DNA of 64,000 nt, from the sequence record LC546831.1. The stretch is one strand, 5' to 3'. The DNA comes from a plasmid. The position numbers and the translations under genes were made by a program. Numbering within the stretch: the stretch's first letter is position 1; every line of letters begins with the position of its first letter. The notes beneath the pieces are model-generated. The model was not told where the DNA came from. It saw only the letters and a list, made by a program, of their open reading frames with translations, and ran no database searches. Positions 1 through 64,000 of this stretch are shown piece after piece.

Positions 1-81
1 TAGACGTTTAATGACGGCTTCTGGCTGCTCGCGCATGATGAACGAGCAGATGTTGGTGTCGAGCATATAGGTCTTGTTCAC
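1..81 (-). CDS. vapC: VapC-family PIN toxin, N-terminal fragment (gene runs off the left edge). Probable GTG start at 81 overlapping the vapB stop
   Basis: Reverse translation of 81..1 gives VNKTYMLDTNICSFIMREQPEAVIKRL. This matches the VapC/MvpT N-terminus (MLKFMLDTNICI). Gives a 4-nt GTGA overlap with the upstream antitoxin. Confidence 0.6.
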   Translation of the reverse strand, partial: MNKTYMLDTNICSFIMREQPEAVIKRL

Positions 82-341
82 AGGTCAAATCGTCCTTCGT
101 CGCTGACCACGTCCGCACGCTCCGCCATAAAGTCCGGGTCGGCCTTATCCAGCTGCGCGAACGAACCCCAGGTCGGGCGGACGGGGCGCAGGATTATATT
201 ATCCCCTTCCCTGACGATCTCGAGCTCACTCACCCCCTCAAAGTCCAGATCGCGGGGCAGACGGATGGCGCGGTTGTTGCCGTTTTTAAAAATGGATACG
301 GTTCGCATGATGTCCTCCTGGTTTATGGCCTCATGGCCCAT
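78..341 (-). CDS. vapB: VapB/AbrB-SpoVT family antitoxin. Likely true start at M of MRTVSIFKNG, near 308
   Basis: MRTVSIFKNGNNRAIRLP motif is typical of VapB/MvpA. Immediately upstream of vapC on the same strand. Confidence 0.7.
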   Translation of the reverse strand: MGHEAINQEDIMRTVSIFKNGNNRAIRLPRDLDFEGVSELEIVREGDNIILRPVRPTWGSFAQLDKADPDFMAERADVVSDEGRFDL

Positions 342-593
342 CTACATAGGCTAAGTATATGCCGATGCATAGCATATGTATAGGACAAGGATATGCAGAT
401 GGCTGGCATATGGATATGTTTGCCCTATCCTTGCCTTCTTCTTTTTCAGCCAAGATCCGTTTTCTGCTAAAGCCGGATGCTAACTATCTAAGGTGAAGGT
501 GACTATGTGTTTACGCTGGCAGCCAAGCAACCTGAATGGTTTATCGTGATGTGCTCCGGCATACGTAAATCCTACACCGGAGCTAAGGAGTGA

Positions 594-1526
594 TTACTCC
601 TGAAGGTGCAGCTCCTTCAGATTCGTTTCAAAGTAATCAACATAAATTCGCTCATTTTTGGGCTTCATTATCAGCTGAATACCGTTGGGAACGGGCGGAC
701 ATGAGGCCCGGTAGGCGAACATCTCATCCTGGATATTCCGGAGCGTATAACCCAGTTGCTCTTCTTCTGCCCTTCCGGACACCCTGATGCCGGATAATTC
801 CTTCTCAACGTACTTTTTCAGCTTCTCGCTTCTTTTCATACTGCTGCGATTATCCAGAAACTGAAGCAAGAAATAGCGGATGACCGGCAGTGTGAACACC
901 ACATAGAAGAGGATCTCATTCAGCCCGGATTTCATGGAGATGCCGTAAACAAGCATCGCGACAGGCGAGACAATAAAAGCTGAAAGATAAAACACGTGCA
1001 GCACCTTCCTGAGCGATTTGTCCCAGCCGAGGTTTTTTCCGTGGCACAGGAGCGCCATTACGGCCAGCGGCGCGTCATACACCTTACTGACGTACCATCC
1101 CTCTTCGCCAAATCGCTTTCGTGCTTTTTCCGGACTGTCCCTGAAATAGGCAGCTGCCCGGATGATGTCATCCCGTGGGATCTCCTCCACCTTCAGGTCA
1201 TTGCGCCGGATGCCCAGTACCCGGCAGTCGTACATTTCCTGGATTGAGGCTGCCTTCCTGCGCAGTGCCGCGATGTGTCCGCTGATGATAATGTTAAAAG
1301 TAAGCACCAGGAGTCCATACAACCCCAGCAGTGAAGACAGCAGCTCTGAATCGACAAAGCCCCGGCTCCGGTTGTATACGGTAACGAGCGAAAGCAGGAG
1401 CGGCACGATGATGCTGAAGATAAAATTCAGCCTGTTCCAGTTTTTTACCCTGTCGTAAACACGGGCCTGCGCATACAGTAAATCCAGGTTTTCTCTGGTC
1501 GACTGGTTCGTGTAAATGGCATTCAT
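594..1526 (-). CDS. Multi-pass membrane protein (4-5 predicted TM helices). Candidate CBASS S-4TM-type effector
   Basis: Hydrophobic helices FIFSIIVPLLLSLVTVY, LLGLYGLLVLTFNIIISG, VLHVFYLSAFIVSPVAMLVYGI, ILFYVVFTLPVIRYFLLQF. Start is 3 nt downstream of the nucleotidyltransferase gene on the same strand. Confidence 0.45.
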   Translation of the reverse strand: MNAIYTNQSTRENLDLLYAQARVYDRVKNWNRLNFIFSIIVPLLLSLVTVYNRSRGFVDSELLSSLLGLYGLLVLTFNIIISGHIAALRRKAASIQEMYDCRVLGIRRNDLKVEEIPRDDIIRAAAYFRDSPEKARKRFGEEGWYVSKVYDAPLAVMALLCHGKNLGWDKSLRKVLHVFYLSAFIVSPVAMLVYGISMKSGLNEILFYVVFTLPVIRYFLLQFLDNRSSMKRSEKLKKYVEKELSGIRVSGRAEEEQLGYTLRNIQDEMFAYRASCPPVPNGIQLIMKPKNERIYVDYFETNLKELHLQE

Positions 1527-1529
1527 GGT

Positions 1530-2525
1530 TCACCCGTAAACAGGAAATAACGGCCCGAACACATCGCGCCATTTATTGATGGATTTTTCATACTCTTTGT
1601 TCTCCTCAAACCATCTCGCCTCCGATACCTTCTGCGCATCGAGATAACATCTGTCCGAAATCGCCTTACGCGCCTCGGCTGAAAGAGAGTTGATATCTCC
1701 CTGTATGCCTTTGGGATCGTTGACGGAGAACTGTACGTACAGACCGAGATGGCGGAAAAGCGCTTCCAGCTCCATATCGACAAACGATGAGCAGGCTGAC
1801 CTGCCGGCGTAATAGTCCAGAATCAGCGTCTCCAGCAGGTAGGAACTCATGGAGGGCATCGTCGGTCGCCGCTGCCAGTACTTGACTGCTCTGATGACAT
1901 TCAGCACATTGCCGTCATTCTGCACATTGACAGTTGTGACTCTGTCCCTGTCTTTGCGGGGGTCGGTAAACTTCCAGTGGCCTTTGCCGTCGGGGATCAG
2001 ATAGTAAGTCCGTCCAAAGGCATCTTCGCTGGTAATAAAGCAGGGTACGATGTCAAAATTCCAGTCCTTGCTGACCAGTTTCAGCGTGACGGCTTCCTGG
2101 TTACGCCTGATATCAGCTTGGGCGTATTGGGCAATGTCCTGCAGGCGGTTTTTAAAGGCATTCAGAATTCTGACGGAGCAGATAGTGTCAGCTCCGGAAT
2201 GCCGATACCCGTGCAGGCGCGACCCCTCGCCGGAAGAGGTCAGAGTGATCCGGTCACTCAGAACGTTATAGGTGGCACTCTGCGCGGATAAGCCGAACAT
2301 CAGATCGATATCGTCCAGAGGACGGATTTTGGTTCTTCTGGCAAAGGATCCAAAGGCAATATGGATCGCTGGATAACTCACCGGAAATTTATCGTCCTTC
2401 TCAAAATCATTCATCTTACCGATAAGCCAGTCGCGACTTGCACGCGCGTCATCGGTATCTGCCTTTTTGAGATTCACGGTATCTTTCATAAATTCGTTAA
2501 AGGCAGCTATTACTGTGGTCGCCAT
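1530..2525 (-). CDS. Nucleotidyltransferase of the cGAS/DncV-like (CD-NTase/SMODS) type
   Basis: GSFARRTKIRPLDDIDLMF (G-S...D-x-D) followed by a third acidic residue in NFDIVPCF, then KGHWKFTDP. About 330 aa, operonic with a TM protein. Confidence 0.5.
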   Translation of the reverse strand: MATTVIAAFNEFMKDTVNLKKADTDDARASRDWLIGKMNDFEKDDKFPVSYPAIHIAFGSFARRTKIRPLDDIDLMFGLSAQSATYNVLSDRITLTSSGEGSRLHGYRHSGADTICSVRILNAFKNRLQDIAQYAQADIRRNQEAVTLKLVSKDWNFDIVPCFITSEDAFGRTYYLIPDGKGHWKFTDPRKDRDRVTTVNVQNDGNVLNVIRAVKYWQRRPTMPSMSSYLLETLILDYYAGRSACSSFVDMELEALFRHLGLYVQFSVNDPKGIQGDINSLSAEARKAISDRCYLDAQKVSEARWFEENKEYEKSINKWRDVFGPLFPVYG

Positions 2526-3539
2526 GTTCAGTCCTTTAATTATTTATTGCAAAAGGCGCAGGGCTCTGACGTACATCTGCACACTCCAGTGCCCTGAAAG
2601 GGTCGAGACAGTTTATTCTTAGTTCCGCAAGTTCACTACCGTCTCGCTTTCTACAAGGCCTTGTAATTTACATGGGAAATAAGAGCCTCGCTCTTTTATT
2701 GAATTTAATGCAAGTGTTTTCAATTTTTAATGCCAAAAAAGCAATAATGCGATTATGTTTAAAATCAATCATTAGTATTGCATTATCAGCACAAATCCTT
2801 CTGCATTCCTCCTGAGATCCGAAAACTCCCAGAGACGGATCTTCCTGAACTCCTCCGGCGTACAGCTGCACGGAAACACAAGATGTAGCGGTGTTTACAG
2901 CTGATGATGACGCTATATGTTGTGTTCTCCCCCTGCCCCGTGACCCGGCGTGCGGCAGCGGATTTTGGTGCTTTGCTTATTTCCCCGGCGTGGTACACTT
3001 CCGGAAAGTTGTTATATGCCAGAAAGTCGGATCACACAGGAAAGGTGAATAGGTAATTTAATGGCGTGGTTATATGGCTGCTTATTATCATCTGGGTGAT
3101 TTTTACTGTATGGAACTGCGAGGGCGATCATCGTCACTGGCGTGATTGCGGGATGTGATAATTTCAATGGGGGTTTATGTGCAAGTCATGTGATATTGAC
3201 GCTAATTATTTTCACTCGGTTTATTGTGTGTATGACCATCTCGCAACTACTCACCACGTTTTATGGCTGCGCGATTCATCGAGAATTCCAAGCGGTTTGC
3301 TATCGAGGAATCTCCTTTCTTCTGCAGGTGATGTATTGGCCATATGGAATGCCCCTCCAGGAAAAGGATGGGCGCTTCGTATCCACGATAATGAAGCCAT
3401 TGACGAACGGCCAGACCCGCAGCGGGGGGATTTTGTCGATCTCAGTGATGAGGCAACAAGGTTTCAGATTCTTTTAGACCTTGGATGTTGACGTTTATAC
3501 AAGAGCTGGGCGGGATTTTGCACTTAATAAGGAACATAC

Positions 3540-4250
3540 ATGGGTGACTGGTTTATTGCCACCGAGGGCGTGAAAATCGTCAAAGACAGTCCAGGCCTGT
3601 GGCCGCAGATCATTACGGGGTTTGCGGCGTTGGGCGGCGTGTACCTGGCCCACTACTTAACCCGCTGGCGTGAGGAAAGAACGGCGGCGGCGAAGCAGGC
3701 CAGTGAGCGTCTTTTTATCGCCACGGAGCTGGTCTTTTTGCTGGAGCAGTTTGCCGAGGGTTGTGCCCAGGTAGCCACGGACCAGGGCGAGCCCGATCAG
3801 CAAGGTGAGTATTCCCCAGCGGTAAAGGCGCCTGAGCTGACTGTCCTGGATGTTTCGGGGGACTGGCGCACGCTTCCTCCGCTGATCATGTACCGGATTC
3901 GTGAGCTGCCCATACTGCAGAGCGAAGCCCGTCGGGATATTGCTGCAGCTGCAGAGCATAGTTGGGCTCCCTATCACAAAGAAGGTTTTCAGGAGCGTCA
4001 GTACCAGTATGCGCGCCTCGGGCTGAAGGCCCTGCTCCTCTCACGGCGCCTCCGCAAACTGGCCGGTCTGCCCGACACCCGCCTTGATGCGACGGAATGG
4101 TCTGCCCAGCCTGTCCTCTGGAAGGCGTGGCGGGAGGAGCGTAACAGACGTTCGGTTCAGGCAAGGCTGCGGCGGCAAACTATCGCACAGATGAATGTTG
4201 CCCTGCAGCAGAGCATAAAAAATAACAGCCTGTCGGGGAGGACGCCGTGA
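3540..4250 (+). CDS. Hypothetical protein with an N-terminal TM helix. Overlaps the start of the recombinase gene
   Basis: ORF with high-GC codon usage. 4-nt overlap with the downstream recombinase. Confidence 0.5.
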   Translation: MGDWFIATEGVKIVKDSPGLWPQIITGFAALGGVYLAHYLTRWREERTAAAKQASERLFIATELVFLLEQFAEGCAQVATDQGEPDQQGEYSPAVKAPELTVLDVSGDWRTLPPLIMYRIRELPILQSEARRDIAAAAEHSWAPYHKEGFQERQYQYARLGLKALLLSRRLRKLAGLPDTRLDATEWSAQPVLWKAWREERNRRSVQARLRRQTIAQMNVALQQSIKNNSLSGRTP

Positions 4251-5020
4251 ATTTGCCAGCCCAGTATACCCAGCCCCCGGCTTTACAGTTACCAGTGGCG
4301 ATTGATTATCCTGCTGCGCTTGCCCTGCGTCAGATGGCTCTTGTCCATGACGAACTGCCCAAATACCTGCTGGCGCCGGAGATCAGCGCCCTGCTCCACT
4401 ACGTACCGGACTTGCACCGTAAACTGTTGCTGGCCACCCTGTGGAACAGCGGCGCCCGGATCAACGAGGCACTGGCGCTGACGCGCGAGAATTTCTCGCT
4501 GGCGCCGCCCTACCCGTTCGTGCAGCTGGCCACCCTCAAGCAGCGCACGGAAAAGGCGACCCGCAGCGCCGGCCGGTTGCCGGCGGCCAGCACGCCGCCG
4601 CGCGTGGTGCCGCTGTCCGATCCGCAGTACGTGGCGCAGCTGCAGATGATGGTGGCCACGCTGAAAATTCCGCTCGAGCGCCGCAACGCGCGCACCGGCC
4701 GGATGGAAAAGGCGCGGCTGTGGACGATCACCGATCGGACGGTGCGCAGCTGGCTGGCGGAGGCGGTGGACGCCGCGGCGCGCGACGGGGTTACGTTCTC
4801 GGTGCCCGTCACTCCGCACACCTTCCGCCACAGCTACGCGATGCACATGCTGTATGCCGGCATTCCGCTCAAGGTACTGCAGGCGCTGATGGGGCACAAG
4901 TCGATCAGTTCGACGGAGGTCTACACCAAAGTCTTTGCGCTGGATGTGGCAGCGCGGCACCGGGTACAGTTCTCGATGCAGGAGACTGACGCGGTGGCAA
5001 TGCTTAAAGGATTGAACTGA
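4247..5020 (+). CDS. Short tyrosine site-specific recombinase (resolvase-like, ResD/Xer-type, no arm-binding domain)
   Basis: C-terminal HTFRHSYAMHMLYAGIPLKVLQALMGHKSISSTEVYTKV (R-H-R-Y catalytic region). 257 aa. Confidence 0.8.
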   Translation: MNLPAQYTQPPALQLPVAIDYPAALALRQMALVHDELPKYLLAPEISALLHYVPDLHRKLLLATLWNSGARINEALALTRENFSLAPPYPFVQLATLKQRTEKATRSAGRLPAASTPPRVVPLSDPQYVAQLQMMVATLKIPLERRNARTGRMEKARLWTITDRTVRSWLAEAVDAAARDGVTFSVPVTPHTFRHSYAMHMLYAGIPLKVLQALMGHKSISSTEVYTKVFALDVAARHRVQFSMQETDAVAMLKGLN

Positions 5021-5181
5021 ATAGCGTCGATTTTTAGTTTCATGCGGTTTGTGGCGATTTGCACCCGTTTAGCCTCAATTGCTAAGCGCACCACGGGAAA
5101 AAGAGGAATGGAGCTGGTTGCTACCGCCTTTCGTCGGAGGTATCGAATTTTCCGCAATTAGTGATAGTGTCGAGATAATCA

Positions 5182-5199
5182 GGTTTCGCATGCGAAATT
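5182..5199. promoter_or_regulatory. Operator-like palindrome copy 1 (GGTTTCGCATGCGAAATT, one arm mismatch), 5 nt upstream of the 5204 ORF
   Basis: Direct read of an inverted repeat. Confidence 0.6.
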
Positions 5200-5203
5200 T
5201 ATT

Positions 5204-5413
5204 ATGAAGGAGATGATGATGATTCAACCCCATCTTGGTCGTTATTCAACGGTCTGTTTGGTCTGTGCCATAATTAACGGATGTACCGTAGCTTACAATG
5301 GATTTTTCCGCTCAGGAGAGATGTCCATAGTTCTGAACTCACTTTTGGCTCTATCTTGTGTTGCATTGGTGTATGTCGGTATTGGCTTGGAAAAGGTGAG
5401 CAAATCGAATTGA
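5204..5413 (+). CDS. Small membrane protein (69 aa, 2 TM)
   Basis: RBS-like AAGGAG region before the start. Hydrophobic segments. Palindrome just upstream. Confidence 0.45.
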   Translation: MKEMMMIQPHLGRYSTVCLVCAIINGCTVAYNGFFRSGEMSIVLNSLLALSCVALVYVGIGLEKVSKSN

Positions 5414-5417
5414 TGAC

Positions 5418-5433
5418 GTTTCGCATGCGAAAC
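5418..5433. promoter_or_regulatory. Operator-like palindrome copy 2, GTTTCGCATGCGAAAC (perfect)
   Basis: Direct read. Confidence 0.65.
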
Positions 5434-5479
5434 TTTTCTAAATGCATTTGGTAGTGGAATTTACAAGGAGGATGTACGA

Positions 5480-5668
5480 ATGGAGAGATTACATTCAGCG
5501 GTGTTTTCTGTACTGCTATTGATTATGGCATGTTTGTTTTTTGGTCTGTATTGGTACGGCGATGATAGTCTGCGCCCTTCCCTGATAACGATAGTATTCG
5601 CCGTCATCAGTCTCACTGGCGGAGTTCTAACCATGATCAGCTATGCGTTGTCTGCAAGGAAAAACTAG
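5480..5668 (+). CDS. Small membrane protein (62 aa, 2 TM)
   Basis: RBS AAGGAGG before the ATG. Hydrophobic. Confidence 0.45.
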   Translation: MERLHSAVFSVLLLIMACLFFGLYWYGDDSLRPSLITIVFAVISLTGGVLTMISYALSARKN

Positions 5669-5683
5669 TTTCGCATGCGAAAC
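5668..5683. promoter_or_regulatory. Operator-like palindrome copy 3 (perfect)
   Basis: Direct read. Confidence 0.65.
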
Positions 5684-5821
5684 CTCTATTGTGACGAGAA
5701 AGCTATGTTGGAGTATCCTGCTCCTTTACTGGTTTAATGACTAACGCGCTGCGCTTGTTAACTGCGGCACGCCTGCGAAATGATTTCGCCAGGCTTTTCC
5801 GCAGTATCCCCTCTTCCTAAA

Positions 5822-5837
5822 GTTTCGCATGCGAAAT
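5822..5837. promoter_or_regulatory. Operator-like palindrome copy 4 (GTTTCGCATGCGAAAT)
   Basis: Direct read. Confidence 0.6.
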
Positions 5838-5958
5838 TCCTCCATATTTTTAAATATCTTTATTGATATTTGATTTATTGTGAGCTATATTCTCTGTACT
5901 GATAGTGGAAAGCCACTATCGACTCTCTGGCGCAAAGCCATACTCAAAGGAGAATGTC

Positions 5959-6300
5959 ATGCAACACAATGCACTCGTTGGTCGACTGATCACTCAGCCT
6001 GTCTTTGTAGTCAAAGACGACACACGGTTCTGCCGTTTCACCGTAGCTGAACTGAGAAAACGCAGTGGTAACCAAACCAAAATCGAATTCACCGCTTTTG
6101 ATGCCGTAGCCTCGCATATTGCCGATAAGTGCCTGGTCGGCGATACCGTTTCCATCAATTTCACCATCACCAATGCTGTCTATGAGTCGGATGGTGTTAA
6201 TCATCATGGCTATCGGTTTCAGGCGACGTTGGTTGAATTCGTTGCCGCCGGCAAACAGCGCCGTGAGCAAGTGAGTCAACGTATTGGACAAGGTCGTTAA
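5959..6300 (+). CDS. SSB-like OB-fold single-stranded DNA-binding protein (short plasmid type). Start taken at MQHNAL, which has an AAGGAG RBS
   Basis: VGRLITQPVFVVKDDTRFCRFTVAE...EFTAFDAVASHIADKCLVGDTVSINFTI...HGYRFQATLVEF mirrors the SSB OB-fold pattern (VGNLG.DPE.R....G..V..F.LA...). Confidence 0.5.
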   Translation: MQHNALVGRLITQPVFVVKDDTRFCRFTVAELRKRSGNQTKIEFTAFDAVASHIADKCLVGDTVSINFTITNAVYESDGVNHHGYRFQATLVEFVAAGKQRREQVSQRIGQGR

Positions 6301-6307
6301 CTTCCCG

Positions 6308-6323
6308 GTTTCGCATGCGAAAC
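6308..6323. promoter_or_regulatory. Operator-like palindrome copy 5 (perfect)
   Basis: Direct read. Confidence 0.65.
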
Positions 6324-6349
6324 TGACCTAACTACCAGAGGTCGAGTTT

Positions 6350-6616
6350 ATGTCGATTTATATGGAATTACGCTGCGAACTCCGAGGGGAGTTACCAATT
6401 AACGAGTCAAAATGTTGGTCAGAAGTTGACCGCAGCCTGTGGGCAATGGCATTAAACACCCATGAGTCTACAGAACAGACCACAACAGAACTTTTAAGCA
6501 AGGCCACCCATGCCGGTTGGCAAAGTATTAATGGTGATTGGATATGCCCTGGCTGCCAAGAAAATCTGGCATTAACAGAGCAGATGCAGGCAGTCGCCGA
6601 AAGGCATGACCAATAA
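6350..6616 (+). CDS. Hypothetical 88-aa protein with a CxxC pair (CPGC)
   Basis: ORF behind the palindrome. Confidence 0.4.
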   Translation: MSIYMELRCELRGELPINESKCWSEVDRSLWAMALNTHESTEQTTTELLSKATHAGWQSINGDWICPGCQENLALTEQMQAVAERHDQ

Positions 6617-6624
6617 CAGTCTTA

Positions 6625-6640
6625 GTTTCGCATGCGAAAC
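6625..6640. promoter_or_regulatory. Operator-like palindrome copy 6 (perfect), 20 nt upstream of the parA ATG
   Basis: Direct read. Confidence 0.65.
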
Positions 6641-6660
6641 TTTTGAAGAGGATTTCTAAG

Positions 6661-7503
6661 ATGACAGCGAAAGTAATCACGATTTGTTCACAAAAAGGTG
6701 GCATCGGTAAGACCTTTGCCACAACGGAAATAGCGGCAGAGCTGCAGCGTCGCAGCTATCGGACATGTGCAGTTGATGGGGATTGGATGAGCGCGCTGAC
6801 GTCGCGCCAATTCCCCGATGGCCTGCCGCTGGAAATCGATGCCAATCCTTCAGGGCGCGTTCTTACGCCGGGCACCGCACACGTCAATCGCATCTATGGG
6901 GAAGAACCCTTTGAGCCGCTGCGGCTGCATGATGGCCGTGGATTTATGGGGGCGACGGAACAGCTGAACGATATCAACAACCGCAACTCCGATTGTATCT
7001 ACGATTTCCGCGCCCGCTTCGCGGAGCTGCGCGACCAATTTGACTATATCCTGATTGACTCGTCGCCAGTCTGGTCAAACTTGCTGATGGCCAATCACCT
7101 GGTCGCCGATTATCTGTTGATCCCAACGCTGTTGGAAAAAACATCCCGCCTCGGCGCCGAAAAACACCTGCGCACGTTGAAGAAAATCAAGGAGCGGTAT
7201 AACCCAGACCTCAAACTGCTGGGGATCGTGGTTACTCAGGCGACGGTGGCCAACTATAAGAAAGAAGTGCTGGGTGGTCGTTATGCGAGTGTCGATACCG
7301 AGAATCTCAAGATGTTGCTGGAGATCCTGGAAGAGAATGGTTTCGGGCCGGAGCATTTGCTGGAGATTATTCCCTATGTTCAAACCAAGGTCCGTGAAGC
7401 CATTGAGTTGAACTACACCATGAAAGAATACGCGCCGGACAGCCCATTGGTGGCTCGTTATGACGCGCTGGTTGACACTATCATTGCACGGACAGGGGGC
7501 TGA
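6661..7503 (+). CDS. parA: ParA/Soj-family partition ATPase
   Basis: Deviant Walker A CSQKGGIGKT. About 280 aa. Followed by a ParB gene. Confidence 0.85.
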   Translation: MTAKVITICSQKGGIGKTFATTEIAAELQRRSYRTCAVDGDWMSALTSRQFPDGLPLEIDANPSGRVLTPGTAHVNRIYGEEPFEPLRLHDGRGFMGATEQLNDINNRNSDCIYDFRARFAELRDQFDYILIDSSPVWSNLLMANHLVADYLLIPTLLEKTSRLGAEKHLRTLKKIKERYNPDLKLLGIVVTQATVANYKKEVLGGRYASVDTENLKMLLEILEENGFGPEHLLEIIPYVQTKVREAIELNYTMKEYAPDSPLVARYDALVDTIIARTGG

Positions 7504-7507
7504 CACG

Positions 7508-8644
7508 ATGGCCAAAAATTTCAAAGCCCAAATGCGTGAAAAGCGCGAAAAGGCCGCTTCACCGCAAACGCAGGTTGAAACTCCCGCAGTCGAACGCGAA
7601 CTGGCGTTACCGCGTAATGACCTGAACCAGAACGAGCTGAAGGTCAACCGGGCTGAGCACGAGGACCCTGCGGGTCAGATAATTCGTGTTCCAATCGATG
7701 ATGTCTACGCTATTGACCAGGTTCGCCCCGAAGACGACTTTGATGATGAAGTTATCGACGGGATGAAACAAACCTACGGCGACTTCGGCATTTTATCACC
7801 TCCTCGTTGTTTCCCCCGCGATAAGCGCGGATATCGCATTTGGTTGGGTGAAACGCGAGTGCGTTCTGCAAAGAAAAAAGGGGATTTGTTCATCGACATT
7901 TATGTCGGCCTGCCGCCTGAAAATGAGAAGAAGCGCATCTATGGGCAGCTGATCGAAAATCTTCACCAGTCTGGGTTAAAACCGTTAGCCACAGCAATAC
8001 AGCTGCAGGCACTTCGCGATGTGCATGGTGAAACTCAGGAGTCGATGTCTCGTATTTTGGGTAAACCCAAAACGTTCATCAGTAAACACATGCGGTTGAT
8101 TGATGCGCCGGCGCCGGTCATCGCTCTGCTGAAAGAAAAGGTGACCAAAGATGTCGACCTGGTCTATACGCTGTGCCAAATCAACGATATCAGTCCAGAG
8201 AGCGTTGATAAACTGGCCAAACTGGTTCGGGATGGGAAGCTCACGCGCCAGGGAGCGATTAAAGAGCTGAACGTCCTGAAGGGCAAGCCGCCAAAGAACC
8301 CGCCGCCTCCGGCGCCATCAACCAACTCCGGGACAGAAACTCAGGAAGAGAACCGTAACAAAGATGTATTGACGGAACATCCGGGAACTTCGACGAATCA
8401 AACCGGCAACACCGCCGGCGAACAGCAGAATGCCGGCAACGAACAGACCCATAAGACGCAACCGCTACAGGGCGAGTCTAACGTCAAAATCACTCGTGTC
8501 ATGGTGAAGTTTGAGGGGGGGGAAGGCTATTTGCTGACTGACCGGATACCCGAGGAATATGGCCAGGTTTGGATAGCGCTGCCGTTAGGTGAACTGTGCA
8601 TCGATGCCGCAGAAATATCTATCCTGGGGATCAAAGAGGTATAG
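7508..8644 (+). CDS. parB: ParB-family partition/DNA-binding protein
   Basis: ParB N-terminal domain with GETRVRSA (GxxRxxA). HTH SMSRILGKPKTFISKHMRLID. Downstream of parA. Confidence 0.8.
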   Translation: MAKNFKAQMREKREKAASPQTQVETPAVERELALPRNDLNQNELKVNRAEHEDPAGQIIRVPIDDVYAIDQVRPEDDFDDEVIDGMKQTYGDFGILSPPRCFPRDKRGYRIWLGETRVRSAKKKGDLFIDIYVGLPPENEKKRIYGQLIENLHQSGLKPLATAIQLQALRDVHGETQESMSRILGKPKTFISKHMRLIDAPAPVIALLKEKVTKDVDLVYTLCQINDISPESVDKLAKLVRDGKLTRQGAIKELNVLKGKPPKNPPPPAPSTNSGTETQEENRNKDVLTEHPGTSTNQTGNTAGEQQNAGNEQTHKTQPLQGESNVKITRVMVKFEGGEGYLLTDRIPEEYGQVWIALPLGELCIDAAEISILGIKEV

Positions 8645-9082
8645 ATGAGTAAAGCGCTGTTTGCAGACCTGGCGGAGCAGTTTTTATCCGTCGCAGTCAA
8701 AACCTGGGTGATACGTTCAGAATTACCGGCCGCTGCTGCGGCCGATGTTTTGCTTACCACTGCAATCCAGCAGGGCTTCCTGGAAGACCGTGGACGCCCT
8801 TTATTGGGTAATACACTCAATGAGTGGGGGAAGAACAAGAAATACCCGCGATGGGCCATACAGAGCGCTATGGCTCTCCTTTTGGCTGATGGGTGGAAAC
8901 CCGTCACCCATCCTGAATGGGCTGCCTATGCGGCTATACACGTTCAGTCTAAAAAGGGGGGATCGCTCACCCAACTCCTCGATGTTTTGCCGGAAGGGCT
9001 GGACATTGATGTGGCGGCAGGTTGGATCTGCGCGGCGACGGAAGACGCTGCCAGATATCATGATAGGAAAAAGCTGCGATGA
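8645..9082 (+). CDS. Hypothetical protein (145 aa)
   Basis: ORF contiguous with parB. Confidence 0.4.
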   Translation: MSKALFADLAEQFLSVAVKTWVIRSELPAAAAADVLLTTAIQQGFLEDRGRPLLGNTLNEWGKNKKYPRWAIQSAMALLLADGWKPVTHPEWAAYAAIHVQSKKGGSLTQLLDVLPEGLDIDVAAGWICAATEDAARYHDRKKLR

Positions 9083-9399
9083 CGTTTTCTGATATTGAGG
9101 CCGCACTGTCCAGTACCGGGCGGCGTGCTTACGCCGGCGTCATTTTAGCTTTCCTGCTTGATGCTCACGATCGTGGTGCTGGTCTGGTCGAGAAGCACAC
9201 TGTGGTGGAGAATGTCGGGATCACCGACACCAATGTTTCGGCGGTGGCGCGGCGCCTGGAGGAACAAGGGATAATCGAGATCCTCTACTGGGATACAAAA
9301 TCCGAGAGTCCCACATGGTCCAGCCTACGGAACGGTGCTTGGTCAGCCCCCGGATATCGTCTGCTGCCAGCTGTACTGCAGTTGTATCGTCGTTGCTGA
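9079..9399 (+). CDS. Small winged-helix-like DNA-binding protein (106 aa)
   Basis: NVGITDTNVSAVARRLEEQGII resembles a wHTH. 4-nt overlap with the upstream ORF. Confidence 0.4.
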   Translation: MTFSDIEAALSSTGRRAYAGVILAFLLDAHDRGAGLVEKHTVVENVGITDTNVSAVARRLEEQGIIEILYWDTKSESPTWSSLRNGAWSAPGYRLLPAVLQLYRRC

Positions 9400-9407
9400 A
9401 TGACAAG

Positions 9408-9423
9408 GTTTCGCATGCGAAAC
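9408..9423. promoter_or_regulatory. Operator-like palindrome copy 7 (perfect)
   Basis: Direct read. Confidence 0.65.
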
Positions 9424-9457
9424 TCACCTGAGGACACAGATACGTAAAGGAACCCGT

Positions 9458-10786
9458 ATGAAACTGGTAACGAAGAAATCACCCAGAGGTCGACTGTTCG
9501 ATGAGTTATCGCCTGAACAGGCGACGGCGGTAGGCAACGTTTGTGGCAAAGGACGCGTTACTTCGCTGGTTGAAAAACAGTTGGCTGAAGAGGTGCTGAG
9601 AAGCATGCGTGATAATGATCTTTGGCTGTCTTGCGGTTGCCGCACGACTGCAGAAGATCGGCCACTTAACACCGTCTGTAACCGCGACGGATCTTTGTTC
9701 CTGGTGAATTTCAGCGGAGAGCACAGCTCGGATTGTCCGCTGTATCGTTCAAAGCGGGGTGATGATGGCACAGGGCAGGGCGGCGGGCGCCGAACAGCCG
9801 GCGCCGTGCGCATTGATTTTCGCTCTTTCTTGCCGCGAGACGATAATGGGGCTCGTATCGCTGGGCCGGCGAAGACAAACAGTCATGGCAAAGACAAAAC
9901 AAGTCGGCGCCGTATACCCGCGTTGGCACGCCTGCTGCTGACCTTGATCGAGGCCGCTGGGCTTAATCGCATCGAACCGGTTTACCCTCAGCCAGGACAA
10001 ACCAAAACGCAGGCGCTCAATGCGGTGAAGTTGGTTACCGAGATGGAGCACTTTGCCCAGGGTCGTCCTCTGAGCGAGATTGTATTCTTCGACCCCTGGC
10101 TGAAACAAGAACGGCTCGATGCGCGCATGCGTGAACTTGAAAACGAGGGTAAAGCCTGGCCTGCAGGGAGAGCACGAACTTTCTACCAGATCCTGTTCTC
10201 TGAGCAGGTGACACAAGATGAGGTCGTTTTCAAAAGTAAGTTCGGTGAGACAATATTCCGGCCCGAAAAGCGAGTGAGCATCAACGGCGAGGTTGATGGT
10301 CATCGGGAGAAATACTGGGTGATCCTGATGTACCGGCGCAATGATGCTGGTACGGTCGTTTGCCGCGATGCTTATGCGCATGCGCTCTTTGATTACGCCT
10401 GCCCGGTTCCGGTCGACAGTAACCTTGAACGTGAAACCATTAACTCCATCATTACTGGGGGGAAGTGGCTGCAGAGTTCAGGCTATGAGTTATCCCTTAA
10501 CAAACCGCTGTTCGATATCACTGTGGACCTTGATGGCGAGGAGCGTTTTGTTTTGCCTGACTTCCTTTTGACTGTCAAACACCCTGGGCGGGTGCGAACG
10601 TCGGAGCTTGTTATCGAGACGATGGGGTATACTGATGATGACTACGTCGAACGCAAAGCGAATCAGCATAAGGGTATGAGGGAATTGGGGTTGTTGCTGA
10701 AAGATCCCCCTTATTGGCCGGCACCGGCCGATAAGCGTGATGCATTTGCACGGTATTTGTATGGGCGAATTTCGCACTTAAAATAG
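9458..10786 (+). CDS. Conserved hypothetical protein (442 aa)
   Basis: Long ORF with an RBS, behind palindrome copy 7. Confidence 0.5.
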   Translation: MKLVTKKSPRGRLFDELSPEQATAVGNVCGKGRVTSLVEKQLAEEVLRSMRDNDLWLSCGCRTTAEDRPLNTVCNRDGSLFLVNFSGEHSSDCPLYRSKRGDDGTGQGGGRRTAGAVRIDFRSFLPRDDNGARIAGPAKTNSHGKDKTSRRRIPALARLLLTLIEAAGLNRIEPVYPQPGQTKTQALNAVKLVTEMEHFAQGRPLSEIVFFDPWLKQERLDARMRELENEGKAWPAGRARTFYQILFSEQVTQDEVVFKSKFGETIFRPEKRVSINGEVDGHREKYWVILMYRRNDAGTVVCRDAYAHALFDYACPVPVDSNLERETINSIITGGKWLQSSGYELSLNKPLFDITVDLDGEERFVLPDFLLTVKHPGRVRTSELVIETMGYTDDDYVERKANQHKGMRELGLLLKDPPYWPAPADKRDAFARYLYGRISHLK

Positions 10787-10813
10787 AAATTAATATTTAA
10801 ATAAGGATATCGA

Positions 10814-11245
10814 ATGATGAAAAAGCTATCGGAAAAAATGCTTGATTTTGCATTGGCACGGCCATACATGTGTTTAACTCTCAGCATAGTGTTTTTATTT
10901 TTGTGTGCTGCCAAAGGGGTAGAGTATATGGTTAATGGAAGACATTTAACACCATTGCTAATATCCATTTTGGCATGTGCAATTGGTGGGCTATTTTTCG
11001 TTTACTTTTATATGCGCCATACTTTAGCAATGAGTAGAACTTATAACTTTTTGTTAAATAATAGGAATTCTATTGCGGAGGGAGTTGCGGTGGACCACCT
11101 AAGGGCATTGGCAAAGAGTCATGCTGTTGAGAAAGAATTCGATGATTATTTTTCGTCGAAGAAACACCCTCAAAAAATTGAAGTTTTCGTGAATAAGATA
11201 AGCGAATTCGCCATGAAAAAACTCAAAGATAATTCACGTTCTTGA
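10814..11245 (+). CDS. Membrane protein on a low-GC insert (143 aa)
   Basis: Two hydrophobic helices. Local GC clearly lower than the flanks. Confidence 0.45.
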   Translation: MMKKLSEKMLDFALARPYMCLTLSIVFLFLCAAKGVEYMVNGRHLTPLLISILACAIGGLFFVYFYMRHTLAMSRTYNFLLNNRNSIAEGVAVDHLRALAKSHAVEKEFDDYFSSKKHPQKIEVFVNKISEFAMKKLKDNSRS

Positions 11246-11341
11246 TATGCACCAAAATGCTACATGTCTCTTTTTAGAGACATTGCAGATATTAACGAAC
11301 GCTTTATGATGACGCGAACAACCTTACTTTGAGGCCTTCGT

Positions 11342-11545
11342 ATGAATCATTACCCCGCTGAATATGCAGAAAATATCAATGCCCTGAAAAACGGGCAGGG
11401 CGTTGTTCGAATCGAATCATGGATGCCCGACGAGGTTATTGGGAAACTCATCCGCCGAAAACTGGAACAGGCGGAGGGCGCCGATATTACGGTGACGTAT
11501 ACGGTGATCACGGATGAAATGCAGCAGGCGGCCCACAATTTCTGA
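11342..11545 (+). CDS. Hypothetical small protein (67 aa)
   Basis: ORF with an upstream RBS-like sequence. Confidence 0.35.
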   Translation: MNHYPAEYAENINALKNGQGVVRIESWMPDEVIGKLIRRKLEQAEGADITVTYTVITDEMQQAAHNF

Positions 11546-11859
11546 CCACTCTCCTCTGAATAAGGCCGTCGCTGCGCTCCGCTCTTTTCTGATTCCGCCT
11601 GGCGGCGGCCACCTCCCGAACACCGTCATATCCCTATAGCGGGCCTGCAGCCCGATGACATCTTGCCATACCCCGGCCTTGGCGGGGCGACGGCATGCCG
11701 TCTTCAAGCGGCTTTCGCGGCATATCCTTGCCGCGCGCGGCGGCGGTATTCCACGTCCGCTTGACCCGCGGCGGTGCCTGGCCGCGCTGACATCGGGCCG
11801 CAGGGAACGGGTGCCGCACCGGCACCCTCCTGCCGTCCCTTGTCAGACGAGGAACGCTT

Positions 11860-12504
11860 ATGTCCCGCTATGTGTTGGGTGACTCCGTACAAGTCATGTC
11901 TTCTTTCCCTGCCGGCAGTATCGACTTTATTCTGACCGATCCTCCATACCTGGTTGGTTTTACCGATCGCTCCGGGCGCTCGATCGCCAACGATACGAAC
12001 CCTGACTGGGTGCTGCCGGCGAGCCGGGAAATGTTTCGGGTGCTCAAACCCAATAGCCTGATGGTGAGCTTCTATGGTTGGAACCGCATCGATGCCTTTG
12101 TCGGCGCCTGGAAGGCCGCTGGCTTCCGTATCGTTGGCCACCTGGTGTTTACCAAGCAATATGCCTCGAAATCCGCGTTTGTCGGCTATCAACACGAGAG
12201 CGCTTATATCCTGGCGAAAGGTAGGCCGGCACTGCCGGCACAACCTCTCGCTGATGTGCAGAGTTGGCAATATACCGGCAACCGCCACCACCCGACCGAG
12301 AAACCCGTTTCCAGCCTGCGACCGCTGATCGAGTCCTTTACCCAGCCTGGCGCCATTGTTCTCGATCCGTTCGCCGGCTCCGGTTCGACCTGCGTCGCCG
12401 CTGCCTTGTCCGGGCGCCGCTATATTGGCATCGAGCTGTTACCTGACTACCACGCTACGGGCTGTCGTCGCCTGGCTGCGCTGCGCGGCCGGCGCGCGGC
12501 ATAA
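11860..12504 (+). CDS. Orphan beta-class DNA N6-adenine/N4-cytosine methyltransferase
   Basis: Motif IV ILTDPPYL near the N-terminus and motif I FAGSGSTCVAA near the C-terminus. No adjacent restriction gene. Confidence 0.75.
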   Translation: MSRYVLGDSVQVMSSFPAGSIDFILTDPPYLVGFTDRSGRSIANDTNPDWVLPASREMFRVLKPNSLMVSFYGWNRIDAFVGAWKAAGFRIVGHLVFTKQYASKSAFVGYQHESAYILAKGRPALPAQPLADVQSWQYTGNRHHPTEKPVSSLRPLIESFTQPGAIVLDPFAGSGSTCVAAALSGRRYIGIELLPDYHATGCRRLAALRGRRAA

Positions 12505-12518
12505 GGGGAGGGATACCG

Positions 12519-12740
12519 ATGAACTATCAGGGCCATGAGAAATTACGCGCCGACGTGGCGGCGCTGTCAAACGACATGTGGGAGCTGCATTTGCGATTGA
12601 GGGAACTGGTCAGCACGCATTTCTGGAACAGCGATGTATTGGCCGATCGTCTGGCCGGCCACATTCTGCGTGATGCGCACGATCGCTTCCTTGAGGTCTG
12701 CAAAGCTGTCAACGAACTGGATCACCATTTCAGGGAATAG
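12519..12740 (+). CDS. Hypothetical small protein (73 aa)
   Basis: ORF directly after the MTase. Confidence 0.35.
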   Translation: MNYQGHEKLRADVAALSNDMWELHLRLRELVSTHFWNSDVLADRLAGHILRDAHDRFLEVCKAVNELDHHFRE

Positions 12741-13161
12741 TGGAAAGCAATACCGGGCGGGCAAGGGAGCCTGCCCGGATCACCAGGCGGTATCACGGTC
12801 GGCCGCCGCAGCGTATCGAACGCCGCCCGACCGTGATACCGCCACGCGGCAATTGCCGGCGTCGCCGGCGCCGCAAAGGGCGCAGGCTGGGCCTGCCTAC
12901 ACCTCTCTAAATCCACTTCCTCTGCCGCTGCTGCGTAGTGACGGCCTGTGCCGTCCCCAAACGCTAGTCCGGCTCGGTTGTGTTCAAGCGCCGCGGTGCT
13001 CGCCGTCGGCACCCGTTCGCACCCGTTACGGGCATTCAGCCGCGCAACGGGCTTGCGCTGCGGCTTTGACGGCGCCCTTGACCACTGCCCTCAAGGCCGG
13101 CCTTTCGAATGGGTACGGCACCGGCCGGTGTCGCAAACCCTGAAACTGTGGAGGTAGTCCC

Positions 13162-13587
13162 ATGCAACATGCTCATTCCGTCAACCTGCAGGTGTGTGAA
13201 GCCGATCGTCTGTCATTCCTGCCGTACCTGTTCGACGGCGATTTCCTGCGCGCTGAAATGCAAATTTACGCCACCGCCGATCGCTACTTGTCGGGTTACA
13301 ACGGTGGGTTCTGGCATTTCATCCGCCTGCCGAATGGCGGCGGGTATATGGCGCCGGATATTGATCAGGTGACGTTGAGCAATGCCGATAACTGGTTCGA
13401 AAAAACCATCAGCGGCGATGCCGCCGGCATTATCTTGACGTCGCTGGTCATTAACCGCCGCTGCTGGTTCCATCACGACCGCGGCAATGCCGGCATGGTG
13501 CAAATGTATATCCAGCGGGAAGACCAGTTGAAAACCTACATCGATACGCACCCGGAACGGGCTGATATCTGGCGCGCCCTGGACTGA
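13162..13587 (+). CDS. KlcA/ArdB-family antirestriction protein
   Basis: RLSFLPYLFDGDFLRAE...YNGGFWHFIRLPNGGGYMAPD matches my recollection of ArdB/KlcA conserved blocks. About 140 aa. Confidence 0.65.
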   Translation: MQHAHSVNLQVCEADRLSFLPYLFDGDFLRAEMQIYATADRYLSGYNGGFWHFIRLPNGGGYMAPDIDQVTLSNADNWFEKTISGDAAGIILTSLVINRRCWFHHDRGNAGMVQMYIQREDQLKTYIDTHPERADIWRALD

Positions 13588-13589
13588 CT

Positions 13590-13618
13590 GAAGGCGGCGG
13601 GTCTGTTTGCCCCGCCTT
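13590..13618 (+). terminator. Putative rho-independent terminator
   Basis: GGCGGCGGG...CCCGCC stem followed by TTG/A. Confidence 0.4.
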
Positions 13619-14184
13619 GAACAACAACACAGAAACCCGAGGTTGCCCATGAAACTGGATGAAGAAACCCAAAAACGTCTGCGTCGATACCAGGCGATCA
13701 TCAATGAAGACCGTCTGCAATATGGATTATCCCCGCTGACATTACCGCAAGTGGTCGCCGCCGTTTTTGAATATCTGGCAGATCAGCCGTGCATCTTCTT
13801 GCGCGGGGTGTTTATTCGACAGTAATGCTGGACTTGCCGTGTAGCCTTACATCAGTGGGGCTACCTGACGCCGCGGGAAAAACCCTGTCACCTGCGGTGA
13901 CTGGCAGAAGAGAGCGGCGGCGATGCCGCCGCCTCCAGCTGCCAACAATGACTGCATACCCGTGCTGCAGCAGTGAGGCATCTACCGAGGTAAGAAAGAT
14001 TGATGAAGGGTATCCACTATGAAAAGGAACACGTCTTCCGGTTATAAAAGGAATAACTGCTTGTTTATAAGAACAGTGTTTGGAAAGTAGTGGGTGGCCA
14101 CCCTTCTATTGCCATAACACATCACATTATCGGGATAGTTGGACAAAGGGGGGAGAGGGGAAAAAAACGAGGGCTTGGGGCAAT

Positions 14185-14430
14185 GGCCGGTCGAATGACC
14201 GTCCAGCAGACCTACTCAACCAAGACGCCCGTATGCGGGCGTCAGGTTTCGCCGAACCCGCACGCGGTTTCGGCCTGTCGGTTAGGGTCTCCAAGCCAAC
14301 GGCAACACCCGCGCTTGCTGCCGGCGTCGCCGGCGCCGCTTTCACTGCTCGTCGTTCGGACGACGAGCGCTAAGGTCGCCCCAGCGTTCGCTGCCGCGCC
14401 CGCTGTGTCGGGTTGATCCGTGTTCAACCT
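14185..14430 (+). repeat. Structured leading-region repeat, partial copy 1. Homologous only to the 5-prime half of copies 2-4
   Basis: GTCCAGC..CCTACTC..CGCCGAAC..GGTTTCGG..TAGGGTCT..AAGCCA..CGCTTGC.GCCGGC..GCCGGCGCC.CTTTCACTG.TCG..CGCTAAGG.CGCCCC aligns with copy 2. Confidence 0.5.
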
Positions 14431-14660
14431 TCCAGAGTGCTTTAGCCGCAGTAAGTCTTCCCGCCGCAACTGATAACAGCACAACGCCTCGCTTAAACAC
14501 CAAGGGGTGTATGAACTCCGCCAAAAACTTTTTCCTCCCTTCGGTCAAAAAAACTTTTTGTCTCCGCCCCTTGGTGCCGCTCTTCGCCGTGCTGAATCAG
14601 TTTATTGCGACGGCGAATACTCACAGCGGCATCAGTTATCACCCCACGGAGGATTTCAAC

Positions 14661-14954
14661 ATGGCTCAACAAAACGTCAAAGGCGCGACATCGAAGCCTA
14701 CAGCAGCATCAGCACTTAAAAACGGCGGTCGTTCTGACCTGCAGGTGTATGAGCTGTTTCTCGCTGTGCAGCGCGCCTGCGGTGGCCGTTCAACCGGCAC
14801 GAGTGAGCCGCCGTCCGTACCGGCTGATGCCGAGTATCTGGTCATCGATCAGGGGGAGTTTGACTCTCTGGCCGTTTGGCTGGTCGAGGGGGTTCCGGTC
14901 GCCGCCAGCGATGAAATGAACCTGACGCACTGGGTGATCAGCGCAGGGCAGTAA
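14661..14954 (+). CDS. Hypothetical protein (98 aa), N-terminus MAQQNVKGAT
   Basis: RBS GGAGG before the ATG. First gene after repeat copy 1. Confidence 0.5.
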   Translation: MAQQNVKGATSKPTAASALKNGGRSDLQVYELFLAVQRACGGRSTGTSEPPSVPADAEYLVIDQGEFDSLAVWLVEGVPVAASDEMNLTHWVISAGQ

Positions 14955-15039
14955 AAAGCAGGGTTGCCCCTGCTCCTAACCGCCGGTCTGGACGCCAATC
15001 TGACCGGTTTGACAGTAATAACTATTGGAGAGAAATCAC

Positions 15040-17118
15040 ATGTCTGACATCGATACTAAAGCACCTGCAAAACCAAAATCAACCGCCAAGAAAAGCCCGG
15101 CCAAGGCTGCATCAGCCAAAACCGCAGCGGCGAAGTTTGTTGAAGCTGCGCTGGACAAGGCTGAGCGTAAAAATCTCATGCTCAAAGAGATCACCTTTAC
15201 TGATCAGAATGCGCGTATTACCCCTCGCACTCAGGACGAGATCGAGGAGATGGCAACCAGTATCGAGGCCACAGGCCTGTTGCAGAACCTCGTCGTACAC
15301 CGCATGGCGGATGGTCGATACGGTGCGGCTGCCGGTGAGACCCGCCGCCTTGGTATGGATTTGTTGATGGTGCAAGGGCGTTCAGCTGCTGGCGTACCGG
15401 TAACGCCGGAGTTTATCGTCCCTGTTTTAGTCGTCGATGAGCAGGACGCCTATGCGATTTCTGTTGCGGAGAACGTGCGCCGCACCAATCTGCAACCTGC
15501 CGATCAGCTCGAAAATATGCGTAAGCTGGCTGAGAACGGAACCCCGGCCGAACAGATCGCTGCCATCCTCGGCTTCAGCACCCTGCATGTTAAAAAATGC
15601 CTTAAGTTGACAACCGTAGCCCCTGCGCTGCTGGAGCTGCTGAAAACGAATCAAATCAATTTTGACCAGCTGGCGGCGCTGGGTGCGACGGATGATCATC
15701 TGCGCCAGATTCAGGCATGGGATAAAGGTAAATATGACGACCACTTCCGCACACCAAAGGCGTTACGAAAAATAGTGCTGGCCGACGAGGTTTCGGCCGC
15801 AGACAGCCAGTTGGTTAACTTTGTTGGGATTGATGCCTATCAAGCAGCAGGCGGTGAGATCCGCGAGGAGATGTTCGTTGACGATGTCATTCTAACCGAC
15901 CCATTGAAGCTGGAAACGCTGGCGATCGCCAAGCTGCAAGCGGTGGCGGATGATGTGGCGAAAAATGAAGGGTGGGCATGGGCTGTTGGCCGTACTCGTG
16001 AGGCGCAACGTTATACCGACGATGAGAAGACATTCGTAGTCCCTTGGGTAACCACGAGGCTGACCAGCGAGCAGCAGGCAGAAATGGATCAGCTGCTCGC
16101 TGAGCAAGAATTGCTGGATGACATGTTTGATACTGCTGAACTCGATGCAGACGATGAATGGGAACATGCGCCACGCGTTGAGCAGATTGAGACGCGTATC
16201 AACGAAATAAACGCAGCTGCAGAACTCAACAACTGGCCGTCAGAAGTTCGTGCGACGGCAGGCATAATCGCTTATCTGAAAGATGGCCAGATCCAAATCC
16301 AACGTGGCTTGATGAAAGTGGAGGACATCAAGCAACAAGAGAAAGCCAACCGCGAAGAAATCAAGAAGAACACCCCACCGTCAGAAAAGGGGCTGTCCCA
16401 AGTCTTGGTGAGCAGTTTATCCGCCGAACGCACTTTAGCCGTGTCAGCGGCGCTGGCGCAGAACACCAACGTCGCGATTGCACTCCATACGTTCACGCTG
16501 GCGCGGCGGGTGTTCGACGCGGGATATTTCTATGTGTTGCACACCTCTGTAGAAAGCATGCGCAGCGGCTGCTTATCCCAGTCAGAAGAGGCTGGTAGCG
16601 CGAGTGGCATCGCCAACCTGAAACTGAACGAGATGCATGAGAGCTGGCTGAACCAATTCCCGGATAATTGGAGCGAAAGTTTTGAGTGGCTGCTGGCGTG
16701 GCCACAGGGTGACGTTCTCGGGTTATTGGCATACTGCGTTTCCCACGGCCTCGATGGCCGAGACAGTTATCTCAAGGATAAGCGGGTTGGCACCAAGCTG
16801 GATTCGGTAGAAAAAGCCCTCGATTTCCAGATCGGGGAATGGTGGAAACCGACTGCCGCGAACTTCTTCTCACGGATCGGCAAAGACCAAATCGTGGACG
16901 CCCTCAATAGCGCCGGTGAAATCGGGAAGGCAAAAGATGCCGAGGGTATGAAACGTAAAGAAGCCGCCGAATTCGCCGCTGCGGTGTTGAGCGAAACAGG
17001 TTGGTTGCCGAGCTGCATGGCACCGCAGCCGCAGGCCGAATCGGAAAGCCGGGCTGATGCCACTGCCAGTGCCACGAACGCCAACGATACTGACGCTGAC
17101 GACAGCGCTGCCGCCTAA
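15040..17118 (+). CDS. Large ParB-like nuclease domain protein of F-plasmid leading regions
   Basis: N-terminal ParB/Srx block LLQNLVVHRMADGRYGAAAGETRRLGMDLL. About 690 aa with an acidic tail. Located upstream of psiB as in F. Confidence 0.75.
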   Translation: MSDIDTKAPAKPKSTAKKSPAKAASAKTAAAKFVEAALDKAERKNLMLKEITFTDQNARITPRTQDEIEEMATSIEATGLLQNLVVHRMADGRYGAAAGETRRLGMDLLMVQGRSAAGVPVTPEFIVPVLVVDEQDAYAISVAENVRRTNLQPADQLENMRKLAENGTPAEQIAAILGFSTLHVKKCLKLTTVAPALLELLKTNQINFDQLAALGATDDHLRQIQAWDKGKYDDHFRTPKALRKIVLADEVSAADSQLVNFVGIDAYQAAGGEIREEMFVDDVILTDPLKLETLAIAKLQAVADDVAKNEGWAWAVGRTREAQRYTDDEKTFVVPWVTTRLTSEQQAEMDQLLAEQELLDDMFDTAELDADDEWEHAPRVEQIETRINEINAAAELNNWPSEVRATAGIIAYLKDGQIQIQRGLMKVEDIKQQEKANREEIKKNTPPSEKGLSQVLVSSLSAERTLAVSAALAQNTNVAIALHTFTLARRVFDAGYFYVLHTSVESMRSGCLSQSEEAGSASGIANLKLNEMHESWLNQFPDNWSESFEWLLAWPQGDVLGLLAYCVSHGLDGRDSYLKDKRVGTKLDSVEKALDFQIGEWWKPTAANFFSRIGKDQIVDALNSAGEIGKAKDAEGMKRKEAAEFAAAVLSETGWLPSCMAPQPQAESESRADATASATNANDTDADDSAAA

Positions 17119-17150
17119 CTGACAAGGAGCTGCCGCCCTCGGGCGGCAGA
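17119..17150 (+). terminator. Hairpin (attenuator or terminator)
   Basis: CTGCCGCCCTCGGGCGGCAG inverted repeat. Confidence 0.35.
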
Positions 17151-17159
17151 ATAAGCATC

Positions 17160-17624
17160 ATGAAAAACCAAAAATTGAGCCTTTCGCAGTTAGCCGTGAT
17201 GAGTGCCTTTGAGCTGGAACAGTATCGTGATCGGGGCAGTGAGGCGCGGCGGCAGCTGAACAATATTGTGCTTGGCCAGATTGAGCTGCCGGATGGGTGG
17301 AGCGCCGTTGCGGAGGAGGCAAGCGAGTTTTGCGGGCAGGTGCCTGTTGTTTGCCGGATCAGTCCACGGGGGGATGACAATCTGGCCATATTCCTGTGCA
17401 GTGCCGGGAATGAAGTGCCGGAATGGTCAGCTTTTCTCCCATTCCAGGAAACAACAAATGAGGCAGACCAGGGCAATCGCGTCGCCTGGTTACACACTGC
17501 GGAGAATTTTGACCCGGATACGGTCAACAAGGTGTTGGCGACTGTCGGCGATTACTATCGGCACGGGTTTAACCAGCCAGCACAGCTGGCCACCGCGCTG
17601 CGGATGGGAGGGCTGTGCGTATGA
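17160..17624 (+). CDS. psiB: Plasmid SOS-inhibition protein PsiB
   Basis: SLSQLAVMSAFELEQYRDRGSEARRQLNNIVLGQIELPDGW aligns with F PsiB [41 protein letters not shown]. Confidence 0.8.
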   Translation: MKNQKLSLSQLAVMSAFELEQYRDRGSEARRQLNNIVLGQIELPDGWSAVAEEASEFCGQVPVVCRISPRGDDNLAIFLCSAGNEVPEWSAFLPFQETTNEADQGNRVAWLHTAENFDPDTVNKVLATVGDYYRHGFNQPAQLATALRMGGLCV

Positions 17625-18358
17625 TCCCGAACAGTCACGCTCTGGTATCGATCAATGAATATCAGCATGCCGCCGTCCATGCCGTAGCATTGGTCGAAAG
17701 TAAAAAAAAGAGGGGAAAGCGGCTCGCTGAATTTCCGTATGCCAAAGCCTTTTTCAAGGTGTTGAACAACGGGCGGGGGCAGATTCTATCAACCGACATT
17801 CGCCTCATTTCATCCAACTATTTTCCTGATGAGCGGGGCGGCGCATCCATTGCGCAGTATGTTGCGGCACTGGACACGTTGATCGAAAGTGGTGGCCAAT
17901 ACAACCCGCTTCCTCTGTCTGGGGATGTCGCTGCCAAGCTGTTTCCGGCCTACGGTGCTCTTTGCCGCGAACGGCGTGAACGTCAGTGGGATATGAAATC
18001 CGAGCGTAAAGAACGCCGGCGCTCACGGGAAGAACAGCAAAAGCGCCGGCGATACCAAAACCGACTTGCGCAAGCTGACGTCGAGCTGGCGTTTGTAACG
18101 CCGAGTACAGTAGGGGCATGGTATACGCGCTGGAGTAAACAGGACATTTACGAAGACGATCTGGTCGAGAGCGTGCTGGTATGGATTGAACAGTTCCCGT
18201 GCATGGCAGAAAGCGGGCTTCAGCGCCACAAAAGTGACGCTTTGTGGAGAGTCATTGAGCGGTTGACTCAGGTCGAAACTAACTTTACCGAGACTGAACG
18301 TGTTTTTAATTCTCTGATCATTCCAAACAAGTTACGGGCATTTGATTGCGATGCCTAA
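17615..18358 (+). CDS. psiA: PsiA
   Basis: LAEFPYAKAFFKVLNNGRGQILSTDIRLISS matches F PsiA LAEYPYAGAFFRCLNGSRRISLTDLRFF. Overlaps the psiB stop. Confidence 0.8.
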   Translation: MRMIPNSHALVSINEYQHAAVHAVALVESKKKRGKRLAEFPYAKAFFKVLNNGRGQILSTDIRLISSNYFPDERGGASIAQYVAALDTLIESGGQYNPLPLSGDVAAKLFPAYGALCRERRERQWDMKSERKERRRSREEQQKRRRYQNRLAQADVELAFVTPSTVGAWYTRWSKQDIYEDDLVESVLVWIEQFPCMAESGLQRHKSDALWRVIERLTQVETNFTETERVFNSLIIPNKLRAFDCDA

Positions 18359-18416
18359 ATAAAGGTAATGTAGTGTATATCGGGTGTTAATATAATAAAT
18401 TATTTGGGGGCGTAAT

Positions 18417-18800
18417 ATGTTAGGGTTTATTGTAGCTGTTTTGATAATGTCATGCGCTATTGCTTTTGTGACAAAACAGGCAAAAAATGGTGCATTTACT
18501 AGATTTAACAAGCGATTAAGTGCTATATGCAATGTTGGCTTGTTGTATTCTGGACTAATATTTATTTTGGTGTCTGTTGTATTTAACGCATTTTATGGAG
18601 CGGAAAATACTCCTGTGGAAACTCTGAATTCGCCTTTCTCAAACGTTGTTAGCGGAATGGGTGAGATGGCCTCTCAGTTGTCCAATGTATTGATGTATTT
18701 GGGAGTTTTTTGTTCGGTTGCTTCCTTTCCATTGAAACTATTGATTAATAGGGATGGAAGTAGCGGTGATGATGATAAACAAGATGAGGGGGCATTATGA
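18417..18800 (+). CDS. Membrane protein on a low-GC insert (127 aa)
   Basis: Three hydrophobic helices. AT-rich. Confidence 0.4.
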   Translation: MLGFIVAVLIMSCAIAFVTKQAKNGAFTRFNKRLSAICNVGLLYSGLIFILVSVVFNAFYGAENTPVETLNSPFSNVVSGMGEMASQLSNVLMYLGVFCSVASFPLKLLINRDGSSGDDDKQDEGAL

Positions 18801-19015
18801 ATAATTTAGAAATTGACCGGAGTGTCACGGGGGATCTGGTCACTGAGTTAAAGAAATATGGCAGTAAAACAGTGACTGTTATGCAATCCTACGATGAACT
18901 AGCTGACCGTCACTACAAGCCTCGCCCCGCGTTCCGTGACTGGGTGCGTCGGTTGAAAGAAGGTGAGCGATTGCCCAGGGGCCGGTATTTTAACGGGCCA
19001 AAAAAGAAAGCATAG
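18797..19015 (+). CDS. Small basic protein (72 aa)
   Basis: 4-nt overlap with the upstream ORF. Terminator follows. Confidence 0.4.
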   Translation: MNNLEIDRSVTGDLVTELKKYGSKTVTVMQSYDELADRHYKPRPAFRDWVRRLKEGERLPRGRYFNGPKKKA

Positions 19016-19025
19016 TAATAACAAG

Positions 19026-19048
19026 GCGCCTGGCGGCGCCTTTTTCTT
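19026..19048 (+). terminator. Rho-independent terminator
   Basis: GCGCCTGGCGGCGCC followed by TTTTTCTTG. Confidence 0.6.
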
Positions 19049-19237
19049 GTCTGCTTATTGACCTGGCCCCTTTCCGCTCGTTAGGAAGCTTATCCACTCG
19101 GTGCGATGTGCATTCATTAGTGTCGGGAATTCGCTGCGTGTTTAAGCTGCGGGGTAGCATCGGGTCTTTTCCTGGTTGGATTCGGCGTTTTCCTCGTTTT
19201 GAATACTGTGCCAACAGCTGCAAAAAACAATACGCCA

Positions 19238-19681
19238 GCTGGCGCTTCCTTCGGTGGCAGGCCGCAAGCGTCCAGCCATCAAGCCCTACTCGACTAATCG
19301 CCCGCCGGCGGGCGCCAAGTCTCGCCGAACTCCTTCGGGTTTCGGGCCGGCCGGCTAGGGTCTGAAAGCCAGGGTCAACAACCTGCGCTTGCAGCCGGCT
19401 ATGCCGGCGCCACTTTCACTGTTCGCCGCTGTGCCGGCGATCGCTAAGGGCGCCCCGGCGTTTCGCCGGGTCGGGTATGTTCCTGCTCATCTCACCGTTG
19501 GTTATCTCTCATCGGCCTCACGCGGCCGCTTTTGTAGCACCGTCGCCCGGTTGCCCGCAAGGGAGGATAAATCGCCGCAAGCGGCGCCCTTGCTGTCCCC
19601 CGTTCGCCGTCGCTACTTCCGCTTTTTCGCCGCGCAAGGTTCCGACGAGAGATAGATAACCCACCCAGCAAGGAGAACAGC
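19238..19681 (+). repeat. Structured leading-region repeat copy 2 (candidate Frpo/ssi-type ssDNA promoter)
   Basis: About 445 bp, near-identical to copies 3 and 4. Dense inverted repeats, e.g. GGTTATCTCTCATCGG pairing with CCGACGAGAGATAGATAACC. Ends at the ATG of a + strand ORF. Confidence 0.55.
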
Positions 19682-20128
19682 ATGAACACACAGAACGTCA
19701 ACATCAACGTCAACACCGCCACGAAGGAACACTCTGGGAGATATGAAACGGCGGGATTGTGCGAACCAGAGGCCCCGGAGCCTTGGGAAAAGCCCGGCGT
19801 GCAATATCCTGCTGCCGTGCGCGCGTTGGAAATGGAGTTTATTTACTTAGACGACCTGAATGAACTGTATGCGCAAAGCAGCACGTCACCCGACGAGCTG
19901 GAGCAGGCTCTCTATGTGATTTTCGGCCGAATGACAGAGCTTGTCCAAAGCTGCGGGGCTGATTATAAGCAGCCTGACAAGCCGAGGGTTTCATACGAGA
20001 TGGCCAAATACTGGATCAGGGGGCAACGGGTAGCGCAGCAATGTTTCGGGGAAATCGGTCAGCGCGCCTGGGAGCATGCACGTTACAGACTGGCGTTCGA
20101 GTTGGCGGTGGAGTATTCGTACAACTGA
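19682..20128 (+). CDS. Hypothetical protein (148 aa). N-terminus MNTQNVNINVNTATKEHSGRY is encoded within the repeat
   Basis: ORF with RBS AAGGAG. Shares DKPRV.Y...W...C.E.G motif with the 23757 ORF. Confidence 0.5.
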   Translation: MNTQNVNINVNTATKEHSGRYETAGLCEPEAPEPWEKPGVQYPAAVRALEMEFIYLDDLNELYAQSSTSPDELEQALYVIFGRMTELVQSCGADYKQPDKPRVSYEMAKYWIRGQRVAQQCFGEIGQRAWEHARYRLAFELAVEYSYN

Positions 20129-20151
20129 CCAGCTTAAAGATATTTTTATCA

Positions 20152-20176
20152 AAAAGACCTGTTAACAGGTCTTTTG
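20152..20176 (+). terminator. Rho-independent terminator
   Basis: AAAAAGACCTGTTAACAGGTCTTTT perfect hairpin. Confidence 0.6.
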
Positions 20177-20224
20177 GGTGATATAATAAGACCTGTTAAG
20201 TGGTCATATTAAGTCGAGGATACT

Positions 20225-20476
20225 ATGCCAAATATCATTCTGAGTGACACAAGTGCGAGCATCAGCGAGCTGAAGAAAAACCCTATGGAAACCGTTGGCG
20301 CCGGTGCCGGTTTTCCAGTGGCCATCCTGAACCGCAATCAGCCTGCATTCTATTGCGTGCCGGCGGCGCTCTATGAGCAAATGCTCGATGCCCTCGATGA
20401 TCAGGATCTGGTGAGATTGGTCAATGAGCGCCGTAGCGAAGCGCTGGTTGATATCGATCTGGATCAGTTCGCATGA
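20225..20476 (+). CDS. Phd/YefM (StbD-like) antitoxin
   Basis: 83 aa. 4-nt overlap with the downstream RelE-like gene. N-terminal fold typical of Phd/YefM. Confidence 0.7.
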   Translation: MPNIILSDTSASISELKKNPMETVGAGAGFPVAILNRNQPAFYCVPAALYEQMLDALDDQDLVRLVNERRSEALVDIDLDQFA

Positions 20477-20760
20477 CGTATACGGTCAAATTTCGTGAAT
20501 CCGCGCTGAAAGAGTGGGGCAAGCTGGACAAGTCGCTACAGCAGCAGTTCGCTAAAAAGCTGAAAAAATGCTGCGAGAACCCGCATATACCCTCGGCAAA
20601 ACTACGGGGGATGCCGGGGTGTTACAAAATCAAGCTGCGCGCCTCGGGTTTTCGTCTGGTTTATGAGGTGATCGACGATTGCCTGATTATCGCGGTGGTT
20701 GCCGTTGGCAAACGTGAGCGCGGTGATGTGTACCAGTTGGCCAGCGAACGTCTTAAGTGA
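20473..20760 (+). CDS. RelE/ParE-superfamily toxin (StbE/RelE-like)
   Basis: 95 aa. RLVYEVIDDCLIIAVVAVGKRERGDVY C-terminal block typical of RelE/StbE. Confidence 0.7.
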   Translation: MTYTVKFRESALKEWGKLDKSLQQQFAKKLKKCCENPHIPSAKLRGMPGCYKIKLRASGFRLVYEVIDDCLIIAVVAVGKRERGDVYQLASERLK

Positions 20761-20766
20761 ACAGAT

Positions 20767-21090
20767 GTGCCTAAGCACAAGAGCTATTCAAATGAGGTGA
20801 GGTTAATAACAATGCTGGTATTGGGATTAGTTGGTTTCTTGGTGTGGATGCTTTCAATTCTTTATATTGGATTTTCAGCAACCATACTTTGGTCGTGGTT
20901 TATTGTGCCTTTTGGCATAACGCCTATCAATTTGGCGTGGGCTATCGGCCTAGCTTGCCTGTTTGGATTGGGAAGGGGAATTCCCCGTTCGTCAGAAGAT
21001 AATGATAAATTATTTTCAGAATTGCTGATGCCGTATATAAGTACAACATTACTTCTTATTATTGGGTATATTTCGCATATTTTTATGTAA
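20767..21090 (+). CDS. Small membrane protein on a low-GC insert (about 100 aa)
   Basis: Three hydrophobic helices. Very AT-rich. Confidence 0.4.
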   Translation: MPKHKSYSNEVRLITMLVLGLVGFLVWMLSILYIGFSATILWSWFIVPFGITPINLAWAIGLACLFGLGRGIPRSSEDNDKLFSELLMPYISTTLLLIIGYISHIFM

Positions 21091-21095
21091 ACAAT

Positions 21096-21584
21096 ATGAT
21101 AGGTGAAAAAATGAAGACGATCAGACCGGAAATTTTTGAGAAGCTTCGAGACAAGTCAACCGCGGCGAAATACCTGCAGCCCGGCAAATGTGGTTTTCAT
21201 ACTGCGACAGGTTCCCGCCGATTGTTCATCGGGGAGACAACTCGCCAATACTGGACGCGCGAAAAGTATGAAAGCCCCGAGGTCGGGAACACGGAAGCCT
21301 ATGTAAACTACAGACTCGACCAGGCATCAGGTGATCTTGCTCCGGAGGAAAGAGAGGTTCCCGTTTGCCTGAAGGGGGAGGAAGGGGATGAGCATACGCC
21401 GGTGCTTTGCTATATGACGTTGCCGGTGAAAAAGAAGGGGGTTACTACTGAGGAATTCCTGGCGGAAGTCGAAGACAAGCTGACACTGACGCTGGCCGTT
21501 CAGTATGTCTATGATTGCCTGGAGGCTGAACGGCGAGAGCGCGCTACCGGCGGGTCTGATGAGATTATCATCAATGACTTCTGA
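21096..21584 (+). CDS. Hypothetical protein (162 aa, acidic)
   Basis: ORF with RBS. Confidence 0.45.
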   Translation: MIGEKMKTIRPEIFEKLRDKSTAAKYLQPGKCGFHTATGSRRLFIGETTRQYWTREKYESPEVGNTEAYVNYRLDQASGDLAPEEREVPVCLKGEEGDEHTPVLCYMTLPVKKKGVTTEEFLAEVEDKLTLTLAVQYVYDCLEAERRERATGGSDEIIINDF

Positions 21585-21598
21585 TAGGGAGGTATAGA

Positions 21599-21952
21599 GT
21601 GGGGAAAAATGTCTTTACTATTAAACATGAATACTCAAATATCGACTTCTCCGCACTGACTGATTCAGAGTTGACGGAGTTGATAAAACGCGCAATGACT
21701 GAATTTCAAAACAGACTGAATAATCCTGTATTTGAAAATAGAAGAGAAGAAAGGAAGGTTGTATATTCACCTTCGGCGCGACAATTGACATTTATAGAAA
21801 ATTGTCTTTCAGGTGGATATGTTCACGCATCAATGAAAGACGAGTATAAAGCATTAGCTAAAGAGTTTTCGGAATGGTTCACGAGTAAGGGATACCCTAC
21901 AGATTTACGGGGTTCTGATTTTGAGCGCTGGAAACGCTATTACCAAAAGTGA
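21599..21952 (+). CDS. Hypothetical protein (117 aa)
   Basis: ORF with RBS GGGAGG. Confidence 0.45.
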   Translation: MGKNVFTIKHEYSNIDFSALTDSELTELIKRAMTEFQNRLNNPVFENRREERKVVYSPSARQLTFIENCLSGGYVHASMKDEYKALAKEFSEWFTSKGYPTDLRGSDFERWKRYYQK

Positions 21953-22172
21953 GTATGTAATCTTTACACTGCCGAACAGGCAGCTTAGAAACTCTGGGTT
22001 AATAACGAAAATATACTGCCGTACAGGCAGATGCATCAATATTCAGCGAGTATATTAACAACAAAAAAAAGCACCTGATGGGTGTTTTTTTGGTTTTCAT
22101 GTGCACCTGTTAGGTGTATTATTGCATTGTTGTTAAGCAGATGACAATTTTCAATAAAAGAGGGTGAAGAAT

Positions 22173-22412
22173 ATGTCTAAATATCAACTCCGTAAGCTAA
22201 ATGTAAACTCTTTAGCGGTTTCCTACGATACCAAAAAAGAGTTCGATAATTTTTCTACACTGCGTGACGCAATTAATGCTGATAAAAGTCTGTTCTTTGG
22301 GAAAGGCTTCCATGTGTTGGACACAGATAACAATATCATCTTCGATGATAAGGCTGTGGAGCATTTAGGCGCTCAATTTACGCTGAAGCAGGCAATTTTT
22401 AACTATAGCTGA
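22173..22412 (+). CDS. Hypothetical protein (about 80 aa)
   Basis: ORF with RBS AGAGGGTGAAG. Confidence 0.4.
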   Translation: MSKYQLRKLNVNSLAVSYDTKKEFDNFSTLRDAINADKSLFFGKGFHVLDTDNNIIFDDKAVEHLGAQFTLKQAIFNYS

Positions 22413-22421
22413 GGTGAGAGT

Positions 22422-22952
22422 ATGAACGCGGACGAGTTTAAAAGAATTGTCCTGCAGAATGGGCCGGTATTGCAAGCGTGTAAAAAGCCTAAAACCCTTG
22501 TAGAAGCGATGACCTCCAATTTTGCATTGGCGAATAGTGACATTAATTGGAAATTTCATAGCGGATTGGCTTTTGCCTGGCTTATGGGGAGCACGGTTGC
22601 CGCTTCTAGACTGAATCGTCTAAACAAGAATCGTCGATCGACAGTGCCCTTTTGTGAGGCGTGGGGCAGGGTGGCCAAACGGGATAACGGAAAGATCCAT
22701 ATTAATGAACGACGATTCACGCGCTGGTTATCGGTCGCGACGAACGACCTGGAAAAGTTTTATCAGGAAACCCTGAGAGCAATCGATGCGATGGATACCT
22801 ATTCCTCCCCGTTTTCGGTCGCTTCGTTGTATGAGCTCGCTCAGGATCTGGATAACGACTTCTATTACCAAAATAGCGAGCTTGAGCAAAAAGCCGTTGA
22901 ACGCTTTCGGGTGATCGCTGCAGAGCAATTCCTCAATGGCCAGGGTGCCTGA
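22422..22952 (+). CDS. Hypothetical protein (176 aa)
   Basis: ORF with RBS GAGGTGAGAG. Confidence 0.45.
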   Translation: MNADEFKRIVLQNGPVLQACKKPKTLVEAMTSNFALANSDINWKFHSGLAFAWLMGSTVAASRLNRLNKNRRSTVPFCEAWGRVAKRDNGKIHINERRFTRWLSVATNDLEKFYQETLRAIDAMDTYSSPFSVASLYELAQDLDNDFYYQNSELEQKAVERFRVIAAEQFLNGQGA

Positions 22953-23024
22953 ATGAGCTGTATGTTCCCCACGTCAGTGGGGTGAGTGTTACGTTCCCCG
23001 CGACAGTGGGGAGGAAATCGTATT

Positions 23025-23252
23025 ATGCATAATGAAATATTGTCTGAAGCCCAGGCTGCTCTGGGCCTGAACAAGCAGGATATGGCGCGCGCCCTGGGCG
23101 TTCATTACAACACCTACGGAAAGTGGTCGCGCGGTGAGCAAAATCCGCCGGCGGCCGTTTATACCGCAATTAACATGCTTCTTTTTCTTAAAGAAAAACA
23201 GCTTGTTGCGGAGTGGCTTTACAGGAATGAATCTTTCAAACAGATTCGGTGA
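23025..23252 (+). CDS. XRE-family HTH transcriptional regulator (about 75 aa)
   Basis: QDMARALGVHYNTYGKWSRGEQNP helix-turn-helix. Confidence 0.55.
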   Translation: MHNEILSEAQAALGLNKQDMARALGVHYNTYGKWSRGEQNPPAAVYTAINMLLFLKEKQLVAEWLYRNESFKQIR

Positions 23253-23299
23253 TCTGCCGATCGCCGGTGCCTATCAAAATACCTTTCTTAAACTTCCTA

Positions 23300-23756
23300 T
23301 GAGCTTCCTCCGGTGGCCGGCCGCAAGCGTCCAGCCATCGAGCCCTACTCGACTAGCCGCCCGCGCGCGGGCGCCAAGTCTCACCGAACCCGCGTAGCGG
23401 TTTCGGGCCTGCCGGCTAAGGTCTGAAAGCCAACATCAACAACACCAAGGTCAACAGCATGCGCTTGCTGCCGGCGATGCCGGCGCCGCTTTAACTGTTC
23501 GTCGCCTGGCGACGAACGTTGAGGACGCCCCGGCGTTTCGCCGTGTCGGGTGTGTTCCTGCTCATCTCACCGGTGGTTATCTCTCATCGGCCCTTACGCG
23601 GCCGCTTTTGTAGCACCGTCGCCCGCGTGCCCGCAAGGGTGAAATGCACGCCGCAAGCGGCGCCCTTGCGTTCCCCCGTTCGCCGTCGCTACGTCAGCTT
23701 TTCGCCGCGCAAGGTTCCGACGAGAGATAAATCAACCACCGAAGAGGGATACCAGC
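23300..23756 (+). repeat. Structured leading-region repeat copy 3 (candidate ssDNA promoter)
   Basis: Aligns with copies 2 and 4 along its whole length. Confidence 0.55.
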
Positions 23757-24179
23757 ATGAACACACAAAACGTCAACGTCAAAACCGCCACGAAGGAACG
23801 CTCTGAAAGATATGGGTGGACGGAAGCCTATGGTTGGGGCTTGTCGCCTGCTGAACGCATTTCTGAGCAACAGGGCTATCTGAAAGAGCTGCGCCATTTT
23901 AACGATCAGTGGAAACCGGAAAGAGCGCAGCGGCTGATGGAACTGCTGATGACCATCGCCGATAACGTGCTGGACTCGGTGACGAACTGGAAAGACGTGG
24001 GCGCTTTTGGTGATAAACCCCGCGTTCCTTACATGATCGTTCGTTGCTGGCTGGACGCGATGGCGTTGGCGCCAGAGATGTGCGGCGAAATGGGCAGCAA
24101 CGCCGTGGCGTATGTGCTCGAAAAATTGGAGGGGAAATTTGAGTTTGAATGCGCGATGACCCGGATGGATCACCCATAA
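23757..24179 (+). CDS. Hypothetical protein (140 aa), N-terminus MNTQNVNVKTATKERSERY. Paralog of the 19682 ORF
   Basis: Shared N-terminus and DKPRVPY motif. Confidence 0.5.
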   Translation: MNTQNVNVKTATKERSERYGWTEAYGWGLSPAERISEQQGYLKELRHFNDQWKPERAQRLMELLMTIADNVLDSVTNWKDVGAFGDKPRVPYMIVRCWLDAMALAPEMCGEMGSNAVAYVLEKLEGKFEFECAMTRMDHP

Positions 24180-24238
24180 ATTTTACCGGCCGGGCGGCGG
24201 TGCTGCTGCCCGGCCTATCACGAGAAGGAGATAAGACT

Positions 24239-24655
24239 ATGAAACAGAGCATCAACACCGCCGCCAAAGGATCGCCTGATGATTGGGATGTAAAAGCCTG
24301 CCTGTTCGTTACTCAAGAGATCGGCCGCTTTTCTGTCAAATTCTCGGCGCCTTGCATCGGGGGCACTGTGAACCTGAGTTGCAGCCACATCACCAACGCC
24401 TGCAATCCATTTGATGCAGTAATGCGATTTGCGCACGAAACCAGCGCGAAGGGCTGCACGGTGTACGCCGTGGAACAGGTCGAGCCTGTGCGCCCTGTTT
24501 GCCTGAGCACAGCCGGGTATCGCTTTATGCAAAAAGGCTTCATCTGGCTGTGTCTTGATACCGGCGTGATCGTCGAAGTGTCAGAGGATGGCCGGATGCG
24601 GCGCGGGGATGATGGCTGCACGTTGCCGTACTACGGCACGTTAACCCGCATTTAA
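24239..24655 (+). CDS. Cysteine-rich hypothetical protein (138 aa, start taken at MKQSIN)
   Basis: RBS GAGAAGGAG. 10 Cys residues. Confidence 0.45.
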   Translation: MKQSINTAAKGSPDDWDVKACLFVTQEIGRFSVKFSAPCIGGTVNLSCSHITNACNPFDAVMRFAHETSAKGCTVYAVEQVEPVRPVCLSTAGYRFMQKGFIWLCLDTGVIVEVSEDGRMRRGDDGCTLPYYGTLTRI

Positions 24656-24690
24656 CCGATGGAAAACCACCCTAACAGAGGAGAAAAACG

Positions 24691-25038
24691 ATGTATCAGA
24701 CCGAAATCAGCACTGAAAACCGCATGTTGTGGGATGCCAGCACCGAGGCCTCTTATTGGCAGCTAAGGGAGCAAGAAGCACGCACAGAAATCGTGGAGAT
24801 CACCCTGACGGAGTTTATGGACGCGATCGCGGTGTTGTACCCGAAAGACTGGGAGGGAGACGCACATAGCGAAACTTTCAAGCTGGCCGAAATGTACTGC
24901 GGGGACGTTACCTACATTTTCGCCAAAGTCGGCGATCGCTATTTTAAGTTCCGTGACGTGGTGACGTTATCGCATAGCGCCATTTTGGCGCGGATCAATA
25001 AGGAGGTGCTAAACCGGGAAACGAAGACTCAGAAATGA
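24691..25038 (+). CDS. Hypothetical protein (115 aa)
   Basis: RBS AGAGGAG. Confidence 0.45.
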   Translation: MYQTEISTENRMLWDASTEASYWQLREQEARTEIVEITLTEFMDAIAVLYPKDWEGDAHSETFKLAEMYCGDVTYIFAKVGDRYFKFRDVVTLSHSAILARINKEVLNRETKTQK

Positions 25039-25125
25039 AAAAAGCAGCGTTTCCGCTGCTCTCTCATGCCGGTTTACCCCTGAGAAAGCTAGACCGGCGT
25101 TCTATCAAACTACATGGAGTATCGA

Positions 25126-25391
25126 CCATGAAATCGAAAGACCCGAGCATCATGACAGTAACTGACGAGTATGTAAAGCGCCTGCAGGCAGAGTGCGATC
25201 ATGTGAAGCGCCAGCGGCGGATCGCGCGCGGCGATATAGCCGCCGCCGACGTCGATCCGGATCTGCGGTCGTTCGGGCGTCATATCGCCGGGTGTGTCCG
25301 CAAGGGCAAATCAGTCCGGGTGCCGTCGATGCGGGGCAGTGAGTGGGGGCACGTTCTGCGTGCGCTGGAGTTAACGCGGGCAATGGCCTGA
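25126..25391 (+). CDS. Hypothetical small basic protein (start uncertain, 25035 or 25126)
   Basis: ORF followed by the hairpin GCCCCGAAACCGGGGC. Confidence 0.35.
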
Positions 25392-25443
25392 TAACGCGAG
25401 CCGCCCCGAAACCGGGGCGGCTATTCACTGACCCGGAGGTTAA

Positions 25444-26244
25444 TTGATGTCACAACTCTCTTTTGATGCCCTGTTTTCTGTGCCCGTCGATGCGGTGCGC
25501 CCGGCGGAAAAGAACGTCAGGGCTGATGCTTTAGAACAGCCAAAACCCGCCGACCCTGTACCAGGACGGAAACGGACAATCACCGGCGATGATCCGCGGA
25601 AGGCGTTTTTGAGTACGTTTCGTGAAACGGCGCGTAATCACCATCGGTACGAGGTTTTCAGCGATTTCGTGAAGTTGGCGGCCTGTGCTTTGGAGAATGC
25701 CTGTTTAAAGTCGCCGGATATCGAGGCGGAGTATATGGCCACAATACAACGCTATGAGAAGGCAGACGCGCAGCGCATGGCGCAGCTGCTTTCGTGGCTG
25801 GTCATCGGGCTGGAGCAGAATATGGGGGATTTTCTCGGCTCACTGTTTATGGAGCTGGAGCTGGGCAGCGGCCACATCGGCCAGTTTTTCACGCCGTTCC
25901 ATCTTTCTGAGCTGATGGCGGGACTGGTGGCCGGTGATCGGCTGGCGGCGCTGGAAAATGAGCCGTATATCACGCTGTCCGAACCGACCAGCGGCGCGGG
26001 CGGGATGGTGATCGCGTTTGCCAAAGTGATGCTGGCGCGCGGCTATAACCCGCAAACGCAGCTGCGCGCCGACTGCGTGGACATCGATCCGGTGGCGGCG
26101 CGGATGTGTTACATCCAGCTGTCGCTGTTGGGTATCCCGGCGCGCGTGGTGATCGGCAACAGCCTGACACTGAAGTATCAGCGCGAGATGTATACACCGT
26201 TTTGGTATCGCGTGACGTCCACGCGCTGGCCGATGTATCGCTAA
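25444..26244 (+). CDS. HsdM/N6-MTase-like protein. Has motifs FFTP and SGAGG but no recognisable NPPY/DPPY catalytic motif
   Basis: GQFFTPFHLSELMAG and SEPTSGAGGMV. VVIGNSLT sits where NPPF would be expected. Confidence 0.5.
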   Translation: MMSQLSFDALFSVPVDAVRPAEKNVRADALEQPKPADPVPGRKRTITGDDPRKAFLSTFRETARNHHRYEVFSDFVKLAACALENACLKSPDIEAEYMATIQRYEKADAQRMAQLLSWLVIGLEQNMGDFLGSLFMELELGSGHIGQFFTPFHLSELMAGLVAGDRLAALENEPYITLSEPTSGAGGMVIAFAKVMLARGYNPQTQLRADCVDIDPVAARMCYIQLSLLGIPARVVIGNSLTLKYQREMYTPFWYRVTSTRWPMYR

Positions 26245-26580
26245 CAACAGAGGCGGGCAGGGGGATCCTGCCCGATAACGCATGGCAGAAGAAAATGAAA
26301 CGCCGGCGTTACTGGGCGAATTGACCGACCGGGGCGGGAACCGCTAGGCACTGTGCAACTCGACGCCTGAAGGATGCGGTGCACTATTACGCGTGAGCCT
26401 GGCAGCAAAGAGGGTGCCGGTACAAAAGGCAGAATAAGAACAGAGTACGGCGCCTGCGGCGCCGTTCTTATTCCTCATTCCCGTTCTGAGTGTGCCCACT
26501 TGTTATGTCGGCATGTACTTGTTTGTCGTCCTACCACTCTTATTTCCCCGCACCAGGTGTAAAAAACCATTCCACAAGAA

Positions 26581-27028
26581 CTGGCGCTTCCTTCGGTGGC
26601 CGGTCGCAAGCGCCCAGCCATCAAGCCCTACTCGACTAGCCGCCCGCGCGCGGTCGCCAAGTCTCGCCGAACCCCTTCGGGTTTCGGGCCAGCCGGCTAG
26701 GGTCTGAAAGCCAACATCAAGGTCAACCCCCTACGCTTGCAGCCGGCGATGCCGGCGCCGCTTTAACTGTTCGTTGCCTGGCAACGAACGCTAAGGACGC
26801 CCCGGCTTGTCGCCGTGTCGGGTGCGTACCTGCTCATATTGCCGGTGGCTATCTCTCATCGGCCCTTACGCGGCCGCTTTTGTAGCACCGTCGCCCGGTT
26901 GCCCGCAAGGGTGAAATGCACGCCGCAAGCGGCGCCCTTGCTGTCCCCCGTTCGCCGTCGCTACGTCAGCTTTTTGCCGCGCAAGGTTCCGACGAGAGAT
27001 AGATAACCCACCCAGGAAGGAGAACAGC
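26581..27028 (+). repeat. Structured leading-region repeat copy 4 (candidate ssDNA promoter)
   Basis: Near-identical to copies 2 and 3. Confidence 0.55.
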
Positions 27029-27313
27029 ATGAACACACGAAACGTCAAAGTCCAAACCGCCACGAAGGAACACTCTGAAAGATACGGGGAAAAGATCATC
27101 GCTGATTTGGATTCGTTGCTGCAGAAAACAAGCCGGGCGCTGTTTAAGTTTCAGAAAAATGCGAACAGAAGTGCACTCGGCATTCAAACAGCTGCGCTGA
27201 GCCAGGAACTTGAAATATTGGTGAAGGGAGTACCGGCCATCCCGGATATTCAGGAAAGAGTGAATAAGGTGGCCGAACTGCTGCACATTATGGAAGATTT
27301 TTCGGCCCAATAA
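27029..27313 (+). CDS. Hypothetical protein (94 aa), N-terminus MNTRNVKVQTATKEHSERY
   Basis: N-terminus encoded within the repeat. Rest unrelated to the other two. Confidence 0.5.
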   Translation: MNTRNVKVQTATKEHSERYGEKIIADLDSLLQKTSRALFKFQKNANRSALGIQTAALSQELEILVKGVPAIPDIQERVNKVAELLHIMEDFSAQ

Positions 27314-27397
27314 TAACAGTGGCCATTTAATTAGTGAGTAAGGCTGGTTAATCCAGCTATTCACCGCACACATACATCAGAAAGAAAGGAGAATATC

Positions 27398-28225
27398 ATG
27401 CGTCTGACTTCCCGTTTCGGCCGTTATAACGCCATCCGTAAAGACCGCCCGTTAACCAACGACGAATTAATGAACGTGGTGCCGAGCGTGTTTTCTGAAG
27501 ATAAACACGATTCGCGCAGTGACCGTTATACCTACATCCCCACCATTACGCTGCTGGATAAATTACGTGAGGAAGGTTTTCAGCCGTTTTATGCCTGCCA
27601 GACACGCGTTCGGGATGAAAGCAAACGCGGCCATACCAAACACATGCTGCGGCTGCGCCGGGAAAATATGATTGCCTCCGGCAATAAGGAAGTGCCCGAA
27701 ATCGTATTGTTGAACAGCCACGACGGGAGCAGCAGTTACCAAATGATCCCCGGCATGTTCCGCTATGTCTGCGCCAACGGCATGGTATTTGGTCAATCGT
27801 TCGGTGATGTCAGAGTGCCGCATAAAGGCGACGTAGTCGGGCAGGTGATTGAGGGGGCTTATGAAGTGCTAGGTATATTTGACCGCGTCGATAATGATCT
27901 CGATACCATGAAATGCATTTCACTGACCGAGCGCGACCAGGAATTGTTTGCGCGGGCGGCGTTAAGTTATCGCTACGAGTATGAAGATAAATCCCCAATC
28001 AAGCCGTCCCAGGTTTTGCGTCCGCGTCGGCGTGAAGATTACGGCAATGATTTATGGACGACATTCCAGCGCGTTCAGGAAAACATGATTAAAGGCGGAT
28101 TACCCGGTAAAAGCGCTACCGGGAAAAATACCCGGACTCGGGCGGTCAACGGTATCGATGGCGATATAAAACTGAACCGTGCGTTATGGTTGATTGCGGA
28201 TGAATTCAAAAACCGAATGAAATAA
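27398..28225 (+). CDS. DUF932-family protein (F leading-region orf273-like)
   Basis: MRLTSRFGRYNAIRKDRPLTNDELMNVVPSVFSEDKHDSRSDRYTYIPT...FQPFYACQTRVRD...HTKHMLRLRR matches the DUF932 consensus as I recall it. Confidence 0.7.
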   Translation: MRLTSRFGRYNAIRKDRPLTNDELMNVVPSVFSEDKHDSRSDRYTYIPTITLLDKLREEGFQPFYACQTRVRDESKRGHTKHMLRLRRENMIASGNKEVPEIVLLNSHDGSSSYQMIPGMFRYVCANGMVFGQSFGDVRVPHKGDVVGQVIEGAYEVLGIFDRVDNDLDTMKCISLTERDQELFARAALSYRYEYEDKSPIKPSQVLRPRRREDYGNDLWTTFQRVQENMIKGGLPGKSATGKNTRTRAVNGIDGDIKLNRALWLIADEFKNRMK

Positions 28226-28326
28226 CAGAGTGCCCCGGTAATGACGCCCATCAATACCGGGGCCGAACACTGCTACAGAACGTACAGTTAACACAGCGCG
28301 GACAGTATGAAATAACGAGGTGAAAG

Positions 28327-28623
28327 ATGCAAACGGAAAATTTACGGGTATGCAGTACGGCGCATTTTACATCGGAAGATAACGAGCTGTTAGCGACAAT
28401 GGCAGGGCAGGCGGCTTTTAGTTCCTGGGTGGTTAACATCCAGTACGGTTATATTCTGGTGCTGACGGATTATCGCTGGCGGCTGCGGGTATTAAAGTCA
28501 CAAGGAGCGTCAAAGGCGCTGAGGTGGTTTTTAATTCATCAGATAAAATATCACCGTATAGGCTACATCCATTTTGATTGTGATGCGCCCATTCTCCCCG
28601 GTCACGAAGTTTTTGAATGGTAG
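28327..28623 (+). CDS. Hypothetical protein (98 aa)
   Basis: ORF with RBS GAGGTGAAAG. Confidence 0.4.
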   Translation: MQTENLRVCSTAHFTSEDNELLATMAGQAAFSSWVVNIQYGYILVLTDYRWRLRVLKSQGASKALRWFLIHQIKYHRIGYIHFDCDAPILPGHEVFEW

Positions 28624-28908
28624 CGCGCTGATAAGAGCCGTCCCCATCGAGGGGGCGTCTCTTATTCTCCCCGCCCGCCCAGCGGGAAATAAATTTCCCG
28701 CTCCCGCTGCCCCAAAGGGGCGCCCAGGTTAGCACCAAAAAACGGTAACGTTTTTTGGTGGTGTCCGTTAACTCTGCGATCCGCTTACCCACATCTACAC
28801 AATCGACGTTATTTCACCTTCACCCGGTGAAATAACCGCTCCCGTTCGTTTCCCATTAAGGTGATGGGAAACTTCACTGGCTTTGTCTTATGTGCATATG
28901 TGGATAAA

Positions 28909-29379
28909 CTACGGGTTCTGGACGAGGAGGGGTTGCTGCTTGCTGGCTTTTATCGCCCGGTAGGTCTTTTCGATTTTGCTTGCATACTTATAACGTCGTT
29001 GCGCCTGCTTAGGCGAATCTTTAAATCCTGCATTATAAGCACCTACTGCCTGCCAGGTCGCTCCCCACTTCTTAAAGGCAATCGCGAGATAATAAGCACC
29101 GGTGTAGATGTTCATGCACGGATCTTGCTTCAGGTGCCGTTCTGAAACCCCTATCGATGAGAGCGAGTTAAAGTGCTGGGAGTCAATTTGCATTAACCCC
29201 ACGCCGTACCCTGTTGTAGGATTTGGACCGATAGCCACGGGATTAAACCGTGACTCGTTCCATGAAATAGCACGTAGCAGATCCGGGTCGATGTGATAAT
29301 CACGACCCGCCATGTCAAAACAATCAGCCATAGCGGCCGTTGAACTGAATAGCATTAACACTGCGATGAGGTTCTTCAT
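28909..29379 (-). CDS. Soluble lytic transglycosylase (F gene X/orf169-like, IagB/PilT family) with a signal peptide
   Basis: ESRFNP...GLMQIDSQH...AYNAG SLT-domain motifs. Adjacent to oriT as in F. Confidence 0.8.
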
Positions 29380-29399
29380 GTTATCCTTAAAATCCCTAG

Positions 29400-29800
29400 C
29401 CCTGGTGAAAATCTAGCCTTTTCGGGATCTCGAGTCAACAAATTCGCGCTCTTTGGGTTAACAGCATCACACCCCACGCAAAAATTCTTTTTGCAGATAA
29501 TTCCATTATAAACAATGTGATAGCGTTATTTTTAAAGATATGGTTTGAGTTAATGAACTTTAAGTGAATCGCTTGTGATTTACTGGTGATTCGTATAAAA
29601 ATCATATTTGGATTCGCATGTGATTCATTCTATAAAATACAGTAAGTTATATGATAAATTGTGAAACAATTGCAGAAAGTGATTCGTCTATGAATTGTGT
29701 AATCACTTGTTAATATGGCTAAAAACTGATATATGAATCGTCAGTGAATCATTATTTGCGATTCGAGAATTCAAAATAACTTATCGTGATGGAGTGAAAA
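29400..29800. other. oriT: oriT region. F-type nic motif on the minus strand at about 29462..29484, with the nick between complements of 29468/29469. Upstream of it an array of GANTC-containing repeats (GTGATTCG / CGAATCAC) that look like TraM/TraY binding sites
   Basis: Minus strand reads TTTTTGCGTGGGGTGT|GATGCTG. F reads TTTGCGTGGGGTGT|GGTGCTTT. AT-rich. Sits between gene X and traM. Confidence 0.65.
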
Positions 29801-29809
29801 GTAACCTAA

Positions 29810-30190
29810 ATGGCTAAAGTTCAAATTTATCTTTCAGATGAAACTTATAAGGACATAGAGCAACAGCTTATCACACATCGAGGAGAAAAGGGGCGTCAGG
29901 AGTCATTCTCTTCTTTTTCATCAATGTTGTTAGAACTTGGATTGAGAGTTTATAAAGCTCAACGAGAATCCGTTGCAGACCCATTTGATCAAACGTCATT
30001 TAATAAAACTCTATTAGAGAATGTGTTGCTCACCAGTTTTACTATGTCAAAACTTCTGGGTATTAACTCTCACAATACTGAAATACAAGGGTTGTCACAC
30101 TTTGTGATGAGAGACATGGTTAATGATATTAAAACGAAGACTTCTGATGAAATGTTAAAAATATTTACAGTGAAAGACGAATTTGAGTGA
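29810..30190 (+). CDS. traM: TraM (relaxosome accessory protein)
   Basis: MAKVQIYLSDETYKDIEQQL...SFSSMLLELGLRVYKAQ aligns with F TraM MAKVNLYISNDAYEKINAII...SATASMLLELGLRVHEAQ. Confidence 0.85.
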   Translation: MAKVQIYLSDETYKDIEQQLITHRGEKGRQESFSSFSSMLLELGLRVYKAQRESVADPFDQTSFNKTLLENVLLTSFTMSKLLGINSHNTEIQGLSHFVMRDMVNDIKTKTSDEMLKIFTVKDEFE

Positions 30191-30221
30191 TAACTAGGGG
30201 GGCGTCGCCCGACGCCTTCCC

Positions 30222-31967
30222 TTATAAAATCTCGTTTATTTTACTATTAATTTCTGATGTTCGTACCGGTTTAATAAGAACTGGCACACCATCAATTTCC
30301 TTTTCATTTGAGTAGGCAGTAATAAATATAAATGGTGTGTGCTTATTAGGTCCTTCCTCTCTTCTTATATATTTGAATAATTGGTCTCCGTTCATCATTG
30401 GCATTTGTAAATCCGATAAAATAACATCATAAGGCTTTCGCATTAACTTCTCTATTGCTCGATTTACTGATGATATTGACTCTCCACGATACCCACAGCT
30501 GTTTAGAGTGGATGTCATCACGGAACAAGTTAACTCATTATCATCAATAAACAATATATTTATACCTTTATGCATCGCTTCAATTGTGTTATCACTTAGA
30601 ACAATATCGCTAACATCAACATTTGATATTTCGACTGGGAGCTGAACTGTAAAGGTAGTCCCTATGCCTAGCTCACTGCTCAAGTGGATATTACCGTTCA
30701 TAGCTCGTATAACACCCTCAACTATAGCCAACCCCATGCCTGAACCAGGTATCCGAGATGTAGGGTTATCTATCCGTATGAATGGTTGGAAAATAGTTTT
30801 AAATTTCTCTTTAGGGATACCTATGCCAGTGTCAGATATCTGTATCGTAAGTGTGCTATTCTTATGTGATTTTGTTATTTGGCATGTAACCGTAATTAAC
30901 CCTGCTTCCGTATACTTGAATGCATTAGTTAGCAAGTTTTCAACTACTTGTGATATTCTTGCAGAGTCACTTTTTATAAATACGTTGGGGCACTCTACCA
31001 AACTTGCTTTTAGATTATCTGATTTGTATTTCGAGTTGCAATCTGAAACTATGTTGCTTATAAGTGCTGCTATATTAAAATCGGATTTGTTTATTTTTAC
31101 TGCGCCATTATCGATCTGAGCATACTCTGACAGATCACTCATTTGTCTCTCAATTTGAGTGGCAGCGTTTTCTAGTCTACGTATTACTAGTTCATCGACT
31201 TTCTTATCTTTCGTGTTCATTATTAATTCAATTGAACCCACGATAGCTTGTAATGATGTTCTTAGTTCATGGCCAAGTTTCCCAAGGAATGCATTTTTAT
31301 TATTGAATGATTTTTTCTCAGAATCTAACTGTTTATTAATAAGAATGATTTGCCTAAAAGATAGAGATACCATAATAAGCAATAAGAGATATAAGGTGAT
31401 AATCGGTATCTTTATTGAACTCCATTTGTTCAGGTAGTCCTCATGAAGGATAGTTCTTTGCCTAACTTCGGCATGATCTGATATAGCGATCAGGTTTTTG
31501 TTCTCAATACTTATATCTTCAATATCTTTCAGGATGATCTCGTAATTCGTATTTTGTGAATTTAGCTCTTGGTCAATTTCATTCAATATGCTGTTGATTT
31601 TCGAAATTGACTCCGCATACCCTTGCTCCTCGTATAGGTAACGAGTTGACATGCTCTTGTTTAGTAACACATTGGACCCAGAAAATAGTAAGTCCAGGTC
31701 TTGTTGTAAACCCTGCTTATCATCAATCTTTAGACGCAATTGCCTTTCTGTCCTGGCACCGAAAGCTGCAAGCCGAATTGAAAATTTTGCAATCGCCCAT
31801 GCGTAGTTTTCCTGTGGGCCAGCAGAGTTAATATTGTGCATTGATGAGAAATAGCGGTCATACATCCAGAAAAATGCCGAACTCAGTACGACCAAAACAA
31901 CAATGTATTGTGTTATGATACGTTTCAGTTTCATTTTGGATCTACCGTTATATGTTCTACTTGCCAT
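30222..31967 (-). CDS. Hybrid sensor histidine kinase (2 TM N-terminal sensor, HisKA, HATPase_c, C-terminal receiver)
   Basis: H-box LGKLGHELRTSLQAI. G-boxes ISDTGIGIP and GSGMGLAIV. Receiver ILFIDDNE...ILSDLQMPMMNG. Confidence 0.8.
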   Translation of the reverse strand: MASRTYNGRSKMKLKRIITQYIVVLVVLSSAFFWMYDRYFSSMHNINSAGPQENYAWAIAKFSIRLAAFGARTERQLRLKIDDKQGLQQDLDLLFSGSNVLLNKSMSTRYLYEEQGYAESISKINSILNEIDQELNSQNTNYEIILKDIEDISIENKNLIAISDHAEVRQRTILHEDYLNKWSSIKIPIITLYLLLLIMVSLSFRQIILINKQLDSEKKSFNNKNAFLGKLGHELRTSLQAIVGSIELIMNTKDKKVDELVIRRLENAATQIERQMSDLSEYAQIDNGAVKINKSDFNIAALISNIVSDCNSKYKSDNLKASLVECPNVFIKSDSARISQVVENLLTNAFKYTEAGLITVTCQITKSHKNSTLTIQISDTGIGIPKEKFKTIFQPFIRIDNPTSRIPGSGMGLAIVEGVIRAMNGNIHLSSELGIGTTFTVQLPVEISNVDVSDIVLSDNTIEAMHKGINILFIDDNELTCSVMTSTLNSCGYRGESISSVNRAIEKLMRKPYDVILSDLQMPMMNGDQLFKYIRREEGPNKHTPFIFITAYSNEKEIDGVPVLIKPVRTSEINSKINEIL

Positions 31968-32431
31968 ACAAATCGCGAGTAAAAAATAGGTTTGTTAAGC
32001 TCTTCATAATGTTCATCTAAAGGATATATTACGAAGTAGGGACCAAAGTCGCGCACTTTTAACGGGGTATCATTTCTTTTGCTTGCAAGGATAATGTTGT
32101 ACTTATCAACATCACTCATCGGAATGTCTACCCAATAGTCGTTTAAGGCATGGACTCGTACTATTTTTCCCGTTATGCCAACTTCTGTGAGTATGTCTTT
32201 GAAGCTTGTCCCGGTAAATTTTTCTTTCGGTGTCCAGGCAGTTGACGTCGTTATTGATGTCTTTGGTAGGGCATCCATCATAGCTTTCGTTAAAGTGACC
32301 GTGGTTTGTGTACTCCCATCAGTTACTCTCAGGTCACCTATCGGACGATCCTCTGCTTTCGTAATTATTGAGAAAAGACCAATAAACATAATTGCAGCAT
32401 ATTTTTTAAGCGTTTTCATAATAGCTCTCAA
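31931..32431 (-). CDS. Secreted/periplasmic protein of unknown function (signal peptide)
   Basis: N-terminal KKYAAIMFIGLFSIITKA signal. Operonic, overlaps neighbours. Confidence 0.5.
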   Translation of the reverse strand: MRAIMKTLKKYAAIMFIGLFSIITKAEDRPIGDLRVTDGSTQTTVTLTKAMMDALPKTSITTSTAWTPKEKFTGTSFKDILTEVGITGKIVRVHALNDYWVDIPMSDVDKYNIILASKRNDTPLKVRDFGPYFVIYPLDEHYEELNKPIFYSRFVWQVEHITVDPK

Positions 32432-33395
32432 ATTTCTTTTCTATGTATTGAATTAGTGACGGATTGTTGCTTTCATGCATCCCATTGACTTTTTCACTGC
32501 CAATATAAACGGAGGTGCAGTTATTATAGTATTTGCTACGTAACTCTGGCTGTATTGATGTGAAAATGCAAAATGTAGGAATGTTGTAGCCAGCAGCTAC
32601 ATGTAGAGCAGATGAATCGCAAGTGTATAGGTATGATGAGTTAGCAATCATTTCTATGTACTGTCTTGTACTTTTACACATGCTTGTTACATTAAAGTAT
32701 TTAGAATGATTCGATATTCCAAACCCGTATACTGGTAATCTAAATTTTTCATAAAGCATCGTGACAATTTTGTCATGATGCTTCTCAGGGATCGATCTGA
32801 GCTTAGTGCTGGCATACGGGCAGAATAATATATATTTGCTTTTTTTATTCTGAGGGATGGCTCGCTTTAACCAGGTGTTTCTCTTCCAGTCTTCATCTAT
32901 TGAGTTATAGTCTAACCCTATGGTTTTCATGAAAAAATCATGCATTTCTAGTTCATTGAAGTCCTTCCAATACACCTGATTACCAATATCTACATTGGTA
33001 TCATTTGGAGATATGTCCTGCAATGAAAATGGCATGTATTCTATTTTGCTTATGATTTCCTTAGCTTCATAGTATATGTCGTTTACATATTTTGCGCAGT
33101 TTTTTGGCCGAATTACCCGGATTCTAATCTGGTCATTAATTTTTTTTATTGCTTCTAATGCACTGATGCCTATGATTGAATCACCAAGCGTAACACCCAT
33201 TCCGTTTATTATCGTTAAGTCACGCGTCAATCTGTAGTCTATCGTGAAGTTTCTCAATGCACTGTTTAGTACCAAGCTACTGTTCAGCTTGGTCAGTTCA
33301 CGTTCAATGGGACTGTATATTAAATCGAATGCAGAGACTATATCTGTTGAATTCAATAATAAACTGCCATTGTTTTGTGAAATGTCAATGTTCAT
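32406..33395 (-). CDS. Glycosyltransferase family 9-like protein (heptosyltransferase fold)
   Basis: N-terminal GMGVTLGDSIIGISALEAIKK and C-terminal YTCDSSALHVAAGYNIPTFCIF resemble the GT9 blocks (ALGDV... / DSGLMHLAAALG.P.VALFG). Confidence 0.5.
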   Translation of the reverse strand: MNIDISQNNGSLLLNSTDIVSAFDLIYSPIERELTKLNSSLVLNSALRNFTIDYRLTRDLTIINGMGVTLGDSIIGISALEAIKKINDQIRIRVIRPKNCAKYVNDIYYEAKEIISKIEYMPFSLQDISPNDTNVDIGNQVYWKDFNELEMHDFFMKTIGLDYNSIDEDWKRNTWLKRAIPQNKKSKYILFCPYASTKLRSIPEKHHDKIVTMLYEKFRLPVYGFGISNHSKYFNVTSMCKSTRQYIEMIANSSYLYTCDSSALHVAAGYNIPTFCIFTSIQPELRSKYYNNCTSVYIGSEKVNGMHESNNPSLIQYIEKKFESYYENA

Positions 33396-34249
33396 GGTCT
33401 ACTTGAAAAGTATTTGTCTACTAGAGCTTGAATCGAGTTAATCCTTAGCGGTTTACTATATGGTCCAAGGACATCGAAATCATTAACGGCAGATGCAATT
33501 TCCCTATCTATATTTTCACCCACTTGGCCAGTGAGTATGATGATCATTGCATTTGGCTTTTCTGATTGTCGGATTTTTTGAACTAGATCGTAGACTGAAT
33601 GGTCTCTAACGACCCAGTCTAAAATGTAAGCGTCATATGGTTTTGTTACTGCAGATTTAAGCAAGCTATCAATATCGACGAAGATATCAATATGATACTC
33701 TTTTCCCTGCATTATCCCTCTAATGCTTTCAACTATCGCAACATCATCATCAAGGATAGCTATCCTGGGATGCTTTCTTGTGAGCACTGTAGAGTCGATG
33801 GATATCATGCTAACCCCACGCTTTGACTCCATGTAGAGCTGGTTCTCTTGAATTTCCTCTGTCTTAAAAACGTGCCATATGTCATTTATTTTTACTGCGG
33901 AATAGGTTCTGGGTTCGTCCTGCCCGACACCCAAAAGATATGCTTCGCACTCTATCTCTGCACTGTTGATGTCCAGAACGGCACTAACCTTATCAGCAAA
34001 GCCTGACTCGATAATCATGTAGAACTGACTCATCGTGAGACCTACTGAAACCACAACGCTTTGGAGTTGGGAGACTTCCCACTGAGCTTGCCCCTTTAGT
34101 TTTTTATGGGCTTGAGATGGGGATATTGATAGCACGCTTCTTACGTGGTCTACGTGCTTATGCTTTGCGATCCCCTGCATGTTAAGCATCAGCGAAACAA
34201 CATCCCCTATATTTGAACCACTTATGTATTTCTCGTTGGCTTCGCTCAT
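33392..34249 (-). CDS. Response-regulator-like protein with a C-terminal receiver domain and an N-terminal HTH-like region (atypical domain order)
   Basis: Receiver IAILDDD...AYILDWVVRD...IIILTGQ in residues 170-285. N-terminal VRSVLSISPSQAHKKLKG is HTH-like. Confidence 0.55.
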   Translation of the reverse strand: MSEANEKYISGSNIGDVVSLMLNMQGIAKHKHVDHVRSVLSISPSQAHKKLKGQAQWEVSQLQSVVVSVGLTMSQFYMIIESGFADKVSAVLDINSAEIECEAYLLGVGQDEPRTYSAVKINDIWHVFKTEEIQENQLYMESKRGVSMISIDSTVLTRKHPRIAILDDDVAIVESIRGIMQGKEYHIDIFVDIDSLLKSAVTKPYDAYILDWVVRDHSVYDLVQKIRQSEKPNAMIIILTGQVGENIDREIASAVNDFDVLGPYSKPLRINSIQALVDKYFSSRP

Positions 34250-34557
34250 TTTATGCTCTCTGAATTACATTCTTGTTCTTTTGGCAAGTCTAATAAAAGC
34301 GAAGAAAAAGGCAATAAAAACAAAAACTTTAGTGCAGTTTGCCTTCCAAAAAATGTCGTATTTGGATTGAAAATATATAAAGATTTCCTTAAACAACATA
34401 AAATATCTTTACATGTTGCTTCTCGATAGTGCATGATTGCGTCTAACGATAATCTTCTCTGCCATGATTGCGTCTGGGGAATCGATTCTTCGCTGGTGTT
34501 TGTAGGTTAGGTTGCTTTTGTTTGAACCAACAATATTAGCCATTAGGTTGATTTTTA

Positions 34558-34953
34558 ATGAAAAATCAAAAATCAAAATCAGAACATGAATATCCGGCGA
34601 TCCGCATAACCATAGATATATCGTCGGACACGAACAGAAAGCTCTCCTTATCCGCCAAACGGTCAGGTAGAGCTAAACGTCAGGAAGCGGGGATACGCCT
34701 ATCCGACCACTTGGATAGCTTCATTGATATCTCGACTGACGCAATACAGCTTTCTAAGCTTCAACTGGAACCTGACGCTGAATATCCAGCGATTAGTATA
34801 ACTGTCGATATATCGTCTGAAACAAACAGAAAACTCTCTTTATCGGCCAAGCGATGGGGTAGAGCGAAACGTCAAGAGGCGGTAATACGGTTAGATCATC
34901 ATTTAGATATCATTACAGATATTGCTACGGAGGGTAAAAGATTTCTGAGGTAA
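34558..34953 (+). CDS. traY: TraY (tandem ribbon-helix-helix oriT-binding protein)
   Basis: 131 aa with an internal tandem repeat EYPAIRITIDISSDTNRKLSLSAKRSGRAKRQEAGIRL / EYPAISITVDISSETNRKLSLSAKRWGRAKRQEAVIRL. Sits just upstream of traA. Confidence 0.75.
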   Translation: MKNQKSKSEHEYPAIRITIDISSDTNRKLSLSAKRSGRAKRQEAGIRLSDHLDSFIDISTDAIQLSKLQLEPDAEYPAISITVDISSETNRKLSLSAKRWGRAKRQEAVIRLDHHLDIITDIATEGKRFLR

Positions 34954-35052
34954 CAACGCCAACACCAGGGGAACTACTAATCATAATTTATTAACTTCGA
35001 TGCAATTGAAAGGAGGTGAATACACAAGAAAGTTCGTGAATATCAGTTCTAT

Positions 35053-35466
35053 ATGCAAAACACACGTTTTCTGAATGTTAATTTCAAAAGGATATATGCA
35101 ATGAATGCTTCATTAAGCGCTCAGGGTTCTGCTATTGCCCAACGCCAGGGAATCTCACTAAGCAAGATGTTCTCACGTCAACGAGTGGTGAATTTCCTCA
35201 AACTGGTTCTGCCTTTTGCTGTGCTGACCGCGTTGTTCCCGCAACTGGCCCTGGCAGCCGGGGCTTCCGGTGACTTGCTTAAAACGGGTGACGATACCGT
35301 TAAGCAGACAGCCGGCAGCGGCTCCACCATGTACAAGTGGATCATCCTCGGTGAGGTCGTGACCGGGCTGTGCCTCTATGTCTTCACGCACAGCTTCAAG
35401 TTCCTGTTCGGCTTCATCATCCTGTCCATCATCGGCAACGTCGGCATGAAGGTCGCCGGCTACTGA
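35053..35466 (+). CDS. traA: F-type propilin TraA
   Basis: C-terminal mature region AGASGDLLKTGDDTVKQT...KWIILGEVVTGLCLYVFTHSFKFLFGFIILSIIGNVGMKVAGY matches F pilin. Confidence 0.85.
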   Translation: MQNTRFLNVNFKRIYAMNASLSAQGSAIAQRQGISLSKMFSRQRVVNFLKLVLPFAVLTALFPQLALAAGASGDLLKTGDDTVKQTAGSGSTMYKWIILGEVVTGLCLYVFTHSFKFLFGFIILSIIGNVGMKVAGY

Positions 35467-35475
35467 GGAGGCATT

Positions 35476-35781
35476 ATGTCGGGAGACGATATCAATCTTT
35501 ACCGTTTCCCGAAAACACTGAACAACCAGGGCCGCTGGTTTGGTTTAACCCCTGACGAATTAATTCCCATTGTGCTTTCTGCCTGCTGGTTCTTTTGGCA
35601 GGGCAAACAGATTGCGGGAATTATCGTGGCGGCTCTGGTTTATCTGGCAATACGCAAGGTTAAAAAAGGGAAGGGCAGCGTCTGGTTGCGCGATTTGGCG
35701 TACTGGTATCTGCCCACCTTTATGTTGCGTGACCTTTATAAAAAAGTGCCGCCTTCGTGTTTTCGGCAATGGATTAAATAG
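35476..35781 (+). CDS. traL: TraL
   Basis: YRFPKTLNNQGRWFGLTPDELIP...WLRDLAYWYLPTFMLRDLYKKVPPSCFRQWIK aligns with F TraL. Confidence 0.9.
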   Translation: MSGDDINLYRFPKTLNNQGRWFGLTPDELIPIVLSACWFFWQGKQIAGIIVAALVYLAIRKVKKGKGSVWLRDLAYWYLPTFMLRDLYKKVPPSCFRQWIK

Positions 35782-35790
35782 GGTGAGGGA

Positions 35791-36357
35791 ATGAAACATT
35801 CAGCCAGACTTAATTCCAACAGGATTATCGCCCTGAGTTTCGTGTTACTCGGTGTGCTGTTATTCCTTAGCATTGTTTCTAACGTCATTCTCTCCGTAAC
35901 CAATTACAAACTGCAGGGTGATCGTCAGGTCGTCGCCGTACCCATGTTGTTCAAGGCGCCGTTTGCGATTTCAGAGAACAGTATGGACGCCGGCTATCTC
36001 GAGCAGATGGCGCTGAGCTTTGTCTCACTTCGTCTCAACGTCTCCCCTGAGACGGTTGATGCCTCGCATCAATTTCTGCTCACGATGGTCAAACCCGCCG
36101 CACAGAAGGAACTCAAGCTGACGATGGCCAAGGAGGCCAACCAAATCAAAAAGAATGACGTTAATGCGGCGTTCTTTAAAACCGGTGTTCGCGTCTATCC
36201 CGCAGAAGGCCGGGTCGATATCCGCGGTGAACTCAAAACCTGGTTCGGCGACAGCAAGCCGGACTCGGTGCTCAAGCATTACGCCCTCTATATCGACAGA
36301 ACTGACGGCGTGACCTGGCTGGCCAAATTTGTCGAGGTATCCGATGAAAACAAATAA
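35791..36357 (+). CDS. traE: TraE
   Basis: 188 aa. PMLFKAPFAISENSMDAGYLEQMALSF...VNAAFFKTGVRVYP...LKTWFGDSKP aligns with F TraE. Confidence 0.9.
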   Translation: MKHSARLNSNRIIALSFVLLGVLLFLSIVSNVILSVTNYKLQGDRQVVAVPMLFKAPFAISENSMDAGYLEQMALSFVSLRLNVSPETVDASHQFLLTMVKPAAQKELKLTMAKEANQIKKNDVNAAFFKTGVRVYPAEGRVDIRGELKTWFGDSKPDSVLKHYALYIDRTDGVTWLAKFVEVSDENK

Positions 36358-37090
36358 CCCCGTCCACGGATGGCTGATTGCCTGTGCGCTAACCGCTGCC
36401 GGCACTGCACAGGCCGGCACGGTGCTGGCGCCGGTCACCATTCCTTTGCAGAACGGCAGTCAGGCGGCCGTGGCGCTCAGCAACAGCGAACCCAACCTGT
36501 TCAACGTCCCCGGCGACAGTGTGCTGGCAGTATCCGGCGTTGACGAGAACCTGGTGCGGTATGAACCGACCGCCAACGGCGGGTTGGTGCTCAGTACGCT
36601 CAACAAAAAGCCTTTCACCTTCGTCATTGAAACCGAGCGCGGGATGAATTTCTCCATTCGCGCAGTCCCACGCGCCGGCAGTGGCCGCACGTTCCAGCTG
36701 GTCAGTGGTGATCGTGGCGTGTCCGAGCCGGCCCGGATCTGGGAACAGTCACAGCCGTATGAGTCGATGCTGGTCGACCTCAACCGGTCACTGATGGAAG
36801 GGCGGTTGCCGGTAGGTTATGGCCAGGTGCCTGTGACCGCCGAGCAGCTGGCAGCGCCTTACGGCCTGCGTGCCGAGGCTGCCCAGGTCTGGAAAGGCCA
36901 CAACCTCAAGGTGGTGCGCTTTACCGTCAGTAATCCCGGCACGTCCCCGCGCTGGGTGAACGAGCACGATTTCTGGACGGCGGGAGTGCGTGCGGTGATG
37001 TTCGACACGCCAACCCGCCAGATTGTTGCCGGCGGTCGTGCAGGTGTGTGGATCACCTTCTCCGGGGAGGCAGCCGATGGCCAACATTAA
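36329..37090 (+). CDS. traK: TraK (VirB9-like)
   Basis: Position, size and signal peptide. Confidence 0.8.
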   Translation: MSRYPMKTNNPVHGWLIACALTAAGTAQAGTVLAPVTIPLQNGSQAAVALSNSEPNLFNVPGDSVLAVSGVDENLVRYEPTANGGLVLSTLNKKPFTFVIETERGMNFSIRAVPRAGSGRTFQLVSGDRGVSEPARIWEQSQPYESMLVDLNRSLMEGRLPVGYGQVPVTAEQLAAPYGLRAEAAQVWKGHNLKVVRFTVSNPGTSPRWVNEHDFWTAGVRAVMFDTPTRQIVAGGRAGVWITFSGEAADGQH

Positions 37091-38474
37091 TGTCATCGTC
37101 AAACGCAAACAGTTCCTGTGGGCTGGCGGCGTTGCGCTGGCGCTTGCAGCGGCCGTTGGCGTGGGCTGGTACGTCTCGCAGGACAGTGAGAGTGAACCGA
37201 CGCAGGCCAGCGAACCGGCCCCTGACATGACCGGGGTGGTTGACAACACCTTCGGCGAGCGGGCGACCGAAAACGCCATCACGCAAACCCAGGTGGCGCA
37301 GGCCGAAATCAACAAGCAGTTCTCCTCGCTGCGTCAGGAGATCGACATGCTGAGTAAGGCGCACCAGGAAGACCAGAAGCGCATCAGCACACTGGAAGAC
37401 GAAAACCGCAAGCTCAATAACCAGACAGGTGGCGACGGGAGCCCAACACCAGGGAGCACCACGCCCGGCGCCACCGCCATTCCCCCTCTTGCTGCCGGTG
37501 TGACGCCGGAAGGTGAGCCGATGCCGTCAGCTTTCCCTCCGGCGCCAGGCGGCCCGGTGCCGCCGCCAACCGCCTTCTATCCGGGGCGCGGCGCGGTTCC
37601 TCCGCCGGTGGTGGACTACACGCCTGTTCCGGTGCCGGGCCAGCTGTATCGCAAGGTGCTGCGCCCGAAAGACGCCGGGAAACCAAAGAAAAAGTACCCC
37701 TATATCCCGACCGGCAGCTTCGCCAAATCGATCCTGATTGAGGGGGCGGATGCCAACGCATCGGTAACTGGGAACACTGCCACGGTGCCGATGCAGGTGC
37801 GGTTGACCGGCCGGATCGAGATGCCGAACAGCAAGACCTACGACGCGACCGGCTGCTTTATCAGCATGGAGGCCTACGGTGACGTCTCCAGCGAACGTGC
37901 CATCGTGCGCACCCGCAAAATCAGCTGCATTCGGGGGGACGACATTATCGATCAGGACATCGACGGTCATGTCAGCTTTATGGGCAAGAACGGCGTCAAG
38001 GGCGAGGTGGTGATGCGTAACGGCAAAATCCTCGGCTTTGCCTGGGGCGCCGGATTCCTTGATGGGTTAGGTGAAGGTGCCGGCCGGGCGGCGCAGCCGA
38101 CCGTTGGCCTGGGCGCAACGGCCAGCATGGGCGCTGGCGACATTGCCAAATCGGCCCTGGGCGGGGGCGCCAGCAAGGCTGCATCGACCCTCAGCGACTA
38201 CTACATCAAGCGCGCCGAACAGTATCACCCGGTTATTCCGATCGGTGCCGGCAATGAGGTCACGGTGGTGTTCCAGGAAGGCTTCCAGATGAAAACCATC
38301 GAGGAAGTGGCGGCGGAAAAAGAGAGCCGACAGCAGGCGCAGACCGACGGGGGCGATCAGTCCAAGTCCGGGCAGAACCTGAACGGCTTCAACACCGATC
38401 AGATGCTGAACCATCTTGGCAAGGTTGATCCGGCCCAGTTCGGACTAGGCACATCAACAACAGGAGAGCGGTGA
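37077..38474 (+). CDS. traB: TraB (VirB10-like)
   Basis: MANINVIVKRKQ matches the F TraB N-terminus (MASINTIVKRKQ). Pro-rich region. Confidence 0.85.
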   Translation: MANINVIVKRKQFLWAGGVALALAAAVGVGWYVSQDSESEPTQASEPAPDMTGVVDNTFGERATENAITQTQVAQAEINKQFSSLRQEIDMLSKAHQEDQKRISTLEDENRKLNNQTGGDGSPTPGSTTPGATAIPPLAAGVTPEGEPMPSAFPPAPGGPVPPPTAFYPGRGAVPPPVVDYTPVPVPGQLYRKVLRPKDAGKPKKKYPYIPTGSFAKSILIEGADANASVTGNTATVPMQVRLTGRIEMPNSKTYDATGCFISMEAYGDVSSERAIVRTRKISCIRGDDIIDQDIDGHVSFMGKNGVKGEVVMRNGKILGFAWGAGFLDGLGEGAGRAAQPTVGLGATASMGAGDIAKSALGGGASKAASTLSDYYIKRAEQYHPVIPIGAGNEVTVVFQEGFQMKTIEEVAAEKESRQQAQTDGGDQSKSGQNLNGFNTDQMLNHLGKVDPAQFGLGTSTTGER

Positions 38475-38478
38475 CACC

Positions 38479-39015
38479 ATGAATAACAACGATAGACCCA
38501 CTATCCAGCATTTCGATGACTTTCCCTTTACGGGGGGCGTTTCTGCAGAAATCGGGAACCTCGTCGTCTGTGGCCGAACCGGCGCGGGGAAAACAACGCT
38601 GATGCAGTCCATCGTGGATAAATACAGCGCGGATGCCGTGCGAATGACGGGGTTATATGTCTTTTTATTGCTGGCCTGGTGGGGTGGTTGGCTTGCGCTC
38701 GATGCGTGGCGCATTGAGAACCTGCTGACCGATGCCGACAAGTGGGCCGGTTTTCGGCGTGACATCCTCTGGTGTGCGGGGTCGGCGGCGCTCTCCTTAA
38801 TTTTCTTAATGACGGGTCCCAACAAAAAATCCTCTGTTTACGCACTGTCATTATGCCTGGCACTGATAGTGCCCATCTCGGTCGCAATCGTTGCCGGGAG
38901 TTCTTTCATTCACTGGGAATTTGATGTGCCGGCGTTCTTGATGGCGCATACGTGCGCCGGATGGGTAATGACTCTGGCTGTACCGTTAGTGACTTTTTTC
39001 TCTGTCAGGATTTAA
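38479..39015 (+). CDS. TraP-like inner-membrane protein. N-terminus carries a Walker-A-like GRTGAGKTT
   Basis: In the traP/trbD slot of the F order. 3-4 TM helices at the C-terminus. Confidence 0.45.
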   Translation: MNNNDRPTIQHFDDFPFTGGVSAEIGNLVVCGRTGAGKTTLMQSIVDKYSADAVRMTGLYVFLLLAWWGGWLALDAWRIENLLTDADKWAGFRRDILWCAGSAALSLIFLMTGPNKKSSVYALSLCLALIVPISVAIVAGSSFIHWEFDVPAFLMAHTCAGWVMTLAVPLVTFFSVRI

Positions 39016-39024
39016 GGAGACTCA

Positions 39025-39579
39025 ATGAAAACGCACATCATGAAATCACTGCTTTTACTCCCCGCCTTGGGTGGCGTGCTACTGCTGGCCGGTTGTGCCG
39101 GCGTCAGCAGCGAGTTCGGCTGTAACGCCACCACCTCCGACAGCTGCATGACGATGGAGCAGGCCAACGAGAAAGCCAAGTCACTGGAAGAGGGCGGCGG
39201 AGCAAAGCCGGCTGCAGCCGCATTGCCTCGCCTGGCTGACGGCGACTTTGCGGCGATTGGTCGGGATACCGGCCCGGTGCCGGTTGCGGTCGGCCGTTCG
39301 TCGCGCTTGCTGCCCCGTCAGGGGGCAGCCTCCCCGGCACCAATGGTGCCTGCGTATCCGGCGATCGCTGCGCCGGCCTCCATCGTGACGACCGTCAGCA
39401 CCTGCACCTTACCACGCTGTGCCGGTGTCGGTAGCACCCGCCCGGCCCGCCAGGCCGAGCAGACCGCACAGTTGTGGATCGCGCCCTGGATTGACAGCCA
39501 GGACGTCTATCACCAGCCGGGCAAGGTGCTGTTCGTGGTTAAACCGGCCGTCTGGGGCAAGCCCCAGTCAGTGTATTGA
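39025..39579 (+). CDS. traV: TraV lipoprotein
   Basis: Lipobox LLAGCAG. Position between traB and traC. Confidence 0.8.
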   Translation: MKTHIMKSLLLLPALGGVLLLAGCAGVSSEFGCNATTSDSCMTMEQANEKAKSLEEGGGAKPAAAALPRLADGDFAAIGRDTGPVPVAVGRSSRLLPRQGAASPAPMVPAYPAIAAPASIVTTVSTCTLPRCAGVGSTRPARQAEQTAQLWIAPWIDSQDVYHQPGKVLFVVKPAVWGKPQSVY

Positions 39580-39591
39580 CAGGAGCCCTTC

Positions 39592-42222
39592 ATGAATTTG
39601 CTCGACAAGGTCACCCATACGGCCAACAGCCTGCTGTCGGCGCTCAAAATGCCCGATGCGTCCAGTCAGGCTAACCAGCTGCTCGGCGATATGCGTTTCC
39701 CGCAGCTGAGCAGCCTGTTGCCTTATCGTGATTATGATGAAAGCTCGGGGCTGTTCATCAATGACGGCTCTATCGGTTTCATGCTGGAAGTGCAGCCGCT
39801 GACCGGCGCCAGCCCGACCGAGGTGCTGGCGATTGAGAGCCTGCTGCGTACCAAACTGCCGCGCGGCGTACCGCTGTCCATCCATCTGATGTCCAGCAAG
39901 CGCGTGGGCAACCATATCGAGTCCGGCCTGCGTGATTTCTCCTGGTCAGGACGGGATGCCGACAAGTTCAACGCCATCACCCGCGCCTATTACCTGTCGG
40001 CGGCCGAAGATCGCTTTTCCTTGCCGCCTGGTGTCGATATTCCGTTGACCCTGCGTAATTACCGGGTATTCATCTCGATGTGCATCAAGGCCAAGAGAAA
40101 TAACAAGGCGGCCTTTGTGCAAATGGAGAACCTGGTCAAGGTGCTGCGCGCGTCATTGATGGGTGCAAAGATGCCTACCCGAACCGTTGATGCGGATGAC
40201 TTTATCAACGTGGTCGGCGAGATGATCAATCACGACCCCGATCAGCTGTATGACACGCCGCGTACCCTCGACCCGTACCAGGATCTGAACTTCCAGTGCA
40301 TCGACAACGGCTTCGGTATGAACGTCTATCCTGACTGCCTCAAGATAAATTTGCGTAGTGCAGGCAGAGAAAGCGAGAGCGTGGCTCGCGTGATGAATTT
40401 CCAGCTGGAAAAGAACCCCGATATTGCGTTCCTGTGGGCCAGCGCTGACAACTACGGCAACCTGCTGTATCCCGAGCTGTCGATCGCGTGCCCGTTCATC
40501 ATCACGCTGACGATGGTGGTCGAGGAGCAGGAGAAAAATCAGTTCGAAGCTAACCGCAAATACCTCGACCTCGAGAAGAAATCCCGCACGTCATACGCCA
40601 AGGTGTTCCCTAACGTGGTGGAGGAGGCCAAAGAGTGGGGGGACTTGCGCCAGAGACTCTCTACCAACCAGACTGCGCTGGCCTCTTACTTCTATAACGT
40701 CACGGTATTTTGCGAAGACAACGATAACGTGGCGCTGCGCTGTGAGCAGGATGTGATCAATACCTATCGCAAGAACGGTATCGACTTGATCGCCCCACGT
40801 TTCAAGCAGCACTGGAACTTCCTCGCCTGCCTGCCATTCATGGCCCATCACGGTGTACTGGACGACCTGCGCAAGCACGGCGCGGTACATCGGGCAGAGA
40901 CGCTGAACGTGGTCAATCTGATGCCGGTGGTGGCCGACAACCGCCTGGCGCCGGCCGGGCTGTTGGCGCCCACCTACCGTAACCAGCTGGCGTTTATCGA
41001 TATCTACTCTGAAGTCATGGACAACACCAACTACAACATGGCGGTATGTGGCACATCCGGCGCCGGCAAGACCGGGTTGATCCAGCCGATGATACGCAGC
41101 GTGCTTGATACTGGCGGTGTGGCCTGGGTCTTTGATATGGGCGACGGTTACAAATCGCTTTGCGAGAACATGGGCGGGGTCTATATCGACGCACAGACGC
41201 TCAAATTTAATCCCTTTGCCAACATCGTGGACATTGATGAATCCGCCGAGCGTGTTCGCGACCAGTTGTCTGTTATGGCCAGCCCTAACGAAAAGTTGGG
41301 TGATGTCGCTGAGTCCTTGCTGCTGATGGCCGTCAAAGCTGCATGGATAGCCAAATCGACGCATGCGCGTATCGATGACGTAGTGGACTTCCTCAAGGAG
41401 TCTATGGACGACAGCGAATTAAGCAAAACCCCAGAGGTACGCAGAGATTTACATGCAATGGTCATTCTGCTCGACAAATATACCCAGGATGGCATTTACG
41501 GTGATTTCTTCAATTCCGACGAACCAACGTTACGTGACGACGCCAACATGGTGGTACTGGAGTTGGGTAGCCTGAAGTCGCGCCCTAATCTTCTTATTGC
41601 CGTTATGTTCTCGCTCATCATCTATATCGAAGGACGAATGTACCAGTCTTCCCGCTCGGCCAAGAAACTGTGCGTGATTGATGAAGGTTGGAAGTTACTC
41701 GATTTCAAAACCGAAAAAGTGGGTGACTTCATCGAAGAAGGCTACCGCACGGCACGCCGCCATTATGGTGCGTACATCACCATTACTCAGAATATCAAGG
41801 ATTTCGAGTCTGAGTCTGCGAGTAAGGCTGCGAAAGCTGCCTGGGCCAACTCTTCCTACAAAATCATCCTGATGCAGGAAGCACAGGCCTTCAAGAAATA
41901 TAACCAAGAATATCCGGATAACTTCAGTCAGCTGGAGAAGGATGTCATCGCTCGGTTCCAGTCAGCCAAGGATCAGTGGTTCAGTTCATTCATGTTGATG
42001 GTCGCGGGTCGCAGTTCCTGGCACCGACTGTTTGTCGATCCACTCAGTCGGGCAATGTACTCCTCGCAAGGCAAAGACTTTGAGTTTATCCAGAGCCGCC
42101 GTGAGCAAGGGGTATCTGTGCACGATGCCGTTTACGCGCTGGCGCAACGCAACTTCGCCGAAGAAATGGCCCGGTTGGAACAGTGGGTCGAACTGCAGGC
42201 TAACCGGAGGATGGCGGCATGA
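39592..42222 (+). CDS. traC: TraC (VirB4-like ATPase)
   Basis: 876 aa. Walker A GTSGAGKTG. Position. Confidence 0.9.
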   Translation: MNLLDKVTHTANSLLSALKMPDASSQANQLLGDMRFPQLSSLLPYRDYDESSGLFINDGSIGFMLEVQPLTGASPTEVLAIESLLRTKLPRGVPLSIHLMSSKRVGNHIESGLRDFSWSGRDADKFNAITRAYYLSAAEDRFSLPPGVDIPLTLRNYRVFISMCIKAKRNNKAAFVQMENLVKVLRASLMGAKMPTRTVDADDFINVVGEMINHDPDQLYDTPRTLDPYQDLNFQCIDNGFGMNVYPDCLKINLRSAGRESESVARVMNFQLEKNPDIAFLWASADNYGNLLYPELSIACPFIITLTMVVEEQEKNQFEANRKYLDLEKKSRTSYAKVFPNVVEEAKEWGDLRQRLSTNQTALASYFYNVTVFCEDNDNVALRCEQDVINTYRKNGIDLIAPRFKQHWNFLACLPFMAHHGVLDDLRKHGAVHRAETLNVVNLMPVVADNRLAPAGLLAPTYRNQLAFIDIYSEVMDNTNYNMAVCGTSGAGKTGLIQPMIRSVLDTGGVAWVFDMGDGYKSLCENMGGVYIDAQTLKFNPFANIVDIDESAERVRDQLSVMASPNEKLGDVAESLLLMAVKAAWIAKSTHARIDDVVDFLKESMDDSELSKTPEVRRDLHAMVILLDKYTQDGIYGDFFNSDEPTLRDDANMVVLELGSLKSRPNLLIAVMFSLIIYIEGRMYQSSRSAKKLCVIDEGWKLLDFKTEKVGDFIEEGYRTARRHYGAYITITQNIKDFESESASKAAKAAWANSSYKIILMQEAQAFKKYNQEYPDNFSQLEKDVIARFQSAKDQWFSSFMLMVAGRSSWHRLFVDPLSRAMYSSQGKDFEFIQSRREQGVSVHDAVYALAQRNFAEEMARLEQWVELQANRRMAA

Positions 42223-42650
42223 CAGGCAGTGAACTGCAGGTGATTGAGCAGGGGAGCGCGGGCGGACAACGGTCAGACCGCCAGCTGGCGCTATGGGGCA
42301 GCGGCGCGGTGGTACTGGCCGTGCTGCTGAGCAGCCTGGTGGCGCTGTGGCTGGTGCAGCGCCAGCCGGTGATTGTCACGTTCAACATGAAGCAGACCAT
42401 GGAAGCGTTCTATGAGAGCGCTGGGAAAAAAGCGCTGCCCCCGGAACAAAGCAAACAACTGGCAGAACGGTTTACCGGTGCGCTGGAGGCCAGTATCACG
42501 CACTACCAGCAGCGCAACAACGTGATCATTCTGGTATCGCCGGCGGTTGTGGGCGGGGCTAAAGACGTGACGCGCGAGTTGCAGCGGGATATTGCTGCCC
42601 GCATGCAGCAGGGCAATATCGTCCGGGTAGGTAAGGAGGCAAACCTATGA
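42219..42650 (+). CDS. trbI: TrbI
   Basis: Size and position. N-terminal TM. Confidence 0.7.
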   Translation: MTGSELQVIEQGSAGGQRSDRQLALWGSGAVVLAVLLSSLVALWLVQRQPVIVTFNMKQTMEAFYESAGKKALPPEQSKQLAERFTGALEASITHYQQRNNVIILVSPAVVGGAKDVTRELQRDIAARMQQGNIVRVGKEANL

Positions 42651-43477
42651 ATAGTTCAGCAATAAGTTTTATGGCGGGCTTTATTCTTTGTTTAATAGTC
42701 ATGTTCGCTTCGAGCCGGTTGATGGTTCAAACGCCAGCCACCATTACGGCGGCTCCAGTGGTGTTTACCCCGGCGCAGCAGGAGGCTATCGGCTCGCTTG
42801 CCCGCGATTACCTGCTGGCGCACCCGGACATCCTGCTGCAGATGAGCGAGAAGCTGGAGGCACAGCAACAGACCGCGGCCAATCGCACGGTGCAAACCGC
42901 GTTGACCACGCAGCCGGAACTGCAGGCGACGTTATTGCACGATCCTGCGACGCCGGTAGTGCATCCTGACGGCGGCGTGACCGTGGTGCAGTTTTTTGAC
43001 TATCAGTGCATCTGGTGCGCGCGTATGGCGCCGGTGGTGGCCGACTTTGTGCGAGACAATCCCGATGTGCGTTTCGTGTTCAAGGAATTCCCCATTTTCG
43101 GCAGTCGCTGGCCGATGTCGGTGCAGGCGGCACGCACCGGCCTGACGCTGTGGCACCTTAAGGGTGGTGACGCCTATCTGGCCTACCACAATGCGGTGTT
43201 TGCTTCCGGTGAGAACGAAGGTCGGTTGTCGCAACCCACGCTTAATGCGGCACTCCTGGCGGCCGGCACCGCGCCGATGACCGTACTGCCCGAGACGGAG
43301 AAAACGCTGCTGGCCACACGCGAGCTGGCCCAGCAGCTGAATATCAGCGGCACCCCCGCCTTTATTGTTATGCCGACCCGTGATGCGCAGGCGGAGCAGG
43401 TGACGCCGCTGTACGGCGCCGTGGATGTGAAGGCGTTGCAGTCTGCGGTCGCACAGGCAAAAGCAGGAGGCCACTGA
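42647..43477 (+). CDS. DsbC/DsbG-like thiol:disulfide interchange protein (thioredoxin fold)
   Basis: CxxC in DYQCIWCARMAP. N-terminal TM/signal. Confidence 0.7.
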   Translation: MNSSAISFMAGFILCLIVMFASSRLMVQTPATITAAPVVFTPAQQEAIGSLARDYLLAHPDILLQMSEKLEAQQQTAANRTVQTALTTQPELQATLLHDPATPVVHPDGGVTVVQFFDYQCIWCARMAPVVADFVRDNPDVRFVFKEFPIFGSRWPMSVQAARTGLTLWHLKGGDAYLAYHNAVFASGENEGRLSQPTLNAALLAAGTAPMTVLPETEKTLLATRELAQQLNISGTPAFIVMPTRDAQAEQVTPLYGAVDVKALQSAVAQAKAGGH

Positions 43478-44112
43478 TGCGCGTTGTCTGCCTGGTGTTC
43501 TCCTTATCACTGCTGCCTTGCATGGCGGTGGCCAAAGACTTCGGCACCTGGGGCGACCTGTACCCGGTTGCCGAGCCGGACATGCTGCAGACCATTCACG
43601 AACGGCTGACCGAATTGCAGCGCAGCGGCCGTTGGGATGAGGAAATGACGGCGTTCAAAGAGCGCACCGTGAAGCACAGCCAGCGGCCTGAGCCGGTCGC
43701 CGGCATCGGCAAGACCGAACGCTATGCCGAACGCTTCTTCGATCCGAGCGTACAGCTCTCTTCTGACCTGAAAGACGACAAGGGGCGAGTCTTTGCCCGC
43801 AAGGGCGACGTTATCAACCCGCTGGCCACCGTGCCGTTCGCGCAGACGCTGTATTTCATCGACGGCGACGATCCGCAGCAGGTTGCCTGGATGAAGGCGC
43901 AGCAGCCAGAGACCCTGATGGTGAAGATCATTTTGGTCAACGGCGACGTTCCCAAAACCTCTGCCGCGCTGGACAGCCGTATCTACTTCGATCAGGGAGG
44001 GGCGCTGTCGCGCCGGTTCGGGCTGACGACGGTACCGGCGCGCATCACGGCGGCGCCGAGCGGCCTGCGGCTGCGTATCGAATCCATTCCTGCCGCCGGC
44101 AGCACGAACTGA
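43477..44112 (+). CDS. traW: TraW
   Basis: 211 aa. Signal peptide. FGTWGDLYPVAEPD typical TraW N-terminal block. Confidence 0.8.
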   Translation: MRVVCLVFSLSLLPCMAVAKDFGTWGDLYPVAEPDMLQTIHERLTELQRSGRWDEEMTAFKERTVKHSQRPEPVAGIGKTERYAERFFDPSVQLSSDLKDDKGRVFARKGDVINPLATVPFAQTLYFIDGDDPQQVAWMKAQQPETLMVKIILVNGDVPKTSAALDSRIYFDQGGALSRRFGLTTVPARITAAPSGLRLRIESIPAAGSTN

Positions 44113-44123
44113 AGGGGAACAAT

Positions 44124-44501
44124 ATGTTTGTGACACGTAAACGTTTTATTGCGACCGAGAATCAGCTGCAGAGCTGTCGCCAATTGCTGGCCGCGCGCCA
44201 CGGCGAGTTGATGGCCATCCGCCAGGCGGCATCGGCAAAGGGGGGGATCTACAAATGCATTCTTGAGTGCCGTGAGGTCGCCCACGAGCTGCGTGAACAG
44301 CTGCCTGCCGAACAGAACGGTCATGGCCCTTATCTGTTCGACAAGCTGGCGCTTATCGATAGCTTGCTGAGCACCCTGGCTGCGTTATTGCCGCCGCAGG
44401 ATGAAGCACGTCCCACCGCCCGGATGGTTGCCGCCGGTGATGTGCAAGAGATTTACCGGGGAACGCAGTGGGCGACGCATTGCCAGGAGCATCGCGTATG
44501 A
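44124..44501 (+). CDS. Small hypothetical protein between traW and traU (overlaps the traU start)
   Basis: RBS AAGGGGAAC. Exactly fills the traW-traU gap. Confidence 0.4.
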   Translation: MFVTRKRFIATENQLQSCRQLLAARHGELMAIRQAASAKGGIYKCILECREVAHELREQLPAEQNGHGPYLFDKLALIDSLLSTLAALLPPQDEARPTARMVAAGDVQEIYRGTQWATHCQEHRV

Positions 44502-45496
44502 CCCGGTGCTGGCTCTCGGCGTTGCTGGTCGTGGCAGGCCTGTTTTCGGCACCGTCTCAGGCAGCGGATGCGGCCTGTCAGGGGCGCTTTGTTAACCCGA
44601 TCACCGATATCTGCTGGCGCTGCATCTTCCCGCTCTCGATTGGGAGCATTCCGGTCGGGAAAGGGGATTTGCCGGATACCAGTAATCCGGGCAGCCCTAT
44701 TCAGTTTTGCCCGGCACCGCCGCCGATTTTTCAACGTATCGGGATGGCGATGGGGTACTGGGAGCCGATGGCCATGACTGACGTGACCCGTTCGCCGGGC
44801 TGCATGGTCAATCTGGGCGGCTTTAGTATCAATCTCGGCAAGATTGGCACCGGCACGGGGGGCAGCAGTGGTAAAGGGGACGTGACCACCGCGTTCTATC
44901 ACGTCCACTGGTACAAGTACCCGCTGACCTACTGGCTGAACATCATCACGTCAGTGGGCTGCCTGCAGGGTGGCGACCTGGATATTGCCTATCTGTCGGA
45001 AATCGATCCGACCTGGGTGGACAGCAGCCTGACCACCATTCTCAATCCGGAGGCGGTGGTCTTTGCCAACCCACTGGCGCAGGGAGCCTGCGCGGCCGAC
45101 GCCATTGCCAGCGGCTTCCATCTGCCGCTCGACGCATTGTTCTGGTGCGCCGGCAGTCAGGGGTCGATGTACCCGTTCAACGGCTGGGTCGCCAAGGAAA
45201 TCAGTCCGCTGCAGTCGTCAGTTCTGGTCTCGGAAAAGATGGCGTTCAAGCTGCACCGCCAGGGACAAATCATGGAGTCCATCGGCAAAGACCGGGCGGT
45301 CTGTTTCGAGTATCCGTCACCGATCATGCCGAAAGAGCGCTGGCGTTATCAGATGGTGAACATGTACCCGGACAGCGCCCGCTGTCACCCGATGGGGCGC
45401 AGCGTGATGCGCTGGGAGGTGGGCCACAACTCACCGGCCAGCAAGAAGAACTTCGGCTACGTCATGTGGCGCAAGCGCAACTGCGTCTTTTTATAA
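44498..45496 (+). CDS. traU: TraU
   Basis: About 330 aa. Signal peptide. Cys-containing conserved blocks. Position. Confidence 0.85.
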   Translation: MTRCWLSALLVVAGLFSAPSQAADAACQGRFVNPITDICWRCIFPLSIGSIPVGKGDLPDTSNPGSPIQFCPAPPPIFQRIGMAMGYWEPMAMTDVTRSPGCMVNLGGFSINLGKIGTGTGGSSGKGDVTTAFYHVHWYKYPLTYWLNIITSVGCLQGGDLDIAYLSEIDPTWVDSSLTTILNPEAVVFANPLAQGACAADAIASGFHLPLDALFWCAGSQGSMYPFNGWVAKEISPLQSSVLVSEKMAFKLHRQGQIMESIGKDRAVCFEYPSPIMPKERWRYQMVNMYPDSARCHPMGRSVMRWEVGHNSPASKKNFGYVMWRKRNCVFL

Positions 45497-45506
45497 GGAG
45501 AAAGTC

Positions 45507-46181
45507 ATGACGACATACAGCAAGGCGACAGGGCTGCTGACAGTGCTCCTGACGGGGGCAACCGTACCGATGATCGCTGTCGGGCAAACGGCGGCAGATC
45601 CTGTTGCTACCGCACAGCAGCAGGCGACCGTCCAGGTGGACAGCAACCGGGCATGGCTGCGCGAGCAGGAAAAACGCTCGGCTGACTTGCACCAAAACAC
45701 CCCGGTGCCGGAGTTCCTGCGTAATCAACCGCCGCGTTCTCTGGCACAGGACGACCAGTCTTTTATTGACCAGCTGGCAGCAAAGCAGCGTCAGGACGCC
45801 GCCGAACAACCGGCCGAGGGCGCGCTGTACTTCGTGTCCTTCGCTATTCCCGAGGAAGGTATGCGCCGCATGCTGCAAGAGGCGCGTCGTTTCGGTATTC
45901 CGGCCACGTTGCGCGGCATGGTGAATGGCGACATGCGCGTAACGGTGCAGCGGGTGCAAAAACTGGTGGAAGCGGGCGGCATCGACGGCGTGCAAATCGA
46001 CCCGCAGCCCTACAGCCAGTTCGGCATCACCGCCGTGCCAGCGCTGGTCGTGCGCTGCGCGGCCGGCTTCGATGTGGTGCGCGGCAATCTGCTGATGACG
46101 CAGGCGCTGAAGAAGGTCGCCAAAGACGGCGATTGTGCCGCCACGGCTCAGGCGCTGCTGGACAAGGAGAGCGGAAAATGA
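45507..46181 (+). CDS. trbC: TrbC
   Basis: Size, signal peptide and position. Confidence 0.75.
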   Translation: MTTYSKATGLLTVLLTGATVPMIAVGQTAADPVATAQQQATVQVDSNRAWLREQEKRSADLHQNTPVPEFLRNQPPRSLAQDDQSFIDQLAAKQRQDAAEQPAEGALYFVSFAIPEEGMRRMLQEARRFGIPATLRGMVNGDMRVTVQRVQKLVEAGGIDGVQIDPQPYSQFGITAVPALVVRCAAGFDVVRGNLLMTQALKKVAKDGDCAATAQALLDKESGK

Positions 46182-48082
46182 CCCACCTGGTGAAGTCACT
46201 GCCCGGACTGCTGGCAACACATGCCCTGGTGCTGGGGACGTTTATCTTCGCCACCGGCGATTGCCGGGCGGAAGGTGATGACGTGTTCCAGACCGGCAGC
46301 GAGTTTGCCAAACAGATCGCCGGTCAGGGTACAGGTACGCTGCAGAACACCAACCCGGCGAACGTGTTGCCGAACTACACCGACAACCCGAAAGAAAAAG
46401 GCTATTACGGCGGCGTGACGGCCGGGGATGCCAACAATCTCAAGACCGACGGCGGCACCGCATGGGGCCAGACCGAGGTCGGGCAGGCGGTGACCGATTC
46501 GGTGCTCAAGAACCCCAAGGAGCCGATTTCTCACGATGCGCCCTTTATTCAGGCTGGCAAGGAGATTGAAGGCAAGGCCGAGAGCATCGTCGGCAAGACC
46601 GGCCCGGACTGCAAGGCCGAACAGGTAACCCGCAGTGAGTTCACCCGGCATGTGTGCGAGCGTGATACGGCGGTGATGCGTACCTGCGAACGTGCCACCG
46701 ACATCGGTGGCCACTATGAGACCCGTTATGAAGACCGTAACGCGCACATCGACAAATCGATGATCCGTTGGTGGAAAGAGGGCAACCGCATTCACGGCAC
46801 CTTTACGGCGCCGTTTACCGGCAAGCTCACTACGGGTTCGATATACCTCGAGCTGCAGGACGATCTGCACAGCTATGGCGTGCCGCTGGCCTTTTCACTG
46901 CTGGGGAATGAGGTGCGCTATGGGCGTCAGGACTGGGGCAGTCGGCCGCTGAACGTCGGTAACGTCACGCTCACGCAGGGTCAGCAGGTCGATATATTCC
47001 TCACGATGGACCCCGGTGGCCACCTGGATACCTTTCTGGATGCGATGGTCAGGCAGCTGAGCGGCGGCGGGGGCGGCTCGCCGATGGTGTTCTACGTGAA
47101 GTTCGACGGCAGTTCGTCGGTGCAGGTTTGGGTGCCGACCACGTCGACGCCGGCCGACTGTCCACTGGCACAGGAAGCCGGGGCGGTGAAGGTCAATACC
47201 GTCTGCAGTGAGCCGGGCGGCGAGCGAACCGTTACGGTCAACGGCCAGACCTATCCGGTGTGGGCCAGCTGCTGGCGCTTTACCGATACCTATCGGTTGC
47301 AGGAGGCCGGCCAGGGCAGCTGCGACGCCTATGCCAACAATCCGGCCTGTACCATCGCTACGCACGGCTGCGCCTTCTCTGATGAGTATGGCCAGTGCCT
47401 GCACGAGAACGTGACCTACTCCTGCGAAACCCGCACCACCGGTAACGTGATGCTGTGCGGTGGCCAGATGTACTGCCTGGACGGGGAGTGCGACAAGGCG
47501 CAGAAGGGCACTCAGGGTAACGACTTTGCGCACGCCGTTTCCGAGCTGGCCGCGGTGGCGGCCGCCGGCAAGGACGTGGCGGCGCTGAACGGTATCGATG
47601 TGCGCGCCTTCACCGGTAAGGGACAGTCCTGCCGCAAGGCATTTGCCGGTTTCAGCGACTGCTGCAAGGACTCCGGGTGGGGTAACAGCGTCGGGTTGGC
47701 GCACTGCGACAGCGAAGAGAAGGCGCTGGGCAAGGCGAAAGAGAACAAATTGACCGTCAGCGTCGGCGAATACTGCAGCAAGAAAGTGCTGGGTGTCTGC
47801 CTGCAGAAGAAGCGCAGCTACTGCCAGTTCGACAGCAAGCTGGCGCAGATTGTTCAGCAGCAGGGGCGCGCGTGGCAGCTGGGTATCGGCTTTGGCGCCG
47901 CAAAATCACCGGACTGCCGGGGTATTACCGTAGATGAGTTGCAGCGCATCAACTTCGACCAGCTGGACTTCGCCAATTTCTATGAAGACCTGATGAAGAA
48001 CCAGAAGGTGCCCGAAGACGCGGCCCTGCTGGAAAAGGTGAAGAAGCAAATTGCAGATCGCATGACGGAGGCAGCCAAGTGA
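46178..48082 (+). CDS. traN: TraN (cysteine-rich outer-membrane mating-pair stabilisation protein)
   Basis: Signal peptide. More than 20 Cys residues clustered at the C-terminus. Position. Confidence 0.85.
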   Translation: MTHLVKSLPGLLATHALVLGTFIFATGDCRAEGDDVFQTGSEFAKQIAGQGTGTLQNTNPANVLPNYTDNPKEKGYYGGVTAGDANNLKTDGGTAWGQTEVGQAVTDSVLKNPKEPISHDAPFIQAGKEIEGKAESIVGKTGPDCKAEQVTRSEFTRHVCERDTAVMRTCERATDIGGHYETRYEDRNAHIDKSMIRWWKEGNRIHGTFTAPFTGKLTTGSIYLELQDDLHSYGVPLAFSLLGNEVRYGRQDWGSRPLNVGNVTLTQGQQVDIFLTMDPGGHLDTFLDAMVRQLSGGGGGSPMVFYVKFDGSSSVQVWVPTTSTPADCPLAQEAGAVKVNTVCSEPGGERTVTVNGQTYPVWASCWRFTDTYRLQEAGQGSCDAYANNPACTIATHGCAFSDEYGQCLHENVTYSCETRTTGNVMLCGGQMYCLDGECDKAQKGTQGNDFAHAVSELAAVAAAGKDVAALNGIDVRAFTGKGQSCRKAFAGFSDCCKDSGWGNSVGLAHCDSEEKALGKAKENKLTVSVGEYCSKKVLGVCLQKKRSYCQFDSKLAQIVQQQGRAWQLGIGFGAAKSPDCRGITVDELQRINFDQLDFANFYEDLMKNQKVPEDAALLEKVKKQIADRMTEAAK

Positions 48083-48873
48083 AAACACGCGGGACTTCAA
48101 ATTTCAATTTGGCGGCACGCGGGTTGGCCAACCGCAGGGCGGCAGCGTTGTTGGGTATGAGCCTGCTGGGCGCGGCGTTCACTGCGCAGGCCGGCGGCTG
48201 GCAGTGGTATGAGCGGGAGGCCAAACCCGCTGACGAAGATATACCACTGCCGGCTGCAGCCCCGGCCGCACCGGCCGGGGCACTGGAAAAGCTGCAGCTG
48301 CTGCAGCAGTCGCTCAAGGAGAAGCTGGCGGACGCCATCCTGTACCCCAGTACCGAGAACTTCGTGAAGTTCTTCCAGATGCAGAACTACTTCACCCAGC
48401 AGGCGGGACTATTTGAGCGCTCCGCTCAGCGCGCGTTCCTAGCGCACCCGGAGCTGGATTACAACCTGAAACACAGTCATTACAACGGCACGGTAAAGAG
48501 CCAGTTGGCGGCCGATTTCGCTGCCCAGCGCGAGGCCATCGGCCAGCTGGCGCAGCGTTATGGCGTGATGCTGTTTTATCGCGGCGCCGAGCCTATCGAC
48601 GGCCAGCTGGTGAGCGTGGTGAAGGGCTTTCGGGATAGCTACGGGCTGTCGGTGGTGCCGGTGACCGTTGACGGGGTGGTTAACCCTGCGATGCCGGAGA
48701 GCCGGCGTGATGCGGGGCAGGCGCAGCGGTTGGGTGTCAGTCACTTCCCGGCACTGATGCTGGTTGATCCGCGCAGCGGGGCGGTCAAGCCGCTGGCCTA
48801 CGGCTTTATCAGTCAGGACGACCTGGCGCGGCAATTCCGCGACGTGTTAACCGATTTCAAACCGAACTATTAA
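48079..48873 (+). CDS. traF: TraF (thioredoxin-like, no CxxC)
   Basis: Size and position. Signal peptide. No CxxC. Confidence 0.75.
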   Translation: MKTRGTSNFNLAARGLANRRAAALLGMSLLGAAFTAQAGGWQWYEREAKPADEDIPLPAAAPAAPAGALEKLQLLQQSLKEKLADAILYPSTENFVKFFQMQNYFTQQAGLFERSAQRAFLAHPELDYNLKHSHYNGTVKSQLAADFAAQREAIGQLAQRYGVMLFYRGAEPIDGQLVSVVKGFRDSYGLSVVPVTVDGVVNPAMPESRRDAGQAQRLGVSHFPALMLVDPRSGAVKPLAYGFISQDDLARQFRDVLTDFKPNY

Positions 48874-48883
48874 AGGAACGTGA

Positions 48884-49198
48884 ATGCGTAAATTCAAATT
48901 TCCCCAGGTTGACGTTGCCGGCATGTGGATGGTCGGGCTGGGTTTGTGGTGCAACATGATAGCGGGCTGCGTCTGGTCTTTGCCTGATTTTGCCTGGGGG
49001 CTGGCCAAGCTGTTAGCCGTCAGCCTGATAGTTATCGGCGGCTATCGCATTCTGGATGCTATTGCGACCCGCGTGGCGGATGAAAGGCTGGCACCTGAGA
49101 AGGCGGCCTATCGTGCGCAGCATGGTGATACTGAAAGCACCGATGCGTCGCGGGCGGATGAACCTGTTCAGGAGAAGCCCCATGCACCAACGCACTGA
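48884..49198 (+). CDS. traQ: TraQ (pilin chaperone)
   Basis: FKFPQVDVAGMWMVGLGLWCNMIA matches F TraQ FSLPRLDVPGMWVFSLGVWFHIVA. Confidence 0.75.
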   Translation: MRKFKFPQVDVAGMWMVGLGLWCNMIAGCVWSLPDFAWGLAKLLAVSLIVIGGYRILDAIATRVADERLAPEKAAYRAQHGDTESTDASRADEPVQEKPHAPTH

Positions 49199-49736
49199 GC
49201 GAATGATGATGACATTACTGGCGCTGCTCGGCTTGGGCATGTCGACAGCCAACGCGAGCACGCGCGATGAGATTGCTCAGCTGCAGCATTCAGCGCAGCA
49301 GCGGGCACAGGCGGGAACGGCGACCGATAGCCGCGCCGCCGCCCCTCAACCGGCACGGTGGCTGACACTCAGCAACGGGGCGCGCGTCAACCTCAATGAC
49401 TGGACGGTGGTGCTGTTCATGCAGGGACACTGCGGCTATTGCCAGAAGTTCGATCCGCTTATCAAGGCAATGTCTGCACAGCACGGCTTCCCGCTGTTTG
49501 TTTACACCTTCGACGGCCAGGGCGACCAGACGTTTCCCGAAGCCATTCCGGCGCCACCGGACGTGATGCGCACCTTCTTCCCCGGCCTGCCGGTGGCCTC
49601 GCCGACGACGTTTTTGGTGAATGTGCATACGCTGGCGACGTACCCCCTTATCCAGGGGGCGGCGGATGAAGCCGGCTTTATGGCGCGGCTCGATACGGTG
49701 TTGCAAGACGCAACGATGCGGGGAGGTGCACGATGA
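49182..49736 (+). CDS. trbB: TrbB (periplasmic thioredoxin-like disulfide isomerase)
   Basis: CxxC in HCGYCQKF. Signal peptide. Position before traH. Confidence 0.75.
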   Translation: MHQRTERMMMTLLALLGLGMSTANASTRDEIAQLQHSAQQRAQAGTATDSRAAAPQPARWLTLSNGARVNLNDWTVVLFMQGHCGYCQKFDPLIKAMSAQHGFPLFVYTFDGQGDQTFPEAIPAPPDVMRTFFPGLPVASPTTFLVNVHTLATYPLIQGAADEAGFMARLDTVLQDATMRGGAR

Positions 49737-51103
49737 CACGCAGGCTGACACAGTTGTGCTGTGGCGTGGTGATCGGGTTGTTTGTCGGCGCCGCCTCGGC
49801 CGACATGAACAGCGACATGAACCACTTTTTCGACAAGCTGGGGTTTGAATCCAACACTACCATGCCGGGCGTCTGGCAGGGGCAGGCCGCCGGTTATGCC
49901 TCCGGCGGCTCCATCTATGCGCGCACCGGGGTGCGTCAGGTACAGCTGGTGTCGATGACGTTGCCGGATATCAATGCCGGCTGCGGCGGTATCGATGCCT
50001 ACCTGGGATCGTTCAGCTTTATCAATGGCGAACAGCTGCAGCGCTTTACCAAACAGATCATGTCGAACGCCGCCGGCTACTTCTTTGACCTTGCGCTGCA
50101 GACTACGGTGCCGGAGCTGAAGGATGCCAAGGACTTCATCCAGAAGATGGCCAGCGACATCAACAGCATGAACATGAGCAGCTGTCAGGCCGCTCAGGGT
50201 ATTGTCGGCGGGCTGTTCCCGCGCACCCAGGTCTCGCAGCAGAAGGTCTGTCAGGATATCGCCGGGCAGTCGAACATCTTCGCCGACTGGGCGGCATCCC
50301 GTCAGGGTTGTACGGTGGGCGGGCAGGGCGAATCGGTACGCGACCGTGCCGGGGAGAAGGACAAGGAACGCGTCTCCAAAAACATCAACATCATGTGGGA
50401 TGCGCTTTCCAAAAATCAGATGTTCAGCGGCAACAAGGAGCTGAAAGAGTTTGTGATGACGCTGACCGGCTCACTGGTTTTTGGCGCCAACGGCGAAATT
50501 ACCCCACTGGCGCCGAAAACCACCGACCAGAGCATTATCCGGGCGCTGATGGAAGGCGGCACGGCGCGCATCTATCACTGCAATGACAGCGACAAGTGCT
50601 TGAAAGTGGTGGCCGACAGCAGCGTCACCATTAGCCCGGAACGGGCACTTAAGGGTCAAATTCTCGACATGCTGACCAGCATCAAGAGCAAGGCGCGGGA
50701 CGATGTGCCGCTGACCGAAAAGGAAAAGGGGCTGATTTCCGGCACGCATGTGCCGTTGCTGACCTACCTGGTCGACCCGCAGATGCTGGGTGTCGATAAC
50801 TCGCTGGTCTACAGTCTGGCGGATTACGTCGGCTACGACATCATGCTGCAGTACCTGCAAGAGCTGATGAGCGGCGCCCGCGCCATGCTGGCGGTGGGCA
50901 ACTACCCGGAGGCGACGATGGAGCAAATCAACAGCAACTTCACTCAGGCCAACCAGCTGCTGGCCTCGCTGCAGTCCCGGGTGCAGGTGCAGACCGATGC
51001 GCTGCTGGTTGTTGACCAGCAGATGCGTTACATGCGCCAGCAGGTGTCGGCACGCATGCTGACGCGTTATCAGGACAATTATCGTTTCGGGGGAGGTCAA
51101 TAA
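49733..51103 (+). CDS. traH: TraH
   Basis: 456 aa. Signal peptide. Position. Confidence 0.85.
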   Translation: MTRRLTQLCCGVVIGLFVGAASADMNSDMNHFFDKLGFESNTTMPGVWQGQAAGYASGGSIYARTGVRQVQLVSMTLPDINAGCGGIDAYLGSFSFINGEQLQRFTKQIMSNAAGYFFDLALQTTVPELKDAKDFIQKMASDINSMNMSSCQAAQGIVGGLFPRTQVSQQKVCQDIAGQSNIFADWAASRQGCTVGGQGESVRDRAGEKDKERVSKNINIMWDALSKNQMFSGNKELKEFVMTLTGSLVFGANGEITPLAPKTTDQSIIRALMEGGTARIYHCNDSDKCLKVVADSSVTISPERALKGQILDMLTSIKSKARDDVPLTEKEKGLISGTHVPLLTYLVDPQMLGVDNSLVYSLADYVGYDIMLQYLQELMSGARAMLAVGNYPEATMEQINSNFTQANQLLASLQSRVQVQTDALLVVDQQMRYMRQQVSARMLTRYQDNYRFGGGQ

Positions 51104-53925
51104 TGGCAGCAGAAATCTACGTTATCGGCGGCGGTGACTGGATGCGCGAGACCCTCAATGCGGTAGCGGCGTTCCTGCATTCCGACAGCTGGTACTACAT
51201 ACGTCATGTGGGCACACTGGCCGGCCTCTATGTCCTGATGGTGCAGTGGATACGCACGCACGACATCATGCATATCCTGACCTGGATTTTTGTGTTGATA
51301 GGCGTTGCCATAGTAGTGAGCAGTGGACCGCGGGTGCAGGTCGTCGATATCACCAACCCGCGGGACGTCTATGTCGTCGATAATGTGCCGCTGGGCATCA
51401 CCCTGCCGGCATCGCTGTTTACCCAGTTCGGCATGCTAATGGTGCGAGGCTATGAGGTGGTATTCAGTCAGCCGGATGTGGCGACCTACAGTCAAACCGG
51501 CATGCTGTTCGGCTCTTCTTTAATGGCGCGCAGCACCGACTTTACCGCGCAAAACCCGGAGCTGACCGACCTGTTTGCCGATTATGTGCAGAACTGCGTG
51601 ATTGGCGACATCCTGCTAAACCGCAAATACAGCCTGAACGAGCTGATGAACTCGGCTGACCCGTACACGCTCATCTTCAGTAAGCCGAGCCCGCTGCGCG
51701 GTCTGTTCGGCAAGGACGGCAAGTTCATGACCTGCGAGCAGGCGGCTGCGCCGCTCAAGAACATGCTGGGTCTGGAAGGGCAGACCGGCAGCCCGACCTG
51801 GCATTACTATGCCCGTCAGCTGTTCGGCGGAAAACCGGATGCCGACCTGCTGTTCGGCCAACTGCTCGGCAACAGCTACCAATATTTTTACCAGAACAAG
51901 AACTCGGCCTCCGACATCATCAAGCAAAACGTGGTGATGAACGGCTTGCGCAGCGGAATACTCAGCTACGCCTCGCGCAGTAACGACACCGCCGGCATGC
52001 TCAATATCGCTACCACCTCGGCGCTGGAGAAACAGCGGCTGTCGCAGGCCACCATGGGCCAGGTGGCGATGCGCATGTTGCCGACCCTGCATGTGGTGAT
52101 GATGGGGATCATGATGGGCGTATTCCCAATGATCATCCTTGTGGGGCTGGTTAATCAGGGTTGGCAGGTATTCAAGGGCTACGTGTTCGCCTGGCTGTGG
52201 CTGATGAGTTGGCCGCTGCTGTACGCCATCCTCAACAGTGCCATGACCTTCTACGCCCGCAAGATGGGCAGCCCGGTGGTGCTGGCCAACCTGTCGGTGG
52301 TGCAGCTGAACTACTCAGACATCGCCACCACGGCGGGGTATATCTCGATGTTTATCCCGTTCATCTCCTGGTATATCGCCATTGGTCTGGGCAACGCACT
52401 GAACAGCATCGGCCACTCGTTCAACAACGCGGCGGCCGGCGCCAGCAGTGCGGCAGCGAGCACCACGACGGACGCCAACTACAGCTTCAACAACATGCAG
52501 TCGGATAACGTCACCGGCAGCACCTGGGATACCAACAGCGTGGTGCGCACCGGGCAGATGACCAAACAGCTGGGCACCGGCGGCAGCCAGACCCGGACCG
52601 CCGACGGCAGCCAGGTGTTCGATGCTACCGGCTCGACGTCGCGCATTCCGGTAGATATTGGCGTGACGCGCCAAATCTCGACGGCGCAGCAGCAAATGGC
52701 GCGTGAAGCGGAGAGCCAGGCAGAAACGGCGATGCACGGCTTTAACAGTAATATCAGCAGCGCCTGGACGCAGCTGTCGCAGTTCACTGGCCAACGTGGC
52801 AGTAGCGATACGATGACCAGCGGTGCCGATACGGCGCAGAACAGCCAGTCCAGCATCGCCGCGCACAAGATGGCCAGCGCGGTGGACAGCTATGCCAAGG
52901 CCAACAATATCAGCCATGAACAGGCCACCAGTGAATTGGCACAACGTTCTGGCGATGTTTCATGGGGATGGGATGCTCGTGCGGGGGTTCGCGGGAGCGC
53001 TGGCTTGAGCGTCCTGGGCAATGGCGTGACAGCAGAAGGTTATGCCGGCGCACATGTTGGTGGGAAGCAATCCGATACAGATTCACACTCTGCGAGCAGT
53101 GGGACGCGAGGAAGCAACGATGCGCGGCATGATCAGAGTGCCCAGGCTGCAGCTGACTTCAAGGAAGGTATGGATTATCTGACCAGCCATCGTACCAGTC
53201 AGTCCGGTGGTCACACGGACAATAATGCTGACTCACGTATCGACCAGCTATCCGCATCGTTGGCCGGTGCCAAGAGCAGTTACGAGCAGTACAGCAGCGC
53301 GCATACCCGCAGCCATGAACTGTCCGAGCAGGCATCCCGTACCGAAAGTCTCAGCGGCGATATGCGCGAGAACCTGAGCCAGCAGTTTGCTCAGTATGTG
53401 ATGCAGCGTTCTCCGGATGATGCCGGCAACATTTTAACAGGGCACTCGTCAGAAGCAGCTGCTGCCCGTCAACAACTGGCGCGCGAGTTTGTACGTGACC
53501 AAGTGGCTCCGCAGGTTGATGCGCAGTATCAATCAAATCGGCAAGGATTGGGGGCTTCGTTGGGAGCGGTGAGTGGTGGAGGTGGCTCTGGTGGTATCAA
53601 CAAGGATTATCAGAACCATCAGGGGGAAATAGAAAAACGCACAGAGGAAGCTGGCATTAAAAATAATGTCAGTGAACAGGTTGGTGGCATGATGAAGGAT
53701 AATTATGAGGCACAGGGAAATGTCCAAGATAAGATTTCAGGGCAGAAAGAAAATATAGATATATCGAGAGATAATCTTAAGCAGAATCATGCGGATGAAT
53801 CGAAAATACAAAATGACAAATACATAAAAGAAGTGGACAATCAGAAGTTATTACGTGCAAGTCAAGATAAGAGTATTTCTAGGGGTAAAGCTCAAGCTGA
53901 TAAAGCTTCGAAAGAATCAGATTAA
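51103..53925 (+). CDS. traG: TraG (mating-pair stabilisation / entry-exclusion target)
   Basis: 940 aa. N-terminal polytopic domain. Position. Confidence 0.85.
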   Translation: MAAEIYVIGGGDWMRETLNAVAAFLHSDSWYYIRHVGTLAGLYVLMVQWIRTHDIMHILTWIFVLIGVAIVVSSGPRVQVVDITNPRDVYVVDNVPLGITLPASLFTQFGMLMVRGYEVVFSQPDVATYSQTGMLFGSSLMARSTDFTAQNPELTDLFADYVQNCVIGDILLNRKYSLNELMNSADPYTLIFSKPSPLRGLFGKDGKFMTCEQAAAPLKNMLGLEGQTGSPTWHYYARQLFGGKPDADLLFGQLLGNSYQYFYQNKNSASDIIKQNVVMNGLRSGILSYASRSNDTAGMLNIATTSALEKQRLSQATMGQVAMRMLPTLHVVMMGIMMGVFPMIILVGLVNQGWQVFKGYVFAWLWLMSWPLLYAILNSAMTFYARKMGSPVVLANLSVVQLNYSDIATTAGYISMFIPFISWYIAIGLGNALNSIGHSFNNAAAGASSAAASTTTDANYSFNNMQSDNVTGSTWDTNSVVRTGQMTKQLGTGGSQTRTADGSQVFDATGSTSRIPVDIGVTRQISTAQQQMAREAESQAETAMHGFNSNISSAWTQLSQFTGQRGSSDTMTSGADTAQNSQSSIAAHKMASAVDSYAKANNISHEQATSELAQRSGDVSWGWDARAGVRGSAGLSVLGNGVTAEGYAGAHVGGKQSDTDSHSASSGTRGSNDARHDQSAQAAADFKEGMDYLTSHRTSQSGGHTDNNADSRIDQLSASLAGAKSSYEQYSSAHTRSHELSEQASRTESLSGDMRENLSQQFAQYVMQRSPDDAGNILTGHSSEAAAARQQLAREFVRDQVAPQVDAQYQSNRQGLGASLGAVSGGGGSGGINKDYQNHQGEIEKRTEEAGIKNNVSEQVGGMMKDNYEAQGNVQDKISGQKENIDISRDNLKQNHADESKIQNDKYIKEVDNQKLLRASQDKSISRGKAQADKASKESD

Positions 53926-54477
53926 GTGATGGGGGATTTTATGGATAAGGCCACTTTAGAAAAAGAGGCAACACAGCTGAAGTCGATCATTGTTAACGGT
54001 GAGTTGACGGTTCCTTCGTTTTGGGACTGTGTATGGCCGGGGTTACTTATGAGTGCATGGATGGTTATATGTCCTTTTGTTGCATTTGAAATGACTTCTG
54101 AGGTTTATAGTGACTCACTGACAGCTATAGCTGGAGGTGCTTTCATAGGTTTGATTTTTACTGTTTTCACTTTCAATATTCGGTCGCTATACCTGGCTGT
54201 GCCAAAAAAATTCACGGCTGAGTCTAGGTTTTTTAGTGCTCTGCAAAGGAAAGTACGAGTGTACTATATTGCTTATATGCTCTTCGTTGCATTGTCGGCA
54301 TATTTTGCAACTTACTCTAATGTAGTGACTCTTTTCTATTTTGGCCCATTGATAGTTTCCTTTGTTTTCATCATGGTAATTGGCTTGATGGACGTGAATC
54401 GTTATCGTGTCCCTGCGCTCTCCGCTGTATTTCAAATGCTAAAAGCCAGGAAGAGCGGAGGTGTCAGTGAGCTTTAA
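53926..54477 (+). CDS. TraS-like inner-membrane entry-exclusion candidate (low GC)
   Basis: 4 TM helices, about 180 aa, between traG and traD as traS is in F. Sequence not conserved. Confidence 0.45.
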   Translation: MMGDFMDKATLEKEATQLKSIIVNGELTVPSFWDCVWPGLLMSAWMVICPFVAFEMTSEVYSDSLTAIAGGAFIGLIFTVFTFNIRSLYLAVPKKFTAESRFFSALQRKVRVYYIAYMLFVALSAYFATYSNVVTLFYFGPLIVSFVFIMVIGLMDVNRYRVPALSAVFQMLKARKSGGVSEL

Positions 54478-56674
54478 CGCTAAAGACATGACGCAGGGTG
54501 GGCAGATTGCCTTCATGCGTCTGCGTATGTTTGCCCAGATTGGCAACTTGATATTTTATGGCCTGTTCATTGCGTTTCTTATCGTGGCGGTCAATGTTCT
54601 CTTGTGGCGCAATTCGATTCAAAACCTCACCAACGGTCTGATTTACTGGTGGGTACGAATGCTCGACAGTTGGCCAAGTATTACGCCATCTGAGTCGGTG
54701 TATCACTTTGAATATTACGGTAGAGAGTTAGTTTATACCGCCAGTCAGGCACTGACTGATCGTTACGTCGTATATTGCGGGCAGCTGGTTTGGCGTGAGG
54801 CTCTTTTTGCAGCTGGTGCTGGCGTCGCGACTTGTGTGGTTGGCGGTGTCATTACAGTTTGGGTATTGGGCCGTCAGGGCAAGCAGCAAAGTCAGGACGA
54901 AGTCACAGGCGGCCGCACACTGACTGACAAGCCTGCCGACGTCGCCAAAATGCTCCGTCGTGACAACCAGGCGTCGGATATCCATATCGACGCGCTGCCG
55001 CTGGTCAAAGACTCAGAAATCAAGAACATCCTGCTGCAGGGCAGCGTGGGGACCGGTAAATCGGTCACCATGCGCAAGCTGATGGACTATGCGCGGGCGC
55101 GCGGCGACATGGTGGTGGTGTACGACAAATCCTGTGACTTCATCAAGGACTACTACGATCCCAAAATCGACAAGGTGCTCAACCCGCTCGATGGGCGCTG
55201 CGTGTCCTGGGATCTGTGGTCGGAGTGCCTGACGCTGCAGGACTTTGAGAACGTAGCCGATATTCTTATTCCGATGAGCGGCAGCGAAGATCCGTTCTGG
55301 CAGGGTTCGGCCCGCACCATCTATGCGGAAGCGGCCAACCGTATGCGTAACGATCCGGATCGCAGCTACGCCAAGCTGCTCAATACGCTGCTGTCTATCG
55401 ACCTGCCGCGTCTGCGCGCTTATCTGGAAGGCACACCGGCGTCGAACCTGGTGGACGGTAAAATCGAGAAGACCGCCATCTCCATCCGTTCGGTGCTGAC
55501 GAACTACGCCAAATCGATTCGCTACCTGCAGGGCATCGAGTCGCTGGGTGACACATTCACTATCCGCGACTGGATGCGCGGCGTGCAGGACGGTGGCAAA
55601 AACGGCTGGCTGTTCCTGACCTCGAATGATGACAGCCACAAATCCCTCAAACCGCTGATCTCCATGTGGTTGTCGGTGGCTTCACACAGTTTGCTCTCGA
55701 TGGGCGTCAACCTTAATCGCCGGGTGTGGATCTTTGCTGACGAACTGCCGACGTTGCATAAGCTGCCGGATCTGGTCTCACTTATCCCGGTGACACGCAA
55801 GTTTGGCGGATGTTTCGTACTGGGTATCCAGTCGTATGCCCAGCTGCAGGACATTTATGGCGTCAAGTCGGCCGCTTCCCTGATTCAGGTTCTCAACACC
55901 CGATTCTTCTTCCGCTCCCCCGATAAAGAAACCGCAGAGTTCGCCGCCGGTGAAATCGGCGAGAAGGAGCAGAAAAAAGCCTCCGAACAATACTCCTACG
56001 GCGCTGACCCGGTCAGAGACGGGGTGTCGTTGGGTAAGGACAAAGAGCGCGAAGGGTTGGTGAGCTACAGCGATATTCAGTCACTGCCCGATCTGTGCTG
56101 TTACATCACGCTTCCTGGCCCCTATCCAGCGATAAAAATGAAGCTCAAGTTCCAAAAGCGCAACCAGAAGGCCCCACCATTTATCGAGCGTAAGCTCGAC
56201 CTAGAGGCAGATAACCGTCTGGAGACAGCGCTGGATGGACGTGAACTGGTGCTCGGCAATGTTAGTGCGCTCTTCGCGCCGCTGGAAGAGAGCCATCAGA
56301 CCGTGACAGCACCGGGGACCGCCAGGATAACGGACAAAGGCGATAAGAAGCCTGTAACCGGGCAAGCTGACAGCGACAAACCGGCGATATCGACTGCGGC
56401 CAACACGACGGGTGCCGCCACTTCAGGCGGCGGTACGGAACAGGAACTCAAGCCCAGGGTGGAAGAGGCCGAGCAGTTGCCGCCGGGGATCAGTGGCGAC
56501 GGCGAAGTTGTGGACATCGCACAGTATGAAGCCTGGCAGGCGCAGCAGCAGGGTATGGGGCAGCAAGCCATGCAGCGCCGGGAAGAGACCAATATCAATA
56601 TTGACAGGCATCGACGAGAACTGGCCGAAGTTCATCACGGAGATAGTGAGCCTTGGGAGGATCTGCATCGATGA
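54461..56674 (+). CDS. traD: TraD type IV coupling protein
   Basis: 2 N-terminal TM helices. Walker A LLQGSVGTGKS. Gln-rich C-terminal tail. Confidence 0.9.
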   Translation: MSVSFNAKDMTQGGQIAFMRLRMFAQIGNLIFYGLFIAFLIVAVNVLLWRNSIQNLTNGLIYWWVRMLDSWPSITPSESVYHFEYYGRELVYTASQALTDRYVVYCGQLVWREALFAAGAGVATCVVGGVITVWVLGRQGKQQSQDEVTGGRTLTDKPADVAKMLRRDNQASDIHIDALPLVKDSEIKNILLQGSVGTGKSVTMRKLMDYARARGDMVVVYDKSCDFIKDYYDPKIDKVLNPLDGRCVSWDLWSECLTLQDFENVADILIPMSGSEDPFWQGSARTIYAEAANRMRNDPDRSYAKLLNTLLSIDLPRLRAYLEGTPASNLVDGKIEKTAISIRSVLTNYAKSIRYLQGIESLGDTFTIRDWMRGVQDGGKNGWLFLTSNDDSHKSLKPLISMWLSVASHSLLSMGVNLNRRVWIFADELPTLHKLPDLVSLIPVTRKFGGCFVLGIQSYAQLQDIYGVKSAASLIQVLNTRFFFRSPDKETAEFAAGEIGEKEQKKASEQYSYGADPVRDGVSLGKDKEREGLVSYSDIQSLPDLCCYITLPGPYPAIKMKLKFQKRNQKAPPFIERKLDLEADNRLETALDGRELVLGNVSALFAPLEESHQTVTAPGTARITDKGDKKPVTGQADSDKPAISTAANTTGAATSGGGTEQELKPRVEEAEQLPPGISGDGEVVDIAQYEAWQAQQQGMGQQAMQRREETNINIDRHRRELAEVHHGDSEPWEDLHR

Positions 56675-59600
56675 TGAGTATTGGTCAAGTTGGCCCCGCC
56701 GGTAAAGCCGGCGACTACTACACCCATCAGGACAACTACTACGTGCTGGGCAGCATGGACGAACGCTGGGTGGGTCAGGGCGCAGAAGCGTTGGGTTTAA
56801 CTGGCAAGGTGGACGTCAAAGATTTCGTGGCCGTGCTGGAAGGCAAGTTACCGGACGGCAGTGACCTGACCCGCATGGTCGGTGGCGAGAATAAACACCG
56901 CCCCGGCTATGACCTGACGTTTTCGGCGCCCAAAAGCGTATCCATCATGGCGATGTTGGGCGGCGACAAACGCCTTATCGCGGCGCATAACCACGCGGTA
57001 GAGGTCGCGGTGCGCGAGGTGGAGAAACTGGCCTCGACCCGCAGTATGACCGAGGGCGTATCCGAGACCAGGCTGACCGGCAACCTGGTGGTGGCGTTGT
57101 TTAACCACGATACGTCGCGCGACCTTGACCCACAGATGCACACGCATGCGGTGGTGGCCAACGTCACGCAGCATGACGGCAAGTGGCAGACGCTGTCCTC
57201 CGATACGGTCGGCAAGACCGGGTTTATCGAGAGCGTGTATGCCAATCAGGTGGCTTTCGGGCAGATATACCGCCATGTGCTGCGTCAGGATACGGAAGCC
57301 ATGGGGTATCAAACCGAGAACGTCGGGCCGCACGGCATGTGGGAGTTTAAAGGTATGGAGAACGTAATTGACGTGTTCTCCAAACGCAACCACGCCATCG
57401 ACGCCGCCGCCGGCCCAGATGCCTCACTCAAATCACGCGATATGGCGACGCTCGACACCCGCAAAGCCAAGGTCGCCAGCGATCCGGCTGCCCTGGCGGT
57501 CGAGTGGCTGCAGGAAATGAAATCCGCCGGCTTTGATGCCAAAGCCTATCTGGCGGAGGCGCAGTCTCGCACGATGGTGACGCTGTCCCCGACGCCGCTG
57601 GAAGCGGGGGGGGACGCGCTTGTCGACCAGGCGGTGGGACAAGCCATCTCGGCGCTGTCTGACCGGCAGGTCAACTTCACGCACAACCAGGTGGCCAACA
57701 AGGCCATCAGCTATCTCTCCGGGGAGCCGGGCATGCTGGACGCGGTACGCGACGGCATCGACCGCGCCATCGAGCGCGAGCAGCTTATTCCGCTCGACAA
57801 GGAGAAAGGCGTATTTACCTCCGATATTCATCTGCTCGATGAGCTGAGCGTGGCGCAGCTCAGCCGCACGCACCTTGACGAGAGTGCGGTGGTGATAGGC
57901 GCGCCAAAGTCTGACCCGCGCACCGGCAGCATGCCAACCTACAGCGATGCCGTGCAGCAGCTGGCGCAACATGCGCCGGCGATGGCGGTGTTGTCAGGCA
58001 TTGGGGGCGCATCGGTAAATCGTTCCCGCGTGGCGGAAGTGGTGGAGCTGGCACGCGAGCAGGGCCGCGACGCCACCGTGTTGACCGTTGACCGGCAGTC
58101 ACAGCAGTATCTGCAGCAAAGCGTCCATCTTGATGAAGGCCGCGTGGTGACGCGCGCCGCGCTCGGCAGCGAGGCGCTGTTTGCGCCGAACAGCACGCTG
58201 GTCGTTGATCAGGCGGAAAAACTGACGCTCAAGGAGACCGTAGCGCTGCTGGATGGCGCCGTGCGTAACAACGTGCAGCTGGTGCTGATGGATACCGAAA
58301 AGCGCAAGGGGACGGGCAATGCGCTTGCCGTCATGAAGGAGGCCGGTGTACCCCGCTATCAGTTCAGTGGCCGTCAGGCGGTGCCGGCGGAGGTGGTAAG
58401 CGAGCCGGACAAGGCCCAGCGCTTCGGTCAGTTGGCCAAAGGCGTGGTGCAGGTATTGGCTGAAGACCGGTCGGCGGTCGCGCAGGTAAACGGCCCGGCC
58501 GACCAGCGGATGTTGACGGCCATGATCCGTGACGAGCTGAAAGATACCGGGCTGCTGGGACGGGAAGAGACCACCGTGACGACGCTGACACCGGTATGGC
58601 TGGACAGCAAAAATCGGGGCGCCATCGATACCTACCGGGAAGGCATGGTGATGGAGCGCTGGGATGCGGAGAGCCGGCAGCGCGAGCGGTTCGTTATCGA
58701 CCGGGTCGGTGCGCAAACGCGCAACCTGGTGTTGCGTAACGCCGAGGGTGAAAAACAGCGGCTTGCCGTCAAAGAGGTGGACAAGGACTGGTCGTTGTTC
58801 CGGGCCGGTACGATGGGTGTTGCCGACGGCGAACGCCTGCGGGTGCTGGGTCAGGAAGGACGGGGCAAGGATGCGCTGAAGGCCGGCACGGCGCTGACGG
58901 TTGTTCGTGCCGGCGCCGGCGAGCTGCAGGTAAAAGTGGCCGGCGAGCCGGATGCGACGCAGAAGCCGGAGACCCGGACGCTCGCGGTCGGCAGCGACGT
59001 CTTCAGCGCCGTCAAGGTGGCGCCGGCGTATGTGGAAAGCCTCGGCGCGTCGGTGAGCAGTACGGCGGCGGTCTATGCCGCGGTGAAGAAAAACGAGCTT
59101 AACAGCGCCACGCTGAGTGGCATCGCGCGCAGCGGCGGGCACATCACCCTCTATTCAGCGCTCGATGCGCGCAAGACGCAGGAGAAAGTCGCCCAGCATC
59201 CGGCGTACCGCCTGGCAGGCGAGCAGGTCAAACAACTGGCCGGTGAGGAGGGGCTTGATGCCGCGATCGCCGGGCAGAAAACATCTCTGTTTACCCCGGC
59301 ACAGCAGGCCATTCATCTGGCCATTCCGACGCTGGAAGGAGATAGCGTCGCGTTTGGCCAGGCCAAACTGCTGGCCGGTAGCCTCAGTTTTGCGGCCAAA
59401 GGCGTGTCGATGGAAGCCATCCAGGCGGAAATCGAGGCGCAGGTCAAACGCGGGGAGCTGCTGCAAGTGGATGTCGCGCCCGGTGTTGGGGCGGATTTGC
59501 TGGTCTCGCGCGCCAGCTTCGAGGCAGAGAAAAGCATTATTCGTCTGATCGCCGACGGAAAAGACAGTATGCCGGCGCTGATGAGTGAGTCGGCGAGAAA

Positions 59601-61953
59601 TCAACTGGCATCAAGTCAAAGCTCGCTTACACAGGGGCAGAAAGAGAGTGTTGACCTCATTCTCGGTACGACCGACCGGTTTGTGGCCATCCAGGGCTAT
59701 GCCGGTGTGGGGAAAACCACCCAGTTCAAGGCGGTGCTCGCCGGGATAGAGCAGTTGCCTGAAAGCGAGCGGCCCCGCGTCGTGGGGCTGGCGCCGACGC
59801 ACCGTGCGGTGGGTGAAATGCAGGCAGCCGGCGTCGATGCGCAAACACTGGCGTCGTTCCTGCACGATGAGGGGCTGAAGGTCGCCGGCGGCGAGAAACC
59901 GGACTACCGCAACACGCTGTTCGTGGTGGATGAGAGTTCGATGGTCGGCAACAGCGACATGGCGCGCGCCTACGCGTTGATTGCCGAGGGCAACGGCCGT
60001 GCGGTGATGAGCGGTGACGAAGCCCAGCTGGAAGCGATTGCGCCGGGCGCGCCGTTCCGGCTGGCGCAGGGGCGCAGCGCCATCGATATGGCGGTCATGA
60101 AAGAGATTGTGCGCCAGACCCCCGAGCTGAAGCCGGCGGTGTACAAGATGATTGATAACGATGTGCCTGGTGCGCTGGACGTGGTGCGCGCCGTGGCGCC
60201 GGCCAACGTGCCCCGACAAGCTGATGCCTGGGTGCCGGCGCAGTCGGTCGTTGAATACCCCACCAATGGGCCGGATAACATACATGCCGCGATTGTCAGC
60301 GATTATCTGGGGCGCACCGAGGCAGCCCGGCAGGATACGCTGATCATCACCCACCTTAATGCCGACCGGCACATCATCAATGCCGGTATTCACCAGGAAC
60401 GTAAAGCGGCGGGCGAGCTGAAGGGGGCGTCCGTCAATCTGCCCATCCTTGAGACCGCCAATATCCGTGACGGCGAGCTGCGCAAGCTGGACACCTGGGC
60501 GCGTCACCGGGACGCCGTCGTCCTGCTGGATAACACCTACTACCGGATGGCCGACATCGACAGTCAGTCCCGTACCGTCAGCCTGCAGGACAGCGAGGGC
60601 AATACCCGGCAGTTTTCCCCCGCCAGTGCGGTGCGCGAAGGCGTCACGTTGTACAACCCGCGCACCATCGAGGTAAACGTGGGCGACCGCATGCGCTTCT
60701 CCAAATCAGACGTCGAGCGCGGGCATGTGGCCAACAGCACCTGGACGGTCAAGGCGATAAAAGGTGACATGGTCACGCTGTCCGATGGACAACAGACCCG
60801 TACCGTCAATCCCCGCGAGCAGCAACAAGACCGGCACGTCGATTTGGCCTATGCCATCACCGCCCACGGTGCCCAGGGTGCCAGCGAACGTTTTGCCATC
60901 ACACTCGAGGGGGTGGAATGCGGGCGTGAGCCGCTGGTCAACCGGGCGTCGGCCTATGTGGCGCTCTCGCGCGCCAAGGAGCACGTGCAGGTGTACACCG
61001 ACAACGAAGCCGGGTGGCTGAACGCCATTGGCAAGGCGAAGGCGCGCACCACGGCCCATGATGCGGTGCTGGGGATGGCGCCGGGCAGCCAGAAAGCGGC
61101 CGCCGACCTCTACGGCAAAGCGGTCTCTTTATCTGATAACGCGCTGGGACGCGCGGTGCTGCGCGGAAGCCAGCTTACCGGCGACACGCTGGCGCACTAT
61201 GTGTCTCCGGGTAAGAAGTATCCGCAGCCCCACGCCATGCTGCCGATGTATGACGCCAACGGCAAACCGGCAGGCGCTTGGCTGGCGCCTCTAGCGGACA
61301 CTCAGGGGAAAAGCGTCGGGGGACTGCCGACGCAGGGGCGAGTGTTCGGCAGTGACAGCGCGCAGTTCGTGGCGCTGCAGGGGAGCCGCAACAACGAGAC
61401 CAGGCTGGCCGGGACGATGCAGGAGGGTATCCGGCTGGCGGCACGCTATCCCGACAGTGGCGTGGTGGTACGCCTGCAGGGTGACGACGTGCCGTTCAAC
61501 CCCCAGGCGATGACCGGTGGCAGGGTGTGGGTGAACGACGAGACGCTCAAGGCCACTGCACGGGAGAGCGGCGCGTCCGACAATGTCATTAAATTGCCGG
61601 AGAGCCCGGAAGAACGCCTGCAGCGTGAACTGCAGGCGCAGGCCGACAAACTGGGCCGTGAACCGAACGCCCCTGACCCGCAGCGGCTGGCCGGGCTTAA
61701 CGATGAGCAGCTACGTGCGTTGCTTGCGCGCGGCGAACTGCGCGCCGAGGACGTGAAAGACCGTCTGCCGGAGGCGGTCATGCGGGAGGTGATGGGTCAG
61801 GATGTGGCACAGCGGATCGATGCCGCTGTCCGCCAGGTGGCGCGCGAGCCGGTATCGACTCGCAGCCGGCTGCAGCAGGATGAACAGAACCTGGTGCGGG
61901 ATACCCATGCGGAGCGGGAACTGAACAAAGAGAAAACCCTGGGCGGCGACTGA
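56671..61953 (+). CDS. traI: TraI relaxase-helicase (MOBF)
   Basis: MMSIGQVGPAGKAGDYYTHQDNYYVLGSM matches the F TraI N-terminus. Contains HTH..NVT (HxH-type) relaxase motifs. Helicase Walker A GYAGVGKTT. About 1760 aa. Confidence 0.9.
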   Translation: MMSIGQVGPAGKAGDYYTHQDNYYVLGSMDERWVGQGAEALGLTGKVDVKDFVAVLEGKLPDGSDLTRMVGGENKHRPGYDLTFSAPKSVSIMAMLGGDKRLIAAHNHAVEVAVREVEKLASTRSMTEGVSETRLTGNLVVALFNHDTSRDLDPQMHTHAVVANVTQHDGKWQTLSSDTVGKTGFIESVYANQVAFGQIYRHVLRQDTEAMGYQTENVGPHGMWEFKGMENVIDVFSKRNHAIDAAAGPDASLKSRDMATLDTRKAKVASDPAALAVEWLQEMKSAGFDAKAYLAEAQSRTMVTLSPTPLEAGGDALVDQAVGQAISALSDRQVNFTHNQVANKAISYLSGEPGMLDAVRDGIDRAIEREQLIPLDKEKGVFTSDIHLLDELSVAQLSRTHLDESAVVIGAPKSDPRTGSMPTYSDAVQQLAQHAPAMAVLSGIGGASVNRSRVAEVVELAREQGRDATVLTVDRQSQQYLQQSVHLDEGRVVTRAALGSEALFAPNSTLVVDQAEKLTLKETVALLDGAVRNNVQLVLMDTEKRKGTGNALAVMKEAGVPRYQFSGRQAVPAEVVSEPDKAQRFGQLAKGVVQVLAEDRSAVAQVNGPADQRMLTAMIRDELKDTGLLGREETTVTTLTPVWLDSKNRGAIDTYREGMVMERWDAESRQRERFVIDRVGAQTRNLVLRNAEGEKQRLAVKEVDKDWSLFRAGTMGVADGERLRVLGQEGRGKDALKAGTALTVVRAGAGELQVKVAGEPDATQKPETRTLAVGSDVFSAVKVAPAYVESLGASVSSTAAVYAAVKKNELNSATLSGIARSGGHITLYSALDARKTQEKVAQHPAYRLAGEQVKQLAGEEGLDAAIAGQKTSLFTPAQQAIHLAIPTLEGDSVAFGQAKLLAGSLSFAAKGVSMEAIQAEIEAQVKRGELLQVDVAPGVGADLLVSRASFEAEKSIIRLIADGKDSMPALMSESARNQLASSQSSLTQGQKESVDLILGTTDRFVAIQGYAGVGKTTQFKAVLAGIEQLPESERPRVVGLAPTHRAVGEMQAAGVDAQTLASFLHDEGLKVAGGEKPDYRNTLFVVDESSMVGNSDMARAYALIAEGNGRAVMSGDEAQLEAIAPGAPFRLAQGRSAIDMAVMKEIVRQTPELKPAVYKMIDNDVPGALDVVRAVAPANVPRQADAWVPAQSVVEYPTNGPDNIHAAIVSDYLGRTEAARQDTLIITHLNADRHIINAGIHQERKAAGELKGASVNLPILETANIRDGELRKLDTWARHRDAVVLLDNTYYRMADIDSQSRTVSLQDSEGNTRQFSPASAVREGVTLYNPRTIEVNVGDRMRFSKSDVERGHVANSTWTVKAIKGDMVTLSDGQQTRTVNPREQQQDRHVDLAYAITAHGAQGASERFAITLEGVECGREPLVNRASAYVALSRAKEHVQVYTDNEAGWLNAIGKAKARTTAHDAVLGMAPGSQKAAADLYGKAVSLSDNALGRAVLRGSQLTGDTLAHYVSPGKKYPQPHAMLPMYDANGKPAGAWLAPLADTQGKSVGGLPTQGRVFGSDSAQFVALQGSRNNETRLAGTMQEGIRLAARYPDSGVVVRLQGDDVPFNPQAMTGGRVWVNDETLKATARESGASDNVIKLPESPEERLQRELQAQADKLGREPNAPDPQRLAGLNDEQLRALLARGELRAEDVKDRLPEAVMREVMGQDVAQRIDAAVRQVAREPVSTRSRLQQDEQNLVRDTHAERELNKEKTLGGD

Positions 61954-62031
61954 CGCGCTGCGCTTGTCCAACGCCGCGCGAGACAGGCGACAAGCCCCTG
62001 CCTCACACGGCATTACCTAAAGGAAGAACGG

Positions 62032-62250
62032 ATGAACACAACCCAAAACGGATCAACGACGCAGGGCGTCTTGTTAAACGCAGCGGTCTTGCTGTCCGGG
62101 GCCGTGACGCTCTGGGGATATGTGCAGAGGGACGTGCTGAGCGACCTGCCGCTGTATTGGCGCAATGCGCTTGTCCCGTTGCCGCTGCTGGTCTTCATGA
62201 GCTTGAAGCACCTGCAGGCGTGGCTGAACAGGGCGGACAAACATGAGTAA
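62032..62250 (+). CDS. Small membrane protein (72 aa)
   Basis: RBS AAGGAAG. 2 TM helices. Confidence 0.4.
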   Translation: MNTTQNGSTTQGVLLNAAVLLSGAVTLWGYVQRDVLSDLPLYWRNALVPLPLLVFMSLKHLQAWLNRADKHE

Positions 62251-62797
62251 GGCACCGCGACTCCCCGCCCGCGTGTTTGGCGTTGCCGCCCTGGTGCTCA
62301 GCGGCTGGCTGCCGGCATCGCCCCTGTTGGCGGCGCCGGCGGTACAGGTGGGGTTTTCACCGGAAGGGTCGGCGCAGCAACTGGTACTGAGCGTTATCGG
62401 TGAGGCGCAGCGCGATATTCGCCTGATGGGGTACGCCTTTACCTCGCCGGAGGTGGCGCGGGCGCTGATTGCGGCGCACCGGCGCGGGGTGGGCATTTGG
62501 GTGGTGGTCGATGCGAAGGCCAATCAGAACGGCGCCGGCCGGGCGGCACTGAACCTGCTGGCCAACGCCGGCGTGAACGTCAGGACGGTCAACAGCTATA
62601 AGATTTTGCACGACAAGGTGATCGTTGTGGATGGCGTGACGATCGAGACGGGCAGCTTCAATTTCAGCCGAGCGGCACACCGCGCCAACTCGGAAAATGT
62701 GGTGGTGCTGCGCGACATGCCGGAAGTGGCCAAACAGTATATGGCGCACTGGCAATCCCGTTGGGCGCAGGGCCAGGACTGGCAGTCTACTTACTAA
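62243..62797 (+). CDS. nuc: PLD-family (HKD) secreted endonuclease, Nuc-like
   Basis: Signal peptide. Single HKD motif LHDKVIVVD. About 180 aa, like plasmid Nuc. Confidence 0.7.
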   Translation: MSKAPRLPARVFGVAALVLSGWLPASPLLAAPAVQVGFSPEGSAQQLVLSVIGEAQRDIRLMGYAFTSPEVARALIAAHRRGVGIWVVVDAKANQNGAGRAALNLLANAGVNVRTVNSYKILHDKVIVVDGVTIETGSFNFSRAAHRANSENVVVLRDMPEVAKQYMAHWQSRWAQGQDWQSTY

Positions 62798-63047
62798 GAA
62801 AGGAAATCGGATGGCAATGTTCGATCCGCACAGCGGAAAACTGCAGCAGGTACGCGAGGTAGGGGTCGTCTCAGAATTCGGAAAATAAAGCACGCTAGCG
62901 GTTGATCTGTCAGGTTGAAGCCTGAGAGGCCGAGCGCAGATCGTCAGAAAAGGCGAAAAACGATCCTAATCTGACGCAACATAGGTGGGGTGCCTGACGC
63001 CCGGTTGAGGCGTACTTCAACTGGACACCATTCCAGAAAGACCAAGC

Positions 63048-63842
63048 ATGGCATGGCCTGCCGCTGTCTTACCGTGCTTTATTTCCCGTTTTCTCTATCG
63101 ACCCCAGGTAGTGCGCTTCACCCCGCTGCAGCAGGACGTACTGAAATTTTTGGCATTGGTGTTGATGGTTGTCGATCACGCCAACCGCGCGCTGGGGCTA
63201 CATGAGCCGGTTCTTCTGCTGCTGGGGCGGGGAGCATTTCCGCTGTTCGCCTTGCTGTGGGGATACAACCTGGCGTCGCGGCCTGTCAGGCAGACGCAGG
63301 CGACTCGGCTGTGGATATGGGCTGTGGTTGCGCAGCCGGGTTATTGGCTGGTGATGCGTCATGACGGGCTGGCATTTACCGATCCGAATATTTTGTTCCT
63401 GTTCGCTGCCGTGACACAGGCGCTGGCCGTGGCGTCGTTGCCGATGCGCAAGGGCGCACCTAACCCGGTATTGGCCGGCGGCGTTTTGCTGGCGCTGTGG
63501 TGGGCGTATGGCGCCACAGACGGCAGTTACGGTACTGCCGGCGTTCTGTTGCTGTTGGCCAGTTATGGGCTGTGCGTTTCCCTGCCGGGGTACGTGACGG
63601 CCGTCTGGCCGGTGCGCGGGCTGGCGATCGTGGCCTGGCCGCTCTTGGTGCTGATGCTCAATGCCGAGCTGGGCGGCACGATGATGCTGGCCGGCCTGCT
63701 GCTGCCGGCAGTGCTCATCCTGGGGACGCTGCCTCTGGCGACGCCGTTCAATCAACAGCGACTGTTGCCGCGGGGGTTTTTCTTGTACGGCTATGTAGGG
63801 CACTTGTTGTTGCTGGCGTTGCTCGCCTGGTTGGTTCGTTAA
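63048..63842 (+). CDS. traX: TraX (F-pilin N-acetylase family membrane protein)
   Basis: LKFLALVLMVVDHANRALG resembles F TraX ALVLMVLDHIN. Polytopic. After traI. Confidence 0.7.
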   Translation: MAWPAAVLPCFISRFLYRPQVVRFTPLQQDVLKFLALVLMVVDHANRALGLHEPVLLLLGRGAFPLFALLWGYNLASRPVRQTQATRLWIWAVVAQPGYWLVMRHDGLAFTDPNILFLFAAVTQALAVASLPMRKGAPNPVLAGGVLLALWWAYGATDGSYGTAGVLLLLASYGLCVSLPGYVTAVWPVRGLAIVAWPLLVLMLNAELGGTMMLAGLLLPAVLILGTLPLATPFNQQRLLPRGFFLYGYVGHLLLLALLAWLVR

Positions 63843-64000
63843 GACGGTAAAAAAATCGATGATGCAGATCTCAGTATGTAGGGCAATATCCGCCAATATC
63901 ATATGTTCTGGACAGAAAAGATCGCTTTGAAGCTGCTAAGCCAAGGTTTTTGTAGTAGTCTCTGCTAAATGATCCTTTTTAGATCCTTGGGGAGGCTGGG

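Follow-up and report, generated by a model that had tools for sequence, protein, structure and literature searches.

The traJ slot of a Serratia F-like plasmid (LC546831.1) holds a four-gene signal-sensing cassette. We think that this cassette is probably a mobile-element version of the Air-type two-component systems and probably gives the plasmid a regulator of its own for the transfer operon, in the role that TraJ has in F. If this is true, it is a portable switch that couples the spread of the plasmid to an outside signal. A preliminary description of the region, made from the sequence alone, had suggested a link of tra expression to a plasmid-borne phosphorelay in place of a classical TraJ; the independent comparative evidence given below, all of it derived from sequences and predicted structures, strongly supports this suggestion. 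The whole stretch of DNA that was analysed (64,000 nt) is called the window.

Layout of the locus

The gap between traM and traY is filled by four overlapping minus-strand genes, which code for a response regulator, a glycosyltransferase, a secreted protein and a hybrid kinase (Table 1). The coordinates agree with those described before, as does the lack of a plus-strand gene in the gap: the plus-strand reading frames within the cassette are short, antisense and unannotated in four nearly identical plasmids of Serratia. If the PGAP starts of pSMBC31-93K, a plasmid 99.3% identical to LC546831.1, are used, the cassette genes overlap by 4, 14 and 4 nt, which fits translational coupling and the single operon that had been proposed. 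On the left, traM matches the NCBIfam TraM equivalog model (118.8 bits, cut-off 104); on the right, traY codes for a double ribbon-helix-helix protein and is divergent from the regulator gene. The 81 nt from 30170 to 30250, which include the 10-bp stem of the hairpin between traM and the kinase gene, have a folding energy of -25.3 kcal/mol (z = -3.3 compared with shuffled sequences). The hairpin has no clear T-run, and a terminator scan gave no call there.

Table 1. Features of the regulatory slot and its borders.
Feature	Position	Strand	Description
traM	29810..30190	+	relaxosome protein, left edge of regulatory slot; Pfam Tra_M 4.5e-32
GC-rich hairpin	30197..30220		between convergent traM and kinase stops; candidate two-way terminator
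Hybrid sensor histidine kinase, AirS-like	30222..31934	-	HisKA, HATPase_c, Response_reg
Small secreted OxMoco-fold protein, AirM-like putative co-sensor	31931..32419	-	Pfam Oxidored_molyb, partial match
GT9-like GT-B glycosyltransferase	32406..33395	-	329 aa, cytoplasmic; Pfam Glyco_transf_9
Response regulator, AirR-like	33392..34249	-	285 aa; Pfam BetR + Response_reg
Candidate cassette promoter	34287..34314	-	TTGCCT, 16 nt, TAGACT; within conserved block TGTTTTTATTGCC...ATTAGAC
Candidate traY promoter PY	34408..34437	+	TTTACA, 18 nt, CATGAT; promoter-scan match
Two exact 13-nt direct repeats CATGATTGCGTCT	34432-34444, 34463-34475	+	candidate regulator-binding sites
traY	34558..34953	+	heads the tra operon; two Pfam TraY domains (8.7e-30)

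The GC content of the cassette is indeed low (0.376; the tra genes downstream have 0.569 and the window as a whole 0.542). Note, however, that traM (0.35), the spacer between oriT and traM (0.33) and traY (0.43) are AT-rich as well, so that the low-GC island reaches beyond the four cassette genes, from about 29400 to 35000. We considered low GC as a sign of recent import into the Serratia plasmid and rejected this idea, since the cassette keeps its low GC in every host element.

We were not able to find a homologue of F TraJ in the window (tblastn E of at least 3), and PGAP annotates neither TraJ nor FinO in the collinear plasmid CP027301. Rfam gave no FinP, and no other candidate tra activator was found in the plasmid. 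That the cassette exactly fills the traJ slot while TraJ, FinP and FinO go undetected argues for the role of TraJ.

Domains of the cassette proteins

HMM and structure searches agree with all four protein types that had been proposed. The regulator consists of an N-terminal BetR HTH (PF08667, 3e-15), a beta domain and a C-terminal receiver. In its AF2 model (pLDDT 83), helices at residues 14-82 are followed by strands at 84-150 and the receiver at 162-282; the N-terminus is a Cro/C1-like five-helix HTH. Twenty homologues all keep D167, D168, D211, T240 and K266, and the conservation of all phospho-acceptor and catalytic residues in the cassette favours a regulator in the place of TraJ.

The kinase is 570 aa long from the PGAP start (581 aa from an upstream ATG at 31967). 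Between its hydrophobic segments (residues 3-25 and 171-201) lie about 145 periplasmic residues. Its H-box reads GHELRTSL, and its receiver has the pattern DD...D...T...K. With Pfam, we found no HPt domain in the kinase or elsewhere in the cassette; phosphotransfer to the regulator would be either direct or by way of the kinase receiver and a host phosphotransfer protein.

The protein described before simply as secreted can now be called an AirM-like protein with a cysteine-free OxMoco fold. It has 162 aa (162-166 aa, with an alternative start at 32431), a signal-peptide-like N-terminus (MKTLKKYAAIMFIGLFSIITKA) and a match to Oxidored_molyb (1.2e-5, 25 bits, cut-off 24), and its mature form lacks cysteines in eight of eight mobile cassettes.

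The glycosyltransferase matches Glyco_transf_9 just above the threshold (23 bits, cut-off 22). The best Foldseek matches of its AF2 model (pLDDT 93) are WaaF (1psw), WaaC (2h1h) and TibC (4rap), with E from 2e-9 to 1e-6. It shares with them the GT-B fold and keeps the GDS aspartate and the D-S-x-x-x-H-x-A-A motif; D72, D260 and H265 are invariant, and the motif TCDSSALHIAAG is aligned with TNDSGLMHVAAA of WaaF. Judged by these residues, the enzyme looks catalytically competent. On the other hand, the identity is only 10-15%, the TM-score is about 0.5 (which may stem from domain opening), there is an additional N-terminal extension of about 55 residues, and the gene lies within a signalling operon, unlike those of LPS core and adhesin loci. 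Its presence, previously called unexplained, can be accounted for in part. Some chromosomal Air-like loci also have the gene, 5' of those for the OxMoco protein and the kinase, and most lack it; it is an ancestral, optional accessory of Air-type operons.

Comparison with known systems

The closest characterised relative is the "antibiotic-induced response" system AirM/AirS/AirR of Chromobacterium violaceum, in which AirM is genetically required for the function of AirS, AirR acts positively on cviR, the output is quorum sensing and violacein, and the cue is translation inhibitors (Lozano et al. 2020, PMC7240160). Both systems have the gene of a signal-peptide OxMoco protein directly 5' of the gene of a HisKA-HATPase-receiver membrane kinase, and a regulator with a BetR domain and a receiver; this match in architecture favours our reading. 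In contrast to Air, the cassette is a single operon headed by the regulator, has a GT9-like gene between regulator and co-sensor, is AT-rich and lies on mobile elements facing a transfer operon. Chromosomal Air-type loci in which the regulator gene and the OxMoco-kinase pair are convergent are found in Serratia, Burkholderia, Variovorax and Rhizobium. Air-like systems are present on the chromosomes of nearly all Serratia species, but the regulators of these paralogues are only 27-35% identical to that of the cassette. The Air cue may not be transferable to the cassette.

TraJ of F, R1, R100 and pSLT is an activator of PY under the control of FinOP. The cassette has in common with it the slot between traM and traY, the adjoining PY, the AT-rich region and the presumed role of a master regulator of the tra operon. 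There is, however, no sequence similarity (see above), the cassette is on the opposite strand, and its input is a dedicated kinase instead of control by antisense RNA. Also, TraJ has its HTH at the C-terminus, behind an N-terminal PAS-like domain (PMC5102898), whereas the cassette regulator has the order HTH, beta domain, receiver.

Alternative regulators of F-like tra operons (TraJV, EntFR, SphTR) have been catalogued by Fernandez-Lopez et al. 2016. "Group F" of their Table S2 lists homologues of SM39_RS24685 of pSMC2, pKPN-b0b included, as putative alternative regulators; "Group G" is the HTH protein in the slot of pSERAS01. SM39_RS24685 is the regulator of one of our loci (L005) and 49% identical to that of LC546831.1; this independent listing speaks for a regulatory role. 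The 2016 catalogue gives accessions only: its main text has no two-component system, kinase or response regulator, and neither the four-gene cassette nor its occurrence outside F-like plasmids is described. Apart from this single supplementary listing of the regulator, we found no description of the cassette in the literature.

In outline, the cassette resembles VirA/VirG of Agrobacterium Ti plasmids with ChvE: there, a plasmid-encoded membrane kinase with a C-terminal receiver, assisted by a periplasmic protein, responds to an external cue by phosphorylating a regulator, which then activates a T4SS operon. The proteins belong to unrelated families: VirG is of the OmpR type with a C-terminal winged helix, and ChvE is a chromosomal sugar-binding protein. 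VirA/VirG has no glycosyltransferase, and it controls T-DNA transfer, not plasmid conjugation.

The region between the regulator gene and traY

The region between the two divergent genes has the extent described earlier (34250-34557, 308 bp, GC 0.33) and is conserved in relatives, with a mean column identity of 79%, whereas their regulators are only 56-86% identical. The block around the candidate cassette promoter is invariant in five F-type relatives; TTTTTATTG and ATTAGA are found again in pSMC2, and comparable strings in loci L004 and L008. The consensus score of this putative promoter is 8/12, under the threshold of the promoter scan. For PY, the five relatives all retain CATnAT, and the -35 element, which reads ATGTAAAG on the opposite strand, does not vary. 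This assignment is a consensus match, and the true start may be downstream of the direct repeats.

The repeats are 31 nt apart, lie in a segment conserved in relatives and have no other exact copies in the 64 kb; we estimate the chance expectation of an exact 13-mer pair in 308 bp at about 7e-4. A conserved region with a unique repeat pair and two conserved promoter-like elements speaks for control of traY by the cassette. On the other hand, the repeats overlap with the putative -10 and the beginning of the transcribed region. Such a position would be more typical of a repressor than of an activator, and TraY or a host factor could also be what binds the repeats. In our comparison, no DNA motif shared across different transfer-system contexts could be demonstrated; this, too, counts against the role of TraJ.

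Distribution of the cassette

The preliminary description had considered a widespread cargo cassette unrelated to transfer; the cassette is widespread, but tied to transfer operons. Homologues occur in about 430-480 PLSDB plasmids (36-56% identity), chiefly of Klebsiella, E. coli, Salmonella and Serratia, and among the 480 records matching the regulator, 385 are typed as conjugative and 57 as mobilizable. As had been asked, the four-gene cassette was looked for in other F-like plasmids; it occupies the same traM-traY slot in those of Klebsiella, Serratia and metagenomes (regulator identity 47-86%). It also stands head-to-head with VirB-type operons (pK91; plasmids of Buttiauxella, Kluyvera and Pseudocitrobacter), with TraY-plus-VirB hybrid systems, with an I-type/MOBP transfer operon in a Klebsiella plasmid, and in ICEs with a TraI_2 relaxase and an integrase. 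The orientation is the same in at least five different transfer-system contexts, with about 300-670 bp between the cassette and the first transfer gene. Flanks could be read for 17 loci of the mobile clade; in 16 of these, the regulator gene is head-to-head with the gene that opens the transfer operon.

The regulators of mobile elements form one clade, apart from chromosomal Air-like regulators, which subdivides by transfer type and includes an F-type subclade. Distant BetR-receiver regulators of Variovorax and Roseateles likewise face VirB operons. The typing of the plasmids, the layout shared with unrelated transfer systems, the single mobile clade and these distant relatives all point to a function in transfer. 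In sister Serratia plasmids, the TraA and TraL proteins are identical and the traM-regulator-traY module is different; conservation stops just past the oriT nick region and restarts at traA, which means that the module was swapped as a unit and again favours a tra regulator. Against it, AT-rich regulatory slots are recombination hot spots that also hold apparent cargo (queuosine salvage genes and a metallophosphoesterase in sister Serratia plasmids), and Klebsiella sp. BIGb0407 has one chromosomal, partly decayed copy away from transfer genes.

Proposed mechanism and alternatives

We propose that the OxMoco-fold protein and the periplasmic domain of the kinase together sense an envelope or external cue, by analogy with the need of AirS for AirM in Chromobacterium. 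The kinase would autophosphorylate its H-box histidine and pass the phosphoryl group to D211 of the regulator; the residues are present, although a hybrid kinase in a cassette without HPt is a point against this scheme. The regulator HTH would then bind the 308-bp region, the best candidate sites being the repeats, which lie at the putative PY -10 and directly 3' of it, and switch the operon that begins with traY and traA, and probably its own operon. Since the cassette and promoter region are uniformly AT-rich, they are likely silenced by H-NS, and the regulator may be a counter-silencer or activator like TraJ. In the weakest step, the GT9-like enzyme most likely modifies a sensor component, or makes or modifies the cue; one example would be that it heptosylates the kinase or co-sensor prior to export, in the way TibC heptosylates TibA.

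The regulator could also be a brake: it would repress PY from the repeats over the -10 and the start region, with the signal relieving or imposing repression, and would correspond in function to FinOP or CI-like repressors instead of TraJ. This would agree with the position of the repeats, the Cro/C1-like HTH with its beta domain, the absence of detectable FinO and FinP, and the CI/LexA-like HTH-Peptidase_S24 protein that sister plasmid B3R3 has in the same position and orientation. F-like PY promoters, however, generally require an activator or counter-silencer (TraJ, H-NS), AirR is a positive regulator, and the start may lie beyond the repeats; we consider a brake unlikely, but worth keeping in mind. 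More doubtful still is that the cassette benefits host or plasmid independently of transfer, for example by sensing envelope stress or by modifying the surface through the glycosyltransferase, and has accumulated in a permissive, recombination-prone slot near transfer promoters. The apparent cargo of the sister plasmids, the chromosomal copy in BIGb0407, the Air-like systems of nearly all Serratia species and the non-transfer functions regulated in Chromobacterium would fit, but not the constant orientation and spacing, the single clade split by transfer type, or a plasmid left with no other candidate tra activator.

Finally, we give little credence to the glycosyltransferase as the main output, where the two-component system would drive its own operon to add heptose to the LPS core or to a protein that is on the surface or associated with the pilus, altering mating-pair formation, exclusion, or susceptibility to phages or the immune system, with a secondary or no effect on tra transcription. 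The fold and catalytic motifs are conserved, the likeness extends to the protein heptosyltransferase TibC, and the gene appears translationally coupled within the operon. Its absence from most chromosomal Air-like loci, however, marks it as an accessory, the regulator has a DNA-binding domain, its gene lies head-to-head with the transfer operon, and in the BIGb0407 island the glycosyltransferase gene is fragmented whereas the other three genes are intact.

Gene content of the traM-traY interval

The window comprises the bulk of a Serratia marcescens F-like conjugative plasmid. It is collinear over its entire length with CP027301, and the region 29400-35500 matches pSMBC31-93K, CP027301 and LT575491 (Serratia plasmids) over its full length with 99.2-99.3% identity; in CP118724, the identity is 98.9% over the part of the region found at the ends of that record. 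Pfam and NCBIfam agree that traM and traY are both present on the plus strand, as the preliminary description had stated. Between them there are four minus-strand genes (the cassette; see table), which overlap by 4, 14 and 4 nt when the PGAP starts of a near-identical plasmid are used. Profile searches also bore out the claimed content of the block, that is, a regulator with a receiver domain, a GT9-like enzyme, a secreted protein and a hybrid kinase. Note that NCBIfam on its own gave generic kinase and regulator matches for the cassette, all far under the cut-offs, and no match for the secreted protein.

We were not able to find a TraJ homologue in the window (tblastn with F TraJ, best E = 3), nor FinP or any other known RNA between 28000 and 36000 (Rfam, E <= 1). 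Furthermore, TraJ and FinO are absent from the annotation of the collinear plasmid CP027301. Since the gene content is as claimed and no TraJ, FinO or FinP was detected, the original observation, that no classical TraJ lies between traM and traY, is confirmed in full. The low GC content of the block has to be read more carefully: the cassette has a GC of 0.376 versus 0.569 in the tra genes, but traM, the oriT spacer and traY are likewise AT-rich.

Features of the cassette and its control region, the exchanged segment, and small ORFs in other loci (window coordinates unless a locus is named)
Feature	Location	Strand or direction	Description
Swapped segment	29380-35100; pSERAS01 (L002) 3056-7001; B3R3 (L003) 6981-10955		differs between sister plasmids
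traM	29810-30190	+	Pfam and NCBIfam
GC-rich hairpin	30197-30220		between convergent traM and kinase stop codons
Hybrid histidine kinase	30222-31934	-	570 aa; HisKA, HATPase_c, receiver; hydrophobic segments 3-25, 171-201
OxMoco-like protein	31931-32419	-	162 aa; signal-peptide-like N-terminus, partial Oxidored_molyb match
GT9-like glycosyltransferase	32406-33395	-	329 aa; Glyco_transf_9 barely above Pfam cut-off
Response regulator	33392-34249	-	285 aa; BetR PF08667 and receiver
Conserved block TGTTTTTATTGCC...ATTAGAC	34287-34322		about 40-70 nt upstream of regulator start codon
Candidate traY promoter	34408-34437	toward traY	TTTACA, 18 nt, CATGAT; called by scan; -35 invariant
Two exact 13-nt direct repeats CATGATTGCGTCT	34432-34444, 34463-34475		three helical turns apart
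traY	34558-34953	+	Pfam and NCBIfam
Small ORFs facing the regulator, non-F loci	L007 5060-5576; L008 5143-5370; L012 8114-8491; L075 5250-5561		

Relationship to Air-type systems

The regulator matches the BetR profile (57 bits versus a cut-off of 21.6) as well as Response_reg, and its residues D167, D168, D211, T240 and K266 are invariant among 20 aligned homologues. An AF2 model (pLDDT 83) has a five-helix Cro/C1-like HTH, a beta domain and a receiver. A Foldseek search with the full-length model was dominated by receiver domains, the N-terminus being at most "Cro/C1-like HTH plus beta domain", and a structure search by sequence with the BetR domain returned receiver domains only. The kinase was identified by its HisKA (3e-9) and HATPase_c (1e-27) matches in Pfam and by the H-box GHELRTSL in the translation; its C-terminal receiver is also well matched (Pfam, 1e-16).

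Judged by these profiles, the regulator, the OxMoco-like protein and the kinase have the domain architecture of the AirR, AirM and AirS proteins of Chromobacterium violaceum. In that species, signalling by the kinase genetically needs the secreted OxMoco protein, and the regulator has a BetR domain (PMC7240160); the Air cue (translation-inhibiting antibiotics) and the requirement for the co-sensor are both known from C. violaceum genetics alone (PMC7240160). As in Air, the gene of the secreted OxMoco protein is found directly 5' of the kinase gene, here with a 4-nt overlap, and the cassette regulator combines BetR with a receiver. Unlike Air, the cassette has a glycosyltransferase gene inserted and is located on a mobile element. 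Furthermore, its regulator heads a single operon. A scan that took one genome from each species found chromosomal Air-type loci in Serratia, Burkholderia, Variovorax and Rhizobium, and there the regulator gene and the OxMoco-kinase operon are convergent.

The Pfam match of the co-sensor is restricted to profile positions 58-135 of 169 (Oxidored_molyb), and none of the co-sensors from 8 mobile cassettes has a cysteine in its mature part. In the sulfite oxidase / MsrP family it is a conserved cysteine that ligates molybdenum. The co-sensor thus cannot ligate molybdenum in the way these enzymes do and, given also the partial match, the label "molybdopterin-dependent oxidoreductase" is probably misleading; it makes a better candidate for a domain that binds a ligand or a partner than for an oxidoreductase.

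Almost all Serratia species sampled (L022-L051, L055) have a chromosomal Air-like locus, and the chromosomal and plasmid proteins are 27-35% (regulator), about 40% (kinase) and about 47% (co-sensor) identical. Since a plasmid entering Serratia meets a paralogous Air-like system, cross-talk is possible.

The glycosyltransferase

The match of the glycosyltransferase to Glyco_transf_9 is marginal (23.0 bits versus a cut-off of 22, Pfam). The AF2 model (pLDDT 93) has a GT-B fold, and Foldseek finds WaaF, WaaC and the protein heptosyltransferase TibC with E-values from 2e-9 to 1e-6. We compared the protein with the motifs of the GT9 family, namely the N-terminal G-D Asp and the C-terminal D-S-G-x-M-H-x-A-A nucleotide-sugar motif. 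D72, D260 and H265 are invariant among the homologues, and the TCDSSALHIAAG motif aligns to the WaaF motif. D72 would be the counterpart of WaaC D13, a reading taken from the motif and not from residue-level superposition. To judge by their models and invariant residues, the regulator and the glycosyltransferase look like working proteins.

A GT9-like homologue directly precedes the OxMoco gene in Serratia fonticola, Serratia aquatilis, a number of further Serratia isolates and Burkholderia multivorans. Since it adjoins the OxMoco gene in these chromosomal loci, the glycosyltransferase is not peculiar to this plasmid but an old, optional member of Air-type operons. Its presence in a regulatory operon had been called unexplained; chromosomal Air-type loci now offer a precedent, while what the enzyme does there is still something that we infer. 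A stand-alone homologue from Paraburkholderia has no sensor neighbours and was uninformative.

Distribution of the cassette

By tblastn, the regulator turns up in 480 PLSDB plasmid records, as against 433 for the glycosyltransferase; the hosts most often recorded are Klebsiella (263), Escherichia (57), Salmonella (35), Serratia (25 and 18) and Shigella (15). Most of the records with the regulator are typed as conjugative (385 of 480), and 57 of 480 as mobilizable. In the loci that we inspected the same layout recurs: the operon of four genes starts with the regulator, and 300-670 bp away, head-to-head with it, a transfer operon begins. The preliminary description had proposed to look for the same insert in other F-like plasmids, and it is indeed found in the F-type traM-traY slot of Klebsiella pMB9509_2, S. 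marcescens pSMC2, an S. proteamaculans plasmid and three metagenome or isolate contigs. Other contexts are VirB-type (S. Typhi pK91, Buttiauxella pBTX_57, Kluyvera and Pseudocitrobacter contigs), hybrids in which a TraY gene precedes those for a lytic transglycosylase and VirB proteins, an I-type system that has a MOBP relaxase (an 87,095-bp Klebsiella plasmid), and chromosomal ICEs with a TraI_2 relaxase and an integrase (S. plymuthica, S. ureilytica).

The only mobile-clade copy seen apart from a transfer operon is that of Klebsiella sp. BIGb0407 (L021, 7800-13115). It belongs to a partly decayed chromosomal island without transfer genes, between kdsB and smtA/mukF and beside a YhgA-like transposase, in which the regulator, co-sensor and kinase are intact and the glycosyltransferase gene is fragmented. 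In a neighbour-joining tree, the mobile-type regulators, including that of BIGb0407, form one clade apart from the chromosomal Air-like regulators, with the F-type regulators as a subclade.

The cassette has a GC of 0.33-0.38 in all nine contexts compared (the window, L004-L008, L012, L074 and L075), next to transfer genes of 0.43-0.57, and across these elements its proteins have diverged to 36-56% identity. The low GC in every element despite this divergence suggests that AT-richness is selected, for example for H-NS silencing, rather than a sign of recent import.

In the window, L005 (pSMC2) and L016, TraY has two ribbon-helix-helix domains in tandem (129-135 aa), as against a single domain (67-76 aa) in the cassette-bearing F-type relatives L004, L006, L014 and L015. 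Outside the F-type contexts, the regulator invariably faces, as the first gene, a small ORF of 71-125 aa without a Pfam match; these ORFs could encode TraY-like accessory DNA-binding proteins. In Roseateles and Variovorax (L058 and L059, around 9200-10850), a BetR-receiver regulator with 28% identity is found head-to-head with a lytic transglycosylase-VirB4-VirB5 operon, with no OxMoco or GT9 genes adjacent to it. BetR-receiver regulators may have been paired with type IV secretion before the enterobacterial cassette arose.

The control region

Regulator gene and traY are separated by 308 bp (34250-34557), which have a mean column identity of 79% in five F-type relatives; between the regulators of these relatives, identity is 56-86%. 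Beyond the two repeats, the window has no exact copy of CATGATTGCGTCT, and near matches to it occur at chance level. Within the TGTTTTTATTGCC block, TTGCCT, 16 nt and TAGACT form a candidate promoter of the cassette. When we compared the intergenic regions across transfer types (F, VirB, I-type, ICE), repeats of the CATGATTGCGTCT type were limited to close F-type relatives. Beyond these, the only string in common was a loose TGTTTTTAyTG 5' of the regulator gene, and that in some of the contexts.

The spacer between oriT and traM (29500-29800) is rich in short repeats of the GATTCG / TGAATC type, which the spacers of the sister plasmids do not have. Presumably, TraM binds them in an allele-specific way and they are carried along when the module is swapped.

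A possible role in the control of transfer

The cassette is best classed, from the sequences compared here, as an Air-type two-component system that has apparently been recruited as a portable regulator of conjugation, and it is common. In the mechanism that we propose, the co-sensor and the periplasmic domain of the kinase would detect a cue, and a phosphoryl group would be passed on to D211 of the regulator. An HPt domain is absent from all four cassette proteins (Pfam, NCBIfam), and without one the relay could run via a host protein or by direct transfer. The regulator would then bind the divergent control region and switch the transfer operon, and probably its own operon too. The likely background would be H-NS silencing of the AT-rich region. 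In F, TraJ works against H-NS silencing.

The earlier proposal that tra expression is tied to a plasmid-borne phosphorelay gains support from the recurrent head-to-head layout, the conserved residues and the single regulator clade. Within this frame we consider it fairly probable that the cassette is a dedicated regulator that acts positively, like TraJ. On the other hand, the CATGATTGCGTCT repeats overlap the putative -10 of the traY promoter, and for this reason we give some weight to the reading that the cassette regulates transfer as a repressor, unlikely as we think it is on the whole. That the cassette is cargo unrelated to transfer, for which one might think of the BIGb0407 island, seems quite improbable to us next to the layout seen in the other loci, and we hardly expect that its role is centred on the glycosyltransferase. 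There is also a more far-reaching reading, in which a self-contained, portable conjugation switch has been captured by at least four unrelated transfer classes and the glycosyltransferase heptosylates the co-sensor or the periplasmic domain of the kinase, or otherwise couples ADP-heptose or the state of the envelope to signalling. We hold this reading to be a long shot; if true, the two-component signalling that sets the timing of resistance plasmid spread would include glycosylation as an integral step.

The cassette regulator has the same slot as TraJ, on the opposite strand and without detected FinP or FinO. TraJ consists of an N-terminal PAS-like domain and a C-terminal HTH, whereas the cassette regulator consists of an HTH, a beta domain and a receiver. 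Judged by where it sits and what it presumably does, the cassette is a TraJ replacement, though no homology to TraJ and no FinOP system were found and the strand differs. The VirA/VirG/ChvE system of Ti plasmids works similarly in outline and is unrelated to the cassette.

Fernandez-Lopez et al. 2016 place the regulators of pSMC2 and pKPN-b0b in "Group F" of the putative alternative regulators in their Supplementary Table S2; the text of that paper nowhere mentions a two-component system. We considered whether the regulator is TraJV of IncFV and rejected this, as a cassette-bearing Klebsiella plasmid is not pED208-like in a pilin comparison, and the same 2016 table puts TraJV and the pSMC2 regulator in different groups. 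A search of the literature for a conjugation role of BetR/Air-type or plasmid-encoded two-component systems gave only the Chromobacterium paper and the 2016 table, and we found no description of the cassette or of its spread over transfer types in open-access papers and bioRxiv preprints.

To our knowledge, which external cues switch conjugation on is a long-standing question, and regulators outside the classical F/R1 systems are mostly not known. The cassette offers a defined, plasmid-encoded pathway from sensor to promoter in hundreds of sequenced plasmids and at least four types of transfer system. If it controls transfer, plasmid spread would be conditional on a specific signal that could be identified or blocked, and regulatory modules would move between conjugation systems as units. 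It would also give the poorly understood Air-type systems in Enterobacterales their first biological output, and a glycosyltransferase a role inside a signalling operon.

Exchange of regulators between sister plasmids

Among the sister Serratia plasmids, the oriT nick region is nearly identical; similarity is lost about 120 nt into it and is not regained until traA, and the TraA of pSERAS01 has the identical protein accession. In between, pSERAS01 encodes two HTH proteins of the XRE type along with QueC and a queuosine precursor transporter. In the B3R3 slot, the gene divergent from traY encodes a CI/LexA-like HTH-Peptidase_S24 protein, and a VUT transporter and a metallophosphoesterase accompany it. 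The conserved flanks and the different regulators in the sister slots indicate that traM-regulator-traY is an interchangeable regulatory module. We were not able to find homology between the cassette regulator and the HTH protein of the B3R3 slot: BLASTP gave no match, and a profile comparison gave a probability of 1.8%, at the level of the HTH. Queuosine-related genes and a metallophosphoesterase are odd cargo for a transfer control region.

In the leading region there are three copies of a repeat of about 500 bp (19239-19745, 23298-23816 and 26581-27088), which are roughly 84-91% identical. At the end of every copy there is a conserved ribosome-binding site with the beginning of an ORF (ATGAACACAC...), and the repeats may be single-strand promoters or leader elements of the leading region.
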